In this document: one piece after another, positions 1 to 64,000 of the stretch
Layout: the number at the start of each line of letters is the position of its first letter
How positions within the stretch are numbered: the first letter of the stretch is position 1
Source: a virus
Lineage: Duplodnaviria; Heunggongvirae; Uroviricota; Caudoviricetes
Virus record (IMG/VR): IMGVR_UViG_3300042992_000089
Length of the DNA stretch: 64,000 nucleotides
Reading direction: 5' to 3' (one strand)
The notes under the pieces: generated by a model
Told to the model about the DNA's origin: nothing
Database searches by the model: none
What the model saw: the letters and a program-made list of their open reading frames with translations, nothing else
Translations under genes and position numbers: made by a program

Positions 1-2
1 CA

Positions 3-1688
3 TCTGGTTCATCAGCTACATCTGGTTCATCAGGCACTGGAGGAACTAGTGGATCTAGTGGCACATCAGGTAGCTCTGGTCTTGCTGGTGATAGATATGC
101 TACCTTCTCAACTACACCTTTTACTTTAGGTAATGCAGGTACAATAACAGTAGGAACTGGCTTAGCATACACAGTGGGTCAATCTGTGCTCATAGCAAAT
201 AATCAATTTAATTATCAACATAGCGTAGTTATTTCATATATTTCTGGAACAGGAGCTTTACAATTTGCAGCACCTGATGTATTAGTAGGATCTGGAACAT
301 ATTCTATCTGGTCTGTTAACCTTGTAGGTGCAGCAGGTGGTGATGGTTCTAGTGGAACATCAGGCTCTTCTGGTACCTCTGCTACAAGTGGGTCTTCTGG
401 CTCAAGTGGTAGTTCAGGTACAAGTGCTACTAGTGGATCTAGTGGAACTAATGGAAGCTCAGGAACATCTGCATCTTCAGGTACTTCTGGCTCATCAGGT
501 ACTGATGGTAGTTCTGGAACTGCTGGTACTTCTGGTACCTCTGGCACAGCTGGTTCTAATGGAACATCAGGAACAAATGGTACTGATGGTAGCAATGGTA
601 CATCTGGTACCTCTGGAACAAATGGTTCATCTGGAACTGATGGTTCATCAGGTACTAATGGATCTTCTGGAACAAGTGGAACGTCTGCATCAAGTGGAAC
701 GAGTGGAACAAGTGGTACAAGTGGAACTAATGGAACATCTGGATCGTCTGGTAAAGATGGTAGTACAGGTGCAGCTATTGCTAACTGGTATGGAGAGTTC
801 TCTAGTACACAAACACAACCATTGCTTGGAGTGAATACTCCTACAATATGGACGTTTGACACTACAAGTTTATCTTATGGTATTTCTGTAGTGGCTAGCT
901 CAAGAGTAACAGTTTCACATCCTGGTCAATATGAATTCATCTTCTCAGCACAGGTTAGTAAAACAACATCTCCAATTGCTGAGGTACAGATATGGCCTAG
1001 AATCAATGGCTTTGATGTAGCTAATTCAAATTCATTTATAGAAATACAGCAAACAGAGGTGGAATACATTCCTACTATTGCTTATATATTTAATCTACAA
1101 GCTAATGATTATGTACAGTTTGTCTTTGCATCTGCTGATTCAACAGTTCAACTTGTTGCTAAACCTGCACAAGTTTCTCCTTATGCATCTCCAGCTGCTC
1201 CTTCAATAATATTAACTGCTAAGCAAGTGGGTGTTGCTGTTTCAGGTACATCTGGTACAAGTGGAACAACTGGCACATCTGGTACTTCTGCATCAAGTGG
1301 AACTTCTGGATCTTCTGGAACAAGTGCTAGCTCAGGTACATCAGGTACAGATGGTAGCTCAGGCACTGCAGGTACTAGTGGTAGCACAGGTACATCAGGT
1401 ACTGCAGGTACGTCAGGATCATCTGGAACTTCAGCTAGCTCTGGTAGTGATGGATCATCTGGCACTAGTGGCACTGATGGAAGTTCTGGTACGAGTGGAA
1501 CGAGTGGAACTAGTGGAACTGATGGGTCTTCTGGAACAGCAGGAACAACAGGTACAGCAGGAACAACAGGAACTAGTGGTACTGTAGGTACATCTGGAAC
1601 ATCAACAACAAGTCTTGGTACAAGTGGAGATTCAATCACTATACCTCCTTCAGAAGGAACTACAACTACAACAACCACTGCACCTTAA
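3..1688 (+). CDS. Collagen-like fiber protein, 5' partial. Gly-X-Y tracts (X,Y = S/T/D/A/N) flank a central C1q/BclA-like jelly-roll domain; poly-Thr C-terminal tail.
   Basis: The open frame is unbroken from window position 3; the GTG at 174 in the ORF track is internal. It reads [16 protein letters not shown]... with Gly at every third residue. The central segment IANWYGEF...PGQYEFIFSAQV...NDYVQFVF...QVG has a C1q/TNF-like pattern that also closes the 16891 ORF. The protein ends TTTTTTTAP. Confidence 0.75.
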   Translation, partial: SGSSATSGSSGTGGTSGSSGTSGSSGLAGDRYATFSTTPFTLGNAGTITVGTGLAYTVGQSVLIANNQFNYQHSVVISYISGTGALQFAAPDVLVGSGTYSIWSVNLVGAAGGDGSSGTSGSSGTSATSGSSGSSGSSGTSATSGSSGTNGSSGTSASSGTSGSSGTDGSSGTAGTSGTSGTAGSNGTSGTNGTDGSNGTSGTSGTNGSSGTDGSSGTNGSSGTSGTSASSGTSGTSGTSGTNGTSGSSGKDGSTGAAIANWYGEFSSTQTQPLLGVNTPTIWTFDTTSLSYGISVVASSRVTVSHPGQYEFIFSAQVSKTTSPIAEVQIWPRINGFDVANSNSFIEIQQTEVEYIPTIAYIFNLQANDYVQFVFASADSTVQLVAKPAQVSPYASPAAPSIILTAKQVGVAVSGTSGTSGTTGTSGTSASSGTSGSSGTSASSGTSGTDGSSGTAGTSGSTGTSGTAGTSGSSGTSASSGSDGSSGTSGTDGSSGTSGTSGTSGTDGSSGTAGTTGTAGTTGTSGTVGTSGTSTTSLGTSGDSITIPPSEGTTTTTTTAP

Positions 1689-1712
1689 TAATAAATAAAT
1701 AAAGAAATAAAA

Positions 1713-4547
1713 ATGCCTTATAGTAACATTACAATAACCATTCAGACAGGTCTTACGTTTATTCCTGGACAATATGTCCAAGTGATACATGATGAGAACA
1801 ACTATATGTTTGGTCAAGTTGTATCATATAATTCAGGAACAGGACAATTCATATTTGAACCAGTTAGTTATTTAGGAGCTGGTACATTTACTAGTTGGAC
1901 TGTTGTAACTTCAGCTGCTCCTGGTGAGGATGGAACAAGTGGTACGTCTGGAACTGCTGGATCTAGTGGTTCAACAGGAACCTCAGGTTCTAGTGGAACT
2001 GATGGTAGTTCAGGAACAAGTGGAAGTGCAGGTACTAGTGGCACTGATGGCTCTAGTGGTACATCAGCATCTTCAGGAACAAGTGGATCTTCAGGAACTG
2101 ATGGTTCATCTGGAACATCTGCTACGTCTGGATCTACTGGTACAAGTGGATCGAGTGGATCAAGTGGTTCATCTGGTAGCTCAGGTACTTCTGCTTCTAG
2201 TGGATCTTCTGGCACATCTGGAACAGATGGATCTAGTGGTACATCAGGAACAGATGGCTCAAGTGGAACTGCAGGAACTACTGGTACATCAGGTACGAGT
2301 GGTAGTGATGGTTCTTCTGGTACAAGTGCAACAAGTGGCTCATCTGGTACGTCAGCTTCTAGTGGTTCCTCTGGAACTTCTGGTTCAAGTGGTAGTGCAG
2401 GTACTGCAGGTCTTTCTGGAGACTTATATAAAACAACATCAACTACATCATTAGCAATAGGAACAGGTACAAAGAATCTTACTGTTGGTACAGGTTTATC
2501 TTACACAGTGGGACAGGTTGTAGTTCTTGCTTATGATCTAAGCAATAGCATGGGTGGTGATATTATATCTTATAATTCTGGATCAGGTGCAATGTCTGTA
2601 AACGTAACTGCTACTACTGGTAGTGGTACTTATGCAGCATGGGATGTAAACTTAGGTGGTGCTGCTGGAGGTGATGGATCTTCAGGTACTAGTGGTGCAG
2701 ATGGTATTGATGGTAATCTTGCTATATGGAGATTCTCTACAAACACAGATACAAGCACAGACCCAGGTAGTGGATATTTTAGATTAAACTCTGCAACATG
2801 GGGAGCAAGCGTAACAGCAATTGCTATTGACAATCAATCATACTCTCCAAGCGTAAACTTTGGTACATACCTAGATACATTACAGAACAACTCTATTATA
2901 AAACTTGTATATGTTAGTGATAAGAATACATTCAAGATTTTAAGAATAGATGCTCTTCTTCCTAATCAAACAGGATTTGAAGAATTCACTGTAACACAAT
3001 TAGGATCAGGTGGTACAGATCCTAATGATAATGATCAATTCTATTTTGAATTTAATGGTATAAGTGGATCTTCTGGTACTTCAGGTACGAGTGGAACATC
3101 TGGCACTACAGGTACTAATGGTTCGTCTGGTACTGATGGTTCTTCAGGAACGTCAGGATCAAGTGGAACTTCAGCATCTAGTGGTACGTCAGCTTCCTCT
3201 GGTACATCAGGTACATCAGGCACTGATGGGTCTAGTGGAACATCTGCTTCTAGTGGATCAAGTGGTACTGATGGATCGTCTGGTACTTCTGGTACTGATG
3301 GCTCATCTGGTACAAGTGGATCGTCTGGCACTGATGGATCAAGTGGTACTAGTGGTACTTCTGCTTCTTCTGGAACTAGTGGTTCAAGTGGAACAGATGG
3401 CTCTAGTGGAACAAGTGGAACAACAGGAACAAGTGGAACATCAGGTTCTTCAGGTACTAATGGAAGTTCTGGTACATCAGCTTCAAGTGGTTCTTCTGGT
3501 ACAGATGGTAGTTCTGGAAAGAATGGATCATCTGGAACTAGTGCATCTAGTGGTACAAGTGGTACGAGTGGATCAAGTGGAAGTTCAGGAAGTAGTGGAA
3601 GCTCTGGAACTTCAGGATCTTCTGGTTCTTCTGGTTCTTCAGGCTCTTCTGGAAAGGCTGGTTCATCAGGTACATCTGGAGCCAATGGAGCTACAGGTCC
3701 TCAAGGTCCAACAGGTGGACCTGGCCCAACTGGACCACAAGGAGCAACTGGACCACAAGGTGCAACAGGTGGACCAGGCCCTACTGGTCCTCAAGGTGCA
3801 CAAGGACCACAAGGTGCAACAGGACCACAAGGACCTCAAGGTCCAGGTGGGCCTCCAGGACCAACAGGACCAACAGGACCACAAGGACCTACAGGTGTTG
3901 TTGGTGGATTGAGTCAAGGTGTACAAACATATGGTTCTGTTGTAACAACAACAGCTAATAATGGATGGGCTGGTTATCAAACAACAACAGCTGGTGTATA
4001 TCATCAATTGATGTCAGCTGGTGGTGATTATGGATTGTATTCTAATAGTTATAGCTGGGGACATTATTATAGTGCTGGTAACAATGGTTGGGGTATTCGT
4101 GGAAGCACCACTGTAAACTGGGCTGCTTGTACTACGAATGGTACAATGTATTATACATCAGAGTCTTATGCTACATATAATATGTTTGCTGTATCCTTTG
4201 TACCTACTTCTGATGTTAGACTTAAAGAAAACTTTGCTCCATTAGAAAACTCTCTTGATAAACTTAAAGGCTTACAAGGTGTATCTTATAACAGAATTGA
4301 AGATATTACTAAGAGAAGAGAGATTGGTTTTGTAGCACAAGAGGTTGAGAAAACATTGCCAGAGTTTGTACATTATCATGAAGATACAGATGTATATGGT
4401 ATTGCTTATGATAAGATGACAGCTTTACTTACAGAAGGTTTGAAAGAAGAAGATCAGAAAGTAGATGCTATAGAGGCAAGAGTCTTAACTTTAGAAGCCA
4501 AGATTGCAACATTAGAAACACGTTTAGGTAACTTAGAAAATATATAA
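1713..4547 (+). CDS. Tail fiber / collagen-like protein with a C-terminal intramolecular chaperone (peptidase S74-like) domain
   Basis: It has long GSS/GTS Gly-X-Y tracts and a true GPQ/GPT collagen tract ([25 protein letters not shown]...) at about 3690-3900. The C-terminal 112 aa, [29 protein letters not shown]...[15 protein letters not shown]...[10 protein letters not shown]...[18 protein letters not shown], match the self-cleaving endosialidase/tail-fiber chaperone signature (DxRLKxN ... GxIAQEV ... PE ... LLxEAIKEL ... coiled coil). A repeated 70-aa globular cassette sits at the N-terminus and again around residues 240-330. Confidence 0.8.
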
Positions 4548-4549
4548 TT

Positions 4550-4945
4550 ATGTCAAAAGAATATAGATGGGGGATACAGGATTTAAAGATAGCTAAGTCT
4601 GCTGATGGATTAACAAATGTAATAAAGAAAGTTTATTACAGAAGAAGTCTTAAGCAAATTGTAAATGATATACAACATGATGTTCATTACTTTGGTGAGT
4701 TTAAATTAGCTCCTGCAAATCCTACAAGCTTTACAGAATATCAAAATCTCACTCAGGAACAAATATTTACATGGTTAGATGCTATTCTTCCTGTAGATTT
4801 TATAAACTCTAGGTTGGATGATTACATGGCTAAGAAGCTTGAGAAAGATGAACTTGAAGCATTCCAACTTCCTAATCGACTAGTCACTGAAGAAGTAGAT
4901 CCTACAAAACTTCCAAACTCACCAGGAGGTCAGATAGGAGAATAA
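4550..4945 (+). CDS. Hypothetical protein; position suggests a fiber-associated or assembly protein
   Basis: Its ATG overlaps the fiber gene stop (TAATTATG). I see no recognisable motifs. Confidence 0.5.
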   Translation: MSKEYRWGIQDLKIAKSADGLTNVIKKVYYRRSLKQIVNDIQHDVHYFGEFKLAPANPTSFTEYQNLTQEQIFTWLDAILPVDFINSRLDDYMAKKLEKDELEAFQLPNRLVTEEVDPTKLPNSPGGQIGE

Positions 4946-4952
4946 AACAATT

Positions 4953-4984
4953 TTTGGAAAGGGTGCAAGGATTAACTATCTTTG
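4953..4984 (+). promoter_or_regulatory. Candidate Bacteroidota-type promoter: TTTG -33-like element plus a TATCTTTG -7 box
   Basis: TATCTTTG at 4977-4984 lies 18 nt upstream of the ATG at 5003. TTTG at 4953-4956 lies about 21 nt further upstream. There is no SD. Confidence 0.35.
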
Positions 4985-5002
4985 TACCCTTAATTATTTA
5001 AT

Positions 5003-5605
5003 ATGAAAAACAAAACATTAGTCTTTCCTCAAAAAGAAATAGATGTTCAAAACTATTATTGGTTTAAACATGGATTTGATGATAATGCATTGAATCAAAT
5101 TTATCAAGATGTTGCCACTCTTCCTTTTATGGATGCTGGGACAGGAGATGATAATATTCAGGATAAGAAGGTAAGATCATCAAAGATAAAATGGATTCCC
5201 CAAGAAGATAAGTGGGAGTGGGTATATGCAAGATTAATGGGAATGATTGTCGAAGCAAATAAATCTTTATGGAACTTTGATTTACATAGTGTATTAGATA
5301 ATATTCAATATACAGAATATCATGCTGAGGATGGTGGACATTATGATTGGCATCAAGATCTTGGACCAGGTTGGTTATCAAGAAGAAAGATAAGCATCAC
5401 TGTACAATTATCTGATCCTAGTGAATATGAAGGAGGTGAATTAGAATATTGGAAAGGTGGTCCACCTGAAAATGCAGATAAAGCACCTAAAGGAAAAGGA
5501 GTTGTATTTATATTTCCTTCATACATGATGCACAGAGTGACACCAGTTACAAAGGGAGTGAGAAGATCATTGGTATTGTGGATAGGAGGAATTCCTTTTA
5601 AATAG
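5003..5605 (+). CDS. 2OG-Fe(II) oxygenase, prolyl 4-hydroxylase-like (P4Hc-like)
   Basis: It carries the HxD...H...RxS triad in canonical spacing: HYDWHQD, GGELEYW, PSYMMHRVTPVTKG, RRSLVLWI. Its size (200 aa) and layout resemble the small viral/bacterial P4H-like enzymes. Confidence 0.7.
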   Translation: MKNKTLVFPQKEIDVQNYYWFKHGFDDNALNQIYQDVATLPFMDAGTGDDNIQDKKVRSSKIKWIPQEDKWEWVYARLMGMIVEANKSLWNFDLHSVLDNIQYTEYHAEDGGHYDWHQDLGPGWLSRRKISITVQLSDPSEYEGGELEYWKGGPPENADKAPKGKGVVFIFPSYMMHRVTPVTKGVRRSLVLWIGGIPFK

Positions 5606-6689
5606 GAAGTTTAGACATAACATCATTTACTGAAATACTCTTATGACATTCAAAATGTCTAGGAGTATTTTCATTTTCAGGACACCACATCCAGTCTCCT
5701 TTGTTAAACTTGAACATAGGATTGTTCCAACATCCATTACATACATCCTTATTAGTTATGCGTATACAGTTGTTTTGAAACTCATGGTCTTCTGTTGTGA
5801 AGTTAGATATCATAACTCCTTGCTTACCTAATCCCCAATTGAGCCAACTGATTCCACTAGATAATCCTATGTATGTATCTGCATACCACAGATAGTTCAT
5901 TACATTCTCAAGAGATGTATCTTCTAACTTCTCTGCTCCATAGTCATCTGCTTCCTGAGATAGTTCAAACACTCTATATCCTTTAATCTTTAGTGTTTGT
6001 ATTAGTTCTGGCCAGTAATACCAGTGCTTACACTGAGCTGTAGATCTAGTGGAGATACAAATATATTCATTAACTGCAGGTCTTTCTTTAGGAGTGAATG
6101 CAATCCTAGGCTGTAACTCTTCATGCTCTAAGCACAAGATATTACTAGCTGCCTGTTGTAATGGTATAGTGGCAGGATGTACAGGTTCTTTTGATTCATC
6201 CCAATACCAGCCAATCTCCATCATTGCAATTATATTAGGAACAGACTGTCCTCTTCCTACAAACTCTAATTCAGGATATACATCTTTGAATAGTTCATTC
6301 CTGAACGTGGATACAATAACATGACAATCATACACTTCTTTAAACTTTAAACAATAGGGCATCCAGGCAATGCTATCTCCTAATGATTTACTTTCAAAAG
6401 ATATAAACACTCTCTTTCCTTTCACCTCATCTAATATGTTGATTTGCTTAACTGTACGTCCTTGGTATTTGACAAAGATGGCTATGTCAGATAGATACTT
6501 TCTATTAAGTCTAGCCCATGCTCCTGGCTTTAGTTTTGTTTCATAGATAGTTATGTGTTGATCTGTAAACATACCATCCACCTTACCTTTTCTATCTACA
6601 AACTGTATATCATACTCTCTATCTTTTCCTTCGTCTCCTGTTAGTTCAAAGTATAAACCATTAACATGGTGTAAGTTATATGTTATCAT
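5598..6689 (-). CDS. Glycosyltransferase, TibC/BAHT-like (autotransporter O-heptosyltransferase-like, GT9-related)
   Basis: It has the SLGDSIAWMPY...FKEVYDCHV motif typical of the TibC/AAH heptosyltransferase family, and a C-terminal Cys-rich CNGCWNNP...CPENE...CHK segment. Confidence 0.55.
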   Translation of the reverse strand: MITYNLHHVNGLYFELTGDEGKDREYDIQFVDRKGKVDGMFTDQHITIYETKLKPGAWARLNRKYLSDIAIFVKYQGRTVKQINILDEVKGKRVFISFESKSLGDSIAWMPYCLKFKEVYDCHVIVSTFRNELFKDVYPELEFVGRGQSVPNIIAMMEIGWYWDESKEPVHPATIPLQQAASNILCLEHEELQPRIAFTPKERPAVNEYICISTRSTAQCKHWYYWPELIQTLKIKGYRVFELSQEADDYGAEKLEDTSLENVMNYLWYADTYIGLSSGISWLNWGLGKQGVMISNFTTEDHEFQNNCIRITNKDVCNGCWNNPMFKFNKGDWMWCPENENTPRHFECHKSISVNDVMSKLPI

Positions 6690-7264
6690 TTCTCTGTATT
6701 AAAAAAGAATGTTTGAAATAGTCTACCATCTTGTAGATCTTTGCCAAAGTAATCCAAAGATACATGGAATAAGTCACCTCTATATAAAATAAGTCTGTTA
6801 TATACATTACCTATTCTATCTACCATCTCCCACTTTGTATAATCCATACCTTCAACATGTGGTGCTGCAGTTTTTGTTTCTTCTTCTGTATGTTCAGTAT
6901 ATATCCAATTCTTAAGACCTGTTTCTTTGTGTCTAAAGATACCTGTGCCTGAAGACAAAGGAGCATCAGGAGTAAGATAGCACACACCTGCCCAATTTGT
7001 AGTGCCATCACTGTGAATCCATGATCTATCTTGTGCTGTTGTGTATTGGAAAGCACCTGAATTATCATCTCCCCACCAAACTACATCACCTGCAAAGGGT
7101 CTAATATTATCTTGTATTATTTGTTTAATACTATCATTTAGAAAAGACTTAGTTCTTCTACCAGGATAGTTACCAGACTCACCAAATTCTTGACTCATAG
7201 CAAACGCTCTCACCTCATCTGGGTTATTGTAAAAGTCTGATATGGATAACATTTCTACTCTCAT
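6686..7264 (-). CDS. Hypothetical protein, possibly a cupin/2OG-oxygenase-like fold
   Basis: WIHSDG (HxD) and a later LFHVS His give a weak resemblance. Its start overlaps the neighbour in an ATGA arrangement. Confidence 0.3.
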   Translation of the reverse strand: MRVEMLSISDFYNNPDEVRAFAMSQEFGESGNYPGRRTKSFLNDSIKQIIQDNIRPFAGDVVWWGDDNSGAFQYTTAQDRSWIHSDGTTNWAGVCYLTPDAPLSSGTGIFRHKETGLKNWIYTEHTEEETKTAAPHVEGMDYTKWEMVDRIGNVYNRLILYRGDLFHVSLDYFGKDLQDGRLFQTFFFNTEK

Positions 7265-8283
7265 AAGTTGTTGTATGCGTTTATATATAATTGTCTTGTT
7301 CTGTCTGATGTATATCCTTCATTAATCTTCAGTATGTTATAATAATACTTAGCCAAGATTTTAGCTACATTGTCCCAGCTATATTCTTCACGTCTATCTA
7401 ATATAGCCTGTCTACGTTCTTCATAGTTGTGTATTACATTTACAATACCATCTACCACAGACTCTGTTGTAATTTTATTAATCACATGCATACCAGGGAT
7501 AGGTTTACTACCTCTATAAGTTCCCACAATAGGAACTCCACATGCTGTAGCTTCCATCAATGTTAGATTAGGATGTCCTGCTTCTAGCATAGATGGATGT
7601 ACAAAGATTGTACTAGATCTGTATAACTCTCTAGTCTCATCATCTGTAGGGTTTGTTAACTTTAAAGTTAACTTTGGATAATCCAATAGCTCAGAATGTA
7701 TCTCAAAGAACTTGTTGTTATCAGGATGCCCAGCTATTGTAATAGGTAGGTTTAATAACTTAGCTGCTTCTATACCAAATCTAAATCCTTTTCTATCATA
7801 TCCAGAATCACCTGCTAATCCATTGTTAGCTAACATTAATAAAGAGTGTGGTCTTGGTGCATAGTCAGGAGTAAAGAATTCTGTATTAGCCCCATGTGGT
7901 AGATAGAATAATTTATCTGTAGCATCAAAGTAATCTATAAGATATTCAGCATGCGTAAAAGATATAATGCTATGCTTCATAGCCTCTAGGTTTTGCTTAA
8001 ACACCCAGCTATCTTTACCATACCATTCTGTGTGGTGATCATGTAGAGAGTATACATAAGGTATACCTTTATCTCTACAATATAAAGCTTGATTAGCTAA
8101 ATGAGCATGAACAATTGTGTTAGGCCATTTCTCTAAGTCATTCATATATTTAACATCTACAACATGTCCTTGTTTCTCAAGGGCAACCTTATATTCCCAT
8201 GTAAGCCTTTCAACAGCTCCCCATCCATTTGGTGGTATGGTGATTAGTCCTGTTGCTACATGTACTGATTTTATTGGTTCCAT
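7261..8283 (-). CDS. Glycosyltransferase family 4 (GT-B fold)
   Basis: The C-terminal MEATACGVPIVGT matches the GT4 E-x7-E/ACG motif, and the N-terminal domain is typical of GT4. Confidence 0.7.
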   Translation of the reverse strand: MEPIKSVHVATGLITIPPNGWGAVERLTWEYKVALEKQGHVVDVKYMNDLEKWPNTIVHAHLANQALYCRDKGIPYVYSLHDHHTEWYGKDSWVFKQNLEAMKHSIISFTHAEYLIDYFDATDKLFYLPHGANTEFFTPDYAPRPHSLLMLANNGLAGDSGYDRKGFRFGIEAAKLLNLPITIAGHPDNNKFFEIHSELLDYPKLTLKLTNPTDDETRELYRSSTIFVHPSMLEAGHPNLTLMEATACGVPIVGTYRGSKPIPGMHVINKITTESVVDGIVNVIHNYEERRQAILDRREEYSWDNVAKILAKYYYNILKINEGYTSDRTRQLYINAYNNL

Positions 8284-8945
8284 TTGGTTCTAAATTTAAT
8301 TTCATCAATTCTAAACTTCCTTTCTTTCTCTTCACTCATACCTCCCACATTTAATGTTTCCATATGACAGACAATAGAATGTCTTACAAGAGCATGTTTA
8401 ATACCAGCCTGCTTTAGTCTTTCTGCATAGTCGTTGTCTTGATAGTACATATCAAACAACTCATCAAATGGTAAGATCTTATCTAGTGCAGACTTCTTAA
8501 TCACTGTACACCAACCTTGTAATGCTTCTGTCACAGCATAAGATTCATGATACTTACTATCAGTTCCTACAAAATGATTAGGGAACCATCTAGCATATAA
8601 CAATGGGTCTTTAGGAGAGAATGCTTCTATGTCTTCTCTGTAGTCATGTACCTTCATCATCTCTGAGAACCACCATCTTTCATAAGCTACATCATCATTA
8701 GATATAACCACCCAATCACCTTGGCAATATGTAAATGCTATGTTTAAAAACTTGTTGTAGTTAAAAGAATTCTCAGGATGTATATAGTTATGAATACGTG
8801 CATACCTATTTGGATCTTGTGTACCTGAGTCTACTAATTGCACACGAAACCTAAAGTCAATCTCACTATCATGCAATGTATCTATTGTACGTTGTGTCAG
8901 AGCCACATTAGTGCTATCTGTTAATATGATTACATCTATTGTCAT
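8271..8945 (-). CDS. Glycosyltransferase, GT-A fold (GT2-like)
   Basis: VVISNDDVAY is a DxD-like motif in a roughly 220-aa GT-A sized protein. Confidence 0.5.
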   Translation of the reverse strand: MTIDVIILTDSTNVALTQRTIDTLHDSEIDFRFRVQLVDSGTQDPNRYARIHNYIHPENSFNYNKFLNIAFTYCQGDWVVISNDDVAYERWWFSEMMKVHDYREDIEAFSPKDPLLYARWFPNHFVGTDSKYHESYAVTEALQGWCTVIKKSALDKILPFDELFDMYYQDNDYAERLKQAGIKHALVRHSIVCHMETLNVGGMSEEKERKFRIDEIKFRTKWNQ

Positions 8946-11605
8946 TTCTTTCTGAATGATTTATGTGTATTGTCTATTAAAGAAAATCCATCTGCTTGGG
9001 TAGTAAGTCTTTTCTTAACCATTCCCATTTGAGGCCCTGCAAAGATACTATTAAAATACATATCAGCAGCATCCCATTTGTGTGTTCTTAAGTTGTTCTT
9101 TAAAAACTTAGCTGCCTCTTTTGGAAACATAATAGATTGTAAACCAATGATATGATTGGTTACATACATTTCATTATTGATATCTTTAACAATAGGTGAT
9201 TGTGGCCAGCCATGTTCTAGTGTATCAGCATCTCCAAAAGACATATAGTTTATGTTGTTTGGTACCAATAAGTGTGCACATTCCTCAACTTTTCGTACGA
9301 AAAAGTGTATGTCTGTCTCAATGATACAATCTCCTTCACACACCATTAAGAAGTCACAATCATGAAACTCTGTTAAGATGGCATTCTTAAATGCTTCGTA
9401 GCATCCATAATGTGCTGGGGTAAGTGCAGTGCCATACTGTTGAATTTGTTGCTCATTGAAGAGTTCCATTGAAACACAATCTGGTCTGAGACAGTTATGC
9501 TTGGGTGGTAATGACTTATAGGGCTCGTTAAACTGTATGACATATTCCCAGCCATGGTCTTTGACTCTTTCAAGGGATGCTCTACTTTGTTGTTCTCTTT
9601 CATCATTTAATGTGGTTTGTATATGAACTAATTTAATCTTAGGTCTTTCGTTCTTCCATTCAAACTTTCCTGTGTGTTGGTACTTATGTAAGTTATCTTT
9701 GGTCAGCTTAAACTCTTCCAACTTATATTGAACATCTCCATCATAAAAATCCATTTTAATATCTATAGGATCTCCTTTGAATTCAAACTGATAAACAAGT
9801 TCATGGTTCTTAGCTGGTATTATTCTTTTCCACATGTAATCTTCAATAGATACATAGATGTTTCTATAGTCTCTGTTATATGTAAAGAAGTAGAACACAT
9901 AATTGTTTGGTTTTCCAACAACAGGGATGATAGAATAATACTCACTATTTGATGCTACACCTAATCCACTGTGAACTAACAAGGTATCCTTATCATTAGT
10001 AACTAACTGTATATCATTTGGGTTGAAGCTAAAGATAACCTTTGACAAATAGTCTTCTAGATAGTTCTCACATCTTCTTCTCTTACACACTTCGTTCCAT
10101 TCTTCTGGTGTACGCACATCATCAAACTCTTTCAAGAAGAAGTCTGTGTCAAACATAATACCATTGGTCTGAATTCCCTTACCCTGTGGAGTGGGTAGGG
10201 TAGCAGCATATAACTTTTTATCTGTTCTGAATGCATCATTTACTGCAGGGATATCTCTAGGATCTAATACAACATCATATGTAGTATAGAAGAACCTCTT
10301 AAACCCAAGCTCTTTAGCAACCTTAGCTGCATTAAATATATTAGTTAAGACAGTCAATGACTGGTTACTATTCTTCAATCCATTGATGTTGATCTCAGCA
10401 AAGTAGTCTGGTCTGTCATTGTAAAACCTGGTGTAATAACTGTGATGAGTCAAAGGATTATGCACATCGTATATATAACAATCCACCATGTTTTGAATGT
10501 CTATATCTACAGGATAGTGAGACACTAGTATAATCTTTCTACCCAATGGTTTAAGACTATTGATAGTATCCTTAGTCCATTGAATCCTATCCTTAATGTT
10601 TGGATAGGTGCCTAAGATGATACACTCTTCTTCCATTACATCTAAGTTTAATTTTTTGATAATATTGGTAGCATCACTACCAAGATCTCCAGTTAAATAA
10701 ACCATGTTCTCTTCATTGTTATATTTGTTACAGTATACATCTAGATTATACATCACTTTGATCAAGTCATCATATTCCATGGCTTCTTTAATAGCAATAG
10801 GATTTAACTCCTTGTTACCTCTATCTCCCTTTGATGGAAAGAAGAATACATCACATGCTTTTAAGAAGTCACTTACATCATCACGCTCTCCCCAGACAAC
10901 ACAGTTGTTTGGTTTATTAGCCATCAGTGGCTTCCAATAATTCTCAAAGTTACCTGCTTGGTTACCTAGGAAGTGAAACTTCACCTTATAGTTCTTAAGT
11001 CTTTCTGCTAGTTGAAATGCATAAGCTTGATTCTTTCTAGGTGTAAATAGTCCTACAGTTACAAAGTGTTTGTATTCAGGATCTAAGCCATAGTCTTTTT
11101 GTCTTTCTACTTTATTTCTAACCTTCTTATCAATAGGATATTCAATTACTTCTGTAGGTACATCTAAGTCTATGTATTGGAATGAGTTGTAAGAGCTAAC
11201 AAATATAAACTTGTCAGGCATCCATCTCTTGTGCTTAGGATTGAATGAGCTGTCATGCGTAGTCTCTGATATCTTCCAAGTTCTATTATCTGAATAGATG
11301 AATGCAGAAAGCTTGTCGTCCATGAACATCTCAGGAAACTCTTCCATCACTATAACATCTGGATTGAACTGTTCAATAATTCCAGACAGTTCACCATACT
11401 TATCTTCTCCTAAAGAATGGAAGTTAACTCCTTCTGTAAGCATTTGAATGATCTTGTTTCGCTGTACAACAAATGACCATGCTAGAAATGAATACTCTAC
11501 CACCTTAATTTCAAAGTAATCTTTTAACAGTTCCACTTTGTTTACTGTTACCTGAGGAGCCCCTCCTGTTGATAGGTGAGGAGTGATTATTAATAGCTTT
11601 TTCAT
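8942..11605 (-). CDS. Large multidomain glycosyltransferase: N-terminal GT4 module plus additional C-terminal transferase-like domains
   Basis: The N-terminus MKKLLIITPHLSTGGAPQ plus FFFPSKGDRGNKELNPIAIKEAMEY matches GT4 N- and C-motifs. The C-terminal 300 aa (GCYEAF...FLMVCEGDCII) look like a second nucleotide-sugar transferase domain, possibly GT25-like, but this is unverified. Confidence 0.6.
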   Translation of the reverse strand: MKKLLIITPHLSTGGAPQVTVNKVELLKDYFEIKVVEYSFLAWSFVVQRNKIIQMLTEGVNFHSLGEDKYGELSGIIEQFNPDVIVMEEFPEMFMDDKLSAFIYSDNRTWKISETTHDSSFNPKHKRWMPDKFIFVSSYNSFQYIDLDVPTEVIEYPIDKKVRNKVERQKDYGLDPEYKHFVTVGLFTPRKNQAYAFQLAERLKNYKVKFHFLGNQAGNFENYWKPLMANKPNNCVVWGERDDVSDFLKACDVFFFPSKGDRGNKELNPIAIKEAMEYDDLIKVMYNLDVYCNKYNNEENMVYLTGDLGSDATNIIKKLNLDVMEEECIILGTYPNIKDRIQWTKDTINSLKPLGRKIILVSHYPVDIDIQNMVDCYIYDVHNPLTHHSYYTRFYNDRPDYFAEININGLKNSNQSLTVLTNIFNAAKVAKELGFKRFFYTTYDVVLDPRDIPAVNDAFRTDKKLYAATLPTPQGKGIQTNGIMFDTDFFLKEFDDVRTPEEWNEVCKRRRCENYLEDYLSKVIFSFNPNDIQLVTNDKDTLLVHSGLGVASNSEYYSIIPVVGKPNNYVFYFFTYNRDYRNIYVSIEDYMWKRIIPAKNHELVYQFEFKGDPIDIKMDFYDGDVQYKLEEFKLTKDNLHKYQHTGKFEWKNERPKIKLVHIQTTLNDEREQQSRASLERVKDHGWEYVIQFNEPYKSLPPKHNCLRPDCVSMELFNEQQIQQYGTALTPAHYGCYEAFKNAILTEFHDCDFLMVCEGDCIIETDIHFFVRKVEECAHLLVPNNINYMSFGDADTLEHGWPQSPIVKDINNEMYVTNHIIGLQSIMFPKEAAKFLKNNLRTHKWDAADMYFNSIFAGPQMGMVKKRLTTQADGFSLIDNTHKSFRKK

Positions 11606-12301
11606 TTATGTAAATCTCTTTTTGTATGGATTATCAATTGTCTGATCTTCTACTGTAATATTTAAAAAGTTAAAACCTTGTAATGGACCACTAAGATACC
11701 CTATCTTGCCTGAAAAAAAAGTATTAAATGCAAGGCTTATTCTAGTTTTATCATCACTTGTTGTTGGAACACTATGTTCTGTAGTAGATGGGAATAGAAC
11801 AATATCTCCTTTATTTACAGGGAAATAAGCTTCAACACAAGTATACATGTTTTGTTCTTTTGCCTGTATTTGTAAATTATTAGGCAATGCTCTTCCAAAC
11901 ATTATCTTATCTGTATTCTTATCTGCATTGAAATATAAACATCCACTAATTATACTGTTTGGATGATGGTGCTGATGATGTGATTGTTCTTTCTTTGTGT
12001 AATTAAACCAAGACTGAGTTATAGATAATTTAAGTCCTTCTGGATTTATAGGATTATACACGTTTATCAAGTAATCATTAAGAATGGACTCAATGAATAG
12101 TTTTACATTACTAAGTTTAGGATTGTTTAAAACATACAAATTGTGTGTTGTAGAGTTTGATGAATTTCTAAATACATCACTTTCATACTCATATGCACAT
12201 TCTATTTCTTCATTAGTAAAGTCTCTATTGATGTTATTTAATAAAACAGGGATAGGGAAGATTGGTACTATTACTCCTCCTTGGTTTTGTTGTTCTGACA
12301 T
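11606..12301 (-). CDS. 2OG-Fe(II) oxygenase (TIGR02466-like family common in marine phages)
   Basis: The pattern HHQHHHPNSIISGCLYF ... GDIVLFPS ... H ... RISLAFN matches the conserved H..HPxS..SG.YY / FPS..xH / RISISFN signature of that family. Confidence 0.6.
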   Translation of the reverse strand: MSEQQNQGGVIVPIFPIPVLLNNINRDFTNEEIECAYEYESDVFRNSSNSTTHNLYVLNNPKLSNVKLFIESILNDYLINVYNPINPEGLKLSITQSWFNYTKKEQSHHQHHHPNSIISGCLYFNADKNTDKIMFGRALPNNLQIQAKEQNMYTCVEAYFPVNKGDIVLFPSTTEHSVPTTSDDKTRISLAFNTFFSGKIGYLSGPLQGFNFLNITVEDQTIDNPYKKRFT

Positions 12302-12302
12302 A

Positions 12303-13229
12303 TTATAAATTATTATTGATTGCGTGAATTACTTGTTCTACAGATGGATGACATTCAAAAGTTTCTTTCTTCTCTAAGCATCCTATTAATGGTTGTACAT
12401 AATCTATTGTTGGCCAATACTCAAGAGCATATTTCATATTAGAATTACAATGTAATCCACAACCTCCTCTTACATATATGTGCTTGCCTTCTTGTCTATG
12501 TGGTGTACGAAACTCTGGATTGATAGGAGATCCTAACTCAACAATGTCAGTTTTGGTTGTGCCTGCTAGATGTAGAATACCTGAGTCCATGGTGATAACA
12601 ACCTTAGCATTGTTAATGAGATGCCAAGTTTGAGCGATGGATGTCTTATTCATAAGGTTTATAACGTTATCGTCCATCTTATGTACAGGTTTGTTTACAT
12701 TAAAGAATCCTGTCTCAGAACTATCCTTACCAACTGCCACCACTTTGTAGCCCCATTTATTTAATTCATCAACTAGTTTAAGCCAGTTCTCTTGTGACCA
12801 AGTTCTATTGGGCCAGCTATTAACAGGATGTATCACAGCATATCTACCCTCTACAGAAACATTAGGTTCTTCTGTAGGCTGATAGAAACATTCTAATTCA
12901 TCTTTTCCAAGCATAAATCCTAGATGTATAGCATGGAACTGCCTAATATCCATCATGTTGTGCTTCATCTCTATACCACGCTCATCTTTCTTACCCACTA
13001 GATAGAATGAATTATGTATAATGTAATTACTTTGTATGTACGTCATGTCTATAGAGCTAGCTTTGTAGCTCTTTTCTACATAAGGGTTCATCTTAAACAA
13101 CTCAGGCATCTGAGAGATGACTATAATCTTTCTTTGATACGCATCATGAAGCTTTTTAATAGTGGGGGTGGCACAGATAAGATCACCCAATCCATTACAT
13201 TCTTCTAGATTTAAACAAACTGGTTTCAT
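12303..13229 (-). CDS. Glycosyltransferase family 9 (ADP-heptose:acceptor heptosyltransferase-like)
   Basis: GLGDLICATPTIKKL, WPNRTWSQENWLKLVDEL..GYKVVAVG and VITMDSGILHLAG are the classical RfaC/RfaF-type GT9 motifs. The track ORF begins at a TTG at 13391 with a junk N-terminus. I place the start at the ATG at 13227-13229 (MKPVCLNLEEC...). Confidence 0.75.
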   Translation of the reverse strand: MKPVCLNLEECNGLGDLICATPTIKKLHDAYQRKIIVISQMPELFKMNPYVEKSYKASSIDMTYIQSNYIIHNSFYLVGKKDERGIEMKHNMMDIRQFHAIHLGFMLGKDELECFYQPTEEPNVSVEGRYAVIHPVNSWPNRTWSQENWLKLVDELNKWGYKVVAVGKDSSETGFFNVNKPVHKMDDNVINLMNKTSIAQTWHLINNAKVVITMDSGILHLAGTTKTDIVELGSPINPEFRTPHRQEGKHIYVRGGCGLHCNSNMKYALEYWPTIDYVQPLIGCLEKKETFECHPSVEQVIHAINNNL

Positions 13230-13246
13230 CTGTTGGTTATTTAAAA

Positions 13247-13263
13247 CAAAGTTACTATATTTG
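13247..13263. promoter_or_regulatory. Divergent candidate promoter pair (TAnnTTTG boxes on both strands)
   Basis: TAACTTTG on the minus strand at 13254..13247 lies 17 nt upstream of the GT9 ATG. TATATTTG on the plus strand at 13256..13263 lies 24 nt upstream of the ATG at 13288. This is a strand-switch point. Confidence 0.4.
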
Positions 13264-13287
13264 TTGGAAATAAAAAACATTTTTACT

Positions 13288-13656
13288 ATGAAAATTGAAG
13301 TTTCTGTGGGGGAAGTTGTAGACAAATGGACTATACTTTCTATCAAAGCTCTGAACATTACAGACAAAGACAAACTAGTTAATGTTTTCAAAGAGAAAAC
13401 TTATCTAAATGATGCTGTACATCCTGAGATATTACATGATCCTTTGACAGACATGTTGCTTGAAGTTAATAAAGCTCTTTGGAAAGTGGAAGATCTTATA
13501 AGAGACTTTGAAAGAGCTAATAGTTTTGGAGAAGAGTTTATTGATTTAGCTAGATCTGTCTACAAGTTGAATGATAAAAGAGCACATATTAAAAAAGAAA
13601 TTAATATTAAGTATGGGTCTGACTTTGTAGAGGAGAAATCCTACCAGCCCTACTAA
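13288..13656 (+). CDS. Hypothetical protein
   Basis: This is an ATG-initiated ORF. The track version starts at a GTG at 13162 that overlaps the divergent promoter and is probably an over-extension. Confidence 0.5.
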   Translation: MKIEVSVGEVVDKWTILSIKALNITDKDKLVNVFKEKTYLNDAVHPEILHDPLTDMLLEVNKALWKVEDLIRDFERANSFGEEFIDLARSVYKLNDKRAHIKKEINIKYGSDFVEEKSYQPY

Positions 13657-13787
13657 AAAAATATTTGGTAGTTTCAACTTTTTTACTTAGTTTTGCCAGG
13701 AATTAGATAGCTTAACTTAAATAGGTCTTTCTGACCATATTATACACTCATGTCCTGGGTGTATTTTTATTTCTACAACTTACTATA

Positions 13788-14108
13788 ATGACGACAAAAC
13801 AACAGAGTTCTGTTATTGCAGAAATTAAAAACTGGCTATTTCCTGGTATTGTTACAATCATTGGGATATTTGCTGGTATGACGTTAAAAGACATCAAAGA
13901 TGACTTAGCTGAGGTAAAGTCAGATGTCAAAGCCCTAATGGCTCAATCTAATGTAGACAAGACACGTATAGACAACTTGGAAAGAGTAGTTTATAAAACA
14001 GCTACTTCTTTTCCTACTAGTATTCCTATAGAAACAAGAGTATTTAGAGAGATGGCTATGCTTCCTAACAATAAATTAATTATAAAAAATGAAAAAGTTC
14101 TTCTCTGA
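13788..14108 (+). CDS. Small membrane protein with one TM segment, holin or antiholin candidate
   Basis: WLFPGIVTIIGIFAGMTL is a TM segment followed by a charged coiled tail. It lies immediately upstream of the lysis genes. Confidence 0.4.
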   Translation: MTTKQQSSVIAEIKNWLFPGIVTIIGIFAGMTLKDIKDDLAEVKSDVKALMAQSNVDKTRIDNLERVVYKTATSFPTSIPIETRVFREMAMLPNNKLIIKNEKVLL

Positions 14109-14340
14109 TCTATTTGATGATAACAATTCTATTAATGAGAAGGCTGTAATTGGATTTGCAGCTTTTATTATGATGATTATATTTGCTGTAGCAGACATTG
14201 TTACAGGGGCTATGAACCAACCATTGTTAGTTAATGAGTTTATATTTGACTCATTCAAAATATTAACAATAGCTTGCTTTGGTATAGCATCTGTTGATAA
14301 GTGGATAAACAAAAAAAACCAAAATGAATCTGATGAATAA
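14089..14340 (+). CDS. Holin candidate (two TM segments, charged C-terminus)
   Basis: The two hydrophobic segments are AVIGFAAFIMMIIFAVADIV and ILTIACFGIASV, and the protein ends KKNQNESDE. It sits two genes upstream of the endolysin. Confidence 0.45.
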   Translation: MKKFFSDLFDDNNSINEKAVIGFAAFIMMIIFAVADIVTGAMNQPLLVNEFIFDSFKILTIACFGIASVDKWINKKNQNESDE

Positions 14341-14926
14341 AATACTAGGTGCTATCATAGTTATACTATTGATGATTTTGTCTTTTGAAAAGAGTGGATG
14401 TAACGCTCCTCAAATAAAAGCTGACACTGTAACATTACATGATACAACTTGGCAGATACATGACTCATTGATTATCAAGAAGTTAAAGATCAAAGAGGTG
14501 ATTCATGACACTCTTCCTCCTGAATACATAGCAGACACAAACTACCCTAAACTTAAAGCACAATATGATGCATTAGTTGTTTCCTATTTAGCAAAGAATA
14601 TCTATGCTGACACAGTGAAACTAGATACTTTGGGCTATGTAGCTGTAGCTGATACAGTGTATAAGAATGAGATACATAGTAGATCTTACAAATACAACTA
14701 CAAGATTCCTACAGTTACTGTGACAAACACCATTACTAAATATGCTCCTGCTAAGGGGGCTCTGTTTATGGGTGGTGGGATTGCAGGTAACAAAAATGGT
14801 GTAGAATTGTTACAGGGAGGATTCTTATACAAATCTAAAAAAGATAAAGTTTTTGGATTAAACCTTGGTATAAATGGCAATAGTCAAATTATATATGGTG
14901 TTCAATCTTATTGGAAAATTAAATAA
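14324..14926 (+). CDS. Secreted or envelope protein with an N-terminal signal anchor
   Basis: The N-terminus MNLMNKILGAIIVILLMILSF is a signal-like hydrophobic segment. It lies between the holin candidate and the endolysin. Confidence 0.45.
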   Translation: MNLMNKILGAIIVILLMILSFEKSGCNAPQIKADTVTLHDTTWQIHDSLIIKKLKIKEVIHDTLPPEYIADTNYPKLKAQYDALVVSYLAKNIYADTVKLDTLGYVAVADTVYKNEIHSRSYKYNYKIPTVTVTNTITKYAPAKGALFMGGGIAGNKNGVELLQGGFLYKSKKDKVFGLNLGINGNSQIIYGVQSYWKIK

Positions 14927-14928
14927 TT

Positions 14929-15534
14929 ATGAACTTAGATAAATTAAAAGGACACATTCCTGATGGAGTGATTGCTCAGATTCCTGCTGTGCAGGAGAAG
15001 TTTGAGATCAATACACCTTTACGTTTAGCTCATTTCCTAGCACAAACAGGACATGAGTCAGGTGGATTCAAAGCTGTTACAGAAAACTTAAACTATGGTG
15101 CTGCTGGTTTACAGAGCATATTTAAGAAATACTTTACTGCTGAGAGTGCTAAGGAGTTTGAACGCAAACCTGAAAAGATTGCTAACATTGTCTATGCTAA
15201 TCGTATGGGTAATGGACCTCAAGCAAGTGGAGAAGGATTTAAGTTTAGAGGACGTGGTTACATCCAGTTAACAGGAAAGGATAACTACACTGCTTTTGAT
15301 AAAGTGGTAGAGGATGACATCTTAGCTAACCCAGAACTTGTAGCTACAAAGTACCCACTTTTATCTGCTGCTTGGTTCTTCCATAAGAATGGATTACATA
15401 AGATTGCTGATGAGGGAGCTACAGATGCTGTGGTAACCAAGGTGACTAAGCGTGTTAATGGTGGTACAATTGGTCTTGCTGATCGTATCAAACATTTTAA
15501 TGAATACAACAACCTTTTAAATGGTAGTATATAA
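14929..15534 (+). CDS. Endolysin, glycoside hydrolase family 19 (chitinase-like lysozyme)
   Basis: AHFLAQTGHESGGF and FRGRGYIQLTGKDNY are hallmark GH19 endolysin motifs. There is no signal peptide. Confidence 0.8.
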   Translation: MNLDKLKGHIPDGVIAQIPAVQEKFEINTPLRLAHFLAQTGHESGGFKAVTENLNYGAAGLQSIFKKYFTAESAKEFERKPEKIANIVYANRMGNGPQASGEGFKFRGRGYIQLTGKDNYTAFDKVVEDDILANPELVATKYPLLSAAWFFHKNGLHKIADEGATDAVVTKVTKRVNGGTIGLADRIKHFNEYNNLLNGSI

Positions 15535-15680
15535 TGGCTAACGCTAAGAAAAAACCTAAAGCAATGCGTAGCAGACGCTCTGGAGTTAAAAAAGCAGAAC
15601 TATTAAAACATAACAGTGAGGTATTGTACAATGTATGGACAGCACTTAATGCTCAACAAGTTTTAAAAAACTATAAATAA
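15534..15680 (+). CDS. Small basic protein (48 aa)
   Basis: Its ATG overlaps the endolysin stop (TAATG), and its stop overlaps the next ATG. The N-terminus MANAKKKPKA resembles the lysine-rich family at 20568-23418. It is not in the ORF track because it is shorter than 60 aa. Confidence 0.4.
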   Translation: MANAKKKPKAMRSRRSGVKKAELLKHNSEVLYNVWTALNAQQVLKNYK

Positions 15681-15982
15681 TGGCAGCAAAAAAAGAAACA
15701 AACATTTCAGCAAACCCTTTACCTATATCGTTTAAGGAGTTTGCTAAAAACCCAATAGTGGGCACCCTTTTCTTGGTGCTCATTGCTATTTCATACCTGT
15801 ACATAGACGTTCGTACAACATTCAAAGAGCAGGCAACTTCTCAGAATGTACGTATTGATAAGGTGGAAACTAGATTGGATAGAGTGCAGGAAGCACTTAG
15901 AGTGAGTGATTCAGCCAAAGCTGTAACTAGTACTCAGTTACAGACATTACAACAATTAGGAGCAATTAAAAAGCTTAACTAA
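15680..15982 (+). CDS. i-spanin-like protein (N-terminal TM plus coiled coil)
   Basis: The TM segment is IVGTLFLVLIAISYLYI, followed by a helical region. It lies just after the endolysin. Confidence 0.4.
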   Translation: MAAKKETNISANPLPISFKEFAKNPIVGTLFLVLIAISYLYIDVRTTFKEQATSQNVRIDKVETRLDRVQEALRVSDSAKAVTSTQLQTLQQLGAIKKLN

Positions 15983-16323
15983 TGAAATACTTATTAATCA
16001 TATTAATACCATTCATCTATGGGTGCCAAAATACAACTGCTCAAAAAATTGATAGCTCTGTTGAAGAAGACAGGAAGTTTGAACAACTTCTTAACGAAGT
16101 TGAAACAAATACTAAAATAAGCCTACAGGTTCAAGCCAAGGCTAGTGAGACACAAAAGAAGATTGTAAAAGAAACAGTTCAAAATATAACCAACCTCAAA
16201 GAAGAGGTTACCACTCTCAAAACAGAATTAAATGAAGCTAAAGCAGCTCTTGATAGTGTTAGCATTGACACTGGTATCAGTTTCATCTTATTGCCAATAC
16301 CCAAAGACAAGAAGAATAGGTAA
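15982..16323 (+). CDS. Lipoprotein-like coiled-coil protein (o-spanin candidate)
   Basis: MKYLLIILIPFIYGCQ is a signal peptide ending in a Cys (a lipobox-like IYGC). Its 3' end overlaps the next ORF in another frame. Confidence 0.4.
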   Translation: MKYLLIILIPFIYGCQNTTAQKIDSSVEEDRKFEQLLNEVETNTKISLQVQAKASETQKKIVKETVQNITNLKEEVTTLKTELNEAKAALDSVSIDTGISFILLPIPKDKKNR

Positions 16324-16648
16324 AGATTCTGTAGTCATTATGACTGTAGAACAGGGAGATCAAATCAATACTTTGTATAAAAACTACAGAGCTCAGATAG
16401 ATCTCTTAAAGGTTGATACTCAATTAAATAGAGTAAAGATTGACTCCTTGCAAAGAAAATATGATAGTCTTGGAAGACTAATGTATGAAGCTATGCAATA
16501 CAAATGGAAGTATGAAGCAAACAGGGAGATATTCTTGAGTCAAGAGAAAGATCAACGTGGTAGAGATAGGTTACATGAAATATCTAAAGGACTATTAATA
16601 TTAATTGTTCTTATACAATTTGGTACAATTTCATCATTACATAAATAA
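16232..16648 (+). CDS. Protein with an N-terminal lipoprotein-like signal and a C-terminal TM segment (unimolecular-spanin-like topology)
   Basis: The N-terminus is MKLKQLLIVLALTLVSVSSYCQ, the middle is coiled coil, and the C-terminal TM is GLLILIVLIQFGTI. It overlaps the preceding ORF out of frame. Confidence 0.4.
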   Translation: MKLKQLLIVLALTLVSVSSYCQYPKTRRIGKDSVVIMTVEQGDQINTLYKNYRAQIDLLKVDTQLNRVKIDSLQRKYDSLGRLMYEAMQYKWKYEANREIFLSQEKDQRGRDRLHEISKGLLILIVLIQFGTISSLHK

Positions 16649-16653
16649 CCAAC

Positions 16654-16782
16654 ATGGCAAAAGCAAAAGGAGCATCAAATGCTAAGAAAATTACCTTTGG
16701 AAAACGCAAAGGAGGAAAGGCTACTAAGTTCAAAGGTCCTAAGGACAAAGCAACTAAGCCTTACAACAGACAGGGCAGATAA
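16654..16782 (+). CDS. Small basic protein (42 aa)
   Basis: MAKAKGASNAKKITFGKRKGGKATKFKGPKDKATKPYNRQGR begins at an ATG at 16654 and is absent from the ORF track. It belongs to the same K-rich family. Confidence 0.35.
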   Translation: MAKAKGASNAKKITFGKRKGGKATKFKGPKDKATKPYNRQGR

Positions 16783-16863
16783 TAACTAAAAAAGTTAAAA
16801 CACTTATAACTAAAATTGTTATTGTAAATTATTGACAGTCATTGTTAATAGTAAAAAGTAACA

Positions 16864-16871
16864 TACCTTTG
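16864..16871 (+). promoter_or_regulatory. Candidate -7 box TACCTTTG
   Basis: It lies 19 nt upstream of the ATG at 16891, with an AT-rich upstream stretch. Confidence 0.35.
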
Positions 16872-16890
16872 GGCATTAATTTTTTCAATC

Positions 16891-17859
16891 ATGGCTATAC
16901 CAAGCAGACAGATAGGATGGGGAACAGAAGAAAACCTTTTATGGCAAATTTCTAAGCAATTAGAAGCTATAAATGGTGTTGCATATAACGCAGGTGGTGG
17001 TGGTGGCACTGGTACCTCTGGTACAAGTGGTGCTGCTGGTTTATCAGGAACATCAGGAACTAGTGGTGTTGTAGGTACGTCTGGAACTTCAGGTCTTTCT
17101 GGTACATCTGGTATCAGTGGTACCAATGGTATCAGTGGTACTAATGGAGTTAGTGGAACAAGTGGTACTTCAGGAATTGATGGAACTTCTGGTATAGATG
17201 GTACTAGTGGAATAAATGGAACAGCTGGAACTTCAGGTGATAATGGTTCATCAGGAACAAGTGGCGAAACTGGTACTTCTGGTATAGATGGTACTTCAGG
17301 AACATCAGGTGAATCAGGTACTTCAGGAGTAAGTGGTACAGCTGGAACAGCTGGTATTGCAGGAACTGCAGGAACTAGTGGAGTTAATGGGGTTGTTGGT
17401 GGTTATTTAGGATCTTTCTATGATACTACAAGTCAAACAGGTCTTGCAGGAGCTGTTCTTACAATGGGTCTTACTAATTCAGATTCTTGGAATAATGGTG
17501 TTTCACTTGTTTCTGGTAATCAAATAACAATAGCTAATCCTGGTGTATATAATATACAATTTAGTGCACAGATGGTAAAAAATGCTGGTAACACTGCAAC
17601 GCATGCACACATTTGGCTATCACAAAATGGTACAAATGTACCTACTAGTGCTTCTCAATTAGGATTTCCTTCTAACTCTGTGTATGTTGTAGCAGCTTGG
17701 AATTTCTTTTTCAAGACAACAGTGGCTAATGAATATGTACAGCTTAAATGGGAAATAAATAGTAATGTAAACGATGCAATAGTTATCCAATCAGCTGCAG
17801 CTACAGGAAATGTTCCTGCTATCCCTGGTCTAATTGTAACAGTAAATCAAGTAGGATAA
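16891..17859 (+). CDS. Collagen-like protein with a C-terminal C1q/BclA-like jelly-roll domain
   Basis: The N-terminal module is [25 protein letters not shown], followed by [13 protein letters not shown]... Gly-X-Y repeats. The C-terminal domain, [12 protein letters not shown]...[13 protein letters not shown]...NEYVQLKW...QVG, is homologous to the central domain of the first fiber ORF and has a C1q-like pattern. Confidence 0.8.
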
Positions 17860-17871
17860 AATATATTAATA

Positions 17872-18009
17872 ATGGCAATACCTTCACAACAAATAGGCTG
17901 GAGTCAAAAATCTAAATTGCTTTGGCAAATATCTAAGCAATTGGAATACCTTACAGGTATATTATATAAAGGTGGGACGACTACTACAACCACTACAGCT
18001 ACTCCTTAA
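17872..18009 (+). CDS. Small paralog of the N-terminal module of the 16891 protein, with a poly-Thr tail
   Basis: [45 protein letters not shown] (45 aa) begins at an ATG at 17872 and is not in the ORF track. Confidence 0.45.
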   Translation: MAIPSQQIGWSQKSKLLWQISKQLEYLTGILYKGGTTTTTTTATP

Positions 18010-18035
18010 TAAAGAGAAACCAACAAACTACATAT

Positions 18036-19052
18036 ATGAAGGATCTTAAATTTATCTGTGCACAACCAGATGATGTCTACTACACATGGCAAGTACATCT
18101 ATGGTTGGAAAGCTTGAAGAAGCTTGGACACTCAGACAAGGCAATTGTTTTAGTGTATACACCTAGTTTTAGAGAATACAATGGCAAATGGGAGAAGATC
18201 ATGGAACTGTATCCTGAAGCAAAGTTTGCTTTCTACAAGGATTCAGGAGACGTAAGTCAGTATTTAGGAGTTTATATTCCTATTCTACGTCCTTACTGCT
18301 TAATGAGATATTTCCAGGATAATCCTGATATGGTTACCAAAGCAGTGTTTTACTGTGATTGTGACGTAATCTTTACAGATAAATTTGATGTTGACAAGTT
18401 TAAAGATGATGATATAAACTATCTATCTGATACAAACAGTTACATCAATGCTTCATATTTTGATAGTAAATTAAAAGATGTCTTATTTGATAAGGTGGAA
18501 GAGTACCAAACTAGAGATGTCTTAGCTGAGCTTACAAGCTTAGTGGGTATAACAAGAGAGATAGCTGAAGCTAACAATGATCACTCAGGAGGAGCTCAGT
18601 ATTTCTTAAAGAACATAGACTCTAACTTCTGGAAGAAGGTGATGAATGACTGTATATTAATACGTGTCTACCTTCAGAATATAAACAAAGAGTTCTTTAA
18701 AGATGAGAACACAGGGTTCCAAAGCTGGTGTGCAGATATGTGGGCTGTGTTATGGAACATTTGGCTTAGAGAACAAGAAGCAAAGAACATTCCTGAGATG
18801 GAATTCTGTTGGTCTTCAGATCCTATAGAGAAGCTTGATAGAACAACAATATTACATAACGCAGGTATTACAGGACAGAACACAATGGGATACCCTGCTT
18901 TCTATAAAGGAGCATATCACACTGGTAAAGATCCTTTTCTAGATACACACATACTAAAAGTGCTTAGTGATGAGACTACTAAAAAACATGCTAATCATTA
19001 CTACACTCAACAACTAATAGAAATAAAAAACAAATATAATATAAATTATTAA
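18036..19052 (+). CDS. Hypothetical protein (possible nucleotide-sugar transferase fold, weak)
   Basis: It is 338 aa with FYCDCDVIF, a DxD-like motif. I see no firm family match. Confidence 0.45.
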   Translation: MKDLKFICAQPDDVYYTWQVHLWLESLKKLGHSDKAIVLVYTPSFREYNGKWEKIMELYPEAKFAFYKDSGDVSQYLGVYIPILRPYCLMRYFQDNPDMVTKAVFYCDCDVIFTDKFDVDKFKDDDINYLSDTNSYINASYFDSKLKDVLFDKVEEYQTRDVLAELTSLVGITREIAEANNDHSGGAQYFLKNIDSNFWKKVMNDCILIRVYLQNINKEFFKDENTGFQSWCADMWAVLWNIWLREQEAKNIPEMEFCWSSDPIEKLDRTTILHNAGITGQNTMGYPAFYKGAYHTGKDPFLDTHILKVLSDETTKKHANHYYTQQLIEIKNKYNINY

Positions 19053-19054
19053 TT

Positions 19055-19294
19055 ATGGCCCAGAATACTAATCGCCCTCTCAAAGCCTATGTACGCTTTG
19101 ATGGTACTGGAAGAATCGTTCCAAGTAGCCTAATTCTAAGAAGAAAGAAACCAAAAGTGGGTAAGTGGGTAGAGATCCCAGCTTATGAATGCTGCAATTA
19201 CGTTCCTACCACTACCACTAGTACAAGTAGTACTACAACAACTACTACTACAGCTACTCCTACAACAACAACAACTACAACTGAACCTCGTTAA
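19055..19294 (+). CDS. Small protein with a conserved core and a poly-Thr/Ser tail (paralog A)
   Basis: It reads LKAYVRFDGTGRIVPSSLILRRKKPKVGKWVEIPAYECCN followed by TTTTSTSSTTTTTTTATPTTTTTTTEPR. Confidence 0.55.
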   Translation: MAQNTNRPLKAYVRFDGTGRIVPSSLILRRKKPKVGKWVEIPAYECCNYVPTTTTSTSSTTTTTTTATPTTTTTTTEPR

Positions 19295-19306
19295 AATTAA
19301 ATAAAC

Positions 19307-19552
19307 ATGGCAAATAGCAATAATAGATTAAAAGCATATGTACGTTACGATGGTACAGGACGTGTCATAGCAGGTAGTTTGATCTTACAAAGATTCAAAC
19401 CAAAGGTTGGTAACTGGCAAGAGATAGATGCAAATGAGTGTTGTAATCCTCCTACTACAACTACAACATCTACTAGTAGCACAAGTACAACTACTACTAC
19501 TACTAGCACTTCTACTAGCACAACTACCACAACAACAACTAGTCCTGGATAA
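19307..19552 (+). CDS. Small protein with a conserved core and a poly-Thr/Ser tail (paralog B)
   Basis: It reads LKAYVRYDGTGRVIAGSLILQRFKPKVGNWQEIDANECCN followed by a 40-aa T/S tail ending SPG. It is a tandem duplicate of the previous gene. Confidence 0.55.
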   Translation: MANSNNRLKAYVRYDGTGRVIAGSLILQRFKPKVGNWQEIDANECCNPPTTTTTSTSSTSTTTTTTSTSTSTTTTTTTSPG

Positions 19553-19566
19553 TAAAACCAAACAAC

Positions 19567-19971
19567 ATGGCAAAATCATTATTCCCTGAAGAGATGATGA
19601 AATCAGGGGAATTAAACTTGGAAACAATAGCTGGGAAGCTTACATATTTCCATGAGCAACTACACCTATTACATTGGCAGACAAAAAGTTATGCTGAGCA
19701 CCAAGCTTTAGGAGGATTGTATGATTATGTACATGACTTTAAAGATGGTGTGATAGAGAAGCTTATGGGTTATACAGGTAAACGTCCTGGTGTATATAAA
19801 ATAGAAGCATTGAGCGGTGCAGACTCTAATTCAGTTGTCACAGCACTAATGGACTTCTCTAGTAACTTAAAGAGATATGCTGAATCAAACAGCTATCACG
19901 ATATAGCCAATTTAGCTGATGCCCTAAGTGGTGAAGCAGCAAAAACTAAATACTTATTAACCTTGTCTTAA
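19567..19971 (+). CDS. Hypothetical protein
   Basis: This is an ATG ORF whose stop overlaps the next ATG (TAATG). Confidence 0.5.
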   Translation: MAKSLFPEEMMKSGELNLETIAGKLTYFHEQLHLLHWQTKSYAEHQALGGLYDYVHDFKDGVIEKLMGYTGKRPGVYKIEALSGADSNSVVTALMDFSSNLKRYAESNSYHDIANLADALSGEAAKTKYLLTLS

Positions 19972-20264
19972 TGCAAATTAACAAGAAATTTTTTCCTCAG
20001 GTGATGCAAGATAATGAACTTGCTTATTTTGCACACCTTGAGGGAATTATATCCTCAGTTGATGAACTATCTACGTTAGAGATTACTAAAAATCCTAATT
20101 CGTATCACTTTAGATTGGCACCTTCAGTACCCATGTACAATGAAATGTTGCTAGAAGAAATCTTAAAGTTTCATAACATGTTCAAGATTAGACTGAATCT
20201 GTCTAAGAGTATTAAAAGTTCAGCAACTATAACGTTTGAAATAAATTTGGAAGATACGCAATAA
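19971..20264 (+). CDS. Hypothetical protein
   Basis: This is an ORF in an operon-like arrangement. Confidence 0.45.
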   Translation: MQINKKFFPQVMQDNELAYFAHLEGIISSVDELSTLEITKNPNSYHFRLAPSVPMYNEMLLEEILKFHNMFKIRLNLSKSIKSSATITFEINLEDTQ

Positions 20265-20301
20265 ATGCATATCTTTGTGACTAAACCAAAAATATAATTA
20301 T

Positions 20302-20568
20302 ATGGCAGAGATTATTGATTTACAACAACAACAAGGTCCTAAGTTTGATCCAAACAAGAAGTATACGTGGAATATGGATGCAAAGTTTGTATTAGATGGT
20401 GGTGATTTTGGAATGTTATTAAACGCAATGCGTGCAGTTATTAATACAAAGGAAGCACAAACTATTTTATTAGCTAAACAAGCAGGAGATGTTCTTGAAG
20501 AGACATTGGCTGCTGGAGTTGAATCTGGTTTAGTAGTAGAGGTTCCAGAAAATAAATCTAGTTTATAA
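20302..20568 (+). CDS. Hypothetical protein
   Basis: This is an ORF immediately 5' of the K-rich array. Confidence 0.45.
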   Translation: MAEIIDLQQQQGPKFDPNKKYTWNMDAKFVLDGGDFGMLLNAMRAVINTKEAQTILLAKQAGDVLEETLAAGVESGLVVEVPENKSSL

Positions 20569-21038
20569 TGGCAACAATTAAGAAAGCTCAAGCTGGTATT
20601 AAGAAATCAGCTTCTAAAATGGTACCAGGTGAAATGACTGGTAAAATGTACAAGAAGTCTGAAATAGATGAGATTGGCAGAAAGCAAGCTAAAGAGCTAG
20701 ACAAATCTGGTGTGTTTGGTAAAGCTGCTATGGCTAAGAAGAAAGCTTCAGCTAAGACAAATAATCCTTTGAAAGAAATGATTTCTAACTTCTCAGAAGC
20801 TGAAATAAAGAAAGCAAAAGCAGCTACTAAAAAACCTAAATTAACTGCTGCAAAAGTTTCTAAAGCTATAGATGAAGTTGCAGGTATGAAAAATGGTGGT
20901 ATGCTAAAGCGTGCTGATGGTTCATATTCTAAAAGAGGACTATGGGATAACATTAGAGCTAACAAAGGGTCTGGAAAGAAGCCTACAGCTGCTATGTTAA
21001 AACAAGAAAAGAAAATTAAAGCTAAAACTAAAAAATAA
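20568..21038 (+). CDS. Lysine/alanine-rich disordered basic protein (H1-like), array member 1
   Basis: It begins MATIKKAQAGIKK and contains KKAKAATKKPKLTAAKVSKA, GMKNGGMLK and KKIKAKTKK. It has low complexity and its ATG overlaps the upstream stop. Confidence 0.6.
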   Translation: MATIKKAQAGIKKSASKMVPGEMTGKMYKKSEIDEIGRKQAKELDKSGVFGKAAMAKKKASAKTNNPLKEMISNFSEAEIKKAKAATKKPKLTAAKVSKAIDEVAGMKNGGMLKRADGSYSKRGLWDNIRANKGSGKKPTAAMLKQEKKIKAKTKK

Positions 21039-21373
21039 TGGCAAAGGTAAAAAAAGACAGAATGGGTAGTCTTTCAGGAATGAAAGCTTCTGATAAGCGT
21101 GTAGGTCCTGTAGATCCTAATGGTGCTTGGACTAAAGTTCAAGAGGCTACTCTAGCTGATGCTAGAATGAAACCTACATTAAAAAAAGATAAAGAACTTG
21201 GTGCTACTAGTATGGGACGTTCTGAAAAGTCTTATGGTCTTGATAAGAAGACTCCAGCTTACAAAGAAATGAATCCAGCTACATTCAGAAAAGCAGCGTT
21301 AAAGCGTGAATCTGAATTGATAGAAAAGCGTAGTGGTGAAATGGCTCCTAAGTTAAAATCTAAAAAGAAATAA
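21038..21373 (+). CDS. Lysine-rich basic protein, array member 2
   Basis: It begins MAKVKKDRMGS, ends KLKSKKK, and uses a TAATG junction. Confidence 0.6.
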   Translation: MAKVKKDRMGSLSGMKASDKRVGPVDPNGAWTKVQEATLADARMKPTLKKDKELGATSMGRSEKSYGLDKKTPAYKEMNPATFRKAALKRESELIEKRSGEMAPKLKSKKK

Positions 21374-21375
21374 TC

Positions 21376-21825
21376 ATGGCAACAGCTAAAAAGGTTAAAA
21401 AGGCTCAAACTGGAATGTCTGTAGGGACACGTACAACTATGGATAGTAAAACTGGTACCTATGATAAACTTGATAGATTTAAAACTTCTCAAGGAGATAG
21501 ATATTATAGATCTACTGGTAAAGATTTGTATAATTTAGAAAAACAGAATAGTAGAAAAGCTATGATGAATAGTGCTGATTCTGTTAGATATAACACTCTT
21601 ACACCAGAAGAAAAAAAATATATAGCTAGTCAAGAAAATCCTAAAGCTAAAGATGGCAAATGGATTCAAAAAGCTATTAAGAAGCCAGGAGCTTTACGTG
21701 CTCAACTTGGTGCTAAACCAGGTAAACCTATCCCTGCTGCTAAGCTTGCTAAGGCTGCCAAAGCAAAAGGTAAATTAGGTCAACGTGCTCGTTTAGCAAT
21801 GACATTAAAGAAGATGAAAAAATAA
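21376..21825 (+). CDS. Lysine/alanine-rich basic protein, array member 3
   Basis: It begins MATAKKVKKAQTG and its C-terminus KPGKPIPAAKLAKAAKAKGKLGQRARLAMTLKKMKK resembles a histone H1 tail. Confidence 0.6.
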   Translation: MATAKKVKKAQTGMSVGTRTTMDSKTGTYDKLDRFKTSQGDRYYRSTGKDLYNLEKQNSRKAMMNSADSVRYNTLTPEEKKYIASQENPKAKDGKWIQKAIKKPGALRAQLGAKPGKPIPAAKLAKAAKAKGKLGQRARLAMTLKKMKK

Positions 21826-22337
21826 TGGCTAGAATACCTAAGACAAAAGTTTATAACCCACAGAAAGCAGAAGCTTATGTAGGTAAAAGAGTTCTTAGAA
21901 ATGGAGATACACTTCCAGCTATCAAAGGTGCTATAACACCTGTTCCTAATGGTCATCTAATTAAAAAAGATGGTACATCATTAAAGAATGGTGGTAAGAT
22001 AAAATGTTGGACAGGGTATGTTAAGAAGGGTACAAAGAAAAAAGGTGGTAGAATAGTTAACAACTGTGTTAAAAAAACCATGGAAGATGGAGGGAAGGTA
22101 AAAGTAATGGCTGGTGGAGAGAAGCATTTAGTATATAAAAAGACTAGTCCTACAGGAGTTGGAAAAGGTAAGAAGGGTAACATTATGGTTAACCATCCTA
22201 CCAAAGACAAAGGCAAGTGGGATACAATAGATCTTACAAAGATTGGAAGAGCCAAAACTGTTAAACAGGGTGTAGCTTCTACAAAGAAATGGCACAAAGA
22301 TAATCCTGATTACAAATATAAAGGTAAAAAGAAATAG
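21825..22337 (+). CDS. Lysine/glycine-rich basic protein, array member 4
   Basis: It has repeated KNGGK / KKGG / EDGGK / AGGEK / KGKKG motifs and ends YKYKGKKK. Confidence 0.6.
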   Translation: MARIPKTKVYNPQKAEAYVGKRVLRNGDTLPAIKGAITPVPNGHLIKKDGTSLKNGGKIKCWTGYVKKGTKKKGGRIVNNCVKKTMEDGGKVKVMAGGEKHLVYKKTSPTGVGKGKKGNIMVNHPTKDKGKWDTIDLTKIGRAKTVKQGVASTKKWHKDNPDYKYKGKKK

Positions 22338-22339
22338 CT

Positions 22340-22729
22340 ATGGCTACAATTAAAAAAGCTTCTCTAAAACCAGTAGATAGTTCTAAGAAACCTGGTTTGG
22401 CTAAACTCCCTAAGGAAGTTAGAAATAAAATGGGCTACCAAAAAAGTGGTGGTTCTACACCAGCATGGCAACGCAAAGAAGGAAAGAATCCTGAAGGTGG
22501 ATTGAATGCTAAAGGTGTAGCTTCTTATAGAAGAGCTAACCCAGGCAGCAAACTAAAGACAGCTGTTACAACTAAACCATCAAAGCTTAAAGCTGGTTCT
22601 AAAGCAGCAAGTAGACGTAAGTCTTTCTGTTCTAGAATGTCAGGTATGAAAAAGAAACTTACATCTGCTAAGACAGCTAATGATCCTAATAGCAGAATTA
22701 ATAAATCACTTCGTAAATGGAATTGTTAA
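22340..22729 (+). CDS. Lysine-rich basic protein, array member 5
   Basis: It begins MATIKKASLKP and is K/S/A/G rich. Confidence 0.6.
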   Translation: MATIKKASLKPVDSSKKPGLAKLPKEVRNKMGYQKSGGSTPAWQRKEGKNPEGGLNAKGVASYRRANPGSKLKTAVTTKPSKLKAGSKAASRRKSFCSRMSGMKKKLTSAKTANDPNSRINKSLRKWNC

Positions 22730-22747
22730 AATATTAAATTATAAAAA

Positions 22748-23215
22748 ATGAAGAAAGCTCAAAATGGAATTGCAAAGATGAAAAAAGCTGAAAAAACAGC
22801 GTTTGGAATGTTATCAGTAAAAAAAGGTATAGATAATAATCCTAATCCTACATTTGCAGATAAGATTGCAGGTGCTAAGAAAAAAGCTATGTCTGGTATG
22901 GAAATGATGAAAATGGGTGGTAAAGCTGCTAAGCAAGCTGCAATAGCAATCGCTATGAAGAAAGCTGGTAAAACTCCTAAGAAGAAAATGCAATATGGTG
23001 GTGAAGCTGCTTCTATGGTACCTAAGAAGATGATGAAAAATGGTGGTATATTATCTGCTCCTAAGAAAGATGGCTTATCTATGCAATTAGGTTCTTACAA
23101 AGATATAATTGGTAAAAACTACAAAGGTAAAAATACAAAAGCTGTAGGTTTAACTAAAGCTAAGTATGGCAAATCTGTGATGAAGATGGGTGGTAAGTGT
23201 AAAAATGGTTGCTAA
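22748..23215 (+). CDS. Lysine/methionine-rich basic protein, array member 6
   Basis: It contains MKKAQNGIAKMKKAEK and three MK(M/N)GGK motifs (MMKMGGKAAK, MMKNGGIL, MKMGGKCKNGC). Confidence 0.6.
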   Translation: MKKAQNGIAKMKKAEKTAFGMLSVKKGIDNNPNPTFADKIAGAKKKAMSGMEMMKMGGKAAKQAAIAIAMKKAGKTPKKKMQYGGEAASMVPKKMMKNGGILSAPKKDGLSMQLGSYKDIIGKNYKGKNTKAVGLTKAKYGKSVMKMGGKCKNGC

Positions 23216-23418
23216 TGAAATCTAAAGTAAGCGTTAAACAAGCAAAGTCAGTAAAGCCAATGACTGCAGGTAAAGCTAAAGGATCAGGTAAACCAAGACC
23301 TGCACCTAAGGTGGCTCCTCCTAATCCAATTAATGGTAATTATATGAAGGAAGCTGATACAAAGCTTAGATTGAGAAGTAAAATGTGGCCTCTTAAACAA
23401 AAGAGACTATCAAAATAA
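23215..23418 (+). CDS. Small lysine/proline-rich basic protein, array member 7
   Basis: An ATG at 23215 (MKSKVSVKQAK...) overlaps the upstream TAA. The track start at 23209 is a TTG. Confidence 0.5.
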   Translation: MKSKVSVKQAKSVKPMTAGKAKGSGKPRPAPKVAPPNPINGNYMKEADTKLRLRSKMWPLKQKRLSK

Positions 23419-23423
23419 AAGAA

Positions 23424-23450
23424 AAGCCCCCAGAAATGGAGGCTTTTTTT
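23424..23450. terminator. Rho-independent terminator between convergent genes
   Basis: AAGCCCCCAGAAATGGAGGCTT forms a 7-bp GC-rich stem with one mismatch, followed by TTTTTTT. It lies 6 nt after the last K-rich gene and 2 nt before the stop of the convergent GT2 gene. Confidence 0.7.
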
Positions 23451-23451
23451 A

Positions 23452-24087
23452 TTAGTCTATTATATCATTTGTACCAAACATTGGTACATGCATAATTCTA
23501 TAAGATAAATTGGTACTTTTTGATTTTTCTCCTTTCCCTTCTTTTGACATACCATATATAAATTCCCAGTCGTGTCCATATATTGGTAAATGTTCTGGTA
23601 ATTTTTTGGCTAGTTCTGTTGTTAATATTATTTCACTATGACCTATTTCACAATTAGCAAATTTTGACACTCTAGCTTTATTAATAGGATCTATGAAGGA
23701 GTCAAAGAACATATAATCTAAATTGGTATTTTCTATTTCTAGGTAATTACTAAAATGACTACTAAGTATAATATCATCATTTGCATAGAATATAAAATAT
23801 TTACCTGTAGCATTTTGTATTGCATAGTTAATTAATTTATATCCACATCCTCCTCCATTTTCTTTAGCATTAAAGAAATGAATAATGTTTCCTTTTTTTT
23901 CTTGTTCCTCTTTAATAGATTGTAAATATCCACTATCAATAAGTTTTTGAAAATCTGGACAACAGTCTCCCATTATAAAGGCTTCCCAATTATTAGTATC
24001 TTGGTCTAATATACATTGTATAGATCGTTTGGTTCTCTCAGGTCTACCATAACAAGCCATACTAATTGTTATTCTTGGCTGCATCAT
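23452..24087 (-). CDS. Glycosyltransferase family 2 (GT-A)
   Basis: ISMACYGRPERTKRSIQCILDQD and FYANDDII are GT2-like N-terminal and DxD motifs. Confidence 0.6.
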   Translation of the reverse strand: MMQPRITISMACYGRPERTKRSIQCILDQDTNNWEAFIMGDCCPDFQKLIDSGYLQSIKEEQEKKGNIIHFFNAKENGGGCGYKLINYAIQNATGKYFIFYANDDIILSSHFSNYLEIENTNLDYMFFDSFIDPINKARVSKFANCEIGHSEIILTTELAKKLPEHLPIYGHDWEFIYGMSKEGKGEKSKSTNLSYRIMHVPMFGTNDIID

Positions 24088-24556
24088 TGTTTCCTATGTG
24101 TTTTACAGGCACTCCTGCATATTTTTGATAAGATTCGAGTTTACTTTTTTTAATAACTACACTATTCATGCCAATCATAATTCCTTCTGGTAAGGTTGTT
24201 TTTTGATGAATAGCTGCTCCCATACCAAGGTTCACTTTATTTCCTACAGTACAAAATCCAGCTAATTTAGAACCAGCACTCATAGTTACACTAGACCCAA
24301 GAATACAATCATGAGCTACATAAGCATGTTTCATAAGATAACAATTATTACCAATTACAGTTTGTCTTTCTGCTCCTGAATCAATAGTGACCATTCCAGT
24401 AAGTATAGTACCACTTTTAATTAAAACACCTTTATCTTCATTCTCTTTACCTTTCCATTCAGGTGGCATTCCTATAACACAATAAGGACCTATGTATACA
24501 TCGTCCTCTATTGTAACGTTATTGCCAATAACAGCTGTACTATGTATTGTTTTCAT
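24062..24556 (-). CDS. Hexapeptide-repeat (left-handed beta-helix) acyl/acetyltransferase
   Basis: It has tandem [LIV]-G-x-x-x-x hexapeptide repeats (VIGNNVTIEDDVYIGPYCVIG ... TVGNKVNLGMGAAI). Confidence 0.7.
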   Translation of the reverse strand: MKTIHSTAVIGNNVTIEDDVYIGPYCVIGMPPEWKGKENEDKGVLIKSGTILTGMVTIDSGAERQTVIGNNCYLMKHAYVAHDCILGSSVTMSAGSKLAGFCTVGNKVNLGMGAAIHQKTTLPEGIMIGMNSVVIKKSKLESYQKYAGVPVKHIGNNDAAKNNN

Positions 24557-25295
24557 TACAGAAGTCTTTTAACATTTTAATATAATCCTTTTCCCAATAA
24601 GGAATAAGGTGAATGTTTCCTGTAGGAACTCTTCCCATAGTTCTTTCTCTTTCAATATGAGCACTATGTCTTTGAATAGCATTAAGTTTCCCAGGTTGAT
24701 CATGGCCCTGTCCACTCATGTGATATCCTCTTCCTCCCCACATATAGAACCAGCTAGCTTCTTCTTTAGGTGGTTTGGCAAATAGTCTACCTCCATGGAT
24801 GTGTAGTCTTTCAATGAAAGTCATATCATATCCAGCATTTTCAAGAGGATGTCCTCCTATTGCTTTCCAAGCTGATTTTCTAAAGACAATACCAGAGTTA
24901 CCTATCCAACCAACATTCTCAATACCTGTGACATGACATAAGACTCCTGTCTCCCAATGAAGAATGTTAACTTCTTCTGTCATATACTTAGCTACGTTCT
25001 TTAAATGATTTGGTAGGGCTACATCATCATCGTCCCATTGACATATAATTTCTCCTTGACATAGTTCTGTAGCATAGTTTTCCTTCTCTCCTATAGTGAT
25101 AAATGTCTCAGACAAATTAACTATCTTAATTCGAGGATGCTCAAATATAAGAGTTTGTAAAGGGTAGTCATTAACTATGATGAGTTCACATTTATCTGCA
25201 GGATAGTCCTGCTTGAGGAAAGATTCAATGCTCTCCTCAAGCGTAGCCACCCTCCCATAAGTTATACATTTACATGATATAAATGGATATTCCAT
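24540..25295 (-). CDS. Glycosyltransferase family 2 (GT-A)
   Basis: ISCKCITYGRVATLEESIESFLKQDYP and QWDDDDV (a DxD) are GT2 motifs. Confidence 0.65.
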   Translation of the reverse strand: MEYPFISCKCITYGRVATLEESIESFLKQDYPADKCELIIVNDYPLQTLIFEHPRIKIVNLSETFITIGEKENYATELCQGEIICQWDDDDVALPNHLKNVAKYMTEEVNILHWETGVLCHVTGIENVGWIGNSGIVFRKSAWKAIGGHPLENAGYDMTFIERLHIHGGRLFAKPPKEEASWFYMWGGRGYHMSGQGHDQPGKLNAIQRHSAHIERERTMGRVPTGNIHLIPYWEKDYIKMLKDFCNENNT

Positions 25296-25296
25296 A

Positions 25297-25587
25297 TTAC
25301 CAGATTTGAATTACATCAAATGGAGATACCAATATTACACGTTCTTCACCATCGTCAGAGATAGGAACTAGTGTAGCTCTGTTTAAAGCTGCTGGATCTA
25401 CCAACACCCAATCTCCCACCTTAATTTCTGTAACAACAGTGCCCACTTGTAACACTTTTAATTTAGACATCTTATTAAGCAATTCTCTTTGTAATGCTTC
25501 TTTTGTGTTCTCGTCTACAATTAACTTACTTGATTCATCTTCCTTAGGCATTTCTAAGTAGATTCTGTTTCCTAATAACTTTGGCAT
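25297..25587 (-). CDS. GroES-like co-chaperonin (Cpn10 fold) candidate
   Basis: It is 96 aa. LLGNRIYLE, KVGDWVLV and ERVILVSPFDVIQI match the GroES layout (IxxL.DRVLV ... GDxVLF ... ILAI). Confidence 0.45.
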   Translation of the reverse strand: MPKLLGNRIYLEMPKEDESSKLIVDENTKEALQRELLNKMSKLKVLQVGTVVTEIKVGDWVLVDPAALNRATLVPISDDGEERVILVSPFDVIQIW

Positions 25588-25589
25588 GA

Positions 25590-25856
25590 TTATTTGTTTA
25601 AATTGTGAAATCTAGTTACATCTTCACCAGTCAGTGTAATTTCTGTTTGGTAAGTATTACGCTCTCTCTTTTGTCCCTTTACTGCTCTTGTTTTAGGATC
25701 AACATCAGGTACGTTTTCTGAACGCTCGTGTAAGTCATCTAATACAAGGATTACTTTGTTTTCATCTACTTGCATAGATCTAATTACCTTGTTTAAGTTA
25801 AAACTGTCTGTGTAGATCTTTCCATCTACTTCTCTTGTGTAAAAGAATAAACTCAT
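25590..25856 (-). CDS. Hypothetical protein
   Basis: This is an ORF with ATGA overlaps to its neighbours. Confidence 0.45.
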   Translation of the reverse strand: MSLFFYTREVDGKIYTDSFNLNKVIRSMQVDENKVILVLDDLHERSENVPDVDPKTRAVKGQKRERNTYQTEITLTGEDVTRFHNLNK

Positions 25857-26299
25857 TGTATTTTGTTTACTTGGTTATAAAATTGCGTTGTTAAATATTG
25901 TAATTCATATGCAAATGCTTCTTCTGTTTCAGAATGAAGTTCCATACCTGCCCAATACATTTTGTATAATGTAGCATGAAAGAATTCATGTGCTACTACA
26001 CCTTTATCTTCTGCATCAGACAACCATATGATAATAGGTTTGCCTTCCTGAGGACCAAATGTAACAGCTCTTGCATCAAAGTCTTTACCAGTCACAGTGG
26101 AGTCTAAATTATCACGTACATATTGTGCAGCATAAGCTGTATCTTCTGTAACTAAGACTATGACATCCATGTCAAAGGTAGACCCTGTTATAAAGACTGT
26201 TTTAGACTGTGAGAAAAAACCTGGCTTAGGTGTACAAGTTGAGTATAAAGTTACAACTACTATTAGTACAGCAAACATAGCCATTAATAATTTATACAT
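25853..26299 (-). CDS. Membrane-anchored putative zinc metalloprotease-like protein (HExxH)
   Basis: The N-terminal signal/TM is LLMAMFAVLIVVVTLY, and HEFFH is an HExxH motif. Confidence 0.4.
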   Translation of the reverse strand: MYKLLMAMFAVLIVVVTLYSTCTPKPGFFSQSKTVFITGSTFDMDVIVLVTEDTAYAAQYVRDNLDSTVTGKDFDARAVTFGPQEGKPIIIWLSDAEDKGVVAHEFFHATLYKMYWAGMELHSETEEAFAYELQYLTTQFYNQVNKIQ

Positions 26300-26690
26300 T
26301 GTATTTCTGTTTTAATTGTTCACGTCTTTTGTTCACCTCTTCATACCTAGTTGGGTCCATCTCTACTTGGTCATGTTCTTCCCATGTCAAAAGTATGATA
26401 TTTTCTTGATCCAGAGAAGCTTCTGGGTATTTACTTTTAGGTAAAATGTGATGAAAGTATGTTGACAGTGCTTCTGATCCTAGAGACGCTCCACTAACTT
26501 CTGATTTGTGAGGTCTTTTCTTCCAGATTTGTAAGAAGAATGTTTGCATTATAACAATGTTATGCATCTCTTCTTCATACTTCTTGATAGGAGTTTTAAA
26601 TCCTTTACTAGAAGGTAATGGTTTTCTAGGTTTGTGCATAAAACAATACTCATTATCACATTTCTTACCACAGGTTTTGCACGTACTCAT
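26292..26690 (-). CDS. Hypothetical protein with an N-terminal zinc-ribbon-like motif
   Basis: The N-terminus reads CKTCGKKCDNEYCFMH. Confidence 0.45.
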   Translation of the reverse strand: MSTCKTCGKKCDNEYCFMHKPRKPLPSSKGFKTPIKKYEEEMHNIVIMQTFFLQIWKKRPHKSEVSGASLGSEALSTYFHHILPKSKYPEASLDQENIILLTWEEHDQVEMDPTRYEEVNKRREQLKQKYNV

Positions 26691-27133
26691 TTGAGACCAG
26701 TTGATCCAAAGCCTCCCTCACCTCTTTCTGATTCTTCCAATTCAGGAACAACATCAAAAGATATAGACAAGACTTCTTCAAAATAAATTTGTGCCACTCT
26801 ATCTCCTACAGCATAAGGAAAGGCTTCATTCTTACGTGGAAATGTTTCATTCCCAATAGATGTAAAGATGGCCATCCATTCACCTCTGTAGTCTGAGTCA
26901 ATAACACCAAAAGAGTTGTTTAACACCCAGTTAAACTTAGTTAAGTTACTGCGTGGAACAATGATGCCTTTGTAGCCCTTAGGTATTTCTGTCTTGAATC
27001 CAAGACCCACTTTTACTTTACCTCCTGTTTCTGTTATGCTGTGAGCATATACATCATATGCAGCAGCGTGCTCGCTACCCTTGATGGGCATGCGAGCATC
27101 TTCTGTAACTTTTTGTAGTTTAATCTTCAACAT
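26687..27133 (-). CDS. dut: dUTP pyrophosphatase (dUTPase)
   Basis: AAAYDV (motif 1), GVIDSDYRGE (motif 3) and FGSTG at the C-terminus (motif 5). Confidence 0.85.
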   Translation of the reverse strand: MLKIKLQKVTEDARMPIKGSEHAAAYDVYAHSITETGGKVKVGLGFKTEIPKGYKGIIVPRSNLTKFNWVLNNSFGVIDSDYRGEWMAIFTSIGNETFPRKNEAFPYAVGDRVAQIYFEEVLSISFDVVPELEESERGEGGFGSTGLK

Positions 27134-28154
27134 CTGCTAATTCAATTTTAGGTTCAATTTGTTTAATCTTGTTTATGATACTTTGTTTGATTTCAGTATA
27201 AAACTCTTCATTGTCTAACAACATGCGTTTGAATTCTTCAAGGTTATACTTGATTTCATTGAACGTCATTGTCTGACCATACTTTCTACCAAGCTCATAC
27301 TCATTTAACAAGTCCATAATCTCTTTCACCTTATCAATACCTACACCATATACAATCTCAAAACTAGTCATTCTAAATGGAGGACTCATTCTGTTCTTAG
27401 CACACTTCACTTTAGTAATGTTACCATAAGTTACATCACCATCTTTAGCAGCTGACTTGCTGACTTCTATACGAGCATCTGATGCAAACTTCAATGCATG
27501 ACCACCTTGTGTAGTAGTAGGATTACCAAACATCACACCAATCTTCTCTCTGTATTGAGAAATGACAATAACGCATGTGTTATTGATAGACATGGCAGAC
27601 TTTAGTTTTGAATACACGCTGCTGTTTAATCTAGCCTTTAAGCCAATTGATGAATCACCCACTTCACCATCCAATACTTTCTTAGGAATTAATGATGAGT
27701 CTGAGTCAATAATCAAAAGATCAACTTCACCAGTCTTAATCATTTCTAATGCAACGTTAAATCCTTCTTCACCACATGATGGTTGAGAGATTAACATCTC
27801 TGATGTATCAACACCAATTGCTTCAAAATAGTTTTTATCAACAGCATGTTCGCCATCAATATAAACTACTTTACCTCCTGCCTTCTGACATTCAGCAACT
27901 GCGTGACCACAGATGGTAGACTTACCTGAGCCTTCCCATCCCATAAGTTCATACAACTTACCTTTTACAAATCCACCAGTACCTAACGTAATCCAATCAA
28001 ATCCAATTGAACCTGTACTGATTACATCATAATGACCATCTGTTTTGGAATCAAGTGCAAGAACTGTACCTGTACCATATGCTTTGTTTAATTTATCCAA
28101 AGCGTCTTGGAGTTTAGAGACACCACTGTCTGTTGGTTTTACTGCTTTCGCCAT
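27120..28154 (-). CDS. recA: RecA/UvsX-family recombinase
   Basis: [10 protein letters not shown] is the Walker A motif, LLIIDS is the Walker B motif, and [28 protein letters not shown] is nearly identical to E. coli RecA [28 protein letters not shown]. Confidence 0.9.
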   Translation of the reverse strand: [344 protein letters not shown]

Positions 28155-28213
28155 AATTGTTAATTTTGTGATACAAATTTAAAACTTTTTGTGCATATTT
28201 CCATCTTTTTTCA

Positions 28214-28252
28214 TTAAAAAAATTAGCCCCTAATGTAGAAACACCAGGGGCT
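28214..28252 (-). terminator. Rho-independent terminator (minus strand)
   Basis: Read on the minus strand, AGCCCCT..14 nt..AGGGGCT is a perfect 7-bp stem followed by AATTTTTTTAATG. It lies downstream of the small gene ending at 28318. Confidence 0.6.
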
Positions 28253-28317
28253 GACACAATTAACGAAAAACAGAGATGCAAACATACGTATATACACGCA
28301 TATAAACGCAAACTATT

Positions 28318-30355
<2,038 letters not shown>

Positions 30356-30375
30356 GTTAATTTGTGTTTTTTAGT

Positions 30376-30412
30376 TAAAAAATGAAGGGTCGCAAATTTA
30401 CTGCAACCCTTC
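30376..30412 (-). terminator. Rho-independent terminator (minus strand)
   Basis: On the minus strand, GAAGGGTTGCAG...CTGCGACCCTTC (an 11-bp stem with one mismatch) is followed by ATTTTTTAA. It sits between the 83-aa gene and the RNR gene. Confidence 0.6.
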
Positions 30413-30438
30413 TTATAAACCAAGAGAATTACAAAATT

Positions 30439-30690
30439 CTATCTAACTAAATTTCTTATTTTGTAACCAAGTTCTGCATCATTTGAATAATCTTTAACTA
30501 ATTTAGTTATTTCTTTATTCTGAGAAATAAGCTTTTGGATGTATAGTGTTGCATCCATCAATTCTTCCTGTAGATGCTTTAGATAGTTATCATGATTGTT
30601 CTGTTCAAGTGTAGTTCCATACTTATTGATTCCTATCTCACTACGCTGAGCATACTTCTCTATAACCTCTAATACTATTTGGTCACTCAT
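30439..30690 (-). CDS. Hypothetical protein
   Basis: ORF. Confidence 0.45.
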   Translation of the reverse strand: MSDQIVLEVIEKYAQRSEIGINKYGTTLEQNNHDNYLKHLQEELMDATLYIQKLISQNKEITKLVKDYSNDAELGYKIRNLVR

Positions 30691-31052
30691 AACTTATCAT
30701 TTAAGATTTGGAATGCTGCTTCAATAGCTGCTTTCTCAGCCAATATTCTTAGTTCATAGTCATTGCTTTCTACATGACCACCATCAAAAGAATATCTAAA
30801 GCATTCATTTTCAAGATCTACACTTATTTGAATATAAATGTCATTTGAATCAAATACATCAAATAATATTCTAGGATTTCCATCTATGAATTTTGCAATG
30901 TATTCATTATCAAACTCTTGTTGTTTTACCAACTCTTTAAACTCTTCTGGAATATCTTCTGTACTTAATGATTCTATCATTTTACTATGATAGAATTCGT
31001 TAACAGTTTCAGCTGCTCGAGGATAAGTTTCTAATAACTCAATTGCTTTCAT
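30687..31052 (-). CDS. Hypothetical protein
   Basis: ORF with ATGA overlap to its neighbour. Confidence 0.45.
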   Translation of the reverse strand: MKAIELLETYPRAAETVNEFYHSKMIESLSTEDIPEEFKELVKQQEFDNEYIAKFIDGNPRILFDVFDSNDIYIQISVDLENECFRYSFDGGHVESNDYELRILAEKAAIEAAFQILNDKL

Positions 31053-31255
31053 ATTCTTTGTTTTAATTGTTTACCACTCTCAGCCCACCAGTCTCTTTCA
31101 AATCTCCATTCGTTAGGTTCTGGGTAGTGCTGCTTGTCTTCATCTACTGAGTCTGCTAAGAGAGCGTTCTTTTCACGCTCCATATCACAGAATTTAATTA
31201 CATCATCTATACCATATTTGGTAATTAGATGGTTTAAGATATCACTGTTATACAT
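31049..31255 (-). CDS. Hypothetical protein
   Basis: ORF. Confidence 0.4.
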   Translation of the reverse strand: MYNSDILNHLITKYGIDDVIKFCDMEREKNALLADSVDEDKQHYPEPNEWRFERDWWAESGKQLKQRI

Positions 31256-31799
31256 GCTCTTTAATTTTATTAAGGTCTAACGTTTCAAATTCCTCAAAGA
31301 AACCATGCCAAACTTCTAGGTCTTCTGGAAGTTGCATTCCTAGTTTATCTTCCCAAAACTGTACAAGATCATCTGTCTTATTAAAGACTCTATATTGCAA
31401 AGATATCTCATCTCTACGCAATCCCTTCTTCTTAATCTGTACAACTTTAGGAAATATTCCTTGAAAAGCAGGAGAAGTTTTAGAATATTTGCCCTGTTTT
31501 ATCAATTCTATATCATTTTTTAATTTAGGATTGATCTCATAAACAACCACTACATAACCATCTTCATAGTCATAGTCATCTATAATGGACTTTGTTCTCT
31601 CATACTCTCCATCTAGAAAAACTCTAAATTTGTCTAGGTTCTCTGGTTTAAAGAGAATATACACAGCATTTTCATACTGTGTATCTCTCATACCATCTTT
31701 TATATATCCATTTACAAATCCATTGTCTATCAACTTTTCTTTGCCAATGCTAAGAGTTGGGACAATGAAAATGCTAGTGATTGTGTGTTTTCTCTCCAT
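31248..31799 (-). CDS. Hypothetical protein
   Basis: ORF. Confidence 0.45.
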   Translation of the reverse strand: MERKHTITSIFIVPTLSIGKEKLIDNGFVNGYIKDGMRDTQYENAVYILFKPENLDKFRVFLDGEYERTKSIIDDYDYEDGYVVVVYEINPKLKNDIELIKQGKYSKTSPAFQGIFPKVVQIKKKGLRRDEISLQYRVFNKTDDLVQFWEDKLGMQLPEDLEVWHGFFEEFETLDLNKIKEHV

Positions 31800-32882
31800 T
31801 TAGTCTAGGTTTACAATGCCATTGTTAATATGATTCTCTCTTGAAATGTTCCACACATCATTCTCTAAAGTCCATTTAAGGTTTTTGATTAGATCTGCAA
31901 CACCTGGATATTCTCTTCCTTTGTATTCAAATCCAAACTCAGCAGCTTCATCAGCTTCTTCGCTCATATTATAGATCAATGGACTCATATAGTTTGTACT
32001 GTCACATACAATAAACTTCATATTTAAAACTTTATAACCTTGATTATCAACAAGATCTTTAAAGTGATAAAGCACTGCACACATGTACAAATAACCCTGA
32101 ATATATGCTCTTCTATATAAATAATACTCTTCATAAAAGTTTTCTACAGACCATGTACATTTTAAATCATATGGCTGAATAGTCTTTCTTTTATGATTTA
32201 CAATCACCTTATCTAACATAGACTTAAATTGATGTCCTAGCACCTCGTAGCCTTCAATTTGTAACTGATTGTATACAGTATAGTCAACATCAGATACAGT
32301 GTTTACAATATCTGCTGTAATAGGATTAGTTTTTAATTCTAGAACAATCTTCTCAGCGTTTTCTATTTCTTTAGTAGTTACCACTGTAAGCTTCTTAGAT
32401 CTAACTTCTCTAATCTCTTTGTAATATATCTCAGCTTCAGATCCTATAAACTTATTTAATACAGCATCTAATTTAATCTTAAATCCTGAATCTGTATATG
32501 CATCTTGTACAAGATCTTCAAAGTTTCTAGTCACTGTACCATCTTCAGCTGTAGCCTCCACTGTGTGTTTATATAATGCTTCTACAAAATCTAACATCAA
32601 ACCAGTTGGTGTAGATATACATGTAGATATATGAAACTTCTCATCAAATAGATGGGGCTCCATTAGTAATGTTTCTACAAGTCTACCTGTAGTGGCTGCT
32701 TTACTTTCTTCGTCCTCAACCACTTGGTTAAGTATATATTTCTTATGGTACTTTTTCCTATCCATGGAAAAGTCCTTTAAACTAGAACTGCTGTCTAGAT
32801 AAATTGCTCTATATTGAGCTTCTGTTTTCGTTTCCCCTTGTATCATTCTTCTTATATTTATACTGTTGTAAAATTTGGTCAT
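31800..32882 (-). CDS. Hypothetical protein; a weak PD-(D/E)xK-like nuclease signature is possible
   Basis: MLDKVIV...IQPYDLK could be a D...(D/E)xK pattern. The start is uncertain because the track start overlaps the next ORF. Confidence 0.4.
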   Translation of the reverse strand: MTKFYNSINIRRMIQGETKTEAQYRAIYLDSSSSLKDFSMDRKKYHKKYILNQVVEDEESKAATTGRLVETLLMEPHLFDEKFHISTCISTPTGLMLDFVEALYKHTVEATAEDGTVTRNFEDLVQDAYTDSGFKIKLDAVLNKFIGSEAEIYYKEIREVRSKKLTVVTTKEIENAEKIVLELKTNPITADIVNTVSDVDYTVYNQLQIEGYEVLGHQFKSMLDKVIVNHKRKTIQPYDLKCTWSVENFYEEYYLYRRAYIQGYLYMCAVLYHFKDLVDNQGYKVLNMKFIVCDSTNYMSPLIYNMSEEADEAAEFGFEYKGREYPGVADLIKNLKWTLENDVWNISRENHINNGIVNLD

Positions 32883-33159
32883 GAGCTGCTCTAATCTTAG
32901 CAGGGACGTTCTTAAAGAACCACCTCACCTCCATTTCATACTCATTACCATACTGGTCTTCGCCCTGAGGATCAATTAACCAAAACTGGTGCTTGATGTC
33001 TCCTTCTTCTATGTAGCCTTCATACCACACTTCTGTAAATGCAGGCTTTCCACTTACAAATACGTTAGTCAGTTCCTTTCTCATCTTTTGTAGTTTTAGT
33101 AGGTTCCCATAAATAAGATAGTAAGTGATATGGCTCTTCACCATACTTTGGTTTCTCAA
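32809..33159 (-). CDS. Hypothetical protein
   Basis: This ORF overlaps both neighbours, so the true start probably lies further downstream. Confidence 0.3.
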   Translation of the reverse strand: MRNQSMVKSHITYYLIYGNLLKLQKMRKELTNVFVSGKPAFTEVWYEGYIEEGDIKHQFWLIDPQGEDQYGNEYEMEVRWFFKNVPAKIRAAHDQILQQYKYKKNDTRGNENRSSI

Positions 33160-33367
33160 TGTACTGTCTGCTTAGACACTTTGTTTTGAGATCTTCTGGT
33201 GTGAGTGTCATCACTTTACCTCTGTACTCAACTTCAAAGTTTTCATTCTTTTGAATGCATTCTCTTACCTTGTGATCAATTAGATCAGCGTACTTCTTGT
33301 CATGAAGCTTTAGAATTGTTCTTTTCATATTTGTCTGTTTTTGTTTTCTTGTCATGGCATTTCTCAC
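33065..33367 (-). CDS. Hypothetical protein
   Basis: ORF. Confidence 0.35.
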   Translation of the reverse strand: MRNAMTRKQKQTNMKRTILKLHDKKYADLIDHKVRECIQKNENFEVEYRGKVMTLTPEDLKTKCLSRQYIEKPKYGEEPYHLLSYLWEPTKTTKDEKGTD

Positions 33368-33725
33368 ACAACACCTGTAATCCAGTCACCTCACAAAACA
33401 ATCTATCTACAAATCCTGGTAGATCTTTTGAAGAGTTTAGACTTCCTGCAGGGACAATGTGATCAACGTTTATCTTTCTCTCTATGAACCAGTTTTTACA
33501 TACATTGCATTGATACTCATACTTTTGTCTCTTATTTGTTCCCTTGTACAATCTGCGTGCCTGAAGCTTAGCTTCTGTAATAGGTTTCCAAAATCTAGAC
33601 TTTTGTCTAAGAGCACTACGTATAAAGCTCCAGAATGCTGATTCTGTCATAGTTCCATGACATCTTGGTTTAACAGCCACTTTTCTAGGTATCTTAGAGA
33701 TTCTTTTTGTTGCGTTCTTTTTCAT
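33300..33725 (-). CDS. HNH homing-type endonuclease
   Basis: CNVCKNWF...VDHIVPAGS...LQVLCEKCHDKKT has the HNH motif with paired Cys zinc ligands. Confidence 0.7.
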   Translation of the reverse strand: MKKNATKRISKIPRKVAVKPRCHGTMTESAFWSFIRSALRQKSRFWKPITEAKLQARRLYKGTNKRQKYEYQCNVCKNWFIERKINVDHIVPAGSLNSSKDLPGFVDRLFCEVTGLQVLCEKCHDKKTKTDKYEKNNSKAS

Positions 33726-33770
33726 AATGTTAAATTAAGTCCAGGAGCATTACACCCCTGGACTACAAAT

Positions 33771-35243
33771 TTAATCAATTTTTACAATTCTCTTAGATAT
33801 TTCTTGTTTAATTTCATCAAGACTCTTAACAATTGTATAAACTTCTACAGCAGACAAAGCAGGTAAGTTGAAATCATACTTCTTAGCTTCTGCAGTGAAT
33901 CCTTGCTTAGCCTTCTCAGCTAAGTTATCTAGCTCACGCACAGCATAAGACTCATCCAACTCAAGAGTGTCAAAGTCTAAGTCATGTAAGATTTCTGTTG
34001 CTTCTTCACGTGGCACAGTCATAATTGGTAAATACTCATAGCATCTACCCTTAGACTGACCAATACCTACCACCTTCATAGGATTGATAAGTACAAGCAC
34101 GCTTGTGTCACCACAACCTACATAATGAATCTCATCACTAGTGAAGTGTAATCCTTCAGCACCACAGTCGTCAGTATTCCAACGACATGATTCCATAGGC
34201 ATATCTACTGGTCTACCAATTCTGATGTCAAATGTTCTTGTGTGAGCATCTGTATATCTATTCTCTGCTCTATTAGGCAAATCGAGATATAGCTCAGTTA
34301 AGTTACCAATCTCTTCACCATGATCTACACGAACAAGGTCTTTGTATATTCCTTGTTCATCACACTCATAACACTGACCACTATCATCATATTCTTCATC
34401 ATATTCAGGAGTTGTTCCTGAACCATCACAATAAGAACATGTAACCATTTCTTCTCTAAACATTGCGTCCATGTGAACCATTTTGTACTCACCATTTTGC
34501 AAGAAGACACTATAGTCATCTGGTTTCTTCTTCCATACAGCTTTCACTTTATTATATGCATTGGACACAAAGTCTACAAGTTCTGTACCTCCATGTAATG
34601 TCACTACGTTTCTCAAAGCTACAAAGAAGCCCTGTTTAGTGATACTAAAGCTATTCTTCTTCAAGAAGTTAAATAACTTATCTGCCACTTCAGCTCTAGG
34701 GTTCAAGCAACACCACATGAAGAATCTATGCAAAGCATTGAATTCATCATTGTCTGTGCCACCATGTCTACCTACCACTTCTAAGAACTCTTCCACTAGT
34801 AATGGAGGTAAGCTTCTGTTGATGCCTTTTAGATACAAAGCATTGTTTTTCATTTCAAATTGCTCAAGGGTAGCTAAATACTCAGCACCTCTTTGAATAG
34901 CTTTAGCTTTCTCATACTCAGCTTCAGCTTTTCTTTTCTCATCTCTAATCTCCTGTGTGCTAACAAGATTAATTAGACAAGCTTCTGTTCTACAGTCTCT
35001 AGCAGCATTGAAATCATCTGCTGTTGCTGGAGATTTAGTAATGATATTACCATCATTCATTACAATAGTCAATGTATCATTAACCATTTTAATGTTTAGA
35101 TAGGGCTTTCCTGAAGGATGATAAGAAGGGGCTACTTGCCCCTCCTCATTATCCAATTCATTAAAAGCCTGCTCAATTTTGTTTTCTACTACCTTTTCAA
35201 TTGTGCGTTCAATAGCACTCTTAAACCATTTTAAGCTTAACAT
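33771..35243 (-). CDS. Hypothetical protein (490 aa) with a Cys cluster (CSYCDGSG...CYECDEQG)
   Basis: This is a long ORF with no recognisable catalytic motifs. Confidence 0.5.
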   Translation of the reverse strand: MLSLKWFKSAIERTIEKVVENKIEQAFNELDNEEGQVAPSYHPSGKPYLNIKMVNDTLTIVMNDGNIITKSPATADDFNAARDCRTEACLINLVSTQEIRDEKRKAEAEYEKAKAIQRGAEYLATLEQFEMKNNALYLKGINRSLPPLLVEEFLEVVGRHGGTDNDEFNALHRFFMWCCLNPRAEVADKLFNFLKKNSFSITKQGFFVALRNVVTLHGGTELVDFVSNAYNKVKAVWKKKPDDYSVFLQNGEYKMVHMDAMFREEMVTCSYCDGSGTTPEYDEEYDDSGQCYECDEQGIYKDLVRVDHGEEIGNLTELYLDLPNRAENRYTDAHTRTFDIRIGRPVDMPMESCRWNTDDCGAEGLHFTSDEIHYVGCGDTSVLVLINPMKVVGIGQSKGRCYEYLPIMTVPREEATEILHDLDFDTLELDESYAVRELDNLAEKAKQGFTAEAKKYDFNLPALSAVEVYTIVKSLDEIKQEISKRIVKID

Positions 35244-35254
35244 GTTTTGCTTTT

Positions 35255-37603
35255 TTAAATTGTTTGTAATTCTTCAATTGTGTCTTGTGTCAATGTCTCC
35301 TCTAAAGGAGCATCTTCTGTTAATATGAGCTTGTAATGCTCTAGGTTTACCTTTTGCTTGTGATACTTAAATAGATCAACAATAGCTGTAATAAAAGGAC
35401 TATCACTATTTCCACTTCTGTATCCCATTCTATCTAATAGTACATTTAAGAATGGTAGCTTAGTAAACACTTCATTAACCTGATTGTAAACTATATATAC
35501 AGGTTGGTCAAACAGGTTATTTTCTTTTGCATGTTCTACAATAAGATTTTTGGTTGTACCATCAGCATAATACATACTGTTATCTCTATGATACTTGTTT
35601 AGTAGTTCTAACTTATCTGCTAGATCATTAGAAATCTCTCTAACAATTTCAATTCTGTTGAATGTTGCTTTCTTATCTTCAAAAAGTCGTTCAATCAAGA
35701 ACTCTGTAGCCATGGTTTTAAATGGTCTGTTTTTACCTTCCATAAATTTATCTATTGTTATCCAGTTATGTAAATCAGCTTTCTGTAAGTTATCTATTGT
35801 AGCTTGGGCAACAATAACAAAGTTTGCTTGTCCATTAAATACTGACCATAGTCTATCTAATTCTTTCTTATCAGACTCTTTACCATAAATGTGTAACTTA
35901 GATGACCTATGGATGTCTTCCATCTTAAATGTTGTAGGAACAAACTTACAATATTGATCAGACATATGTATTTCCATTTTTGTACCCACCTTACCAGAGA
36001 ACTCACCTTTCATTCTTATCTTCTTAGGACCCTTTATAGCTGCAACTGATATCTTCATTCTCTTAGCCTTCTGAGCATCCTTAAATGATTGTGGAATCTC
36101 AATAGCATCTACATCTATAAAGTCTTTAGCATACAGCCCCACTACATATTGAAACTCTTGAATAACTTCTCTCCATTGAGATTTTGGATACATATTAAGT
36201 CCTAATACAGAGTCATAATACTTAGCATAATCTACTTGACCAGTTTTACTTCTAAGTTTAAATGGTGATTTCTTAACAAAATATATGTGTTTATTATCTG
36301 GTAGAATAGTTCTTAGATAGTCTTGTTTACCTTTAGAAAGCTCATTTTCATAAATATATACACCACCAAAGTTATAAGCTGTAAAGTCTGACATTCTTAG
36401 ATACTCGTGATAATAATTTTTCATAGTTTGAAACTTACCAGTAAATCTGTATTTAAACTTGTATTCAGCCAAGATATACTCCTTTGATTTTACAGCAAGT
36501 CTTTCTAAATTCAGCAACTTTATGTTATCTAGTTTAGGCTGTGCTACAGGTGTAGAAGAATGAATTACAAGATCATCTATACAAACTTCATCGTCTGTAC
36601 CCTTGTACCAAGACTTAATATACTTGTTGTTTTTGCTATAGAATTGCATAATAGCTTTGATATCACTTTGTGTAGTGATGGCTTCATTAAACTTTTCCAT
36701 AAATACATTAGCCACTGTAGCTATCTTGTTAAGAATAGTTTCTTTAGCTTCTTGTGTATATCTAATAGCTTCTCTGTTTGGTGTAGGGAATAATCCATCA
36801 CTAAGACTGAATCTCAAAGCCATTTTGATACCTATTCTGCTTATGCCAAGCTTATCCCAATCAATAGGATAACTAACATTGTCTAAACAAAGATGCATGT
36901 CACTATTAGTAGCTAAGCTAGAATATTGGAAATGTTCAGCTCTGTGTATTGTGAAGTCATTGGTAACAGAATAACTACCCATTGGTTCTACATCAAAATA
37001 GACATTCTCAAAATAAGCCAATTGCTCTTTGATTTTATTAACAAAATTGTATCTATCATAGTAGGTTACAGGTACAATCACCTTTACACCATTTGGTTCG
37101 TCTGTTGCCCTTTCGTACAACAAGTCAATACTATTTGTATCTTCTCCTTCGTACATCATGTACTTACGTTCCATACCATCTTTTCTAGCTATAAAGTAGA
37201 AGCTAGAACTGTATGCCAATGGAGCCTTGAAACCAAGACCCATCATACCTAGTTCTGTGTTGCTGTTACGCTTAGTTGACTTACCATACTTACTGATGAT
37301 ATTTACTACATCATCTGCATCTAAGCCAATACCAAAGTCTTCAACAGCAAATTCATATGTATCTGCCTGATTGTTTCTCTTAAATGAAACAATGATAGGC
37401 TTGTCACTTCCAGCTCTTCTGTGACTATCTAGTGCATTGGATGCACATTCTCTGATAGTAGAGCCTATTGAATCTGAATAAAGATTCTTACTTAACATCT
37501 GCATCAGAACCTGAGCAGAATCTAAGTCTAGTGACATTTTCACAGTTTCCTGTGTGGTTCCTTCTTGAAGGATGTGTGATTCTGTTTGTTTTTCGAGTAT
37601 CAT
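35255..37603 (-). CDS. GHKL-family ATPase with an Hsp90-like N-terminal ATP-binding domain
   Basis: RECASNALDSH (N-box, compare Hsp90 ELISNASDALDK), EDFGIGLD (G1, compare DTGIGMT) and GMMGLGFKAPLAYS (G2, compare GQFGVGFYSAFLVA). The protein is 782 aa. Confidence 0.65.
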   Translation of the reverse strand: MILEKQTESHILQEGTTQETVKMSLDLDSAQVLMQMLSKNLYSDSIGSTIRECASNALDSHRRAGSDKPIIVSFKRNNQADTYEFAVEDFGIGLDADDVVNIISKYGKSTKRNSNTELGMMGLGFKAPLAYSSSFYFIARKDGMERKYMMYEGEDTNSIDLLYERATDEPNGVKVIVPVTYYDRYNFVNKIKEQLAYFENVYFDVEPMGSYSVTNDFTIHRAEHFQYSSLATNSDMHLCLDNVSYPIDWDKLGISRIGIKMALRFSLSDGLFPTPNREAIRYTQEAKETILNKIATVANVFMEKFNEAITTQSDIKAIMQFYSKNNKYIKSWYKGTDDEVCIDDLVIHSSTPVAQPKLDNIKLLNLERLAVKSKEYILAEYKFKYRFTGKFQTMKNYYHEYLRMSDFTAYNFGGVYIYENELSKGKQDYLRTILPDNKHIYFVKKSPFKLRSKTGQVDYAKYYDSVLGLNMYPKSQWREVIQEFQYVVGLYAKDFIDVDAIEIPQSFKDAQKAKRMKISVAAIKGPKKIRMKGEFSGKVGTKMEIHMSDQYCKFVPTTFKMEDIHRSSKLHIYGKESDKKELDRLWSVFNGQANFVIVAQATIDNLQKADLHNWITIDKFMEGKNRPFKTMATEFLIERLFEDKKATFNRIEIVREISNDLADKLELLNKYHRDNSMYYADGTTKNLIVEHAKENNLFDQPVYIVYNQVNEVFTKLPFLNVLLDRMGYRSGNSDSPFITAIVDLFKYHKQKVNLEHYKLILTEDAPLEETLTQDTIEELQTI

Positions 37604-37607
37604 GTGT

Positions 37608-37964
37608 CTAGTAGTTTACTGTAATGTTGAATTCTTTGAATATTTCTTTTGCTTCTAGTATTGTTTCTATTGTCTTTTGATCTGTAATGTTATCTCTGTT
37701 TAGTTTAAGAATTCTAGTATCTCTTGGTGTATTTAGAAAGTCTTTCCAAAGATGTTTAATTGTAAACTGTCCTGCTGCTTCACCAAGTTTCTTTACTCTT
37801 TCTTCATGACGTTGTTTACAATATGTAGGAGTAGTATATCTATAATACTGAACTGTACCACCTGCTCCTCTACCAAAATAAATACCAACAGTGAAGTCAT
37901 TACCATTGCTTACTGCTATTAAATCTCCTTTGTGGATGTCTCCACCATGTAATACTGTATACAT
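37608..37964 (-). CDS. Hypothetical protein
   Basis: ORF. Confidence 0.45.
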   Translation of the reverse strand: MYTVLHGGDIHKGDLIAVSNGNDFTVGIYFGRGAGGTVQYYRYTTPTYCKQRHEERVKKLGEAAGQFTIKHLWKDFLNTPRDTRILKLNRDNITDQKTIETILEAKEIFKEFNITVNY

Positions 37965-37974
37965 AATTGTGTTT

Positions 37975-38691
37975 TTAAAATGGTGTGTCTAATAACCAAT
38001 CTATTGATAGATTGTTGTTGTCTTTTAATATTGTATTTACCTTTGTAAATACTCCTTCTGTGTCCCAATCAGTCTGCTTGTAAGAAGCACTGGCTGGATG
38101 ACTTAGTGTAAAACTCCATGTGAATGGAGCAATATACTTTTGATATTTAGCTGCGTCCTTACCTAGGAAGATTACAGGTGCTCCTGTTGTTGCTAAGACT
38201 TCTTCTAACAAATACTTAGTAAAGGGTTCCCACAGATCAATGTGAGAGCCTGCTTTATTAATTTCTGTAGTCAAAGCTGCGTTATACATTAACACACCCT
38301 GCTTAGCTAGGAATGACATATCTGGTGATCTTTCACATGTTACACACAAACCACTATAAAATTCTTTCTCTATAGCATCATAGAATTTTATTAGAGATGG
38401 TTGTAATATACCTGTTGTAGAGCAACTCATTAGAAGACCATCTGCCACATATTCTCCATTCTTTATAGAGTGATAAGGACACATACCTATCATAATCACC
38501 TTCAGCTCATCATATGGTGTCTCATAGAAACACCTATAAACATTCTGAGAGAGAGGAGCAATCTTCTTGCCCCTCTGACTTTCAGATTTGAGATATTTAT
38601 AGATGTTATCACACGCTTCACTTTCAATGAAAGGTTGCATAAACCTATGCCAAGAAGGATGAAACTGATCTTTAAATTTCTCCCAATTCAT
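37975..38691 (-). CDS. Uracil-DNA glycosylase family 1 (UNG)-like protein with a Cys in place of the catalytic Asp
   Basis: VIMIGMCPYH corresponds to UNG VVILGQDPYH, GVLMYNAALT to GVLLLNTVLT, and HPASASY to HPSPLSA. I place the start at the ATG at 38691 (MNWEKF...), which abuts the upstream gene. The track start at 38766 adds 25 aa and overlaps the neighbour. Confidence 0.65.
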   Translation of the reverse strand: MNWEKFKDQFHPSWHRFMQPFIESEACDNIYKYLKSESQRGKKIAPLSQNVYRCFYETPYDELKVIMIGMCPYHSIKNGEYVADGLLMSCSTTGILQPSLIKFYDAIEKEFYSGLCVTCERSPDMSFLAKQGVLMYNAALTTEINKAGSHIDLWEPFTKYLLEEVLATTGAPVIFLGKDAAKYQKYIAPFTWSFTLSHPASASYKQTDWDTEGVFTKVNTILKDNNNLSIDWLLDTPF

Positions 38692-38692
38692 G

Positions 38693-39454
38693 TTAAAATA
38701 TTGATAATTGATTAAATGTTGCTTCTTGAGCTTCCCATGGTGCTGTTGCAATCTCTGAGTATTCATTAAAGAACTTATGTGCTTTGATGTGACTCTCCAT
38801 CCATTGAGCTGGATGTGTTTCTTTCATAGCAAATGTTGTATAGTTGTACAACTCCCATAAGCTATCTTTAGCACCATAATCATGTGTAGGAGCTTTTAAC
38901 TCTCTACTGATGATGTTTAACTGTGTAGATGTAATGAACTGCTCTTCTAGCATCATTCTACCAACTAACTCAGCTTTGGTACGCTTGGTGATTTCTATTT
39001 GCTTCATAGACTCTCTTTGCTTTTGCATAATTGTAAATGCTTCACCTGCTTGTGCAATATATTCTACAATAGCACCTGGTGTAAATGATTGAATCTCACC
39101 TACATGCTTTCTTTTAAACGCACCAAAGTCACCTGATACACAACCATTAGAACAAACTAATATACGTGTACCAATAGCAAACTTTAATGTAAGCTGTTTG
39201 TTGTAGCTATTCTGCCAGCCAATCTGTAATTGCATCTCGCTGTCTGCTACATTGCTGATAGAGAATCTACCATTAGCAACCTGACCATCCACTGCAGAAG
39301 AATAAGTTTCTTTGTCTAACTTGAATCCTGCTTTCTCAATACTGTTTAATGTAAGATCAATCAATTGTGAATGACTCACTGGTTTATATGTACGTGTTTG
39401 TACAGGAACTGGTGTATTCATTATCAGTTCCTTTGTGGTGTTAAATGTATCCAT
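38693..39454 (-). CDS. Hypothetical protein (DUF932-like phage/plasmid replication-associated protein, weak)
   Basis: ORF immediately downstream of the primase-like gene. Confidence 0.4.
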   Translation of the reverse strand: MDTFNTTKELIMNTPVPVQTRTYKPVSHSQLIDLTLNSIEKAGFKLDKETYSSAVDGQVANGRFSISNVADSEMQLQIGWQNSYNKQLTLKFAIGTRILVCSNGCVSGDFGAFKRKHVGEIQSFTPGAIVEYIAQAGEAFTIMQKQRESMKQIEITKRTKAELVGRMMLEEQFITSTQLNIISRELKAPTHDYGAKDSLWELYNYTTFAMKETHPAQWMESHIKAHKFFNEYSEIATAPWEAQEATFNQLSIF

Positions 39455-40458
39455 TATAACAGGTTTTTACTTTTTAAATATGTTTCTATTGCTTGTAATC
39501 CATGGGCTTTTGCAAGGTCAGCCCAATCTTTAATCCCTTCTGCTAGATACTGACGTGGGACGTTAGTATATTCAAAGTCAAACATCTTTGTAATCTGTAC
39601 AGAATTCTGTACACCTACGTCATCTGCATCAAAAGATAGGATTTGTCTGTCAGAGTTAGCTTTTAGATATTCTACATTCTCATGTGAGAAACATCCAAGA
39701 CCTTCGTTCTGGACAGCACAGCTGCAGGGGAATAACTTCTTCATCACCATATAGTCTTTCTTACTCTTGTTGATGAATGCTACGCTGCAGTTCTTTATGT
39801 TCTCTTTACCATCCATTGCTGTGATAGGTACATTGTTAGGCATCCATTTGTGTTTCTTATCTGCAAATGGTCTATATATCTTCCAATACTGTCCCTCATA
39901 GAGATAGCCAAACCTGAGTTCGTTCTCTCCTAGTGGAAATCTTTGCCTATTAAGATATAGTTCTTTGATAGAATAGATATTGTTATCTCTAAGGTCTTGT
40001 ATGTCCTGGTGATACTGGGCCCAATAGTCTAGCTCATCTTGTGTAAACTTTCTAGTCTTTACTTGGATGAGAGAGTATCTCTTCTCTATCTCAGGTTGTT
40101 TATACTCAGATATAATCTTCTTATATTCTCCTGTCATCACACCTGTAGAGAAACCAAGACCAAAGTCTCTATCTATCATCTTCAAAGTATCACTGACGCT
40201 AGGAAGATTATGTAGCATTTGTACAAAGTTGAAACAATCACCACGTTTACTAGTGTCTGTATAGTCTATAAACATAAGATAGCCCAACTTGTTACCAATC
40301 ATGAATGATGGATTGTTCTCATGTCTGAATGGAGAATAGGTCACCCTATTAATCTTCCAGTCTTGGTGAGGCATATAATATCTAAATATATCATACTCTG
40401 ATATCCTGCTTAGAATAGCATCTATGGATATCTTTACTTTTCTTTCTCCACTAATCAT
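39454..40458 (-). CDS. Primase-like protein with a degenerate DnaG-type zinc-ribbon motif
   Basis: YSPFRHENNPSFMI corresponds to DnaG CPFHxExTPSFxV, but Cys and His are replaced. It sits upstream of the helicase cluster. Confidence 0.35.
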   Translation of the reverse strand: MISGERKVKISIDAILSRISEYDIFRYYMPHQDWKINRVTYSPFRHENNPSFMIGNKLGYLMFIDYTDTSKRGDCFNFVQMLHNLPSVSDTLKMIDRDFGLGFSTGVMTGEYKKIISEYKQPEIEKRYSLIQVKTRKFTQDELDYWAQYHQDIQDLRDNNIYSIKELYLNRQRFPLGENELRFGYLYEGQYWKIYRPFADKKHKWMPNNVPITAMDGKENIKNCSVAFINKSKKDYMVMKKLFPCSCAVQNEGLGCFSHENVEYLKANSDRQILSFDADDVGVQNSVQITKMFDFEYTNVPRQYLAEGIKDWADLAKAHGLQAIETYLKSKNLL

Positions 40459-40472
40459 AATGTAAGGTTAAT

Positions 40473-40497
40473 GAAAAGGCCCCACAAGTGTGAGGCC
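40473..40497 (-). terminator. Candidate terminator (minus strand)
   Basis: On the minus strand, GGCCTCACACTTGTGGGGCC is followed by TTTTCATT. It lies downstream of the 291-aa gene. Confidence 0.35.
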
Positions 40498-40519
40498 AAT
40501 TCTTATTTAGAGGGGCACA

Positions 40520-41395
40520 CTAAAAGTCAGAATCATCATCTGCAATCACCTTGTCAGATGCTACTAAATTGTCTCCAGAACTATATTCTTTCAACTCTTT
40601 AAATGTGAAATAGTCTTTACAACCATACTCACCTACTACGTTCAATACAAAACGCTCGTGAGGTTTTAAGTCTTTAGAAGACTTCTGACGTAAAGCACTA
40701 ACTGAGTCAGCTCTATTATAGTCTACCAATCTGAAAGCTTTGATGCTATATGGAGGTAAGAATGCTTTGTTATATACATTCTGATACTCTTTTACACCAT
40801 CTTCTGTTTCTTTACTACTGATAGTCGCTAAAGCTACAACGTTGTTAGCCCATTCACCAATTATTTGTTCTTTAAGTTCTTTAACATTACCCTTAATTAG
40901 TTTGTTAAACTCTAATTGTAATGTAGATTTCTTACTACTGAAGTCAATGTTACTTAACCAAGAGCGTAAGAAGTTATATAAATCTTCTTCACCAACAAAT
41001 GCTACACGATTCTCTCTTTCTTTGAACCATGTTGGTAAGTTGTTTGGACTATCTGCCCAAGTACAACGTCCTACATTATTGATGTATTGTTTCTTTGTTC
41101 CATCTTTATTCTCTTTCTCTTTGTTCTCAATAAAGAAAGTCAATTTGTATTTCTCTTCTGTCTTAACTTCTGCTAACCAAAAGTCAATACGCAATCTAGC
41201 ATTGCCATCTTTGCTTGTACCTAAGTAGTCAGTAGCTTTGCTTTCTTCTTTTAGCTCTCTGCCTAAGACATCAGCATACTCTTCTCTTGTTGGGTTTACT
41301 GCAATCACTTTTGCTTCAAATAGACCAACCTTTTTAGGAAAGTCTTTTTCTTCAAATACTGGGTTTTCTCTTTTTTCTCCTCCAATGTTACTCAT
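40520..41395 (-). CDS. Hypothetical protein (possible ssDNA-binding partner of the adjacent ATPase)
   Basis: This is an ORF adjacent to the Sak4-like ATPase. Position alone is my basis for the SSB suggestion. Confidence 0.35.
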   Translation of the reverse strand: MSNIGGEKRENPVFEEKDFPKKVGLFEAKVIAVNPTREEYADVLGRELKEESKATDYLGTSKDGNARLRIDFWLAEVKTEEKYKLTFFIENKEKENKDGTKKQYINNVGRCTWADSPNNLPTWFKERENRVAFVGEEDLYNFLRSWLSNIDFSSKKSTLQLEFNKLIKGNVKELKEQIIGEWANNVVALATISSKETEDGVKEYQNVYNKAFLPPYSIKAFRLVDYNRADSVSALRQKSSKDLKPHERFVLNVVGEYGCKDYFTFKELKEYSSGDNLVASDKVIADDDSDF

Positions 41396-41416
41396 TTTTT
41401 CTGATTTTAATGTTTA

Positions 41417-42088
41417 TTAATTGTAATATTCGTCAATTGAATCGACTACTTGTTGTAAGTTATTAGGTATCTTGATATCTGCAAACATTCCATCAGGACT
41501 CTTTGCTGGATACTTCTTAAATCTATTAGTTACAAAATTATATGTGGCTGAGCCATCTTTGCTCTCTTCCACGTGTGTGTATAAACACACTGTAAGTAAA
41601 CCTTCTAACACAATTTGGTTATCAATTAACTTACCTGCTGTTTTGATTTTGTATCCTACAATCTCACCACCATCTTCAATAGTTTCAGGGTGTGTAAAAT
41701 AGAACACTTTTAAATCATCACGTAATCTTCTAGCTTCTCTAAATAGTTCCACCATATCTTTAGCCATAATGGTAAACTTGGTGAATCCTACTTCTGTAGC
41801 TCTTGCCAACATATTGAATCCCATAATGTAATTAGAGTCTTCAATAATGATGTTCTTGATGTGTGGTGCTTTCTCTGAGATGGTCTTTAACAGACGTGTA
41901 ATCTCATTTGCATCATCCACTTCTTTGTAGTTTTTACTCTCTGAATTGTACAACTTCTCTGCTCCTTTGAAAGGTAATTCTTTCTTAGCAACATTGATGA
42001 TGTAAGTCTCTTTGGGATCTAAATGTTTCACTGATGTTGACTTGCCAGTGCCTGTAGCACCAACAATTCCAATTAATTTGCTTGCCAT
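41417..42088 (-). CDS. P-loop ATPase, Sak4/AAA_24-like (recombination or replication mediator)
   Basis: The N-terminal Walker A is GIVGATGTGKST, NIIIEDSNY is Walker B-like, and the size (223 aa) is typical of phage Sak4. Confidence 0.5.
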   Translation of the reverse strand: MASKLIGIVGATGTGKSTSVKHLDPKETYIINVAKKELPFKGAEKLYNSESKNYKEVDDANEITRLLKTISEKAPHIKNIIIEDSNYIMGFNMLARATEVGFTKFTIMAKDMVELFREARRLRDDLKVFYFTHPETIEDGGEIVGYKIKTAGKLIDNQIVLEGLLTVCLYTHVEESKDGSATYNFVTNRFKKYPAKSPDGMFADIKIPNNLQQVVDSIDEYYN

Positions 42089-42092
42089 GTTT

Positions 42093-42305
42093 TTACTGAT
42101 TTGTTTCCTCCAAAGGTAACGTAATTTCTTGAGATTTCAAAATATTTTTTTGATGTTTTAACAAATCTGGATTAGCAACAATCTCATTATAAAACGTCTC
42201 TGCAGACTCTCTGTGGGCAAACCATTTGATTGTATAATCATCTGCTTTCACTGCATACATTGTGCCATTTCCTGGATTGATTTCTTCTATTAACTCTAGT
42301 TTCAT
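42093..42305 (-). CDS. Hypothetical small protein
   Basis: This ORF shares its MKLELI N-terminus with the ORF at 52223. Confidence 0.4.
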   Translation of the reverse strand: MKLELIEEINPGNGTMYAVKADDYTIKWFAHRESAETFYNEIVANPDLLKHQKNILKSQEITLPLEETNQ

Positions 42306-43399
42306 AAATATGTTATTTTTTTACTGTCAAAAAACTCTAATGCTTTTCTAAGCCATTTCTTCTCTACATCTTCTGTAGAACAGATGATGTAAATGTGTGC
42401 CTTTTTATCAGGTGTGTTATACTCCATAGCCATGCATCTGTTAATCTTTTGTGCAAGATTCTCAGCGTTGCTATCAAAGTAGTTGATTATCACTCTATTA
42501 AGAGGCTTATATGTAACTCCTGTATTACCTATCTTTACAACAGCCAGGTGATTACCTTTACCAGATGCAAAGTCTTCAAACACTTGTTTGTCACCTGCTT
42601 TGCTATGATATACAGGAATGCCTAATGCATCTGCAATCTTTGTGACACCACAGAATACTAGAATACGCTCGTCTTTATGTTTTGCTAGAAGTTCTTTAGT
42701 CTTGTTAAGTTTTGCAAGACTGTTCTGAACAATTCTCATCCTAGCAAGACGTAAAAACATTGTACTCTTTCTCTGTTTCTCCATCTGATCTATAACCCAA
42801 CCATAAGCATCAAATTGCTTCTTTTCAGTTTTCCATTTGCCTTTATAGTTGTTGTCCACTTTGTTATCTAATGCTACAGAAATCACTTTGATCTCGTAGT
42901 CTGTAATAACACCTTCTTTAATTGCTTGTTCTATGGGATATGTAGCTAAAACTGGTAGCTTTAACTCTAGTCCTAATGTTTCTTCTGTATTTGATGTTAA
43001 AGTTCCTGTAAGACCTAACACTCTTTTGCAACATAATTCCTTTACAGCCTCTATTTGTGCTTCTGAGAGTAAATGTATCTCATCAAGTACAACTAGGTCA
43101 TAAAAGCATTCTGTGTGCTTTTTAATAGATAAATGTGTAGTATAAGTTATATTACTATTCTTATACTTTCTAGTTAAGAAGTCTTGTTCCCATGCTGATT
43201 TAATCTTTAGATCAGGGTAGGCGATCAATATACTAATATCCTTGGGTAATTGCTCCAATATATTGATAGTTGTATATATTTTTCCAAACCTAGGACATAG
43301 ATTAAGAATACCAGACTCTTCATGATCTAAAAATATCTTAGCAAACTGTTGCTGCCTCTTATCTCGTAATGTAAGGGTGTGGGGCTTTTGGTTTGCCAT
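42302..43399 (-). CDS. SF2 DEAD/DExH-box helicase
   Basis: LCPRFGKIYT is motif I (a variant Walker A), LVVLDEIHLL is the DEIH box, and LTGTLTSN is a motif III-like element. Confidence 0.65.
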   Translation of the reverse strand: MANQKPHTLTLRDKRQQQFAKIFLDHEESGILNLCPRFGKIYTTINILEQLPKDISILIAYPDLKIKSAWEQDFLTRKYKNSNITYTTHLSIKKHTECFYDLVVLDEIHLLSEAQIEAVKELCCKRVLGLTGTLTSNTEETLGLELKLPVLATYPIEQAIKEGVITDYEIKVISVALDNKVDNNYKGKWKTEKKQFDAYGWVIDQMEKQRKSTMFLRLARMRIVQNSLAKLNKTKELLAKHKDERILVFCGVTKIADALGIPVYHSKAGDKQVFEDFASGKGNHLAVVKIGNTGVTYKPLNRVIINYFDSNAENLAQKINRCMAMEYNTPDKKAHIYIICSTEDVEKKWLRKALEFFDSKKITYL

Positions 43400-43568
43400 A
43401 GCTTATAATTGTTGTAAATGACCAAAATAAATACTCAGCATTCACAGCTACGTATGGGTCATGTTTTTGTATGTTGTTCATCAAACTGACTGTAGGGAAC
43501 AACACCACTTGCCACCAATGGCTCTTTTTAGTGGGTAATGTATTATACATTTTGAAGTTTAATTTCAT
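43359..43568 (-). CDS. Hypothetical small protein
   Basis: ORF overlapping the helicase start. Confidence 0.3.
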   Translation of the reverse strand: MKLNFKMYNTLPTKKSHWWQVVLFPTVSLMNNIQKHDPYVAVNAEYLFWSFTTIISYGKPKAPHPYITR

Positions 43569-43569
43569 G

Positions 43570-44631
43570 TTACTTGTTTAAAAAGAAAGTTTTATTAATA
43601 ATCTCATTGTATACGTTTTCATTCATATACTTTACTTTTGGTAGCTCTTTGAACATACCAATCTGACCTAGGAAACCTAGACCAATTCTTACATCATCCT
43701 CACCATATGAATTCTTAATGAGTCTTAATGATCTAAAGTACTTTGCACCATACTCATCTCTAAGTTTGTTCAGGTCATATCCTGATGGGTCTTGTACTTT
43801 ATATCTCATAGGGTCAAACAATGCTAGGACAACGTCAGCATCGTTCTGGGTTTGTGAACTGTCAGCAAAGTCTTCCAACTGTGGTTCTACATCACCATTC
43901 TTTAGTCTCATTGGACTAGAAATGTCTCTGTTGAACTGACTGACAATCACAGGACTATAACCATACATATCTCTAGCATATCTAAGCTCATCTGACATTT
44001 TATCTATCAGTTGCTTCTTAGTAGGATAGTCTTTTGTTGGTTTCAATAAACCTATATGATCAATAACAACAATAGTTAGTTCACTCTCATTATTAGGAAT
44101 GTATCTTTTGTTATACTGATCTACATCTTCTATTACACCATTTTGTAATGCATGTTCTTTTAGATGTTTAGATATGCCTATTGGGTTATCTGGTCCATCA
44201 ATGATTGTAATGACATCTTTCATGTTCTCTAAGTAATCTTCATACATCAAGAATAGATCGTGCTCATCACTCGTCATCTTCTCTGTCCAACCTAATAGCT
44301 TTGGCACAGGAATAATTACTCCTTGGTCTAGAAATATCTTTCTACTGACCCACTTGGCATACTTGTACGTTCTACTACGCTCCATTGAGCGATATATGAT
44401 GCGTAACTTCAGTTCTGGAGGTTTGTTATCAATGTACCAATCAAATGGATTTAAAACATAAGCGTCATCAATGAAGCTAGTTTTACCTGATCCAGTGAGA
44501 CCACCCACAAGTGTGTACATAGACTTCCTAATGCCAATGTATCTGTTCAATCTATCAAAGCCCATAGGTATACCATTGTTTCTACCATCTAGGCCAGCTT
44601 GAACTTCTCGTTTTAAATCTTCAAAACTCAT
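43570..44631 (-). CDS. dnaB: DnaB-like replicative helicase (RecA-fold C-terminal domain)
   Basis: LVGGLTGSGKTSF is the Walker A motif, VVIDHIGLL is Walker B, and the layout is DnaB/T7 gp4-like. Confidence 0.75.
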   Translation of the reverse strand: MSFEDLKREVQAGLDGRNNGIPMGFDRLNRYIGIRKSMYTLVGGLTGSGKTSFIDDAYVLNPFDWYIDNKPPELKLRIIYRSMERSRTYKYAKWVSRKIFLDQGVIIPVPKLLGWTEKMTSDEHDLFLMYEDYLENMKDVITIIDGPDNPIGISKHLKEHALQNGVIEDVDQYNKRYIPNNESELTIVVIDHIGLLKPTKDYPTKKQLIDKMSDELRYARDMYGYSPVIVSQFNRDISSPMRLKNGDVEPQLEDFADSSQTQNDADVVLALFDPMRYKVQDPSGYDLNKLRDEYGAKYFRSLRLIKNSYGEDDVRIGLGFLGQIGMFKELPKVKYMNENVYNEIINKTFFLNK

Positions 44632-45254
44632 ATGTCCATTCCTTTAATTGGTTCGTCAGCCTCTTTAATTACCACACCCTGATTGATAAGCTCTATATAG
44701 TTTTGAAATGAGCGTTGATTCAAATAAGTAAGACTGCCTTGCATGTAACTTAATCTATTTGTACCTGTCTTGAAAGAATTCTCTTTCTTTTGCGTCACTT
44801 CATATTCTAATGCTGCTATGAGCTGATCAACTGTGTATTCTCCTTCAGCAAGGATAGCATCTAGTTTTAGTTGGCAGTCATCTTTGTAAACACGCAGTGT
44901 TCTACCACCTGAGAAGCTTTTACCTTTATGTGTAAAGATATCAGTTCCTGGATATGCAGCCCACCATCTCTCAAACTCAGCAAAGGTTTGTGTTTTCTTT
45001 ACAATCTTACTAGTCTTAGCACGTGTGTTCATGAATTCCAATAGATTCCTACCAAGGACTGTAATCTTAAATTGCTCAGACACTAATCCTTTTCTACGCA
45101 ATGTCTGACATAGCATATCTGTCTTTGCTCCTCCTTCAGCTAATGTCTTGATGTCAAATTCTTCATCTATCAGCTTGAGAAGAAATACCATGTCTAATGT
45201 ATATCCATCTTTGAGTAGTTGCTCAAAATGGTAAGGGGTTACTTTGATGTTCAT
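44628..45254 (-). CDS. Hypothetical protein
   Basis: ORF. Confidence 0.45.
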   Translation of the reverse strand: MNIKVTPYHFEQLLKDGYTLDMVFLLKLIDEEFDIKTLAEGGAKTDMLCQTLRRKGLVSEQFKITVLGRNLLEFMNTRAKTSKIVKKTQTFAEFERWWAAYPGTDIFTHKGKSFSGGRTLRVYKDDCQLKLDAILAEGEYTVDQLIAALEYEVTQKKENSFKTGTNRLSYMQGSLTYLNQRSFQNYIELINQGVVIKEADEPIKGMDI

Positions 45255-45468
45255 GTTCTCTGTTTAGTATTTTGTCTTTATCAATTACTACTATCTGAGC
45301 AGGCAGTTTTATTCTTCTAAACTCCTCTTCAAGTATCTGTTGTGTCTCTTGCAAATATACTAAATCTTTGAGAGATTCTCTCTCCCAATCTTCATTAATT
45401 TGTAGATTTTTCATCTTTTTTATATTGTGCGTTGTTCCAAAAGAATGGACATGCCACTGTAATAACAC
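45223..45468 (-). CDS. Hypothetical small protein
   Basis: ORF. Confidence 0.3.
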   Translation of the reverse strand: MLLQWHVHSFGTTHNIKKMKNLQINEDWERESLKDLVYLQETQQILEEEFRRIKLPAQIVVIDKDKILNREHEHQSNPLPF

Positions 45469-45622
45469 CTAGTGTTACATCATGTTCATCTAACATCATG
45501 TTCACTTTATATGGGGGATCTGAAAAATATGATTGTCCCAACTCATCAGGAATTGCTGTATATCTATGACAATTTAGTCTTAACATACAACTACCACCTT
45601 TACAACATGAAATATCTGGCAT
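45395..45622 (-). CDS. Small Cys-rich protein
   Basis: It contains CCKGGSC...C..C..ACPFFW. Confidence 0.35.
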   Translation of the reverse strand: MPDISCCKGGSCMLRLNCHRYTAIPDELGQSYFSDPPYKVNMMLDEHDVTLGVITVACPFFWNNAQYKKDEKSTN

Positions 45623-45623
45623 C

Positions 45624-45899
45624 TTATTTGTTTTTATGATTAATGTATATACGTAGTGTCTTATGTGTATCTTCTATCAAAGCTATCACTTTGGCATTCT
45701 TATCCCAATTGTAATACTTAACTACACCATCTTCTACAACTTCAATTTGTGTAACTAGTGTAGTGTTTAATATATTTTTACTAGGTAGAGGTAGTTTGTT
45801 TAGGGATATGTCCCTTGTACTCATTGGTCTGTGATAAGGATATTTTCCTGACATATGTTTAGTTTTAATTATTCTGCTGCATAACCAAAGAATATCCAC
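45624..45899 (-). CDS. Hypothetical small protein
   Basis: ORF. Confidence 0.35.
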   Translation of the reverse strand: MDILWLCSRIIKTKHMSGKYPYHRPMSTRDISLNKLPLPSKNILNTTLVTQIEVVEDGVVKYYNWDKNAKVIALIEDTHKTLRIYINHKNK

Positions 45900-46426
45900 T
45901 CACCATCTCTTTCTGTTGGTGATTTTTTGTATGTTATCTTAGCTACTAAGTTGTCACCTTTCTCTAAGAACTTCTTGATTACTATTGATGTAGTTACTTG
46001 ATACTTTTCTGTATATTTACGAGCGTCTTTTACAGCATCCCCTTTTGTATCCCATGAACCAATAACATGATCACCACGTTGAACAACATATTTAAGTACC
46101 CACTTCTTCGTACCTGGTGTAACTATGTGCTCCACTTGAGATTGAGTCTTGTTCTTATTACCTACAGGTTGTACAACACATATAGCTGAACAATCACGTT
46201 TGTTCATAGCATGACTATCAAATCTGTCACGTATGTAAGCAGATACATCATTAAACTTACTTTTCTTATATGCTTCTGTTTCATCTCTAAATCCATGGGT
46301 AGTACTAATTGTACCATTGTAGCCATCTTGATGACCATACTCAAGTTCAGCTTCTTCACAAGCTCTGTTATATGCTTCTTCTGCTGTTTTACCACCATAT
46401 CTTGCTTTAAATTGACATGCTCCCAT
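45869..46426 (-). CDS. Hypothetical protein
   Basis: ORF. Confidence 0.45.
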   Translation of the reverse strand: MGACQFKARYGGKTAEEAYNRACEEAELEYGHQDGYNGTISTTHGFRDETEAYKKSKFNDVSAYIRDRFDSHAMNKRDCSAICVVQPVGNKNKTQSQVEHIVTPGTKKWVLKYVVQRGDHVIGSWDTKGDAVKDARKYTEKYQVTTSIVIKKFLEKGDNLVAKITYKKSPTERDGEWIFFGYAAE

Positions 46427-46437
46427 AATTATTTATT

Positions 46438-46623
46438 TTATCTGCCATTCCAGGCAGGTGATGTAAATGAAATTCCTCCTTCTGTTCTATGATTGTTATT
46501 AATCTGATTGTCAGATGGTTCATCGTCTTCTTCATCTTCCCAATCGCAATGATCCCTACATTCAGGACAAATGTCTATCTCAGGCATACGAGAGTATGCC
46601 CCACAACATGTTGAATAAGCCAT
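46438..46623 (-). CDS. Small zinc-ribbon-like acidic protein
   Basis: It contains CCGAYS...CPECRDHCDWEDEEDDE. Confidence 0.4.
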   Translation of the reverse strand: MAYSTCCGAYSRMPEIDICPECRDHCDWEDEEDDEPSDNQINNNHRTEGGISFTSPAWNGR

Positions 46624-46634
46624 AAATTTTAGTT

Positions 46635-47036
46635 TTATTTTACTTCAATGTGATTCCTACCATCATTCCAATAACTTATGTCACCATACCATACAAAGAT
46701 TTCTTCGTCTGGTTGTATGAGCTTTGTAGCAACAAACTCAAATGTGTTGCGTTCTATGTTGGATCTCCAAGCAGCGTTGGCTGTGTCTGAATGATTATAG
46801 AATGAACCAAACCCACCAGCTACCACTTGTTTCTCCCATCCTGATCCACCACCCTGTGGCCAATTGAATCTGTAATCTATGACACAAGGAGAAACTTCTC
46901 CATTCTTCATACCTACATCAAAAAAGGGACACTCTTCTATGATGTCCCCTTCAAATATTACCTTGTCTGCAAATACTCCCCAGCCATGTATGCTGCTTGG
47001 AGCCATGTAGACTTTTGTTGATTGATAGATACGCAT
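46635..47036 (-). CDS. SET-domain protein (putative protein lysine methyltransferase)
   Basis: HGWGVFADKVIFEGDIIEECPF is the N-SET/GxG region, FYNHSDTANAAW matches NHSCxPN, and EEIFVWYGD matches ELxFDY. At 133 aa it is the size of minimal viral SET proteins. Confidence 0.6.
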   Translation of the reverse strand: MRIYQSTKVYMAPSSIHGWGVFADKVIFEGDIIEECPFFDVGMKNGEVSPCVIDYRFNWPQGGGSGWEKQVVAGGFGSFYNHSDTANAAWRSNIERNTFEFVATKLIQPDEEIFVWYGDISYWNDGRNHIEVK

Positions 47037-47038
47037 AA

Positions 47039-47311
47039 TTAATCTTTTATTCTCAAACCAAACTGTAAGTCAAACCATTGAAAGTTTGCCTCAGCTCTTG
47101 ATTTGTTTATTTTAAATACTTTCTTCATTAATGGAATAGCGTAAGCTTTAAACTGATCATGTTGTTCTTGTGTCATAGTCCATTTGCTATACCATTCTTT
47201 AGTCATAAATGCTTCTTGTGTAGACTTACCAATCATTCCTAATTGATAGTCTACTAAATGATCACCTATGTTCTCTCTATTTATCTTTGCCATGCTTTTT
47301 GATTTCTTCAA
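47039..47311 (-). CDS. Hypothetical protein
   Basis: ORF. Confidence 0.4.
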   Translation of the reverse strand: MKKSKSMAKINRENIGDHLVDYQLGMIGKSTQEAFMTKEWYSKWTMTQEQHDQFKAYAIPLMKKVFKINKSRAEANFQWFDLQFGLRIKD

Positions 47312-47501
47312 TTACTTCATCCCAGTATTGTGGATCATTATCTAGTCCAGAACCCATCCACATATCTTTGGCTTTTGTATCCATTATTTCATGTGCTGTT
47401 AGCGATGCACAGTCTGCTGCTTTATATATATCTCCAACTATGGATAAATGATTGAGTACGAGATATGCTGCTTTTACTTTTGCTTCCATTGTGTGTCTCA
47501 T
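47277..47501 (-). CDS. Hypothetical protein
   Basis: ORF. Confidence 0.4.
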   Translation of the reverse strand: MRHTMEAKVKAAYLVLNHLSIVGDIYKAADCASLTAHEIMDTKAKDMWMGSGLDNDPQYWDEVIEEIKKHGKDK

Positions 47502-49453
47502 TAGAATAAACTCATTTGATTAGGATTAACAATAACTTTACGTTTCTTACCTTCTAGTTGTATCTTGTGTATTATGCGTTCAGCACGCTCAATATAATAT
47601 GCATGATTGATGTTGTCCAGAGGATGATCTGATGTTAGATGATTACATACATGCATCACCCAATCACCTGCTTCCACTTGTGATACATCAACAGCTGTGC
47701 TATCTGAATTCTCGTTCTTCACCTTCAGTAGCTTCTCTCCTGTATTAGATACATAATATCTAATCAGCTTGTTATAGACTGTCTTCGTCTCTTTGCTGTG
47801 ACCTTCGTAATGAAAGTCTTTACTAGCTTTCTGTCTGAGACAAAAGTCATATATATTTGTATGATTGCGAATGGTATCAGCCACAGGCACGTCATTAACA
47901 AAAAAATGCTCAAGTGCAATAGGGACAACCCTAGCACTCTTATTTTTGTGTAGTTCAAAGTCTGTAAGGAAGTCACCCTTCTTTTTGATTTCGCCATCTG
48001 TTTTGATTGCTAGATAGTCATTTACTGTCGAGAATATAATCTTAGCATAGTCTGTACGTTCTAACTCATAACTGGTTAGATCCATCCACCACTTGTTAAT
48101 CTCATGCATCTTCTCAACTTTGTCTTTGTGCACCTTGATTGTCACACCATCTGTATTTGCAGATATAATGTTTATACCAGCTAATTCATATGCTTCGATG
48201 AGCATCAGAAGACTTAGTTCTCCTGTGATGGTTGTGAACATTGTGAGCTGTCTGTCATAGATCCAAGACTGCATGTCAGAAGACTTACCATAAACTGAAT
48301 TGACTGCGAGTTTGAGTGCTCCAACAATACCTTTAATCTTTTTATCCTTTTTAGCAAGAGGCTTGAGCTCCAATCTTTTATCAAACATGGTTTTGTATCC
48401 TCTAAGGAACTCAGGGCCCAAATGATGAGGATATTTACCATTATTAATAATGATAGCAGGGTAATAACTGGATACATCCCAATCCACAATAATATAATCA
48501 GCATCAGCTTCAAATATCTTAGGCTTGTTCTCTGTATGTAAGCCACCCTTTGCAAAAGTGTATATGTTGTCATAAAACTCTAATGATTCTTTAAATTCAT
48601 CTTTGATAGTTAGTTTCTCTTTGCTAATTGCTTTTAAGAACTGTTGTAGTTTTGGTGTCTGGAATGTAATGTAATCAGCAATACAATGTCTCACCTTTAC
48701 TTCAGTTCTAAACAAGCCTTTCTTTGGTAAATCAGAATATAATATGTTCTTTTCTTGACAATAGAACTTCTTAATCATCTCATCACCAATCTTACTATCA
48801 GAATAGTTTAAACATGGTATGCCAAACTCTTCTTCAATATCTTGTCTGAGCTCTATCTGATTATTGCCCTTATACAATGGATGCTCAGTTTGACCTATTG
48901 TTACCTTGTAGAACTCATAGGTAGCCATAACATCATTCTTACAATAGTCTTTAGTCAGTTGAATCTCTTCATCTGTCATGTTAATCTTTGTATGATGTAT
49001 AGGCATCTCTTCAATGTTCTCTAGATCCATCTCAAACTCTAGTCGTTTCAGTGAGACCATTCTATTCTTGTTATCATAGTGGTTCACTCTGAATACATCT
49101 ATCTGCTTAAGTGTAAGCCATTCTTCTCTGTACTCAGGAAATACATCATAGTTAGCATCATGGATAATATCAGCAGCCTTTTGTGCTATCTTAGCAGCTG
49201 TCTCAAGAGCTGTGAGCTCATGCCAGTTTTCATAGTTACGCAAGATCCACTCAATCACTTGAGAGTCAAAGCGTAAGTTATTATAACCAACCCAATAGTA
49301 TTCAGGATGTTGTTCAATAAATCTCATATACCCATCTAGTTGGTTCTTATCCTTACTCACTTCAAACTCTGTATAAGTTTTGCTCCCAGGATTATATATG
49401 CCAATGAGGAATAACTCCTGCATTGTCTCAATATCATAGATGAGTATATTCAT
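47501..49453 (-). CDS. Family B DNA polymerase with an N-terminal 3'-5' exonuclease
   Basis: YDIET is Exo I, DWDVSSYYPAII is motif A, KLAVNSVYGKSS is motif B (KxxxNSxYG) and ISANTDGVTI is motif C. The protein is 650 aa. Confidence 0.85.
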   Translation of the reverse strand: MNILIYDIETMQELFLIGIYNPGSKTYTEFEVSKDKNQLDGYMRFIEQHPEYYWVGYNNLRFDSQVIEWILRNYENWHELTALETAAKIAQKAADIIHDANYDVFPEYREEWLTLKQIDVFRVNHYDNKNRMVSLKRLEFEMDLENIEEMPIHHTKINMTDEEIQLTKDYCKNDVMATYEFYKVTIGQTEHPLYKGNNQIELRQDIEEEFGIPCLNYSDSKIGDEMIKKFYCQEKNILYSDLPKKGLFRTEVKVRHCIADYITFQTPKLQQFLKAISKEKLTIKDEFKESLEFYDNIYTFAKGGLHTENKPKIFEADADYIIVDWDVSSYYPAIIINNGKYPHHLGPEFLRGYKTMFDKRLELKPLAKKDKKIKGIVGALKLAVNSVYGKSSDMQSWIYDRQLTMFTTITGELSLLMLIEAYELAGINIISANTDGVTIKVHKDKVEKMHEINKWWMDLTSYELERTDYAKIIFSTVNDYLAIKTDGEIKKKGDFLTDFELHKNKSARVVPIALEHFFVNDVPVADTIRNHTNIYDFCLRQKASKDFHYEGHSKETKTVYNKLIRYYVSNTGEKLLKVKNENSDSTAVDVSQVEAGDWVMHVCNHLTSDHPLDNINHAYYIERAERIIHKIQLEGKKRKVIVNPNQMSLF

Positions 49454-49719
49454 AATTGTTTATTTTTGTTAGTCCATCCATTTGCCATGTGTTCTTAAAT
49501 GCCAAAATCTATGGCTTAACACTGCAACTATTATACCCCAAAATGTATCAGCTTCATATGAGCCTTCTTTAACTATTAGTTTCATATTATCTTTTATATG
49601 TTTTAATGTATTCTTTAATACACCATTTAATCATGTCCCATAGATAATATCTTTGTTTTGATTTAGAAAGCTTGTGTAAGCTTTCATAATAACTAAAATA
49701 TTCATTCATAATTAGAAGT

Positions 49720-49986
49720 TTATTTCTCTTTTACTGATTTCTTAGCTGTTTTCACAGACTTTTTACTCTTATTAGAAATATAGTTCTCTTTACTATCTAA
49801 TAATGTAAGAAACGCTGCACTAATAACATCATATAAATATTTATCTTCAAGCATAGCTGATGCAAATGATGCAGCTAATATTGTTTTATCACCATCGTCA
49901 TCATATAATGTATGTACAGTGCCATCACCTATAGACATAAAGAAATGAGCTTTGAGCTTTGCTATTTGTGCTTTACTTTTTGCCAT
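49720..49986 (-). CDS. Hypothetical protein
   Basis: ORF with MAKSKAQIAKLK N-terminus. Confidence 0.4.
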   Translation of the reverse strand: MAKSKAQIAKLKAHFFMSIGDGTVHTLYDDDGDKTILAASFASAMLEDKYLYDVISAAFLTLLDSKENYISNKSKKSVKTAKKSVKEK

Positions 49987-50070
49987 ATTTATCTTTTAAA
50001 CGTTGATAAACATAAGTTACCATATATGCCCAGCATATCACTGCTAAGACTATTTGAATGTAGAATAAAA

Positions 50071-50280
50071 TCATAAATTTATATTATATCTTTCTAATGA
50101 GATGTTCTTACAGAATCTAATCTCTTTGTTTGTTAATGTCCATATTTGTCCATCATCCATAGCACATGTAAATAAAAGGTTATGCTCCTGGCTATAATCT
50201 ATAACCAAAAAAGCATAACCTTCCATTTTATCAGATACCCTTACTATTGGTATCATTGGATTTAATTGCAGAATCATCAT
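50071..50280 (-). CDS. Hypothetical small protein
   Basis: ORF. Confidence 0.35.
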   Translation of the reverse strand: MMILQLNPMIPIVRVSDKMEGYAFLVIDYSQEHNLLFTCAMDDGQIWTLTNKEIRFCKNISLERYNINL

Positions 50281-50375
50281 CTTTATTTGTATTATCGTCT
50301 ATAAATGGGGCATTTATCCATTCAACTATGATCCATACCCAAACAAGTAATACAAAGATAATAAAATAAATCATG

Positions 50376-50615
50376 TCAATAGTTTTTAAATCTAATAAGT
50401 TTATACTCATCAGAGCTGATATACATATATCTGCGTCCTTTGATGTGTAATCTCTTAGATGGTTTATAATTTGCTTTCACAGCAAATATACTATCTATTA
50501 GTTTAGAACAAGAATTAATTGTTCTTCTATAAGAAGAATCTTGTTGGTCTGGTTCGTACACTGTAATTGTATGTGTGCAATGTGGTTTTGCACTAAAGAT
50601 TAGGCTGTAAGACAT
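50376..50615 (-). CDS. Hypothetical small protein
   Basis: ORF. Confidence 0.35.
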   Translation of the reverse strand: MSYSLIFSAKPHCTHTITVYEPDQQDSSYRRTINSCSKLIDSIFAVKANYKPSKRLHIKGRRYMYISSDEYKLIRFKNY

Positions 50616-50633
50616 GTGTGTTGGTATTAGTGG

Positions 50634-50942
50634 TTAAAAGAAGAATGTCATACCTGTTTCAGATATCTCTATCTTTGTAGGCTTTCTAAACGTAACAGAT
50701 CTTTTAAGAGGCATCTTTGTAGATACTGTCTTTGTCATAACTGGTTGACGTCTAGTGCGTTGTGGTGCCATGTCTAACATTTTAATGTAAACACCATTAA
50801 CTGGTCTGTTAAGACTGTTAGCTACAAACTTTGATAACTTAGCCATGGACATAGGCTTTGCAGTCTTTTTGTTGTCCATCATCATTGTCTTGATTGTTCT
50901 TAATTCCTTCTTGGAATAGTTGTTTGATCCTTTCTTTCTCAT
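50634..50942 (-). CDS. Hypothetical basic protein
   Basis: This ORF overlaps the next ORF in a different frame, so its real start is probably at an internal Met. Confidence 0.35.
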   Translation of the reverse strand: MRKKGSNNYSKKELRTIKTMMMDNKKTAKPMSMAKLSKFVANSLNRPVNGVYIKMLDMAPQRTRRQPVMTKTVSTKMPLKRSVTFRKPTKIEISETGMTFFF

Positions 50943-51240
50943 TTTGCTTTATTTTTTTGTTTAGTAAATACTGTTTTCTTTTAATTCTAGCTTCCTTTCT
51001 TTTCTTATTATGTTTCTTATTAATAGGTCCAGCTTGTTGCTGTCTCAATATTTGTTTTGGTGTTGTATCAAGACTAGTTAGCGTTTCACCTATTTTAGCT
51101 GATAAAGCTGTTCTAGGTTTTAATGGTAAAGGTATATTATGATGACTCATATGACCAGTATCAACACTTAAATCAATCTCTTTCACCAAACGTGGAGGGT
51201 TTTTAATCCTTCTCTTTCTTGTATTTCCTTTTAATATCAT
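50839..51240 (-). CDS. Hypothetical basic protein (K/R-rich)
   Basis: ORF preceded by a terminator. Confidence 0.4.
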   Translation of the reverse strand: MILKGNTRKRRIKNPPRLVKEIDLSVDTGHMSHHNIPLPLKPRTALSAKIGETLTSLDTTPKQILRQQQAGPINKKHNKKRKEARIKRKQYLLNKKIKQNEKERIKQLFQEGIKNNQDNDDGQQKDCKAYVHG

Positions 51241-51262
51241 ACGCTCTTCTATTTTATGTGTA

Positions 51263-51292
51263 ATAAAAAAGCCCTACATTTCTGCAGGGCTC
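51263..51292 (-). terminator. Rho-independent terminator (minus strand)
   Basis: On the minus strand, AGCCCTGCAGAAATGTAGGGCT is followed by TTTTTTATTAC. Confidence 0.6.
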
Positions 51293-51310
51293 TCGCTTAC
51301 TAACCACACA

Positions 51311-51571
51311 TTAACCTAACCTTAATTTATTATCGTCCCATAATGCACTGACATTTAACTCTTTACACCATTGGTTGAACTTTTCACGCTCTGTAGGTGT
51401 AAATGGTTTGTTAATCTTTACAGTGATTTTGGGTCTGTCTTCTGTCTTTTGCTTGTTTTTAAATAATTCTAAGATATTTCTCATAGCTATTTCGTTTTGA
51501 ATGTTAATATTATTCTGTTTCATGGTCTGCATCATTTGGTTCAGGATCATATTCAGTGAGGTCATCTTCAT
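51311..51571 (-). CDS. Hypothetical protein
   Basis: ORF whose start overlaps the upstream ORF. Confidence 0.35.
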   Translation of the reverse strand: MKMTSLNMILNQMMQTMKQNNINIQNEIAMRNILELFKNKQKTEDRPKITVKINKPFTPTEREKFNQWCKELNVSALWDDNKLRLG

Positions 51572-52079
51572 CTAAATCATCCTCCCAATCCTCATCATCA
51601 TCATCATCGTATTCATGCTCATCCACAAAACTTACATGTCTAATAGTCACCTTATCATGAAAAAAGACTACATTTCTATGTATACCTTCTTCATCTTCAG
51701 AGTCAAATACTTCCAATGCTATATCACCATTCTCACCATCTTCACCATAAACATAGGCATTAATGATTTGAACTGTGAGGTCTTCCAAGTCATCAGAACT
51801 ATCACCTTGGTCCCACCAACCTATTTGGTCAGGTGTTGCAAGGATTTCTTCTTTATCATCCTTATTCTGTGTTGGCATAACAATGTATGGCTCAACTGGT
51901 GCACCATTGAAAGCAATGTAGCTTTCCATATCTTGTGGTATGTGTGTTAGTTCATGGAGTTGTAGGTATTCATATACCTGTCCATAAACCACATCCTTTT
52001 GCTTTGATGCAAACCACATGCCTTTCTCTAGTTGTCTAGGCATATATGATTTGAATACAAGTTTAGCTAGTGTAAACAT
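51510..52079 (-). CDS. Hypothetical protein with a highly acidic C-terminal tail
   Basis: It ends DEHEYDDDDDEDWEDDLDEDDLTEYDPEPNDADHETE. It is the first gene after a 140-nt non-coding stretch. Confidence 0.45.
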   Translation of the reverse strand: MFTLAKLVFKSYMPRQLEKGMWFASKQKDVVYGQVYEYLQLHELTHIPQDMESYIAFNGAPVEPYIVMPTQNKDDKEEILATPDQIGWWDQGDSSDDLEDLTVQIINAYVYGEDGENGDIALEVFDSEDEEGIHRNVVFFHDKVTIRHVSFVDEHEYDDDDDEDWEDDLDEDDLTEYDPEPNDADHETE

Positions 52080-52222
52080 ATCGTGTGTTTTTAGTGTATG
52101 TTAGCAAATATAGGTTAATTAGTTAATATAAGGACCCAGCTAGGGGAAGCTGAGCCCTATATATCTCACACAAACTAACCACTAATATTGTATTGTTATA
52201 AAGTCAGGTAATTCGTTCATGG

Positions 52223-52501
52223 CTAAAGTGTGTTAGTTAATTTCTCTTGTTTATATTCTTCCACTGCTATTTTAAGCTTCTCTCTTTGTTGATGAGCATA
52301 ATCTTCAGTGACAAAACTAAGCTCCATCGTGTTATCTGTTCCTGGTTCAGAACAGCGTCCACCATACTTAAGCTTACCTAAATGTCCCCAAAAGTACATA
52401 TCTCTAACCATCTCAATGGCTTCGAGTTCGTCTTCTGTCTCTCTAATAATCTTATAACCACTCAAGTTGTTGTTGTCATCCCTAATTAGTTCTAGTTTCA
52501 T
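52223..52501 (-). CDS. Hypothetical small protein
   Basis: ORF with MKLELI N-terminus, flanked by non-coding DNA. Confidence 0.4.
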   Translation of the reverse strand: MKLELIRDDNNNLSGYKIIRETEDELEAIEMVRDMYFWGHLGKLKYGGRCSEPGTDNTMELSFVTEDYAHQQREKLKIAVEEYKQEKLTNTL

Positions 52502-52852
52502 AATCGTGTGTTTAGAATGTGTGTGTAAAAAGCGAATATATAGCCTAATGTTGCCTCAGCTGTATATTCTTATGTGTATGTCATAACGCAACAAATAAAA
52601 TCCCTCTGTACTCAAATGTATAATCTGTGGTTCAGGCTCATACGTCCTTTATGATAGTCCACCCTACCTCTATGTCTAGACCATAGATTAATTGATTATA
52701 CATTTGTCTATCCTTGGGAAATAGAAATGGTACATTAAATGATTAAATAGCTGTATTACAATTCAATTACCTCCAAGCAAATAAGCTTGATAGGACGTAA
52801 TAGGTCATGCATAACCTTTTACAACTATTTAATCAATATAATAAAGAGCAGA

Positions 52853-53092
52853 CTAATTGCCTGCTCCAATATCCTGAACAAAATAGAACTCACCACCATG
52901 AATGAGTCTAATACCACCATATAATATACCATCTATATGAACAAACTTATCCAACACACCTTGTATTGGCAATTCCATAGACTTAATACTATCAATAGAG
53001 ACTTGTTCACTCTCTATAAAGAAATCATCCTTACTAATAGGACTAATGTTATTGCCAAATAATGTATAGGCAAGTTGTTGTGCGTTATTCAT
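52853..53092 (-). CDS. Hypothetical small protein
   Basis: ORF. Confidence 0.35.
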   Translation of the reverse strand: MNNAQQLAYTLFGNNISPISKDDFFIESEQVSIDSIKSMELPIQGVLDKFVHIDGILYGGIRLIHGGEFYFVQDIGAGN

Positions 53093-53254
53093 ATAAATGC
53101 TATTTAATGCTATATATATTGTATTGTATAGCGTGAATTAATGTATCTTGAAAAGATAGCTAAAAGGGCCTATTAAGCACACACCTCTTCAAACATTCAC
53201 ACGAAATATATTGATTATCAGTGTGTTATATTGTCTGAAGTCTTGATGTTGTAT

Positions 53255-53277
53255 AAAAAAGGGGGCACGAGGCCCCC
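53255..53277 (-). terminator. Rho-independent terminator (minus strand)
   Basis: On the minus strand, GGGGGCCTCGTGCCCCC (a 6-bp GC stem) is followed by TTTTTTATAC. It lies 7 nt after the stop of the 53284 gene. Confidence 0.65.
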
Positions 53278-53283
53278 TTAATG

Positions 53284-53691
53284 CTAGTAAGCAGCTAGTT
53301 CTTCGTAACTAACAGCTTGCTTAGCAGTGCTATCAATTACAAATTCTTCTTCTTCACCACCTTTACCAACTGGTGCACAGATTGTAGTGATCTTACCATC
53401 AAGGCTTTCACAAATGTTAAGCTTCAAAATGGCAGCAATCACGTCTCTTTTAGGTGCCCCATTATCAAGAGCGTTCTTCACAGTCAAGCTAACTCTCTTA
53501 CTTAATGGACAAGTGGTGCTTGTACCATCTTTTAGTGTTAATACCATTGACATTGCTTTGATGACACCATCATTGAACCTGCTGATAGTACCTGGACAAA
53601 ACTTAACGCTTCCACCTGCGTGAAGACTTGCAACTGTTCCCAATTCAGTTAGCTTAGGAGTGCTAACAAACTCTTTGTACATTAGTGCCAT
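53284..53691 (-). CDS. Hypothetical protein (first gene of the minus-strand early block)
   Basis: The ATG at 53689-53691 gives MALMYKEFVSTPK.... The track extension to 53793 runs into the G-rich repeat region and looks spurious. The gene is followed by a strong terminator. Confidence 0.5.
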   Translation of the reverse strand: MALMYKEFVSTPKLTELGTVASLHAGGSVKFCPGTISRFNDGVIKAMSMVLTLKDGTSTTCPLSKRVSLTVKNALDNGAPKRDVIAAILKLNICESLDGKITTICAPVGKGGEEEEFVIDSTAKQAVSYEELAAY

Positions 53692-53717
53692 TGTTTTTCG
53701 TTTTAGGCTGTTAATTA

Positions 53718-54160
53718 ATAGGGGGGATGTGTCGATCCCCCAATTGTAGGAGGGGTGGCAAGCTGGAAGTACCCTCTCCTCCCATGGACACAATAGGGGT
53801 AGGGGGTATGTAAAATTTTTGGTAGGGGGTTGTTAATTGTTCCATGTGGAACATTCTGTCTAAGCAATTGAAGACTAGGGGGTTAGCTGGCCCAAGTGTT
53901 AAATGTTGTGTCACACTTTTTCAAATATTTGTGACAGATTTGGCAAGTTATAACAAGTCTATATTCTGCCAAAAGTCAAGCTATAGCTTTACCCTAGGGG
54001 ATGTTTAGTCAAGGGATAGCTTTACATAATGTGTCTTATTATACCCATAAGCATATAGTTTGGTCTTTATAAGGGACATTATATCTTAGGGCATATAAAA
54101 ATAAATTTGGTGGGTATAAATATTTACCTGTATCTTTGGGGGGGATTTAGGGGGGGCCCC
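53718..54160. repeat. Array of six to seven same-orientation TAGGGG(G) motifs plus palindromes in a 500-nt divergent intergenic region
   Basis: The motifs are AATAGGGGGGATG (53718), AATAGGGGTAGGGGGTATG (53793), GGTAGGGGGTTG (53821), GACTAGGGGGTTAG (53873), CCCTAGGGGATG (53996) and TTTGGGGGGGATTTAGGGGGGGCCCC (54135). A perfect palindrome GGGGGAT-gtgtcg-ATCCCCC lies at 53722-53741. The genome background is about 35% GC. Confidence 0.6.
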
Positions 54161-54195
54161 ATCTAATACCTCTCTATTAATTAAAGCTTTGATAT

Positions 54196-54438
54196 ATGGT
54201 AGTATTATTACTTGGTTGTATTGTTGGTCTCTTGAGTGTGATTGTAGTGGTATGGGGGTTTGTACACTTTGAGGAGTGGGAGATAGGGATAGAGTTTCTA
54301 CCTAAACATTATAACAACTTTGAGCTAGGAATATCGAATAGAAACTACGAGCTGACAGATGGAGGACTAGAGCAAGAGCTTAGAATAGGTCTGTTATTAT
54401 TCACCTTTTTAATCATGTTTAGGAGATTTGATGCATAA
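54196..54438 (+). CDS. Small membrane protein
   Basis: It has two hydrophobic segments (VVLLLGCIVGLLSVIVVVWGFV and LLLFTFLIMF) and is the first gene of the plus-strand block. Confidence 0.4.
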   Translation: MVVLLLGCIVGLLSVIVVVWGFVHFEEWEIGIEFLPKHYNNFELGISNRNYELTDGGLEQELRIGLLLFTFLIMFRRFDA

Positions 54439-54496
54439 TATAGCATTAACTTTTATAATAACTAAAATAGTTATTTGTAGATCGTCCAGATATACA

Positions 54497-54504
54497 TACC
54501 TTTG
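54497..54504 (+). promoter_or_regulatory. Candidate -7 box TACCTTTG
   Basis: It lies 12 nt upstream of the ATG at 54517. Confidence 0.3.
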
Positions 54505-54516
54505 TATCAACTAATT

Positions 54517-54867
54517 ATGGAAGCAAAACCAATTGTACAACGACTAAAGACTTCAGTCAATGACAGTATTGTCATGGCTGAGAAGTATTATAGAATCTTG
54601 TCAGCTGTCAATGACCTGAAGCTTACAAAGAGGGAGATACAATTGATAGCCTTTGCTGCTATAAAAGGGAACATCTCTTATGCTAATATACGTAAGGAGT
54701 TTTGTGAAAGATACGACAGTACGTCCCCAGCCATAAATAACATTATCTCCAAACTAAAGAAGATGGGGATATTTGTAAAGGATGGGACAAAGGTGAAGGT
54801 TAATCCCATCATCTTGCTCAACTTTGAGAAAGATCTTGTATTGCAAATAACTCTAGCACATGGATAA
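54517..54867 (+). CDS. Hypothetical protein (possible DNA-binding regulator)
   Basis: An ATG at 54517 gives MEAKPIVQR.... The track start at 54502 is a TTG. Confidence 0.45.
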   Translation: MEAKPIVQRLKTSVNDSIVMAEKYYRILSAVNDLKLTKREIQLIAFAAIKGNISYANIRKEFCERYDSTSPAINNIISKLKKMGIFVKDGTKVKVNPIILLNFEKDLVLQITLAHG

Positions 54868-55246
54868 GCCTATAAGTATGTCTGTCAAGGACTACCTTGT
54901 TAGGACCCTTGCTGTGAAGATGATGATTTCTGAGAAGACAATTGAGACAGTGATAAACCACCAGTTTCAATCTGCCAACGAGGCGATGGACACAAATAAC
55001 AGTATTGAAATCTCTGGGTTTGGGAAGTTTTATTTCAATGAGAAGAAAGCCAAGAAACGTCTAGAAGACTTGACTAGGAAGAAAAACCTAATGCTTGAGT
55101 TCCTAGCCAGTGCTGAAACCTCAGAACAAAAGAAACGTTCCTCTCAGGTGACACTAGAAAAAACAGAAGCTCTGATCAATTTACTAAAAAGTAAAATTAT
55201 ATATGAAGATCAACTTCTCTCAGATTTACGAGGGCTGGAAGAATAA
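54860..55246 (+). CDS. HU/IHF-like (DNABII family) DNA-binding protein
   Basis: The N-terminal helix MSVKDYLVRTLAVKMMISEKTIETV...ANEAM is followed by IEISGFGKFYF, the DNABII GFGxF signature. Confidence 0.5.
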   Translation: MDKPISMSVKDYLVRTLAVKMMISEKTIETVINHQFQSANEAMDTNNSIEISGFGKFYFNEKKAKKRLEDLTRKKNLMLEFLASAETSEQKKRSSQVTLEKTEALINLLKSKIIYEDQLLSDLRGLEE

Positions 55247-55550
55247 CCTGTTCCCAGCTGATGACATGAAAGAACGCATTAGGGAAATTAGCCAACAACG
55301 TATGGCTATTTGTGATACCTGTGAATGGTGTTCTGAAAACAGACCTAAGAAACCTCGAAGGTTTGATAAGCATTGTACACATTGTGGGTGTGTTCTATCA
55401 GCTAAGACTAGGTGTCTATCTTGTAGCTGTCCTATAGAAAAGTGGGGAGCAGAGATGGAATCACGAGAGGAAGAAGAACAATTAATACAAACAGTATATG
55501 GAAAACAGGGAAGTGAAAATTCAGAAGATTCCACTGGACAGACTAATTGA
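55203..55550 (+). CDS. Cys-rich zinc-binding protein
   Basis: It contains CDTCEWC...CTHCGC...CLSCSC. An alternative non-overlapping start lies at the ATG at 55266. Confidence 0.4.
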   Translation: MKINFSQIYEGWKNNLFPADDMKERIREISQQRMAICDTCEWCSENRPKKPRRFDKHCTHCGCVLSAKTRCLSCSCPIEKWGAEMESREEEEQLIQTVYGKQGSENSEDSTGQTN

Positions 55551-55755
55551 GACTTTAGTTAACCTTTATAACCAGGGAATAGACTATATTGATATATCTG
55601 GAGTACCAGGTGTTGAGTTTGATAGAATGGCTATTGTCTTTACAAAAGACTATATGACAGAAGAAGGAAAGAAAAACTTTGGAGAAGACAGTGAGTTAGA
55701 CTTGGAGATTGGTCCAAGCAAACTAACAGATGACGATATAAACCAGTTAATATAA
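55498..55755 (+). CDS. Hypothetical protein
   Basis: ORF. Confidence 0.4.
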   Translation: MENREVKIQKIPLDRLIETLVNLYNQGIDYIDISGVPGVEFDRMAIVFTKDYMTEEGKKNFGEDSELDLEIGPSKLTDDDINQLI

Positions 55756-55759
55756 TACA

Positions 55760-56044
55760 ATGAGTAAAAAGACTCACTATACAGAAGTGATATCTATATT
55801 ACAAGAACTAAATAAAGACTTCCCTACATACAATTTGGGCAGACACTTAGCTACAGCTCTTGCAGACTATGGTGACATTTGGGGTATAACAGATAAAGAA
55901 CTTGCATTTGCTCTAAGTAAGTATAAGAGTGAGATAGAGATGGATGTACCTCACACAGATGAATCTGAGTTAGAAAAGATTATAAAAGAAGGTATGGACC
56001 TTGATAACATCCTGAAGGAGGAGGAAGAAGATGGCGACTATTAA
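55760..56044 (+). CDS. Hypothetical protein
   Basis: ORF. Confidence 0.4.
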   Translation: MSKKTHYTEVISILQELNKDFPTYNLGRHLATALADYGDIWGITDKELAFALSKYKSEIEMDVPHTDESELEKIIKEGMDLDNILKEEEEDGDY

Positions 56045-56363
56045 GAAAACTACATACGTAAATACAGAGCTTGAATGGGCAGAAGTACAGCTAAAGTCTT
56101 GGAAAGCATACGTTGATGCTAATCCACTACATGAATTGAAAGATAGGATTGAGTGGAAACCTACAGCTAAAGGAGGAATGTTACCTATGGTCATAGCCTC
56201 TATTGAAGCTCAAGGTAAGTTTGTCCAAGAGACAATGAAAAACTACCTAGCATTGGTAGAAGTGGTAGATAAGTTAAGAAACATGGAAGAAGCTAAGGTG
56301 GAAGTGAGAGGAAAAGGTGAATTATCAGGAGCTGCTGCTGAGTTCTTAGCAAATAGAAAATGA
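56031..56363 (+). CDS. Hypothetical protein immediately upstream of terL (small terminase candidate by position only)
   Basis: The N-terminus is MATIKKTTYV, and its stop overlaps the terL ATG (ATGA). Confidence 0.35.
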   Translation: MATIKKTTYVNTELEWAEVQLKSWKAYVDANPLHELKDRIEWKPTAKGGMLPMVIASIEAQGKFVQETMKNYLALVEVVDKLRNMEEAKVEVRGKGELSGAAAEFLANRK

Positions 56364-58402
56364 TAGAACTACAAAATATAGATTACAAAGACTGGTTTAT
56401 AAATCAGAAGCGTATTCCTGATAAAGACTCTCAGGAGTGTAAGCCATTCTTTGACTTTCACAGAGAGCTATGTTTAAATGGAGCCATGATGGGGGGTGTT
56501 TATATCAACCCCTTTTTGTATTGGCACCTAAACATATGGCATACAGAGGTAGATGTAATAGATGAAAGAGGAAGGATTGCACAGAAATATGCCAATCCTT
56601 TTTTAAGAGATAATGAATGGCTTGTGACAAATGAAATTGACAGAGCTCAACAAGAAAAGAGGGGCTTAGTCATTCTAGGTATTAGACGTTTTGCCAAGTC
56701 AGTTTTAGAAGCATCCTATATTGCATGGGGTGCAACCTTTGATGAAAACAGTCAGAATATCATAGCAGGCTTAAATGCCCCAGATATAAAACTGATTACT
56801 GATAAGATTGACAAAGGATTGAATTTCATTCCTGAGTATTGGAGATGGCAGAGAATTGAGGACAACTGGAAGAACCAAGTGACTCTAGGTATAAAGACCA
56901 AGTCTGGTGAACGTATCCCATTCTCTTCCATTCTAATACGTAACCTTGATGAAGGTAATAATGAAGAGGCCATTGCAGGTACAAAACCACGTAAATTAAT
57001 TATAGATGAAATTGGTAAAGGAAACTTTCTTAGAGGCTTACAGGCTGCTATTCCAGGTTTCACTACACCCTATGGCTGGGGATGTAGCCCCATACTTACT
57101 GGGACTGGTGGGGACATGAAGAAATTCATGGATGCAAAGAGCTTAATGTTTGACGTAGACAACTTTAACTTCCTTACATATAATAATAGTAAAGATGACA
57201 AACGTATACATGGATTGTTCATCTCTCATAAATATAGAATGGAGGCAAAGGATGATTCTACACTAGGAGCATATTTGAATGAACCATCCACCTCAGACTT
57301 ACACAATGTAAAAATGCTTGTAAGTGATGAAGAAAAGGCAACACAGATTACTAATGATAATTTAGAAAGACTTAAGAAAGCTGGAGATAGAATAGCCTAT
57401 CTAAAAGAAAAGATGTACTATCCTCAGGAAGTGGATGACATTTTCTTAAATGAGGATACTAATATATTTGATATTGACAGTGCTAAGAGACAGAAGTTTA
57501 GATTGTTGCAACAAGAAAGAACAGGAACTCCTGTTATCTTGTTTAATGATGGAGAGAAGATAGCTCATGAGTTTACAGATAAATTACCCATCTCTAACTT
57601 CCCTCTAAAAAACTCAGACCTAAAAGAAGCACCTGTTGTTATATATGAATTCCCTGTGGATAATCCTCCTTATGGATTGTATGTAGCAGGAGTCGATCCA
57701 TATAGACAAGGTAAGTCTGCATATTCAAGTTCACTTGGATCTGTATACATATATAAAAGGATGCATGAAATTTCAGGTGAGAAGTATCAAGATATGTTCG
57801 TAGCTTCGTATTGTGCAAGACCTGATAAGAAAGAAACTTGGGAAGAACAAGCTAGACTTCTTATTAAATACTATAACGCTAGAACTTTGTGTGAGAATGA
57901 TGATATATCATTTATTGAATATATGAAGAGTAAAGGAGATGCACACTACTTAGAGAAACAACCTGAATGGCTTAAAGAGATTGTTCCTAATACCACTGTA
58001 AAAAGAGATTATGGAATTCATCGTTCAAGTCAGAAGATAATTGACTATCTTCACACCTGTTTAAAGAAGTATATGGAAGCTCCAATCTTTGTAGAGAAGA
58101 ATGACGCAGGTGAAGTGATTAGAGAAGTCTTGGGTGTGAGTAAGATATTTGATCCTGTATTGCTTGAAGAGATTATTCAATACAATGATCAAGGTAACTT
58201 TGATAGAATTATTGCTGCAGAGTTAGCAATAGCACAAGCATTAAAGATGGACCCAATAATGGGTAAGATAGGTGGTACATCAGATGAGAGAGTAGCTTCT
58301 ATGTTCAATAAGAAAAGAGGCAATATACTTTTCACTGAAGCTAGGAACAACATGTTTGGACAATCAAGAAATAAATATAAACGAAATAAATTGTTTTCAT
58401 AA
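56360..58402 (+). CDS. terL: Terminase large subunit
   Basis: GLVILGIRRFAKS is a deviant Walker A, PRKLIIDEIG is Walker B, and the C-terminal half has the terminase nuclease layout. Its size (680 aa) and position before the portal also fit. Confidence 0.8.
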   Translation: MIELQNIDYKDWFINQKRIPDKDSQECKPFFDFHRELCLNGAMMGGVYINPFLYWHLNIWHTEVDVIDERGRIAQKYANPFLRDNEWLVTNEIDRAQQEKRGLVILGIRRFAKSVLEASYIAWGATFDENSQNIIAGLNAPDIKLITDKIDKGLNFIPEYWRWQRIEDNWKNQVTLGIKTKSGERIPFSSILIRNLDEGNNEEAIAGTKPRKLIIDEIGKGNFLRGLQAAIPGFTTPYGWGCSPILTGTGGDMKKFMDAKSLMFDVDNFNFLTYNNSKDDKRIHGLFISHKYRMEAKDDSTLGAYLNEPSTSDLHNVKMLVSDEEKATQITNDNLERLKKAGDRIAYLKEKMYYPQEVDDIFLNEDTNIFDIDSAKRQKFRLLQQERTGTPVILFNDGEKIAHEFTDKLPISNFPLKNSDLKEAPVVIYEFPVDNPPYGLYVAGVDPYRQGKSAYSSSLGSVYIYKRMHEISGEKYQDMFVASYCARPDKKETWEEQARLLIKYYNARTLCENDDISFIEYMKSKGDAHYLEKQPEWLKEIVPNTTVKRDYGIHRSSQKIIDYLHTCLKKYMEAPIFVEKNDAGEVIREVLGVSKIFDPVLLEEIIQYNDQGNFDRIIAAELAIAQALKMDPIMGKIGGTSDERVASMFNKKRGNILFTEARNNMFGQSRNKYKRNKLFS

Positions 58403-60990
58403 TGGCAATTATAAGATACACGAAAGACGCAACAATTAGGTATGCCTACCTTAATATCTTCCCTGATCAGTTCAAGACTGAGAGAGAAAAGATGGATGAG
58501 AGTTGGATTAAAAACACAATGGACTATTTTGCTAACAAGGCATATGCTGAGTATGTTAAGAGCAGAGATACATTTGTTAAAAACTATGACTTAGTAAAAG
58601 GTATTCTAAGAAGAGAAGATTTTTATCAAGAACCAGAAGTAAGAAGTTTTACAGATGTGCTCACAGCAGATTTAGCTCTTCCTGCCTATGTAAAACATTA
58701 TTCTATAATGACCACTCCTATTAACGAGTTAGTAGGAGAAATCTCTAAGAGACCTGACGCATTTCGTGTCAAAGCATTTGATGATGATAGTAAAGCTGAA
58801 GAGCTTGAGTTTAAAACTCAAATGTTAAATGATTATGTAGTTAATACAGCCAAGAGAAAGATATTAGAAAAGGCTGCTATGAATGGAGAAGAGATTGAAG
58901 AGGAAGAATTAAATCAAATGACTTTAGATCAAGTTAAAGATGAATTAGACTCTTATACATCTACAGCAGAAAAGTGGGCAAACCATATTCTTACAGCTCA
59001 GAAGGCTGAGTTTAATTTAAAGGAGAAAGGAGAAGACTCTTTTAGAGATCTTTTAATTTCTGCTAGAGAGTTCTTTCACATATATGAAGATAACTCTAAG
59101 CTTGGATTTAACGTTGAGGTGGCTAATCCTAAGAACACTTGGTTCTTAACTACTCCTGATAGAAAATGGATATCTGATCCTACAGGTCGTGCACAAGGTG
59201 CATATGCTGCTGGTATTGTACAAGTTATGGAATTGTCTGAGATTATTGAATCTATCCCAGACTTAACTAAAGATGAGATTGATCACTTACGTAGTTCATT
59301 ACAAGACTATGGATTGATCAATGTACGTGAATCTAACTTGGGCAATCCTAATGCTATTCCTGGTAATGAATCTATTCAATACGATACATTTGACCCATTA
59401 GTCTTACAGACTAGAATGATTATTGAGTCTGAGATGAAACAGAATGATGATGGTCTTCAGGACTTCTTAGGACTTACATCTAATGTAAGCTCTTTTGGTT
59501 ATAAGTATGTTGTAGTAAGATCTTATTGGATTTCTAAAAAGAAGATAGGTAAAGTTATTTACTTAGATGAGATGGGTAATGAACAGTCTCAACTTGTAGA
59601 TGAAAACTATAAATCTGGAATGCTTCCTACACAACAGTCTTTAGAGTGGGGTTGGATTAACCAATGGTATCAAGGTGTTAAAATTGGTCCAGATATCTAT
59701 CATGTCAAACCTTATAACTTATTACCTTATTGTCCTATCATAGGTCAAACGTTTGAAGTGAAGAACACAGAGGCTAAGAGTCTTGTAGATATGATGAAGC
59801 CTTTCCAAGTTTTATATAATGTGTGTATGAACCAGTTATATAAATTACTTGAGAAGGAAGTAGGTAAGGTTCAGTTAATGTCTATTAGACATATTCCTAT
59901 TCCTAAAGATGGAGATGCTCAAGATGCTCTTGACATTTGGGAAATGGAAGCTCGTAACAGAGGTGTAGTATTTGTGGATGATAGTCCAGAAAACTTAAAG
60001 AGCCCAAGCTCATTTAATCAATACACTAGCTTAGACCTTACACGTACGCAGGAGATCCAAGCAAGATACACTCTAGCACAACAACTTAAGAATGAGTGTT
60101 GGGAATTAATAGGTATGTCAAGACAAAGACTTGGTGCTATACAAGCTAGTGAATCAGCTACAGCAACCAATGCAGCCATTACACAATCTTATGCTCAGAC
60201 AGAACCTTTATTTGTAGCTCATGAATATATCATGGGTCAATTATATCAATCTATTATTGATGCTGCTTTATATGTAGAAAGTTCTAAACCACAATCTACT
60301 ATTTCTTATGTAAATTCTGAAGGAGAATCTGCATTTGTTTCTGTAAATGGTTCAGACTTACGTTTTAGAGATTTAAAAATATTCTTGACTAACAGACCTG
60401 AAGATAAGCAAATGTTTAATGAAATTAGAGGTTTGTCTCAAGCTGTTCTACAAAATGGTGGTTCATTACATGACATCATTGAGCTTTATAGCACTAACTC
60501 TATTCGTCAGATGAAGAAGGTGTTCAAAACTCTTAAGAGCAGACAAGAAGAATTGGAAGTTACTAAGTTACAACAACAACAACAACAATTAGACCAACAA
60601 CAGCAACAAGCTGAAGCTCAACTGCAATTACTTCAACAACAACAAGCTGAGAAGATTGCTAATGATAATTATCAAGCTGAGCTTGATAGAATCAATAAAA
60701 AAGAAATTGCTCTTATTGCAGCAGAGGCTAAGAACATGGGACCATTGAGTGATGAAGATGCTTCTGGTGTTCCTGATGTATTGGAAATCAATAAGTTAGC
60801 TACAGAGGAATCAAAAGCTATAAAAGATTATCAAAGCAAGATGGCTGATATTCAATCTAAGAATAGGATGGCTTCACAAAAACTTGAAGTTGAAAGAGAA
60901 AAATTACAAGTGGCTAGAGAAAACCAAGCAAATGATTTAGCTATTGCTAAGGAAAATGCCAAGGGTAGAGCTGCTAAAAAACCTAAATAA
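58402..60990 (+). CDS. Portal protein candidate (862 aa) with a poly-Gln coiled-coil C-terminal region
   Basis: It lies directly after terL with a TAATG overlap. The C-terminus contains QQQQQQLDQQQQQAEAQLQLLQQQQAEK. Confidence 0.5.
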   Translation: MAIIRYTKDATIRYAYLNIFPDQFKTEREKMDESWIKNTMDYFANKAYAEYVKSRDTFVKNYDLVKGILRREDFYQEPEVRSFTDVLTADLALPAYVKHYSIMTTPINELVGEISKRPDAFRVKAFDDDSKAEELEFKTQMLNDYVVNTAKRKILEKAAMNGEEIEEEELNQMTLDQVKDELDSYTSTAEKWANHILTAQKAEFNLKEKGEDSFRDLLISAREFFHIYEDNSKLGFNVEVANPKNTWFLTTPDRKWISDPTGRAQGAYAAGIVQVMELSEIIESIPDLTKDEIDHLRSSLQDYGLINVRESNLGNPNAIPGNESIQYDTFDPLVLQTRMIIESEMKQNDDGLQDFLGLTSNVSSFGYKYVVVRSYWISKKKIGKVIYLDEMGNEQSQLVDENYKSGMLPTQQSLEWGWINQWYQGVKIGPDIYHVKPYNLLPYCPIIGQTFEVKNTEAKSLVDMMKPFQVLYNVCMNQLYKLLEKEVGKVQLMSIRHIPIPKDGDAQDALDIWEMEARNRGVVFVDDSPENLKSPSSFNQYTSLDLTRTQEIQARYTLAQQLKNECWELIGMSRQRLGAIQASESATATNAAITQSYAQTEPLFVAHEYIMGQLYQSIIDAALYVESSKPQSTISYVNSEGESAFVSVNGSDLRFRDLKIFLTNRPEDKQMFNEIRGLSQAVLQNGGSLHDIIELYSTNSIRQMKKVFKTLKSRQEELEVTKLQQQQQQLDQQQQQAEAQLQLLQQQQAEKIANDNYQAELDRINKKEIALIAAEAKNMGPLSDEDASGVPDVLEINKLATEESKAIKDYQSKMADIQSKNRMASQKLEVEREKLQVARENQANDLAIAKENAKGRAAKKPK

Positions 60991-61520
60991 TGTTTGATAA
61001 ACTGATTGAGATAATAACTAACTGGTGGTTACAACTAACTCCAGTTATTATTGTCAGAGACTATGAAGGAGCTGTATTACTAAGGTGTGGAAAATTCTAC
61101 AGTGTTCTTGAACCTGGACTACATTTTAAGATTCCTTTGTTTGATGAGGTGATAGATCACCATGTAGTAACAACTACCCTTAGTCTTGATGCTCAATCTT
61201 TATACACCTTGGACAAACAAAACATTGTTGTCAAGGGAGTTGTAAAATACAAGATAGCTGATGTAAAGATATTCCTACTTGAGGTATTTGATGCACAAGA
61301 TGCATTGTCAGACATGTCTCAAAGTATAATAAAAAACGTTATTATGTCAATGACCATGGAGGAATGTACAGATCAGGAACTTGACAACACTTTGACAAAG
61401 AAAGTTAGAGTGGAAGCTAGGAAATGGGGAGTTGAGGTTCAACAAGTTACACTTACAGACCTTGCCCCAATCAGAAGTTATAGGTTTATAAATGACAACT
61501 TTCTTAACAAATTAGATTAG
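60990..61520 (+). CDS. SPFH/band-7 (stomatin/prohibitin/HflK-like) domain protein with an N-terminal TM
   Basis: IIVRDYEGAVLLRCGKFYSVLEPGLHFKIPLFDEVIDHHVVTTTLSLDAQSLYTLDKQNIVVKGVVKYKIADVK...KWGVEVQQVTLTDLAP matches the SPFH consensus (GE.GVV.RFGK...PGLHFK.PFID.V....R...L....Q.V.TKDNV.V.VD.VV.YRI.D.........WGIEV..V.I.DI.P). Confidence 0.65.
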   Translation: MFDKLIEIITNWWLQLTPVIIVRDYEGAVLLRCGKFYSVLEPGLHFKIPLFDEVIDHHVVTTTLSLDAQSLYTLDKQNIVVKGVVKYKIADVKIFLLEVFDAQDALSDMSQSIIKNVIMSMTMEECTDQELDNTLTKKVRVEARKWGVEVQQVTLTDLAPIRSYRFINDNFLNKLD

Positions 61521-61639
61521 AGTAAAAAATATTAATGCTATATTATATTGAATAATGGTCAATATAAAGGCTCCTCTCTTTGCTATTAACTTAAGTTACT
61601 TTACTTTTACATACAAAACCAATTAAAACTCAACTACAT

Positions 61640-62923
61640 ATGGCTGAAAATCTAGATATGCCCCAAATGGGTAATTTTAGTATTCAAGATACTATGGATA
61701 TGGGAATGGGAAGTCAAGAGTTATTAAATGACTTGTTATCTCCTGATAGTGCTACATCTAACCCTGATGACATTCAGGATATTAAAGATGAACCTACACC
61801 TGCATCCACAAAGAAAACTACTTCTAAACAACCAGCTACATCAGCTCCTGCTCCAGAAGATGATAAGAAAGAAGAAGCTCCTGTAAAGGACATTCAAAGT
61901 TTCTTATATGGAGATGAAGATGATGAAGATGCTGAAGAAGATGATGACGCTCCTGCAACAGATAAAAAACCAGTTGCAAAAGGTGCTGATAATCAAGAAG
62001 ATAGTAATGAAGATGGTGAAGATGGTGAAGAAGCAGTTCCTAACCAATTCGAAGCTTTATCAAAAGATCTTTTAAAACTAGGTGTCTTTTCACAAGACGA
62101 AGATGAAGAAGAAACAGTTATTGATAGCCCTGAAGCTTTCTTGGAAAAGTTCCAAGCAGAGAAGAAAAAGGGAGCTATTGAAATAGTAAACAACTTCATT
62201 GGTCAGTTTGGAGAAGATTATCAAGAAGCATTTGATGCCATATTTGTAAAAGGAGTTAGTCCAAAAGACTACTTTAGTGCATATAATCAAATCCAATCTT
62301 TCTCTGATATGGATTTAAGCGATGAGAGTAATCAAGTTGCTGTTATTAAACAAGCATTGACAGATCAAGGATTTGAGCCTGAAGATGTTACAACAGAGAT
62401 TGAAAGACTTAAAAATTATGGTGACTTAGAAACTGTTGCTGCTAAACACCACAAAGTCTTGATAAAAAAGGAAGCGTCAAAGCTTCAACAATTAGAGCAA
62501 GATAAACAAGCTCAATTACAACAGCAACAAGCCATCAAGCAACAATACTTACAGAATGTAAACAATGTTTTACAAGAGAAGATTAAAGCTAAAGAATTTG
62601 ATGGCATACCAATTAACCCTAAATTAGCTGGTGAACTACAAGATTTCCTAGTAACAGACAAGTACAAGACAGCATCTGGAGAAACTCTCACAGACTTTGA
62701 TCGTACTATACTGGAGCTGAAACGTCCTGAGAATCATGAGAAGAAGGTCAAACTTGCTCTATTGATGAAAATCATTGAGAAAGATCCTACACTATCTACT
62801 ATTCAAAAGACAGGTATCACCAAAAAGTCTAATGAATTATTTGGTGAGGTTGCCAGACAAGCCCAGAAGAGTTCAGTGAAATCTAAACAGTCAGCTAGAC
62901 CTACTTCTTCTTGGTTTCAATAA
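61640..62923 (+). CDS. Acidic coiled-coil protein (scaffolding-protein-like)
   Basis: It has an Asp/Glu-rich N-terminal half (EDDEDAEEDDDAP...EDGEDGEE), Q-rich coiled coils, and a position between the portal and a capsid candidate. Confidence 0.4.
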   Translation: MAENLDMPQMGNFSIQDTMDMGMGSQELLNDLLSPDSATSNPDDIQDIKDEPTPASTKKTTSKQPATSAPAPEDDKKEEAPVKDIQSFLYGDEDDEDAEEDDDAPATDKKPVAKGADNQEDSNEDGEDGEEAVPNQFEALSKDLLKLGVFSQDEDEEETVIDSPEAFLEKFQAEKKKGAIEIVNNFIGQFGEDYQEAFDAIFVKGVSPKDYFSAYNQIQSFSDMDLSDESNQVAVIKQALTDQGFEPEDVTTEIERLKNYGDLETVAAKHHKVLIKKEASKLQQLEQDKQAQLQQQQAIKQQYLQNVNNVLQEKIKAKEFDGIPINPKLAGELQDFLVTDKYKTASGETLTDFDRTILELKRPENHEKKVKLALLMKIIEKDPTLSTIQKTGITKKSNELFGEVARQAQKSSVKSKQSARPTSSWFQ

Positions 62924-62958
62924 CAAATTTATATAACAAAAATTAAAAAAGTATAACA

Positions 62959-64000
62959 ATGGCAATTCAAACAATTCCAGGTTTAACTGGATTTACTTAT
63001 GCTCGTGTCGCTTCTATGGATAAGCGTGCAGTAGGTAAGTTAACTGATGCAAACCATTTAGAGAGCTTTCACTCTACAGAGCCTGCAGACTATGATAAGA
63101 AGATTATCAGTTTGTACACTCAGAGTTCTCTTTATAGTAATGACTTCTTAGACATGATCAACAAGTCTACTCCTTACTATATTGATAACAACAGTGATGC
63201 TTGGAAATGGCAAGTACAAGTTCCTTACAAATTCCCAAAAATCATTGATGTTCCTACAAGCACATTAGAATTAAACAAACCTGGTATTGATGGTCAAGAA
63301 TTCCAATTGATTATTGATACTAATGAGTTCTCTAAGAATGCAATTATTTCTGTAGGTACTCGTCAGTATGGTCCTCGTTTCTACGTAGTAAAAGATCCTG
63401 TTCCTTGGAACGTAGGTTTCTTATACACTTTCACTTTGGTGAGTGACAATCCTACAGTAGATTTCGTAAGTGCTACATTCTTACAAGTGGGTATCGAACT
63501 AGAATTAGTTGATGCTGCAATTGGTGAATTCGATCAAGACTTATTAGGTCTTCCTCGTTTAGGTGAGCAAATCACAATGTTTGAATCTTTAGGTTCTGCA
63601 TATGGTTATGAGCACAAAATCACTGAGTGGGCTGATGATAAGATGATGAGAGATACAAAAGGTAATCCATTGGATATCTTAGTATACGCTCCTCAAAGAC
63701 GTAACCAATTACCTTTAACTCGTAATGATGTTAAGTGGGAACCATTTATTGAGTTCTGGATGCGTAAGTCTATGTTAGAATTAAAAGTTAAGCGTATGAT
63801 CTGGGCTCGTCCTGGAACTGTGAAGACTAATGGTTCTAAGCAAGAATTAAAGCGTACTTCTGCTGGTGTATATCACAGAATGCGTAACAATGGTAACTTA
63901 GTACAGTACAACAGAGGTGAGTTCACTGCGAACTTAATTCGTTCTGTATTTGGTGACTTATTCTACAGACGTGTGGATGTTAAAGACAGACGTGTTAAAA
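62959..64000 (+). CDS. Structural protein, candidate major capsid protein (3' partial)
   Basis: The ATG at 62959 (MAIQTIPGLTGFTYARV...) opens a frame that stays open to the window end. I call it from position in the head module only. Confidence 0.3.
   Translation, partial: MAIQTIPGLTGFTYARVASMDKRAVGKLTDANHLESFHSTEPADYDKKIISLYTQSSLYSNDFLDMINKSTPYYIDNNSDAWKWQVQVPYKFPKIIDVPTSTLELNKPGIDGQEFQLIIDTNEFSKNAIISVGTRQYGPRFYVVKDPVPWNVGFLYTFTLVSDNPTVDFVSATFLQVGIELELVDAAIGEFDQDLLGLPRLGEQITMFESLGSAYGYEHKITEWADDKMMRDTKGNPLDILVYAPQRRNQLPLTRNDVKWEPFIEFWMRKSMLELKVKRMIWARPGTVKTNGSKQELKRTSAGVYHRMRNNGNLVQYNRGEFTANLIRSVFGDLFYRRVDVKDRRVK

Follow-up and report, generated by a model that had tools for sequence, protein, structure and literature searches.

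Phage T4 packages about 300 copies of each of its internal proteins, which bind DNA under low-salt conditions and enter the host by ejection, and at least one of them, IPI, is an anti-restriction effector; the corresponding T-even loci are hypervariable (PMC9026906). In crAss001, cargo protein C1 (gp45) is portal-bound, kept in a partly unfolded state within the capsid and the tail barrel, threaded into the tail and ejected first (PMC10172136). In phages and conjugative elements, polyvalent proteins deliver many independent effector domains with the invading DNA; their architectures are heavily shuffled, 'solo' domains exist, and their genes are neighbours of those for late or virion functions (Iyer et al. 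2017, PMC5512222). The T4-GC119 protein of Synechococcus phage S-SM1, a myovirus, was listed as 'Structural protein' and scored as detected (Y, 13 peptide counts) by MS of purified virions (PMC3037559 Table S8). In Syn9 the orthologue was annotated but went undetected, and the same survey placed T4-GC119 in a mobile cassette with metabolic genes (PMC3037559).

The locus described here lies in a window of 64,000 nucleotides, the whole stretch of DNA that was analysed, from a crassvirus-type genome (Crass_capsid, a P22-type portal and giant proteins of 4145 and 1744 aa). The habitat is fresh water, with samples of the Lake Mendota type. Seven adjacent ORFs, g1-g7, occupy positions 20568-23418 of the plus strand, and the features of the region are as follows.

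19567-20264, plus strand: upstream neighbours, a DUF5856 (Dps/ferritin-like) protein and a 97-aa protein.
20302-20568, plus strand: up88, a conserved acidic protein (88 aa, pI 4.5) whose stop overlaps the g1 start (ATAATG).
20568-21038, plus strand: g1, 156 aa, pI 10.3, K 24%.
20895-21035, plus strand: module A, C-terminal in g1, GGMLKRADGSYSKRGLWDNIRANKGSGKKPTAAMLKQEKKIKAKTKK.
21038-21373, plus strand: g2, 111 aa, pI 10.1, modules C-D.
21376-21825, plus strand: g3, 149 aa, pI 10.5, modules E-F.
21658-21822, plus strand: module F, KWIQKAIKKPGAL...RARLAMTLKK, previously described as an 'H1-tail-like' segment.
21825-22337, plus strand: g4, 170 aa, pI 10.3.
21996-22076, plus strand: module H, KIKCWTGYVKKGTKKKGGRIVNNCVKK, a two-Cys mini-module at an NGG junction.
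22086-22319, plus strand: module I, a mini-domain of beta-strand and C-terminal helix with invariant H101, H124, H157, GKWD and KWH.
22340-22729, plus strand: g5, 129 aa, pI 11.1, a MATIKKA... leader and QKSGG followed by DUF6321.
About 22481-22720, plus strand: module J, the DUF6321 domain of g5.
22748-23215, plus strand: g6, 155 aa, pI 10.3, 10% Met, modules K-M-L-M.
23215-23418, plus strand: g7, pI 11.3, module N.
23422-23447, no strand assigned: a GC-rich hairpin with an 11-bp stem and U/A tracts on both sides, between convergent plus-strand and minus-strand blocks.

The original observation of seven consecutive, very basic plus-strand genes is borne out. The array proteins contain 19.4-24.4% lysine, with pI 10.14-11.33 and net charges of +14.5 to +33, and they are exactly the seven most lysine-rich of 90 non-overlapping ORFs in the window, for which the medians are 8.5% lysine and pI 5.8; contiguity of these seven by chance has a probability of about 1e-8 (84 placements / C(90,7)). 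Independent metagenome gene callers called the identical seven genes, and identical array proteins are found on 44-47 metagenome contigs with gene calls unchanged. For g7, the start at ATG 23215 (67 aa, TAATG overlap) is more likely than that at TTG 23209 (69 aa). The array genes are real and under purifying selection, with dN/dS of 0.2-0.5 (0.39 for g2, 0.31 for g7) against the closest relative, L004. The TAATG overlaps said to link the genes are present at up88/g1, g1/g2, g3/g4 and g6/g7, whereas spacers of 2 nt (g2/g3 and g4/g5) or 18 nt (g5/g6) separate the remaining pairs. The terminator noted after the array corresponds to the hairpin at 23422-23447, which a terminator scan called on the minus strand and which we take to act in both directions, as a terminator at the end of the cassette. 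It ends a plus-strand block that also holds holin-like, endolysin, spanin-like and collagen-like fibre genes, the lysis set lying about 5 kb upstream of the array. Translational coupling, the terminator and the position downstream of the lysis cassette make the predicted co-expression as one late unit plausible.

Directly 5' of the array, up88 homologues occur in 40 of the 83 fetched loci, with a dN/dS of 0.22 against L004; no Pfam or PHROG family matched up88. The DUF5856 protein (PF19174, E=2.6e-14) and the 97-aa protein accompany the cassette in 34-39 loci with dN/dS of 0.15-0.18. Of the scattered members proposed earlier, small basic ORFs do exist at 15534 and 16654, the latter conserved in 16 loci, but the ORF at 49720 was rejected, being basic at its termini only (K 17%, pI 9.3).

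The proteins had been taken for low-complexity, disordered, histone-H1-like paralogs. The peptides quoted in that description are present (KKAKAATKKPKLTAAK in g1 and KLAKAAKAKGKLGQRA in g3) and the MK(N/M)GG motif is real: the array has 11 GG sites, spread over g1, g4, g5 and g6, and at the GG junctions of 275 related basic ORFs M occupies position -3 in 26% (background 4.5%) and K position -2 in 50% (background 21%). Paralogy, in contrast, is not supported. The best BLASTP match between array proteins has E=2e-5 without composition correction. The proteins are mosaics of different conserved mini-modules, K-rich linkers and the M-K-x-G-G junction motif; about 16 interchangeable mini-modules (A-P) of about 25-90 aa each build the array. 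In g1 the N-terminal MATIKKAQAG is followed by module B, a K-rich linker, MKNGG and module A, while g4 consists of module G, SLKNGG, module H (a Cys-Trp insert), MEDGG and module I, and g6 has four xGG motifs and ends in MKMGGKCKNGC. Disorder holds in so far as the proteins appear largely unfolded: the AF2 model of g1 (pTM 0.21) has isolated helices without a compact fold, and residues 1-59 of g4 have pLDDT below 50, module G being predicted as disordered. However, each protein carries conserved modules, and residues ~90-165 of g4 are predicted to fold (pLDDT 75-89).

In about 40 syntenic relatives the same modules recur in other fusions, splits and orders, each relative keeping four to eight separate intact ORFs. 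In the module map drawn for 35 loci, the window reads [B-A][C-D][E-F][G-H-I][J][K-M-L-M][N], L004 [B-O-A][C-D][?][G-J][O-K-M][N] and L005 [G-I][J][B-A][P][O-C][N]. Flanking proteins of the window and L004 are 82-90% identical, yet four of the seven array genes are rearranged; L004 has an unrelated 140-aa basic ORF in place of g3, and its DUF6321 is attached, at the NGG motif, to the N-terminal part of g4. Module C occurs either alone or joined to D, F or O in 33 loci, and partial homologues of g6 in 13 loci have different module partners, while g7 is always the final gene of the cassette (terminal in 33 loci). The 1159 database homologues of g4 are mostly 130-165 aa and without H. In alignment A1, the window protein has H as an insert, P0204 and P0217 have it as a C-terminal addition after xGG, and both H and J are inserted or appended exactly after xGG. 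A single frameshifted long gene, named beforehand as an alternative to the array, was not found in close relatives; fused versions belong to distant phages.

No other piece of the array is as conserved as module A, which shows 84-95% identity across more than 500 IMG/VR contigs (566 confirmed of 599 candidate stretches) and 19 invariant columns in alignment A2. It occurs alone (48-60 aa), at the C-terminus of basic proteins of 100-200 aa, and inside proteins of 818-1618 aa. The largest of these, the 1618-aa protein of L037, carries module F at its N-terminus, module A internally, a glucosaminidase domain and crAss_CARG1 (PF25725, 3.4e-13); its CARG1 part matches gp081 of Cellulophaga phage phi14:2, an MS-verified structural protein. 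The gene directly follows that of the crAss muzzle protein (PF25731, 1.3e-53), which is the position of crAss001 C1/gp45; by its CARG1 domain and this position the protein is taken as a cargo-protein-1 orthologue. Phrog_20603 matches the N-termini of giant module-A proteins (L014, 6.7e-22; L037, 2.9e-9; L028, 8e-6) and, marginally, module F of g3 (E=1.2e-3 over the full profile), which is 36% identical to the L014 N-terminus in a pairwise comparison (E=4e-5). The neighbour of the giant L014 protein is phrog_15100, 'virion structural protein'. In Thermus phage P23-45, module F is a stand-alone 59-aa gene (P23p111) right after endolysin and holin.

The second link is to T4-GC119. A bona fide DUF6321 is present in g5 (PF19846, E=8.9e-21; phrog_727, E=1e-36), a domain found by tblastn in 534 phage records, chiefly of cyanomyophages and pelagiphages. 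The S-SM1 member, SSM1_115, is a 495-aa fusion in phrog_727 (2.3e-191) that carries both module H and DUF6321, with 58% identity to g5 over 96 aa and to module H over 26 aa (E=3e-8). Phrog_727 matches both g5 and g4, and H also occurs in a 454-aa protein of L001 and several PHROGs. Modules of the array are thus shared with one MS-verified virion protein and one putative cargo protein.

Since these modules reside in virion-borne proteins, known or inferred, it is probable that the array proteins are not histone-like paralogs but are carried in the particle and injected along with the DNA. We give about an even chance to the reading that the locus is a hypervariable cassette in the late operon of a freshwater Crassvirales-like phage, and that its basic proteins are packaged in the virion and co-ejected. 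Packaging and ejection of g1-g7, and the role of each module in the cell, are what we infer from these relationships. Among the roles first proposed, that of internal virion or ejected proteins is the sole one with evidence in its favour, namely H and DUF6321 in the MS-detected protein and A and F in the cargo-type giants; g1-g7 themselves have no CARG1 or other known virion domain in Pfam.

The likeness to IPI, IPII and IPIII of T4 lies in adjacent small basic genes with similar N-termini and otherwise unrelated sequences, and in strong variation between related phages, as in the hyperplastic T-even locus. However, the array has no sequence homology to the T4 proteins (Pfam, PHROG) and lacks a T4-type capsid-targeting sequence with a terminal L/I-x-E cleavage site, and neither a gp21-type nor any other prohead or maturation protease was identified. 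Strings of mini-modules with an MKxGG junction have not been described for the T4 proteins, which are known to be packaged where those of the array are putative virion components, and the cassette belongs to a crAss-like, podovirus-type phage. Compared with crAss cargo protein 1, whose L037 orthologue contains A and F, the array shares only these two modules with giant cargo-type proteins, has no CARG1 portal-binding domain, encodes proteins of 67-170 aa as opposed to about 800-1600 aa, and lies about 35 kb away from where the genes for portal and capsid start, outside the head/tail module and not after a muzzle gene. In the cyanophage T4-GC119/phrog_727 proteins (S-SM1 SSM1_115, P-HM2 PHM2_112), the modules are fused in one protein of 170-990 aa with no MKxGG junction before DUF6321, its gene lying between those of the terminase subunits or within a mobile cassette, whereas H and J sit on separate small genes of the seven-gene array. 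Polyvalent proteins follow the same logic of delivery and shuffling, but their signature domains (MPTase, DarA-N, DdrB-ParB, PBECR and others) are absent from the array, whose modules are much smaller, set in Lys-rich linkers and spread over several genes. The statement that such an array is not known from described phages is half right: g1, with 2368 homologues in databases, and up88 match no GenBank phage and are carried by none in culture, but DUF6321, phrog_727 and T4-GC119 are already in catalogues, and the internal-protein locus of T4 offers a clear precedent in function.

It is possible, though doubtful, that the proteins act unpackaged, as late intracellular nucleic-acid binders that coat or compact phage DNA or RNA, the host nucleoid or ribosomes, perhaps with the Dps-like DUF5856 protein as a partner and acidic up88 as a chaperone. 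Their extreme positive charge and constant linkage to these two genes are in line with such a role, as are stand-alone modules in non-structural neighbourhoods of other phages, for instance a small phage contig where RusA and exonuclease genes surround a stand-alone A and a DUF6321-like gene. The strong conservation of module A across unrelated phages would also fit a universal target such as nucleic acid. The occurrence of H and J in an MS-detected virion protein and of A and F in a cargo-protein orthologue argues otherwise, domain searches gave no recognised domain that binds DNA or RNA, and fast gain, loss and shuffling fit accessory or arms-race functions better than essential genome handling.

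Neutralisation of the packaged genome by DNA-condensing core proteins, akin to histone H1, protamine or adenovirus VII/Mu, is unlikely. One seven-protein set is ~103 kDa with about +176 charges, and a crAss001-type cargo space of ~5 MDa (PMC10172136), which must hold giant proteins too, would be filled by ~49 sets; their ~8,700 charges are less than 4% of the ~237,000 phosphates in a 118-kb genome, and this arithmetic makes condensation implausible as the main role. The Lys-rich composition, the A/K/P-rich stretches, the DNA binding of T4 internal proteins at low salt (PMC9026906) and a freshwater habitat of low ionic strength do speak for it, but conserved, position-independent modules point to specific functions rather than bulk charge. 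The resemblance to linker histones and bacterial H1-like proteins is compositional only, Lys/Ala-rich over stretches of 15-20 residues: the array lacks a globular domain of the winged-helix kind, Pfam gives no match to linker histones or any other histone, and each 'tail-like' stretch is a linker or belongs to a conserved phage module, that of g3 to module phrog_20603. Nor did the suggestion that the proteins are substrates of lysine-modifying enzymes gain ground, for the SET-domain methyltransferase encoded in the window, 24 kb from the array, does not appear in the lists for relatives that bear the array.

There is little to suggest that the proteins are accessory lysis factors, polycations that destabilise the outer membrane or LPS like 'disruptin' peptides or the cationic tails of endolysins. 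The transcription unit is shared with holin-like, endolysin and spanin-like genes and the basic ORFs at 15534 and 16654, DUF6321 adjoins an amidase in pelagiphage HTVC033P, and module F has the setting noted above in P23-45. A full lysis set with spanin-like genes is nevertheless already present upstream, the proteins lack evident amphipathic or hydrophobic segments and signal peptides, the S-SM1 homologue is found in virions, and the cyanomyophage gene sits between terminase subunit genes. Decaying debris of a frameshift-broken giant cargo gene, functionless as separate genes, is very improbable and already largely refuted, since despite fusion of the same modules in 800-1600-aa proteins elsewhere and A6-A7 runs before two TAATG junctions, every gene has a dN/dS of 0.2-0.5, each ORF its own ATG in coupled context, dozens of independent contigs the same seven ORFs, and about 40 relatives intact separate ORFs.

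If the proteins are packaged and co-ejected, the cassette, at the 3' end of the late lysis and fibre transcription unit, would be expressed late, as its place in that block and the position of module F after endolysin and holin in P23-45 suggest. Its products may be co-packaged into the capsid or cargo space through their charge, possibly aided by a common MA(T)(I/V)KKAQxG segment at the N-terminus, although this motif can be recognised clearly in just four of the seven proteins. Together with the DNA they would then leave through the tail, which should be easy for small unfolded chains; the mostly unfolded structures predicted for g1 and g4 residues 1-59 are compatible with portal passage. 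By analogy, the cassette could be a functional match to the T4 internal-protein locus, or a 'split' cargo or polyvalent protein. Individual modules would then reach the cell right as infection begins. Their exchange, fusion and splitting at xGG and linker junctions provide each phage lineage with a different repertoire.

The seven lysine-rich genes that make up the array, here called g1 to g7, are real genes, arranged as follows.

20568-21038, plus strand, g1, 156 aa
21038-21373, plus strand, g2, 111 aa
21376-21825, plus strand, g3, 149 aa
21825-22337, plus strand, g4, 170 aa
22340-22729, plus strand, g5, 129 aa
22748-23215, plus strand, g6, 155 aa
23209/23215-23418, plus strand, g7, 69/67 aa

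The original prediction described seven consecutive basic genes on the plus strand and a recurring MK(N/M)GG motif, and both, together with the peptides that it quoted, were found in the sequence. Lysine accounts for 19-24% of the residues in g1-g7, with a pI of 10.1-11.3 and a net charge of +14.5 to +33. Among the 90 non-overlapping window ORFs of at least 60 aa, for which the medians are 8.5% lysine and pI 5.8, they are exactly the top seven in lysine content, and they are contiguous. The same seven genes were called independently by the metagenome-contig gene callers, with the start of g7 at the ATG at 23215. Proteins identical to g1, g4 and g6 are present on 44-47 contigs, the longest of 118,488 bp, and dN/dS against the closest fetched relative (L004) is 0.22-0.52 across every array gene and 0.15-0.22 in the flanking genes. 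The proposed linkage by TAATG overlaps was recovered at the junctions of g1-g7, alongside very short spacers. The strong terminator proposed for the end of the array holds in so far as a GC-rich hairpin (23422-23447) follows g7 between convergent gene blocks, but the scan assigned this hairpin to the minus strand. Runs of A7 (21030-21040) and A6 (21817-21827) lie directly before the TAATG junctions of g1/g2 and g3/g4, respectively, where a -1 ribosomal slip would continue in frame into the next gene and yield predicted fusion proteins.

The seven proteins had been regarded as paralogs. All-against-all BLASTP of g1-g7 gave only weak, composition-driven matches (best E=2e-5 without composition correction), and paralogy was abandoned for a modular mosaic in which each array protein is a string of short conserved modules, designated A to P. 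Module A (GGMLKRADGSYSKRGLWDNIRANKGSGKKPTAAMLKQEKKIKAK) comprises the C-terminal 45 residues of g1 and is 84-95% identical across IMG/VR contigs, where 566 of 599 candidate stretches were confirmed. It occurs as a stand-alone gene of 48-60 aa, at the C-terminus of many basic proteins of 100-200 aa and within proteins of 818-1618 aa. In the protein collection, g1 has 2368 homologues and g4 has 1159. Alignment of the g4 family shows a conserved N-terminal segment (G) and C-terminal segment (I); the window g4 has the 27-residue Cys-Trp module H (KIKCWTGYVKKGTKKKGGRIVNNCVKK) inserted after SLKNGG, two homologues (P0204 and P0217) carry module H at the C-terminus after R/KxGG, and two others (P0211 and P0225) have a DUF6321 domain attached after KNGG. 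The C-terminus of g3 is 36% identical to the N-terminus of a giant protein (pairwise E=4e-5). When 16 seed modules were placed on the basic ORFs of 35 loci the architectures were combinatorial, and module N, corresponding to g7, formed the last gene of the cassette in all cases.

Module architectures of the cassette in the window and in four related loci (J, the DUF6321 domain of g5)
Window: [B-A][C-D][E-F][G-H-I][J][K-M-L-M][N]
L004: [B-O-A][C-D][?][G-J][O-K-M][N]
L032: [A][C-D][?][G-I-J][O-K][N]
L005: [G-I][J][B-A][P][O-C][N]
L011: [G-I-H][J][E-A][C][B][P-L][N]

AlphaFold2 predictions gave isolated helices without a compact fold for g1 (pTM 0.21). In g4, residues 1-59 were predicted to be disordered, module H to be a weakly predicted hairpin and residues about 90-165 to form a folded beta-plus-helix mini-domain (pLDDT 75-89), for which no PDB analogue was found; nor was a PDB sequence match found for g1, g4 or g5. 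No K-rich modules were found in the 4145-aa and 1744-aa giant proteins of this phage. In the single-virus genome of Marine virus AG-345-E15 (L001), a run of large charged proteins of 416, 632, 454 and 178 aa at 3975-9236 combines a cytidylyltransferase-like domain, DUF6321 and Cys mini-modules (KNCGCGQDPCITYG, ACYHKVK...WPSAYASG, CWKGY...NC), and is a fused marine counterpart of the array. Two tiny basic ORFs inside the lysis cassette of the window, 15534-15680 (48 aa) and 16654-16782 (42 aa), are without any of the seed modules, and the second is conserved in 16 related loci.

The M-K-x-G-G motif marks the module junctions. In 275 distinct basic ORFs, 343 GG dipeptides were observed against 248 expected, and upstream of GG, M occupies position -3 in 26% (background 4.5%) and K position -2 in 50%. 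At 93% of 102 [ML]KxGG sites the first Gly is encoded by GGT, compared with 71-76% of ordinary GG dipeptides and 53-58% of all Gly; the junctions share a GGTGG core, and one of those in g4, at 22111-22118, reads GCTGGTGG, the E. coli Chi sequence. This is not good evidence of a DNA-level recombination signal, since the GGT bias mostly reflects general avoidance of GGAGG/GGGGG and non-independent sites.

The window is part of a Crassvirales-type phage of ~108-118 kb. Its genome encodes a Crass_capsid major capsid protein, a P22-type portal ~25% identical to crAss portals, a large terminase-sized gene and the two giant proteins, which lie upstream of collagen-like fibre genes, in addition to rIIA/rIIB, a UvsX/RecA-type protein, RNR, DNA polymerase and an HU-like protein. 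The HU-like DNA-binding protein (54860-55246) lies upstream of the terminase-sized gene, and a Band_7/SPFH protein (60990-61520) directly follows the portal gene. Megablast with a 10 kb query revealed no near relative among GenBank phages, and the related contigs are from freshwater metagenomes. A Bacteroidota host is suggested by the occurrence of module A in Sediminibacterium MAG bins (twice, in addition to a few other bins), one of the Sediminibacterium contigs being 111,986 bp long and from a Lake Mendota series.

The array forms the end of a plus-strand block (13.8-23.4 kb) that opens with holin-like, endolysin (GH19) and spanin-like genes, holds a collagen-like fibre protein and converges on the replication block. 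In about 40 syntenic loci the cassette comes after the genes for up88, an acidic protein of 88 aa (pI 4.5), and for a Dps-like DUF5856 protein; the latter, Dps/ferritin-like and located at 19567-19971, is always linked to the cassette. Related modules also neighbour lysis genes elsewhere: module F (phrog_20603) stands alone in Thermus phage P23-45 as P23p111 (59 aa; L178, 2498-2677) just after endolysin and holin, and in pelagiphage HTVC033P DUF6321 is found at the end of the structural block, before an amidase. Since the array shares its block with lysis and fibre genes, and given these neighbourhoods, the context points to late expression. Stand-alone module F is also present in S-EIVl and Rhizobium phages.

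The same genome contains collagen-like (G-X-Y, GTS-rich) fibre proteins (174-4547 and 16891-17859), two prolyl/lysyl-hydroxylase-like 2OG-Fe(II) oxygenases (5003-5605 and 11606-12301), and at least five glycosyltransferases and a hexapeptide acyltransferase (7261-13391 and 23452-25295), and this co-occurrence suggests that the virion fibres are hydroxylated or glycosylated. The higher GC content (43-47%) at 1-4 kb is likely due to the Gly codons of the collagen repeats. Two paralogous proteins of 79 and 81 aa (19055-19294 and 19307-19552) share a conserved N-terminal half and a CC motif followed by long poly-Thr/Ser tails, and in a 45-aa ORF (17872-18009) a repeat of the collagen-like protein's N-terminus leads into poly-Thr. 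Conservation of these proteins extends over about 38 related loci, and they are possible substrates for O-glycosylation.

The first of two independent links between the array and virions runs through g5, which belongs to Pfam DUF6321 (PF19846; E=8.9e-21; score 74.8 bits, cut-off 28.5; whole profile, 1-72): it scores above the gathering threshold and carries the pattern W-x-RK-x-GKN...GGLN...SFC-x-RM...WNC. The other six array proteins gave no match to PF19846. Both g5 (E=1e-36) and, over module H only, g4 (E=7e-5) match phrog_727, which also includes SSM1_115 of cyanophage S-SM1 (E=2.3e-191). This protein has 495 aa, and its gene sits between those for the terminase subunits. Two stretches of it are 58% identical to the array, one to module H (26 aa, E=3e-8) and one, at the C-terminus, to DUF6321 (96 aa, E=1e-28). 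Sullivan et al. 2010 (PMC3037559, Table S8) list T4-GC119, the gene cluster of DUF6321, as 'Structural protein', detected in purified S-SM1 virions with 13 peptide counts. The cluster was undetected in Syn9 virions and absent from S-PM2, and, counter to a virion role, it has also been described as part of a mobile cassette alongside zwf, gnd, petE and PTOX (PMC3037559).

The second link is a 1618-aa protein of the crassvirus contig L037, which combines module F at the N-terminus, an internal module A, a glucosaminidase domain and crAss_CARG1 (3.4e-13). Its gene directly follows that of the crAss muzzle protein (1.3e-53), the place where cargo protein 1 (gp45) is encoded. The gp45 of crAss001 is portal-bound inside the capsid and threads into the tail barrel, and ejection has been proposed to start with it, in a partly unfolded state (PMC10172136). 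The CARG1 segment of the L037 protein has a match in gp081 of Cellulophaga phage phi14:2, whose structural annotation comes from MS/MS, and in L014 the gene before a giant module-A protein is phrog_15100, 'virion structural protein'. The proposal of internal or ejected virion proteins is thus supported by the modules shared with the S-SM1 virion protein and the L037 cargo-type protein, but g1-g7 themselves differ from crassvirus cargo protein 1: a Pfam scan (E<=1) found no portal-binding CARG1 domain (PF25725), and the array is not directly downstream of the muzzle gene, following up88, DUF5856 and lysis genes. When the CARG1 segment of L037 was used to look for a cargo protein 1 in the lineage of the window phage, the only match was L037 itself. 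Further counter-evidence is that only modules A and F are common to giant proteins in the sample examined, and that the small phage contig L040 has a stand-alone module A and a DUF6321-like gene in a neighbourhood of RusA and exonuclease genes.

The explanation we favour, at about even confidence, is that the array is a hypervariable cassette of virion-packaged and co-ejected small basic proteins, which would resemble one polyvalent or cargo protein split into pieces. That module A hardly varies among unrelated phages suggests that it has a highly conserved target. The closest functional precedent is the internal-protein locus of T4, which has in common with the array small basic proteins and an adjacent, hypervariable gene arrangement. 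The T4 internal proteins are small and basic, have shared N-termini and are encoded by adjacent genes, and the head contains about 300 copies of each; they bind DNA at low salt, are injected, are individually dispensable and vary between relatives, and IPI is an anti-restriction factor (PMC9026906). In contrast to the T4-type capsid-targeting sequence with its gp21 (L/I-x-E) site, the N-termini of the array proteins (MATIKKAQAG, MAKVKKDRMG and similar) lack LxE, and no prohead-protease family was found in the Pfam annotations over about -8 to 71 kb of the genome. A second precedent is the logic of cargo and polyvalent proteins, the latter delivering many effector domains with the DNA and being shuffled extensively (PMC5512222). 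As defined by Iyer (2017), polyvalent proteins hold 2-15 recognised effector domains per polypeptide and often include a processing peptidase such as an MPTase. Neither effector nor peptidase domains of a known kind were found in g1-g7, where modular fusion and fission is seen with novel mini-modules.

A possible but unlikely alternative is that these are nucleic-acid-binding proteins acting late in the cell without being packaged.

It is doubtful, though conceivable from the motif, that M-K-x-G-G junctions, like the related KKAQxG at the N-termini, serve in maturation as sites where a virion or host protease would cleave after Gly-Gly in the manner of adenain, ASFV pS273R and C39 peptidases. 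Each mini-module would then be freed from both the small multi-module proteins and the giant cargo proteins, giving polyprotein-style basic core or effector peptides and a phage counterpart of adenovirus/ASFV core-protein maturation, and the xGG adaptor would also let modules swap freely. A weaker variant is that Lys-rich array proteins might be methylated by an encoded SET enzyme. The window does contain a minimal SET-domain protein of 133 aa (46635-47036, minus strand; PF00856, E=4.2e-13) adjoining the DNA polymerase gene, a putative protein lysine methyltransferase that to our knowledge is unusual in a phage. Relatives of it were found on 89 IMG/VR contigs, which differ widely in size and include some of 130-295 kb. 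No contig name was shared between 80 listed SET contigs and 80 listed array contigs, a comparison limited by pattern-based recall, and the near-complete array relatives L005 and L007 (each about 117 kb) are among the array contigs sharing no name with the listed SET contigs. A functional link was therefore set aside, as the enzyme is real yet not co-distributed among the contigs listed, and the idea of lysine-modification substrates found no conserved co-occurrence to sustain it among the matches listed.

The likeness to histone H1 did not survive, as no linker-histone domain (globular winged helix) was matched by Pfam at E<=1 in any of the seven proteins and the supposed H1 tail of g3 is a C-terminus that matches phrog_20603 over the whole profile (E=1.2e-3). 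That the proteins truly condense DNA in the capsid core is improbable because of charge arithmetic. One set of seven amounts to 937 aa, about 103 kDa and about +176 charges. The cargo capacity of crAss001 has been estimated at roughly 5 MDa (PMC10172136). Such a space would hold at most about 49 sets, or about 8,700 charges, which is less than 4% of the phosphates in a 118-kb genome, and it must hold the giant proteins too. A role as polycationic lysis helpers, which the neighbouring lysis genes might bring to mind, is very improbable. Against pseudogene debris from a broken giant gene, which is hardly credible, and likewise against a single frameshifted long gene, stand the purifying selection and the dozens of relatives in which the ORFs are separate and intact.

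The claim that such an array is absent from described phages stands in that no GenBank phage carries g1 or up88, but its parts are already catalogued as DUF6321, as several function-unknown PHROGs and as T4-GC119, the 'structural protein'. No mention of DUF6321 was found in the literature searched. What appears to be new is the array itself, the module grammar with its MKxGG junction, the wide spread in freshwater crAss-like phages and the link between cyanophage GC119, crassvirus cargo protein 1 and orphan small genes. Three separate observations are connected by the array: cyanomyophages have an orphan 'structural protein', the N-terminal part of crassvirus cargo protein 1 is disordered, and Thermus and other phages carry small orphan genes.

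The cassette offers a compact natural 'parts list' of about 16 modules, each testable singly, and the xGG junction a rule for how phages recombine them. Should the packaging explanation be wrong, the array would still be a clean case of extreme domain shuffling at an accessory locus. Module A is spread over more than 500 IMG/VR contigs and about 2,400 protein clusters, and DUF6321 over more than 500 sequenced phages. Packaging and injection of the proteins would mean that crAss-like phages of aquatic habitats and, via the shared modules, cyanophages and pelagiphages are equipped with a large, so far unrecognised set of tiny first-strike proteins.

Follow-up and report, generated by a model that had tools for sequence, protein, structure and literature searches.

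A diverged rIIA-rIIB module in an uncultured phage related to crAss-like phages

The window, a stretch of 64,000 nucleotides from the IMG/VR virus record IMGVR_UViG_3300042992_000089, carries on its minus strand a further, diverged member of the known rIIA-rIIB module. What the first-pass annotation took for a rare Hsp90-like phage ATPase is rIIA, and its unannotated neighbour is rIIB. We consider it likely that the gene, as the rIIA half of the module in a crAss-related phage, serves in counter-defence and that its product works as an ATP-driven clamp of the Hsp90/GHL type. The module is an ordinary rather than a rare find, since it is carried by ~5% of phage genomes (PMC13434031); none of this is new, as earlier work or annotation already covers the prevalence, the GHKL character of RIIA, the operon of rIIA and rIIB and the occurrence of the module in crAss-like phages.

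The rIIA gene and its family

The open reading frame is real and starts with ATG. The gene and the parts of its product are arranged as follows.

35255-37603, minus strand: rIIA homolog, 782 aa, ATG start; the coordinates span the whole gene including the stop codon
37064-37549, minus strand: GHKL (Bergerat-fold) ATPase domain, about aa 19-180
37427-37450, minus strand: N box, ECASNALD
37319-37339, minus strand: G1 box, DFGIGLD
37223-37249, minus strand: G2 box/ATP lid, GMMGLGFKA
36584-37063, minus strand: second domain, transducer/middle-domain-like, about aa 181-340, conserved with T-even RIIA
36770-36775, minus strand: invariant R277-E278 of the second domain
35258-36583, minus strand: lineage-specific C-terminal region, aa 341-782, mixed alpha/beta and then helical

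Translation confirms the three boxes exactly as they were first quoted. Across an alignment of 88 relatives with 27-54% identity to the window protein, residues E52, N56, D59, D89, G119, G122, G124, G172, Y245, R277 and E278 are invariant and G91, G93 and K126 are nearly so, a set whose invariant members include the Bergerat-fold residues for catalysis (the base), Mg binding (Asn) and adenine binding (Asp) and the glycines of the ATP lid. Because the residues of the ATP site are unchanged in relatives this diverged, conservation indicates that the three motifs are under selection and are not chance matches, and RIIA is very probably an active ATPase. The Pfam families HATPase_c_3 (3.3e-5) and HATPase_c match residues ~46-148 with E~3e-5, just under their curated gathering cut-offs. 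No hydrophobic segment of transmembrane length was found in RIIA or in RIIB, where the highest 19-residue Kyte-Doolittle averages are 1.03 and 1.19, respectively.

Scanning of the PHROGs profiles places the whole protein in phrog_612, 'RIIA lysis inhibitor' (E=2.3e-56, 193.4 bits). This profile represents the T-even RIIA family, as T2 RIIA matches it over its entire length at 2.6e-250. In BLASTP comparisons the window protein aligns with T2 RIIA at E=3e-19, colinear from residue 1 to ~336, and with the rIIA-like protein of Rhodococcus phage Dorin at 2e-42. GHKL ATPases had been called rare in phages, and this did not hold: tblastn finds homologs of the window protein in 2,643 of 50,697 phage records (5.2%), T2 and many T4-like phages among them, and most are annotated as rIIA. 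The best match among these records, the Dorin 'rIIA-like protein', has only 32.6% identity. Clustered at 50% identity, the RIIA family amounts to 14,383 representatives at E<=1e-3.

The phrog_612 alignment runs from residue 1 to 735 of the protein and from 1 to 711 of the profile, and we rejected the full-length homology that it seems to imply. Residues 338-782 alone match no RIIA profile, residues 1-337 alone score higher on phrog_612 (3.3e-58, 199.5 bits) than the whole protein does, and with an HMM built from the 88 relatives, alignment is limited to 1-190 and 269-354 for T2 RIIA and to 8-330 for Dorin RIIA. For these reasons, sequence homology to characterised RIIA is demonstrated for the first ~340 residues only. 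The first-pass description of the long C-terminal region as unlike anything recognised is thus correct at the level of sequence.

The window protein shares with T4/T2 RIIA a GHKL head and second domain that are colinear over the first ~340 residues, the N, G1 and G2 boxes, the 'P-x-R-E' motif, a similar length (782 aa, 725 aa in T2) and an rIIB gene directly downstream, after a gap of 11 nt in T2 and in the window alike. It differs from it in that identity is 22%, over the conserved part only, in that its C-terminal ~440 residues have no detectable sequence similarity, and in that it comes from a crAss-related phage and not from a T4-like myovirus.

The C-terminal half, a region of RIIA termed 'highly variable' in the literature, matches no solved structure. 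Among predicted viral structures (BFVD), an uncharacterised Virus NIOZ-UU157 protein ranks first as a match to RIIA (38% identity, 2e-74), followed by the RIIA proteins of KVP40, Enterobacter phage PF-CE2, Klebsiella phage Marfa and Aeromonas phage 44RR2.8t, the RIIA-RIIB fusion of RB43 and many others. These RIIA matches have Foldseek E-values of 1e-29 to 1e-25 over about 800 alignment columns, with TM scores of 0.33-0.46. A protein of the crAss-like phage cr116_1 that bears the alternative name of T4/T2 RIIA, 'protector from prophage-induced early lysis', matches at 1.4e-15 over 608 columns. The comparison of models suggests that the overall architecture may be common to T4-like RIIA despite the divergence in sequence, a reading that is suggestive rather than proven because the TM scores are low.

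The fold of the RIIA head

The motifs had been said to align best with Hsp90/HtpG rather than with MutL or GyrB. Sequence profiles do not single out Hsp90. The NCBIfam models matched are Topo VI-B (6.8e-8), the HSP90 family (9.2e-7) and sacsin (2.5e-6), each falling far short of its curated cut-off: 31.5 bits against 274 for Topo VI-B and 27.7 against 455 for the HSP90 family. When searched against the PDB, the single RIIA sequence matches Topo VI-B at 0.012 and MORC2 at 0.046. The 88-sequence profile matches Topo VI-B at 7.9e-10 over the motif core only (positions 49-132), the Hsp90 proteins Hsp83, TRAP1 and HtpG with a longer reach (about 27-183) at 2e-6 to 1e-3, and MORC2 at 3.4e-3; MutL and GyrB are absent from the 60 PDB chains listed of the 79 matched at E<=1. 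With T2 RIIA, too, HATPase_c_3, the HSP90 family and sacsin are weakly matched, and these signals are thus a trait of the RIIA family. A profile assignment to a topoisomerase or MutL family would have spoken against the first-pass reading. The protein falls in the RIIA family phrog_612, its Topo VI-B score is the weak one given above, and MutL was not among the matches listed.

An AlphaFold model built from 48 close homologs (79-94% identity) had a pLDDT of 47.5 and was discarded; the model from the diverse alignment of 88 sequences has a pLDDT of 88.9 and a pTM of 0.68. A Foldseek search of the PDB with this model, a check proposed in the first-pass annotation, returns Hsp90-family chains (TRAP1, Hsp90 alpha/beta, GRP94, Hsc82 and HtpG) in all of the top 50 places, with E-values of about 7e-12 to 8e-10. 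The alignments extend into the middle domain, as in the TRAP1 NTD-middle fragments 4ivg and 5hph (TMt 0.40-0.41). What can be said robustly is that the head of RIIA is built as in the dimerising GHL ATPases, from a GHKL domain and a transducer/middle-like domain behind it. Judged from the predicted structure, Hsp90 is the nearest solved fold, and it outranks MutL and GyrB in every test.

RIIA resembles the Hsp90 family (TRAP1, HtpG, GRP94, Hsp90 alpha/beta) in the fold of its N-domain. Identity to the window protein is 10-13%, the C-terminal half of RIIA is unrelated, the similarity in the middle domain is invisible to sequence, and an Hsp90-type C-terminal dimerisation domain was not found in the window RIIA. 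The invariant 'P-x-R-E' loop (R277-E278) presumably resembles the 'SRE' motif of the catalytic loop of the Hsp90 middle domain. When homology to that domain was tested with a profile of the post-GHKL domain, neither Hsp90 nor any other protein in the PDB was matched, and for this reason R277-E278 is treated here as a candidate Hsp90-type catalytic loop.

The other GHL ATPases, Topo VI-B, MORC and MutL, rank lower than Hsp90 in structural similarity to RIIA, which has neither their DNA-cleavage partner or domain nor CW or coiled-coil inserts. RIIA gives no family-level match to MutL or MORC, and their C-terminal modules (the endonuclease/dimerisation region of MutL, the CW domain and coiled coil of MORC) were not found in it.

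The rIIB partner, the locus and the phage

The genes adjoining rIIA, the conserved parts of RIIB and the terminase gene lie at the following positions.

33771-35243, minus strand: rIIB homolog, 490 aa, beginning 11 nt past the rIIA stop
34605-34703, minus strand: conserved RIIB block 1, aa 181-213
34362-34439, minus strand: Cys4 zinc-ribbon-like insert of RIIB, aa 269-294 (CSYCDGSG...CYECDEQG)
34014-34268, minus strand: conserved RIIB block 2, aa 326-410
37608-37964, minus strand: open reading frame with no known function, 118 aa, ending 4 nt upstream of rIIA
33300-33725, minus strand: HNH endonuclease gene (phrog_1985 at 4.6e-23 and Pfam HNH), 45 nt downstream of rIIB
56360-58402: terminase, by similarity to known phage terminases

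The window RIIB matches phrog_609 (1.4e-15), phrog_11221 (1.1e-7) and phrog_36818 (4.9e-7), and BLASTP against T2 RIIB yields two colinear blocks (2e-6 and 5e-5), between which the window protein has an insert of ~115 residues. The two proteins share these blocks, which include the RIIB C-terminal core, and the same position in the operon. They differ in length (490 aa against 312 aa), in the insert with its conserved CxxC...CxxC pattern, and at the N-terminus, where T2 RIIB has an HTH signal whereas none was detected in the window RIIB. A tblastn search of phages with the window RIIB gave no match, the protein being too diverged for this method. Residues C269, C272, C291 and C294 are 87-93% conserved in 55 homologs of the lineage while the residues between them vary, and for this reason the insert is probably a zinc ribbon. 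It is reminiscent of the CxxCxGxG motif of DnaJ.

We compared the locus across 80 IMG/VR contigs of related phages (43-86% identity, genomes of about 105-118 kb). In all 76 informative loci rIIB comes after rIIA, the other four being cut by contig ends, and in this lineage the two genes are always linked. The profile phrog_609 behaves as an RIIA-RIIB fusion, with T2 RIIA aligning to positions 19-311 and T2 RIIB to positions 751-1049. Natural fusion proteins of ~1,050 aa occur, an example being Q56C47 of Escherichia phage RB43. Such fusions are evidence of the Rosetta-stone type that RIIA and RIIB act as one physical unit.

The module sits in a long series of minus-strand genes for replication, recombination and nucleotide metabolism, in the order DnaB-like helicase, SNF2-type helicase, Sak4-like ATPase, primase, DUF932, UDG-like, the 118-aa open reading frame, rIIA, rIIB and HNH. 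These are followed by a PD-(D/E)XK exonuclease-like gene, ribonucleotide reductase and a UvsX-like recombinase, and DNA polymerase lies further along the same strand. The gene said to lie beside rIIA, the HNH endonuclease gene, comes only after rIIB, the immediate downstream neighbour. The HNH gene is found downstream of rIIB in 67 of the 80 related loci, an unusually stable position for a class of genes often regarded as mobile, and is probably not part of the module. The gaps between genes around rIIA-rIIB are tiny, and a scan for promoters and terminators around the module gave matches at the level of chance.

The 118-aa open reading frame has no match in Pfam, PHROGs, NCBIfam or PADLOC and is detectable upstream of rIIA in 40 of the 80 loci; it is possibly an accessory gene of the module. 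In Acinetobacter phage 133, a small CARD-only anti-gasdermin protein adjoins rIIAB (PMC10312443), and on this precedent small open reading frames next to rII genes may be anti-defence genes. PADLOC gave no defence-system match for RIIA or RIIB either.

In two related contigs, L040 and L030, rIIA is split exactly within the codons of the G2 box (GMMG|LGFKA). The equivalent site in the window is at codons 122/123, about 37235-37240, and the window gene is intron-free. The L040 insert (L040:632-932, 301 nt, no open reading frame) is a group I intron, matched by Rfam RF00028 at 622-921 with 63.6 bits, above the gathering score of 50 (E=5.8e-16). Its excision restores an open reading frame of 783 aa, with U as the last base of the exon and G as the last base of the intron. 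The L030 intron (L030:3367-4358, 992 nt) has identical junctions and contains an open reading frame that matches LAGLIDADG_1 and LAGLIDADG_3 and encodes a LAGLIDADG homing endonuclease. Scanning the entire loci with Rfam at its default gathering scores did not pick up the rIIA intron. An intein was rejected for both contigs in view of the stop codon and frame shift after exon 1. About 42 of the 150 best cluster representatives (P0151-P0270 among them) have their first residue at query positions 114-173, in most cases Met144, Met149 or Met150. Starts of this kind would be expected if gene callers often miss the 5' exon, which suggests that the intron is possibly frequent in the lineage of the window. 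Rfam and tRNA scans of the window itself found nothing. Between rIIB and the HNH gene of L040, a tRNA-like Rfam match at L040:4489-4560 is marginal (30 bits, gathering score 29); the 45 nt between these genes in the window hold no tRNA.

The window phage is uncultured, has a genome of about 105-120 kb and is related to crAss-like phages. By terminase, its nearest relatives are Leptolyngbya phage Lbo-JY46 (39.8%), the Cellulophaga phages phi17:2 and phi4:1 (32%) and crAss-like phages of the gut (27%), and the terminases of Flavobacterium phages are also among the closest. A megablast search of phages with 24 kb of the window gave no match, that is, no close DNA relative among sequenced phages. 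The gene leaders at 35244-35254 and 37604-37607 are rich in A and lack a Shine-Dalgarno sequence, a typical feature of Bacteroidota. The host probably belongs to the Bacteroidota, or else is possibly a cyanobacterium. At 174-4547 on the plus strand, two large tail-fibre genes with matches to collagen-like repeats have a G+C content of 42-45%, against about 35% elsewhere in the window.

Counter-defence and other readings of the module

In the studied members of the family, rIIA and rIIB are dispensable on ordinary hosts and required on hosts that express the membrane-depolarising abortive-infection system RexAB of lambda (PMC11879866). This requirement has been found for T4, MM02, EdH4, SUSP1 and N4, and for rII modules with below 40% identity from five phage genera (PMC11879866), and a transposon screen also found it to be RexAB-conditional (10.1101/2025.11.20.689424). 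Bacterial CARD/gasdermin systems, in turn, sense RIIB (PMC10312443). Our literature search on RIIA, covering GHKL, Hsp90 and crAss-like phages, found no structural or mechanistic study and no published biochemical mechanism in the literature covered.

By analogy with T4, T6, N4, SUSP1 and others, the window RIIA and RIIB would act jointly, early in infection, as a conditionally required counter-defence, stopping a Rex-like abortive-infection system that would otherwise depolarise the membrane and kill the infected cell. To judge from its fold, RIIA would be an ATP-driven and probably dimerising clamp of the Hsp90/GHL type. Binding of ATP would close the G2 lid and lead to dimerisation or clamping, and the R277/E278 loop of the second domain would sense the gamma-phosphate and complete the active site. 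The fast-evolving C-terminal ~440 residues, together with RIIB, may bind the target and give specificity for it, as homology within the family would suggest.

The first-pass annotation had offered a chaperone for fibre or capsid assembly, a MORC-like DNA clamp and a part in defence or anti-defence; homology to the RIIA family favours the anti-defence option, and the other two have less in their favour. We weighed a DNA clamp, lysis timing and a chaperone for assembly as possible alternatives, each less well supported than counter-defence. That RIIA is a GHKL clamp acting on DNA, in the manner of Topo VI-B, MORC or MutL, with a part in topology, compaction or repair within the replication module, appears improbable. 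Neither RIIA nor its neighbours provide a Toprim/Top6A, GyrA-like or MutL endonuclease partner or domain, the Topo VI-B score lies far under its curated threshold, the window RIIB has no HTH match, and the genetics of the family indicate a role that depends on host defence and is not essential to replication.

Lysis timing or the handling of superinfection as the main role, in place of counter-defence, would agree with the label 'RIIA lysis inhibitor' in PHROGs and GenBank and with the rapid lysis of E. coli B by T4 rII mutants. The label, however, stems from a plaque phenotype described long ago, functional screens of recent date find the genes to be needed conditionally, against RexAB only, and no lysis genes adjoin the module in the window; we regard this role as quite improbable. 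That RIIA is a true Hsp90-type chaperone for phage structural proteins such as fibres or capsid is very unlikely, even with Hsp90 family members as its best structural neighbours and with some phage RIIA homologs labelled 'HSP90 family' in databases.

Within counter-defence, a more specific reading can be put forward tentatively. The RIIA family may be a phage-borne paralog of Hsp90, composed of an N-domain, a middle-like domain whose invariant Arg-Glu pair forms a catalytic loop and a C-terminal module for specificity that evolves rapidly, and may act with RIIB as an ATP-driven clamp; in this abundant, crAss-related environmental lineage the pair might neutralise an abortive-infection system other than Rex, the zinc-ribbon RIIB and the lineage-specific C-terminal half of RIIA forming a new specificity class.

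The confident AlphaFold model of RIIA, with Hsp90 as the nearest fold and with E52, N56, D89, R277 and E278 invariant, makes an ATP-clamp mechanism testable, and this holds across the family and is not specific to the locus in the window. For the uncultured crAss-related lineage studied here, two large hypothetical genes gain a name and a probable role in counter-defence.

Follow-up and report, generated by a model that had tools for sequence, protein, structure and literature searches.

A stand-alone family-1-type uracil-DNA glycosylase homolog with cysteine at the catalytic aspartate position in a crAss-like phage: a candidate replisome accessory

The DNA analyzed here (64,000 nucleotides, hereafter the window) derives from the circular genome, of ~112 kb, of a crAss-like phage from a freshwater/environmental lineage. 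Just beyond the window end lie genes for a P22-type portal and a Crass_capsid protein, and two giant virion proteins (4145 and 1744 aa) are encoded ahead of its start; the terminase is nearest to that of Leptolyngbya phage Lbo-JY46 (40%), followed by those of Cellulophaga and crAss-like phages. Within the window, a co-directional block encodes, in this order, polymerase, DnaB, SF2 helicase, Sak4-like ATPase, g291, primase, DUF932, a uracil-DNA glycosylase (UNG)-like protein, g118, and rIIA, and continues after rIIA with rIIB, HNH, exonuclease, g183, RNR, RecA, and dUTPase. The genes on which this study draws are as follows.

37975..38691, minus strand: UNG-like gene encoding a 238-aa protein with the family-1 fold and Cys in place of the catalytic Asp (PDB phmmer, NCBIfam, Pfam, AF2, and Foldseek)
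38693..39454, minus strand: DUF932 gene directly upstream, with 1 base between its stop and the UNG-like start; this pairing is found in 61 of 68 related loci
37608..37964, minus strand: 118-aa ORF (g118) directly downstream, kept in 41 of 68 loci
39454..40458, minus strand: DNA primase (PHROG match, 3.5e-29), in the same co-directional replication block
47501..49453, minus strand: replicative DNA polymerase of family B (motifs DVSSYYPA, KLAVNSVYG, and NTDG), a candidate partner of the UNG-like protein
26687..27133, minus strand: canonical trimeric dUTPase (PHROG dUTPase, 4.3e-46; all five motifs readable)

The initial annotation had placed the UNG-like gene at 37975-38691 and reported a co-encoded canonical dUTPase. 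These coordinates are correct (the strand, which had not been given, is minus), and the dUTPase is confirmed by its PHROG match and its five trimeric-dUTPase motifs. The translation of the UNG-like ORF begins MNWEKF. A longer version of the ORF, extending to 38766, would run into the upstream gene (end at 38693), and more than 100 homolog clusters are 238-239 aa long; the start at 38691 is therefore preferred. The gene order pol..DnaB-SF2-Sak4-g291-primase-DUF932-UNGlike-g118-rIIA is fixed among related loci, and the syntenic slot of the UNG-like gene (primase .. exonuclease/RNR/dUTPase) matches that in PhiCrAssBcn23, cr111_1, and phi14:2, which identifies the UNG-like gene as positional ortholog of the Crassvirales replication-module UDG. 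A role of DUF932 as a Crassvirales-wide partner is not supported, since it has no similarity to the genes upstream of crAss001-type UDGs. PDB sequence searches yielded no match for the polymerase and three chance-level matches (E ~0.5) for DUF932.

The similarity of the 238-aa protein to family-1 UNG greatly exceeds what chance would give, and the initial annotation's claim of a family-1-type UNG homolog holds. In a phmmer search against the PDB, the best match was Coxiella UNG (1.3e-17) and more than 40 UNG structures matched at <1e-5; five NCBIfam UNG equivalog models matched the protein over its full length (3e-35 to 1e-22), and UDG (PF03167; 1.2e-6) was its only significant Pfam match. PHROGs assigns the protein to phrog_12143, "unknown function". 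An AF2 model built from a deeper alignment reached a pLDDT of 97.5 and a pTM of 0.93; with a shallow alignment, residues 71-90, which include the active-site loop, had a pLDDT of ~55, and the deeper alignment resolved this loop. Foldseek comparison of the model with UNG structures gave TM scores of 0.78-0.86 (rmsd 2.5-3 A), the top scores being those of DNA-bound UNGs (4uqm, 0.85; 9lnp, 0.86). The protein nevertheless falls under every curated UNG equivalog cut-off in NCBIfam, with bit scores of 122 vs 162 for NF003592, 99.8 vs 185.75 for TIGR00628, 108 vs 223 for NF003589, and 81 vs 143 for NF003588.

Three active-site motifs are located as follows.

38470..38487, minus strand: water-activating loop G69-M-C71-P-Y73-H74 (from sequence and alignments)
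38281..38301, minus strand: uracil-specificity motif QGVLMYN137, the LLLN equivalent, with an invariant Asn (from alignments)
38080..38100, minus strand: His loop H198-P-A-S-A202-S-Y204, the HPSPLS equivalent, with the Leu wedge replaced by Ala (from sequence and alignments)

The water-activating loop aligns with E. coli G62-Q-D64-P-Y66-H67, which places Cys71 (codon TGT, 38479-38481, minus strand) on Asp64 and Met on Gln63; QGVLMYN137 aligns with E. coli QGVLLLN123, and H198-P-A-S-A202-S with H187-P-S-P-L191-S. Using the motif table in PMC1936997 as the list of family-1 features, the two proteins compare as follows (E. coli UNG first).

Tyr66: Tyr73, kept
Asn123: Asn137, kept
His187-Pro: His198-Pro199, kept
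Pro-Ser of the Pro-rich loop: P98-S99, kept
Asp64: Cys71, lost
Phe77, which stacks on uracil: Met88, lost
Ser166 of the Gly-Ser loop: Lys178, lost (G177-K178 aligns with G165-S166)
Leu191 wedge: Ala202, lost

The Pro-rich loop, (A/P)PPS in family 1, reads LQPS, with the first Pro replaced by Gln and with P98 and S99 invariant, and a 4-residue insertion relative to family-1 UNG follows PYH. Over the phage family the Phe77 column is occupied by Met, Leu, or Phe, and the replacement of Leu191 by Ala is common to Asp-type phage relatives as well. Where the initial annotation had described three family-1 landmarks, the loop, the LLLN-like motif, and the His motif are indeed all present, but the motif it called HPSPLS-like is without the Leu wedge; its observation that the general-base Asp is missing is borne out by the alignments, and the departures Phe77 to Met88, Ser166 to Lys178, and Leu191 to Ala202 are additional to those it listed. 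Given the loss of the Asp, Phe, Ser, and Leu features together with scores under the equivalog cut-offs, the UNG-like protein is a family-1 homolog that is, by the features tested, no regular member of the family.

A search of the alignments for another residue that could supply the catalytic carboxylate found none specific to Asp-less forms. The only extra conserved acid is D84, which occupies the column of E. coli His73 and is placed by homology at the distal end of strand beta-2; this residue is Asp in 37 of 38 Cys/Ser/Ala forms, but also in 50 of 67 Asp/Glu forms, and since it is equally common in Asp-type relatives it was rejected as a substitute. Other conserved cysteines (C27, C54, and C90) are likewise found equally in Asp-type relatives.

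A word-indexed search identified a total of 1237 relatives of the UNG-like protein, and the metagenome index contains the identical protein in 212 blocks. None of the 120 nearest clusters carries Asp in the loop, which reads GMCPYH in 102, GMAPYH in 12, GFCPYH in 5, and GLCPYH in 1. We also assembled 61 related genes, i.e., the window copy plus 60 taken from related loci in metagenomes and IMG/VR; the latter 60 comprise 44 GMCPYH, 8 GMAPYH, 5 GLCPYH, 2 GFCPYH, and 1 GMSPYH, so that position 71 in the full set is Cys in 52 genes (TGT in 40 and TGC in 12), Ala in 8, Ser in 1, and Asp in none. Among 63 close homologs, G69, P72, Y73, H74, S99, N137, H150, H198, and P199 are invariant, whereas position 71, the only variable loop residue in this set, is conserved at <90%. 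Ala71 has arisen at least two times inside Cys clades and Ser71 once, with the rest of the pocket unchanged. The side chain at position 71 is thus not strictly constrained in itself, whereas the rest of the pocket is. The gene as a whole is under purifying selection, with a median pairwise dN/dS of ~0.17, and across 65 related phage contigs of ~112 kb its conservation is on par with that of the primase (median identity to the window copy of 70.5% for the UNG-like gene, 71.3% for primase, 71.4% for SF2 helicase, and 49% for rIIA). The low dN/dS, the use of both Cys codons, and the primase-level conservation rule out a decaying pseudogene.

The variability at position 71 bears directly on the suggestion of a mechanistically altered enzyme. 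In its most explicit form, a Cys/Ser71-His74 pair would attack C1' to form a covalent protein-DNA adduct, as in UdgX, or would exchange or modify the flipped base, the latter variant being modelled on the UDG-fold enzymes of thymidine hypermodification. The strong co-variation of Cys/Ser with His, the existence of a large, old clade with a small nucleophilic residue (20 Cys and 21 Ser among 134 representatives; see below), and the existence of a Ser-type NADAR-UDG-like fusion would all fit such chemistry. However, alternation among Cys, Ala, and Ser argues against an essential Cys nucleophile, all the more so as close relatives show at least two replacements of Cys by Ala against an otherwise conserved background, and a role of Cys71 as metal ligand is unlikely on the same grounds. 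In addition, Tyr73 is invariant and the same Tyr in UNG excludes 5-substituted uracils, PF03167 is the only significant Pfam match with none to aGPT-Pplase families, no hydroxymethylase or DNA kinase of hypermodification was found among the scanned ORFs, and UdgX is absent from the PDB sequence matches. We thus regard altered chemistry as very improbable; a role in thymidine hypermodification (aGPT-Pplase/AADT) is not supported, with no Pfam match and no 5-hmdU pathway partners in the scanned or annotated ORFs (~91 of 112 kb).

To place these forms in their wider family, an exhaustive search of 1.84 billion representatives was carried out, which identified 6247 relatives; 134 of the best 150 of these were aligned with E. 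coli UNG. The catalytic column of the 134 representatives contains D in 58, S in 21, C in 20, E in 15, A in 5, G in 5, and N in 4, with about 30% of this sample carrying Cys, Ser, or Ala. Tyr66, Asn123, and His187 are retained in most. Most representatives, Asp-types included, have Ala at the Leu wedge. Three states can be distinguished in this phage-type UNG branch: Asp/Glu forms, mostly GQDPYP; Cys/Ser/Ala forms, mostly G[LM][CS]PYH; and degenerate forms, represented by ~20 of the 134, which lack His187 and further residues and still persist. The persistence of His-less forms suggests that the family has a role that does not depend on catalysis. His at the +3 position (CPYH) occurs in 16 of 18 Cys-type representatives vs 3 of 67 Asp/Glu-types, a co-variation that may stem partly from shared ancestry. 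The neighbor-joining tree of the representatives is comb-like, and independent losses of Asp were not counted from it.

Asp-type orthologs indicate the direction of change. The orthologs P0127 (GMDPYN) and P0132 (GQDPYF), which are 46.5% and 43.5% identical to the window protein, respectively, are flanked by a primase 61-64% and an rIIA 61% identical to those of the window. The crAss001-type UDGs of cultured and gut phages read GQDPYP...HPAYYAR and lie in an equivalent primase..UDG..exonuclease-RNR-dUTPase block; the UDG of phage phi14:2 has a degenerate GKEPYR. Because Asp-type orthologs occupy the same syntenic slot and crAss001-type UDGs carry GQDPYP, Cys is the derived state, and the change from Asp to Cys occurred in place within the phage lineage.

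Comparison with known proteins sets out what has been kept and what has changed. Family-1 UNGs (E. coli Ung and human UNG) share the full-length fold of the window protein, 24-29% identity, five motifs in the same order, the pocket Tyr, Asn, and His, and the Pro-Ser of the Pro-rich loop; the window protein differs from them at Asp (Cys), Gln63 and Phe77 (both Met), Ser (Lys), and Leu (Ala), and by the insertion. Identity to crAss-like UDGs (PhiCrAss001-type; Kehishuvirus/Lahndsivirus) is ~31%, and both have an HPA..A-type His loop without Leu and the same place in the primase..UDG..PD-(D/E)XK exonuclease-RNR-dUTPase block; however, those UDGs have GQDPYP with Asp where the window protein has GMCPYH, and the upstream DUF932 partner is not shared.

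We propose, with a probability of roughly one in two, that the UNG-like protein is a replisome accessory that binds DNA through its uracil pocket and cleaves very slowly or not at all. The protein retains the UNG fold, a pocket predicted to be uracil-selective (Tyr73, Asn137, and His198), and most of the loops that would pinch the DNA phosphates, and it is on these features that DNA binding and the flipping of uracil into the pocket are expected to be retained. Loss of the carboxylate that activates the water would abolish glycosidic bond hydrolysis or slow it by orders of magnitude. With binding expected to persist and hydrolysis to be lost or slowed, the selected function is most likely non-catalytic, namely that of a uracil-reading, DNA-binding subunit that would associate physically with the replisome and travel with the family-B replicase. 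An accessory role is favored by the fixed slot in the replication module, the family-B polymerase, the degenerate relatives, the lack of a second family-1-like UDG in a profile search of the window and its flanks (~91 of 112 kb), and the lack of Pfam matches to ligase, PolX, or AP-endonuclease as base excision follow-up enzymes among the annotated neighbors. The initial annotation had included a replication scaffold among its suggestions, and the genomic context, i.e., a position in the replication module beside the primase with a family-B polymerase in the same module, fits this part of its proposal.

Strict conservation of Tyr, Asn, and His would be equally expected of a working enzyme, and the protein may have residual glycosylase activity. 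E. coli UNG D64N pays a cost of ~5 kcal/mol and keeps roughly 1e-4 of its activity, and UDG families 2 (GINPG) and 5 (GLAPA) excise bases without the family-1 Asp; both facts speak against taking the inactivity predicted in the initial annotation as settled. A genuine uracil-DNA glycosylase could accordingly be envisaged in which His198 and Asn137 activate the leaving group, substrate strain contributes, and Cys/Ser71, His74, or the backbone positions the water, by analogy with the low-turnover MUG/TDG and UDGb families. The invariance of Tyr73, Asn137, His198, and the Pro-Ser loop, the co-variation of His74 with Cys/Ser forms, which could make the +3 His an alternative water activator, and a high-confidence fold nearly superimposable on UNG-DNA complexes are compatible with such an enzyme. 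The switching among Cys, Ala, and Ser at position 71 in close relatives, however, implies that no specific side chain is needed there, the protein scores under every NCBIfam UNG equivalog cut-off, no phage-encoded downstream base excision repair enzymes were seen among the annotated neighbors, and in true family-1 enzymes removal of the Asp costs ~1e3-1e4 in rate. We therefore consider a working glycosylase possible, if rather doubtful.

A different use of the same binding activity would be protection. As an abundant non-cleaving binder, the protein could sequester a host factor or mask uracils or abasic sites of the phage genome. Replicating phage DNA would then be protected from fragmentation by host Ung or by a defence based on uracil or on a glycosylase, an effect that Ugi and phi29 p56 achieve in another way. 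A uracil pocket kept while the catalytic Asp is gone is compatible with this, the co-encoded dUTPase implies that the phage invests in uracil control, and an engineered Asp/His-mutant UNG binds uracil-containing DNA tightly (PMC4756853). Against it, PADLOC returned no match, which also led us to reject a defence-system protein, and the gene lies not in an early anti-defence region but where the ancestral active enzyme lay, at a fixed place in the replication module. The decoy against a host factor suggested in the initial annotation has no specific support. We consider a shield or decoy decidedly unlikely, although it overlaps largely with the replisome accessory proposed above and the two are difficult to tell apart by computation.

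Retention of the UNG fold in a viral replisome without a need for catalysis is an already known principle, into which the proposed replisome accessory would fit. Like the window protein, poxvirus D4/E4 has the UNG fold and is encoded separately from a family-B replicase; it does not need catalysis for its part in replication, and its loops are also altered (GIDPYP, no Leu wedge, and no Gly-Ser loop) (PMC1936997). D4 differs in that it keeps Asp68 and is an active glycosylase, and in that it binds its polymerase through A20, a counterpart of which was undetected for the window protein; in phmmer, D4/E4 PDB chains match only residues 131-233, with E values of 0.016-0.06 vs 1e-17 for bacterial UNG. 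N4-like PolA has a phage UDG fold that has lost its catalytic residues and is kept in the replicase as a proposed processivity module (PMC10201439); that family-4 domain is joined to the PolA N-terminus and has also lost a helix and a hairpin, whereas the window protein is family-1-like, stand-alone at 238 aa, and paired with a PolB, and its pocket is intact. The UDG of SP15-like and Mpox replicases scans the template ahead of the polymerase (bioRxiv 10.1101/2025.03.26.645540), and gamma-herpesvirus UNGs are described as replisome elements (PMC5934625). The human UNG D145N/H268N sensor, likewise a UNG without the general base, binds uracil in DNA like the wild type with no cutting (PMC4756853); that protein is artificial and its catalytic His is gone too, whereas the phage protein is natural and keeps its His. 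By extension, the Asp-less, pocket-intact G[LM][CS]PYH forms might as a group be natural, non-cleaving, trans-acting "read-ahead" uracil sensors for family-B phage replicases, or might employ their Cys/Ser-His pair at the flipped nucleotide, either to exchange the base or for covalent capture, a broader proposal that we put forward as speculative and unlikely.

The label "uracil-DNA glycosylase" is routinely given to UDG genes of phages, crAss-like phages included, and their products are taken for repair enzymes; proteins of the type described here carry this label in databases or are unnamed, and our literature search found no paper on stand-alone Asp-less family-1-type UNG homologs in phages. 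The window protein represents a large, old, and strongly constrained branch that is without the general base yet has the uracil pocket. Recruitment of the UNG fold to the replisome has so far been known from poxviruses, herpesviruses, and N4-like polymerases. If uracil is bound uncut, the principle of a UNG-fold structural subunit would extend to bacteriophages with family-B polymerases, natural uracil-sensor scaffolds would be supplied, and a systematic annotation error would be corrected. Should the sensor reading, or the covalent or base-exchange reading, be true, these proteins would constitute a new functional class among UNG-fold proteins across many uncultured phages.

The window maps onto a public contig of 111,968 bp (Ga0453912_0000011 / JBFDFY010002903.1) with two offsets, +91,383 and -20,600, which together amount to 111,968 bp plus 15 bp; the window therefore spans the ends of this contig, which is what a genome that is circular or has terminal redundancy would give.

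Three stretches of the plus strand hold genes for repetitive, paralogous or possibly paralogous proteins:

1-1688, plus strand, collagen-like fibre protein (686-aa gene, extending beyond the start of the window)
19055-19552, plus strand, a tandem pair of paralogous ORFs (79 and 81 aa)
20568-23418, plus strand, seven small ORFs in succession, each for a basic protein very rich in Lys

The fibre protein carries long Gly-Ser/Thr-Ser triplet repeats (GTSGSSGTS...) that flank two globular segments, and these repeats account for the many overlapping GTG ORFs found in this region. The N-terminal half (..LKAYVR.DGTGR..KPKVG.W.EI) is conserved between the 79- and 81-aa paralogues, both of which terminate in poly-Thr/Ser tails. 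Similar N-termini (MATIKKA.., MAKVKKD.., MATAKKVKK..) are found in several of the Lys-rich proteins, which may represent paralogous DNA-binding or internal virion proteins.

Sugar- and oxygenase-type genes are located in two islands:

5003-13358, first island
23452-25295, second island

Together, these islands encode glycosyltransferases of the GT1, GT2, and GT9 types (one of them 887 aa long), three 2OG-Fe(II) oxygenase-type proteins (PF13640, PF13759, and DUF6445), and a hexapeptide transferase; candidate targets of these enzymes are the host envelope, the virion, and DNA.

Within and around the replication block, which includes the family-B polymerase and UNG-like genes, two further features stand out:

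33771-37603, minus strand, rIIA-like and rIIB-like genes, within the block and directly downstream of the UNG-like gene
46635-47036, minus strand, SET-domain protein gene, adjoining the DNA polymerase gene

The rIIA-like protein is a GHKL ATPase of 782 aa (PHROG match, 2.3e-56), while the rIIB-like protein has 490 aa; both have evolved faster than the products of neighbouring genes, with a median identity of 49% for rIIA. The SET domain was assigned in the pre-annotated contig (PF00856), and a similarity match to this protein was found in only one of the 68 related phage loci compared, i.e., L001, which is from the same genome as the window.

UNG-like domains that lack the catalytic Asp also occur in fusion proteins outside the window. 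In P0148, a representative of the wider family, a Ser-type domain (GLSPYH) is fused to a NADAR domain (PF08719, 1.3e-14), and in a second representative, P0135, a Cys-type domain (GMCPYH) is joined to a GIY-YIG endonuclease; the UNG fold is also present within a Marseillevirus protein annotated as "NADAR domain protein". These two fusions and the Marseillevirus protein suggest that UNG-like domains may be tied to the recognition of adducts on DNA bases.

Follow-up and report, generated by a model that had tools for sequence, protein, structure and literature searches.

SET-domain enzymes are best known as writers of eukaryotic chromatin, and the viral members that have been studied come from giant viruses of eukaryotes. 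The locus analysed here raises the question of whether a tailed phage encodes a genuine SET methyltransferase and, if so, which protein such an enzyme would modify in a host without histones. The window, by which we mean the whole 64,000-nucleotide stretch of phage DNA (IMG/VR record IMGVR_UViG_3300042992_000089), had previously been interpreted from its letters alone. This sequence-only reading described a minimal SET-domain protein resembling those of chloroviruses, noted a large array of H1-like lysine-rich proteins and an HU-like protein in the same genome, and proposed a phage-directed lysine methylation system acting on the phage's own lysine-rich proteins or on host nucleoid proteins.

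Fold and motifs of the SET protein

The open reading frame in question (positions 46635..47036, minus strand) begins with an ATG, a start supported by homologues that align from residue 1, and encodes a protein of 133 aa with a pI of 4.8 and two cysteines. It contains one Pfam domain, SET (PF00856, E=4.2e-13), which is matched over its full length (profile positions 1-105 of 105) and scores 50.1 bits where the curated cutoff is 22.4 bits. Among all PDB sequences, the top phmmer match was the chlorovirus protein vSET (1n3j, E=9.6e-8), followed by Plasmodium PFL0690c and S. pombe Set7. With 63 homologues as input, AlphaFold2 gave a confident model (pLDDT 88.3, pTM 0.82), and a Foldseek search of the PDB with this model gave 350 matches at E<=1e-3, the best 50 of the 350 all being SET or PR domains. 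The best was again vSET (3kma_A, E=8.6e-9, TM 0.86 normalised on vSET), while EZH2, SETD8, MLL and G9a were found among the further matches. Judged from the profile match and the predicted structure, which has the SET beta-fold, the protein is thus a member of the SET family. The full-length profile match, the vSET match and the confident model bear out the description of a minimal SET-domain protein, and its likeness to the minimal chlorovirus enzymes is upheld in that vSET is the closest solved structure by both sequence and fold.

SET domains are characterised by four motifs, I (GxG), II (YxG), III (RFINHxCxPN) and IV (ELxFDY, or ELxF/YDY) (PMC3585878). Translating the window anew at the respective coordinates, all on the minus strand, returned the strings HGWG, DYRFNWPQ, NHSDTAN, EEIFVWY and YWNDGR, which is far beyond chance, and their conservation was followed in an alignment of 63 homologues with 55-94% identity. 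Motif I, which binds AdoMet, is H17-G18-W19-G20 (46977..46988), with H17, G18 and G20 invariant. At the motif II site, D54-Y55-R56-F57-N58-W59-P60-Q61 (46854..46877), the invariant Y55 aligns with the motif II tyrosine of vSET, Y50, in the context Y-R-F rather than YxG; the RFNWPQ stretch that follows opens the variable SET-I loop and is a signature of the phage clade. Motif III, which contributes to AdoMet binding and to the pseudoknot, has the NHxxxxN core N81-H82-S83-D84-T85-A86-N87 (46776..46796) within the longer stretch F79-Y80-N81-H82-S83-D84-T85-A86-N87, where Y80, N81, H82 and N87 are invariant and S83 is present in at least 90% of the 63 homologues. Motif IV, E111-E112-I113-F114-V115-W116-Y117 (46686..46706), has invariant E112 and Y117, the latter being the conserved active-site tyrosine. 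The C-terminal tail, Y122-W123-N-D125-G126-R127 (46656..46673), shares its YW with Y109-W110 of vSET, whereas its DGR is specific to the phage clade. In full, the positions invariant in the 63 homologues are H17, G18, G20, F22, Y55, R56, F57, N58, P60, Y80, N81, H82, N87, E112, Y117, G118, Y122, W123, D125 and R127. The GxG, NHSxxxN and motif IV strings quoted in the sequence-only reading could therefore all be re-derived from their coordinates, with invariant key residues, and the two features on which that reading had staked the assignment, a SET profile match and the SAM-binding residues, are both present, the motifs being intact on alignment.

Relative to the closest homologues (loci L001 and L005-L008), the dN/dS of the gene is 0.19-0.25, about 0.2, and the amino-acid changes among these relatives cluster in the SET-I loop, at G62-W67. 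At the sequence level, the gene is thus under purifying selection. We consider it very likely that the protein is a functional SAM-dependent protein-lysine methyltransferase, a chemistry that we assign on the basis of its family membership and intact motifs. V115 occupies the position of the Phe/Tyr switch, two residues ahead of the conserved motif IV tyrosine (PMC3585878), and by analogy with the Y1052V/F/A mutants of Set1, which provide a precedent for the effect of the switch residue (PMC3585878), multiple methylation is predicted to be possible.

A comparison with vSET (A612L of Paramecium bursaria chlorella virus 1, PDB 1n3j/3kma) shows how far the likeness extends. Both proteins are virus-encoded single SET domains (119-133 aa), and both are devoid of pre-SET and post-SET zinc clusters, which for the phage protein follows from its having only two cysteines. 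The two share the GxG, the NHS, the motif IV tyrosine and the C-terminal YW. They are nevertheless not closely related, with an identity of only 28%, and mini-SETs of SAR116 bacteria are closer at 31-40%. The SET-I loop of the phage protein is 7 residues longer and carries RFNWPQ, and the DGR tail is a further difference. vSET is a dimer that targets H3K27 in a eukaryotic host, whereas the window belongs to a tailed phage with a P22-like portal and a crAss-like terminase, for which a bacterial host without H3 is to be expected. A phage mini-SET already present in UniProt and BFVD (A0A6J5L8Y2, uncultured Caudovirales phage) is 33% identical to the window protein, with a TM of 0.84, and represents a different, more distant subfamily.

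Genomic setting and spread of the SET gene

The large terminase of the window, a 680-aa ORF at 56360-58402, has its best match in Leptolyngbya phage Lbo-JY46 (39.8%), followed by the Cellulophaga phages phi17:2 and phi4:1 at 32% and crAss-like phages at about 27%. ORF 58402-60990 encodes a portal of the P22 type, about 25% identical to the portals of crAss-like phages, and the DNA polymerase (650 aa) matches phrog_1252, with no match in Pfam. No near-identical DNA was found among GenBank phages. From these matches we assign the window, with a GC content of about 35%, to a distant, aquatic, crAss-like tailed phage. Marine virus AG-345-E15 was considered as a relative on account of an 87.5% match to DUF6321 and was rejected, as there were otherwise two weak matches only.

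The SET gene lies within a co-directional replication module (39454..49453, minus strand) that encodes a primase, a Sak4-like annealing protein, an SF2 helicase, a DnaB-like helicase and the DNA polymerase. Upstream, a conserved 90-aa ORF (47039..47311, minus strand) ends with its stop codon 2 nt before the SET ATG, and downstream a Cys-rich, acidic 61-aa ORF (46438..46623, minus strand) is found 11 nt past the SET stop. Promoter and terminator motifs around the gene showed no excess, their counts being at shuffle expectation. The layout of the module, the 2-nt and 11-nt gaps and the lack of a local promoter or terminator signal together suggest that SET is co-transcribed with the replication genes.

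A search of IMG/VR with the DNA polymerase gave 193 relatives. In the best 80 of these 193 (72-95% identity) SET was present in none, and the flanking genes were kept in all. What follows the 90-aa ORF before the next conserved gene differs from relative to relative: the slot is only 7-15 nt long in about 20 loci, is filled by small unrelated ORFs in others, and in one locus (L114) holds a 208-aa 2OG-Fe(II) oxygenase that is 40% identical (E=1e-54) to an oxygenase encoded elsewhere in the window, at 11606-12301. Besides the window, only five loci have SET in the slot. The borders of the cassette are clean in DNA alignment; in locus L113, where the 61-aa ORF comes straight after the 90-aa ORF, the sequence runs from ...AAAGATT directly into AAAATTATGGCTTATTC..., where the window has the 402-nt SET gene in between. 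SET is thus an optional, accessory cassette, dispensable in most relatives, and the slot that takes it up is a flexible part of the replication module.

How widely the cassette occurs was assessed at several levels. IMG/VR holds 89 SET loci. A search of 5.8 billion proteins gave 284 relatives, among the best 120 of which stand-alone proteins predominate, at about 130 aa. In 1.84 billion cluster representatives, the number of clusters matched by a profile was 33 at E<=1e-30 and rose to 2052 at E<=1e-10. Among GenBank phages SET was found in only two records, both of a 735-kb uncultured phage (45% identity), and no PHROGs family exists for the protein. Clustering of the surrounding ORFs was used to define the genomic backgrounds. 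The window's own type (L001, L005-L008) always has the order 90-aa ORF, SET, 183-aa ORF. The majority of loci belong to T4-like myoviruses, with Pfam matches to sheath, baseplate, gp13 and gp19, in which SET sits at a divergent junction beside an SNF2-type helicase; in five of these loci there are two SET genes in tandem. A functional partnership with the SNF2 helicase in the T4-like phages was considered and set aside, given that other genes follow SET at the junction in several loci. Jumbo contigs of 68-274 kb have SET flanked by WavE-like and sulfotransferase genes, while in contigs of up to 295 kb it follows DUF6625, hexapeptide-transferase and FkbM-methyltransferase genes. A further group (L050, L074) has a T4-like background with SET at another position. 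All members of the phage clade come from viral contigs, which represent at least four phage backgrounds (crAss-like, T4-like and two jumbo types); the same clade occurs in T4-like and jumbo phages at 51-67% identity, and the SET loci of all backgrounds have a GC content of 30-37%.

In a neighbour-joining tree, 65 distinct phage SETs were monophyletic with respect to 23 bacterial sequences and vSET. The four smaller groups, namely the window's type, the two jumbo types and the group with SET at another position, were each monophyletic and nested among the T4-like majority. The tree fits roughly one transfer per lineage, and horizontal movement of the cassette between unrelated aquatic phages appears to be the best explanation of these sequences. 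SET is full length in every lineage. Fusions of two SET domains were found (P0128, P0131, P0145, P0156), as were fusions to other enzymes, namely GT9+FkbM+SET (P0129), PhyH+SET (P0126) and Methyltransf_24+SET (P0138), some of which could be gene-calling artefacts. In the tandem pairs of L026, L057 and L059, the upstream paralogue is degenerate and without the C-terminal YW...DGR tail; the pair of L059 occupies 8003-8410 and 8407-8805. As a separate observation, the jumbo neighbourhoods, the enzyme fusions and the exchange of SET for an oxygenase in the slot place SET among accessory modification enzymes, which speaks against a host target.

No close relative of the phage protein was found in a single-protein scan of 185,579 GTDB species genomes. 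Profile patterns gave 26 loci in GTDB at 31-40% identity, nearly all in SAR116/Puniceispirillaceae, and these are provisionally the closest cellular relatives by sequence, the GTDB scan having used only two peptide patterns. The SAR116 mini-SETs, stand-alone proteins (117-147 aa), have the same motifs as the phage protein, but are chromosomal, with a conserved neighbourhood (TRAP transporter, Gate-domain protein, acyltransferase, subtilase and PfkB kinase), and their loci have a GC content of 42-58%, compared to 30-37% for the phage loci. They are also without the RFNWPQ and DGR signatures and fall outside the monophyletic phage clade.

Candidate substrates

The large array of H1-like proteins in the sequence-only reading corresponds to seven tandem lysine-rich ORFs (20568..23418, plus strand; 17-25% K, pI 10.1-11.3). 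The array is real, but its likeness to H1 did not hold. No linker-histone match was found in Pfam for these ORFs, the only family match being DUF6321 in ORF 22340-22729; their PHROG matches are all of unknown function, and the one ORF queried against the PDB (20568-21038) had no match there. We therefore rejected an H1 or linker-histone identity, the proteins being lysine-rich by composition only. The HU-like protein could be located by motif search, at 54860..55246 on the plus strand (Bac_DNA_binding, E=1.7e-9). It is confirmed in part, being truncated: the match covers profile positions 3-60 of 90, so that only the N-terminal portion of an HU fold is represented, and the ORF weakly matches Anabaena HU (1p51). 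No HU match was found in several other small ORFs of the window that were scanned. The predicted proteins of the window contain no ARKS motif of the kind targeted by vSET.

Could these basic proteins be the substrates of SET, as a chromatin-like modification system encoded by the phage would have it? Such a system is favoured by the combination of an acidic SET enzyme with very basic candidate proteins in one genome. In mycobacteria, methyl-lysines protect the lysine-rich proteins HBHA and LBP from proteolysis, which also counts for a lysine-rich substrate. Further support comes from the precedents of cpnSET (Chlamydia pneumoniae) with Hc1 and Go1-SET (Methanosarcina mazei) with MC1-alpha (PMC3980110), prokaryotic SETs with basic, DNA-associated substrates to which the phage protein is likened by function, although those are cellular genes with an experimentally shown substrate. 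Against this stands the distribution of the two components. The lysine-rich genes, without homology to H1, lie 24 kb from SET on the opposite strand, with SET residing in the replication module. They belong to a syntenic block (338-aa ORF, DUF5856 ORF, 97-aa ORF, lysine-rich genes) that is found in ten related loci, and on one 74,367-bp contig this block (L221) occurs together with a SET-less slot (L124) of 14 nt. In addition, none of the 80 closest polymerase relatives has SET. The lysine-rich domains are also far commoner than SET: in GenBank, 530 phage records contain DUF6321 and 2 contain SET, and for the C-terminal 45 aa of ORF 20568-21038 the related stretches in IMG/VR number at least 566, many of those listed being 83-95% identical, compared to 89 SET loci. 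No lysine-rich array was found within 10 kb of SET in the other SET-bearing lineages. No genomic or evolutionary coupling of SET with a lysine-rich candidate substrate was thus observed. The absence of SET from all 80 relatives, the variable slot, the array kept without SET and the wider occurrence of the lysine-rich domains instead show that the lysine-rich proteins are independent of SET, which is sporadic. While SET could methylate these proteins when present, as suggested by their presence in the same genome, the array kept without SET at the slot and the SET-less relatives weigh against the proposed methylation system on the phage's own lysine-rich proteins, and we regard a lysine-rich or HU-like phage substrate as improbable.

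Three other explanations have to be weighed. SET could be an accessory decorator of virion or cell-surface proteins, alongside glycosyltransferases, 2OG-Fe(II) oxygenases, FkbM methyltransferases and sulfotransferases, with lysine methylation of structural proteins serving, for instance, against proteases or lysine-directed host defences. The jumbo loci, where SET is flanked by WavE-like, sulfotransferase, DUF6625, hexapeptide-transferase and FkbM genes, point in this direction, as do the three enzyme fusions (GT9+FkbM+SET, PhyH+SET, Methyltransf_24+SET) and the oxygenase that takes the place of SET in L114. The window itself carries a large glycosyltransferase/oxygenase island and three collagen-like (fibre) ORFs, and co-encoded bacterial dioxygenases and sulfotransferases have been proposed to modify collagen-like and tail-collar proteins (Iyer et al. 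2010, PMC2938197). However, SET in the window is part of the replication module, outside the modification island, and the collagen-like proteins contain only 1-2% lysine. The FkbM adjacency moreover comes from one lineage, and may for this reason reflect shared ancestry, and some of the fusions are perhaps artefacts of gene calling; we find a decorating role unlikely. A target among the non-nucleoid proteins of the host, such as a ribosomal protein, an elongation factor, RNA polymerase or a metabolic enzyme, would draw on the same argument from conservation across lineages as a nucleoid target does. In eukaryotes, Rubisco, ribosomal proteins and EF1A are methylated by enzymes of the SET family, and the SAR116 mini-SETs are found in ordinary metabolic and transport neighbourhoods without a link to the nucleoid. 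This option, which the present data do not separate from a nucleoid target, also has a low probability in our estimate. Finally, the protein could be a non-catalytic binding module with a SET fold, or the product of a decaying gene. The dispensability of SET in most relatives and the upstream tandem paralogue without the YW...DGR tail are compatible with this, but cofactor and catalytic motifs that are invariant in 63 sequences, a dN/dS of about 0.2 and an ORF that is full length in every lineage make it very improbable indeed.

The reading that we prefer is that of an active minimal SET methyltransferase, carried as an optional mobile cassette, whose target is a basic and most likely a host protein; taken as a whole, we judge its chances to be about even. 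According to this proposal, the enzyme would act as a single-domain protein-lysine methyltransferase using S-adenosylmethionine, probably as a dimer like vSET. A dimeric working unit fits, by analogy, and is hinted at by the tandem SET genes, the SET-SET fusions and the degenerate upstream paralogue. SET would be made with the replication genes, before or alongside DNA synthesis and not with the virion genes, and its target would be a basic protein present in every infected cell. The start of SET-I and the C-terminal tail make up the substrate side in known SETs, and here these elements, RFNWPQ and YWNDGR, do not vary between phages whose virion and replication proteins are unrelated. The SET family is also uniformly acidic, with a median pI of 4.8; it is from these two features that we infer a shared basic target in the host. 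Host nucleoid-associated proteins such as HU would be the leading candidates, as the only characterised prokaryotic SET substrates, Hc1 (H1-like) for cpnSET and MC1-alpha for Go1-SET, are nucleoid proteins (PMC3980110). Methylation of lysines could then tune the DNA-protein organisation of the host, or another host function, to the benefit of the phage, in a non-essential manner. The more specific proposal that the phage clade is a mobile host-manipulation enzyme methylating a conserved bacterial protein, be it HU or another abundant basic protein, is one that we put forward only tentatively. A variant of it is suggested by the slot, where a 2OG-Fe(II) oxygenase cassette can take the place of SET, and by the PhyH-SET fusions, on the grounds of which we propose that the two enzymes may form a phage-borne pair of lysine-directed modifying activities.

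Implications for phage biology

Phage SET proteins have been annotated automatically in databases, and none has been characterised. BFVD entries already bear the name 'SET domain containing protein [uncultured Caudovirales phage]', and JGI labels many members likewise. A literature search found no paper on phage SET enzymes or on phage-driven lysine methylation, and the word 'phage' is absent from a 2014 review of bacterial SET proteins (PMC3980110). The surprise is limited in so far as the gene is dispensable and already auto-annotated. Still, in aquatic phages whose hosts are without histones, an intact SET is in circulation as a mobile cassette, shared by at least four unrelated groups.

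The role of lysine methylation in phage infection is directly testable in this system, since natural phages with and without SET are almost identical around the locus, and since the enzyme is small and soluble, with clear catalytic residues to mutate. To our knowledge, protein modification by phages has so far mainly comprised ADP-ribosylation, phosphorylation and acetylation. Lysine methylation as a further arm of phage modification would be new biology and, if the proposed role is true, the phage SET clade would provide the first example of phages that rewrite proteins of their hosts by methylating lysines.

A flexible slot for the SET gene

The gene for the minimal SET-domain protein (46635-47036, minus strand) lies in a slot, 46624-47038, which in this lineage of phages acts as a flexible site for gene cassettes. 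The sequences flanking the slot are conserved among relatives. The equivalent slot itself is empty in many of them and holds small ORFs in others; at one SET-less locus, L114, it is occupied by a paralogue of a 2OG-Fe(II) oxygenase (7763-8389 in that locus). Directly downstream of SET, on the same strand, lies an ORF of 61 aa (46438-46623), with cysteines arranged as CC...CPEC...C and an acidic stretch, DWEDEEDDE. Since this Cys-rich ORF is found in some relatives that lack SET (L113, L114 and L134) and is absent from two loci of the window's own type that do carry SET (L001 and L005), we conclude that it is not coupled to the SET gene.

Tandem, fused and bacterial SET proteins

Some T4-like phages carry two SET genes in tandem, approximately 10 kb into each locus (L026, L033, L057, L059 and L061); the C-terminal YW...DGR tail is missing from a divergent upstream copy in three of these, L026, L057 and L059. 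Two SET domains also occur in a single chain, in P0128, P0131, P0145 and P0156. It is possible that the tandem genes and the double-domain proteins give rise to a heterodimer or a pseudo-dimer. Fusions to other domains also occur in the phage-type family (P0126, P0129 and P0138), the partners being a PhyH dioxygenase, GT9 together with an FkbM methyltransferase, and a Methyltransf_24 domain, and some of these could be gene-calling fusions. A bacterial mini-SET, a stand-alone protein of 117-147 aa, is encoded in SAR116/Puniceispirillaceae genomes (L085-L110), where its neighbourhood is conserved and chromosomal, comprising a TRAP transporter, a Gate-domain protein, an acyltransferase/GNAT, a subtilase and PfkB.

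Modification island and other genes of the window

A large modification island occupies 5598-13391 and 23452-25295, both on the minus strand, and encodes DUF6445, GT1, GT2, an 887-aa GT1, a 2OG-Fe(II) oxygenase and a GT9 heptosyltransferase, followed by GT2, a hexapeptide acyltransferase and GT2. Collagen-like fibre genes adjoin the island, which resembles the dioxygenase/glycosyltransferase neighbourhoods treated in PMC2938197. The three collagen-like ORFs of the window, all on the plus strand (174-1688, 1713-4547 and 16891-17859), carry Gly-X-Y repeats; their Gly content is 19-21% and their Lys content 1-2%. Because of the first two, the local GC rises to 0.42-0.45 and spurious ORFs arise in several frames.

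No Pfam family matches the 650-aa DNA polymerase (47501-49453, minus strand) at E<=0.01, but phrog_1252 does so at E=6.5e-144; polymerases from Acinetobacter, Cellulophaga phi14:2 and crAss-like phages share approximately 30% identity with it. Inside the replication block, a 782-aa protein with a GHKL (HATPase_c) ATPase domain is encoded at 35255-37603 (minus strand). The portal gene is followed immediately by one for an SPFH/Band 7 domain protein (60990-61520, plus strand; E=1.4e-25); a domain of this kind is unusual there.

The lysine-rich array

The seven ORFs of the lysine-rich array (20568-23418) contain short, extremely conserved modules, with related loci at L193-L272, and several of them start with MA(T)xKKAQxG. 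Just upstream, and kept together with the array in relatives, is a DUF5856/phrog_858 ORF (19567-19971, plus strand); phrog_858 is annotated as 'starvation-inducible transcriptional regulator' and 'DNA binding protein'. The C-terminal 45 aa of the ORF at 20568-21038 (GMKNGGMLKRADGSYSKRGLWDNIRANKGSGKKPT...) have 83-95% identity in many of the matches listed, out of at least 566 related IMG/VR stretches, and DUF6321, in the ORF at 22340-22729, recurs in 530 GenBank records, with 60-88% identity among cyanophages and pelagiphages. So high a degree of conservation among unrelated phages is unusual.
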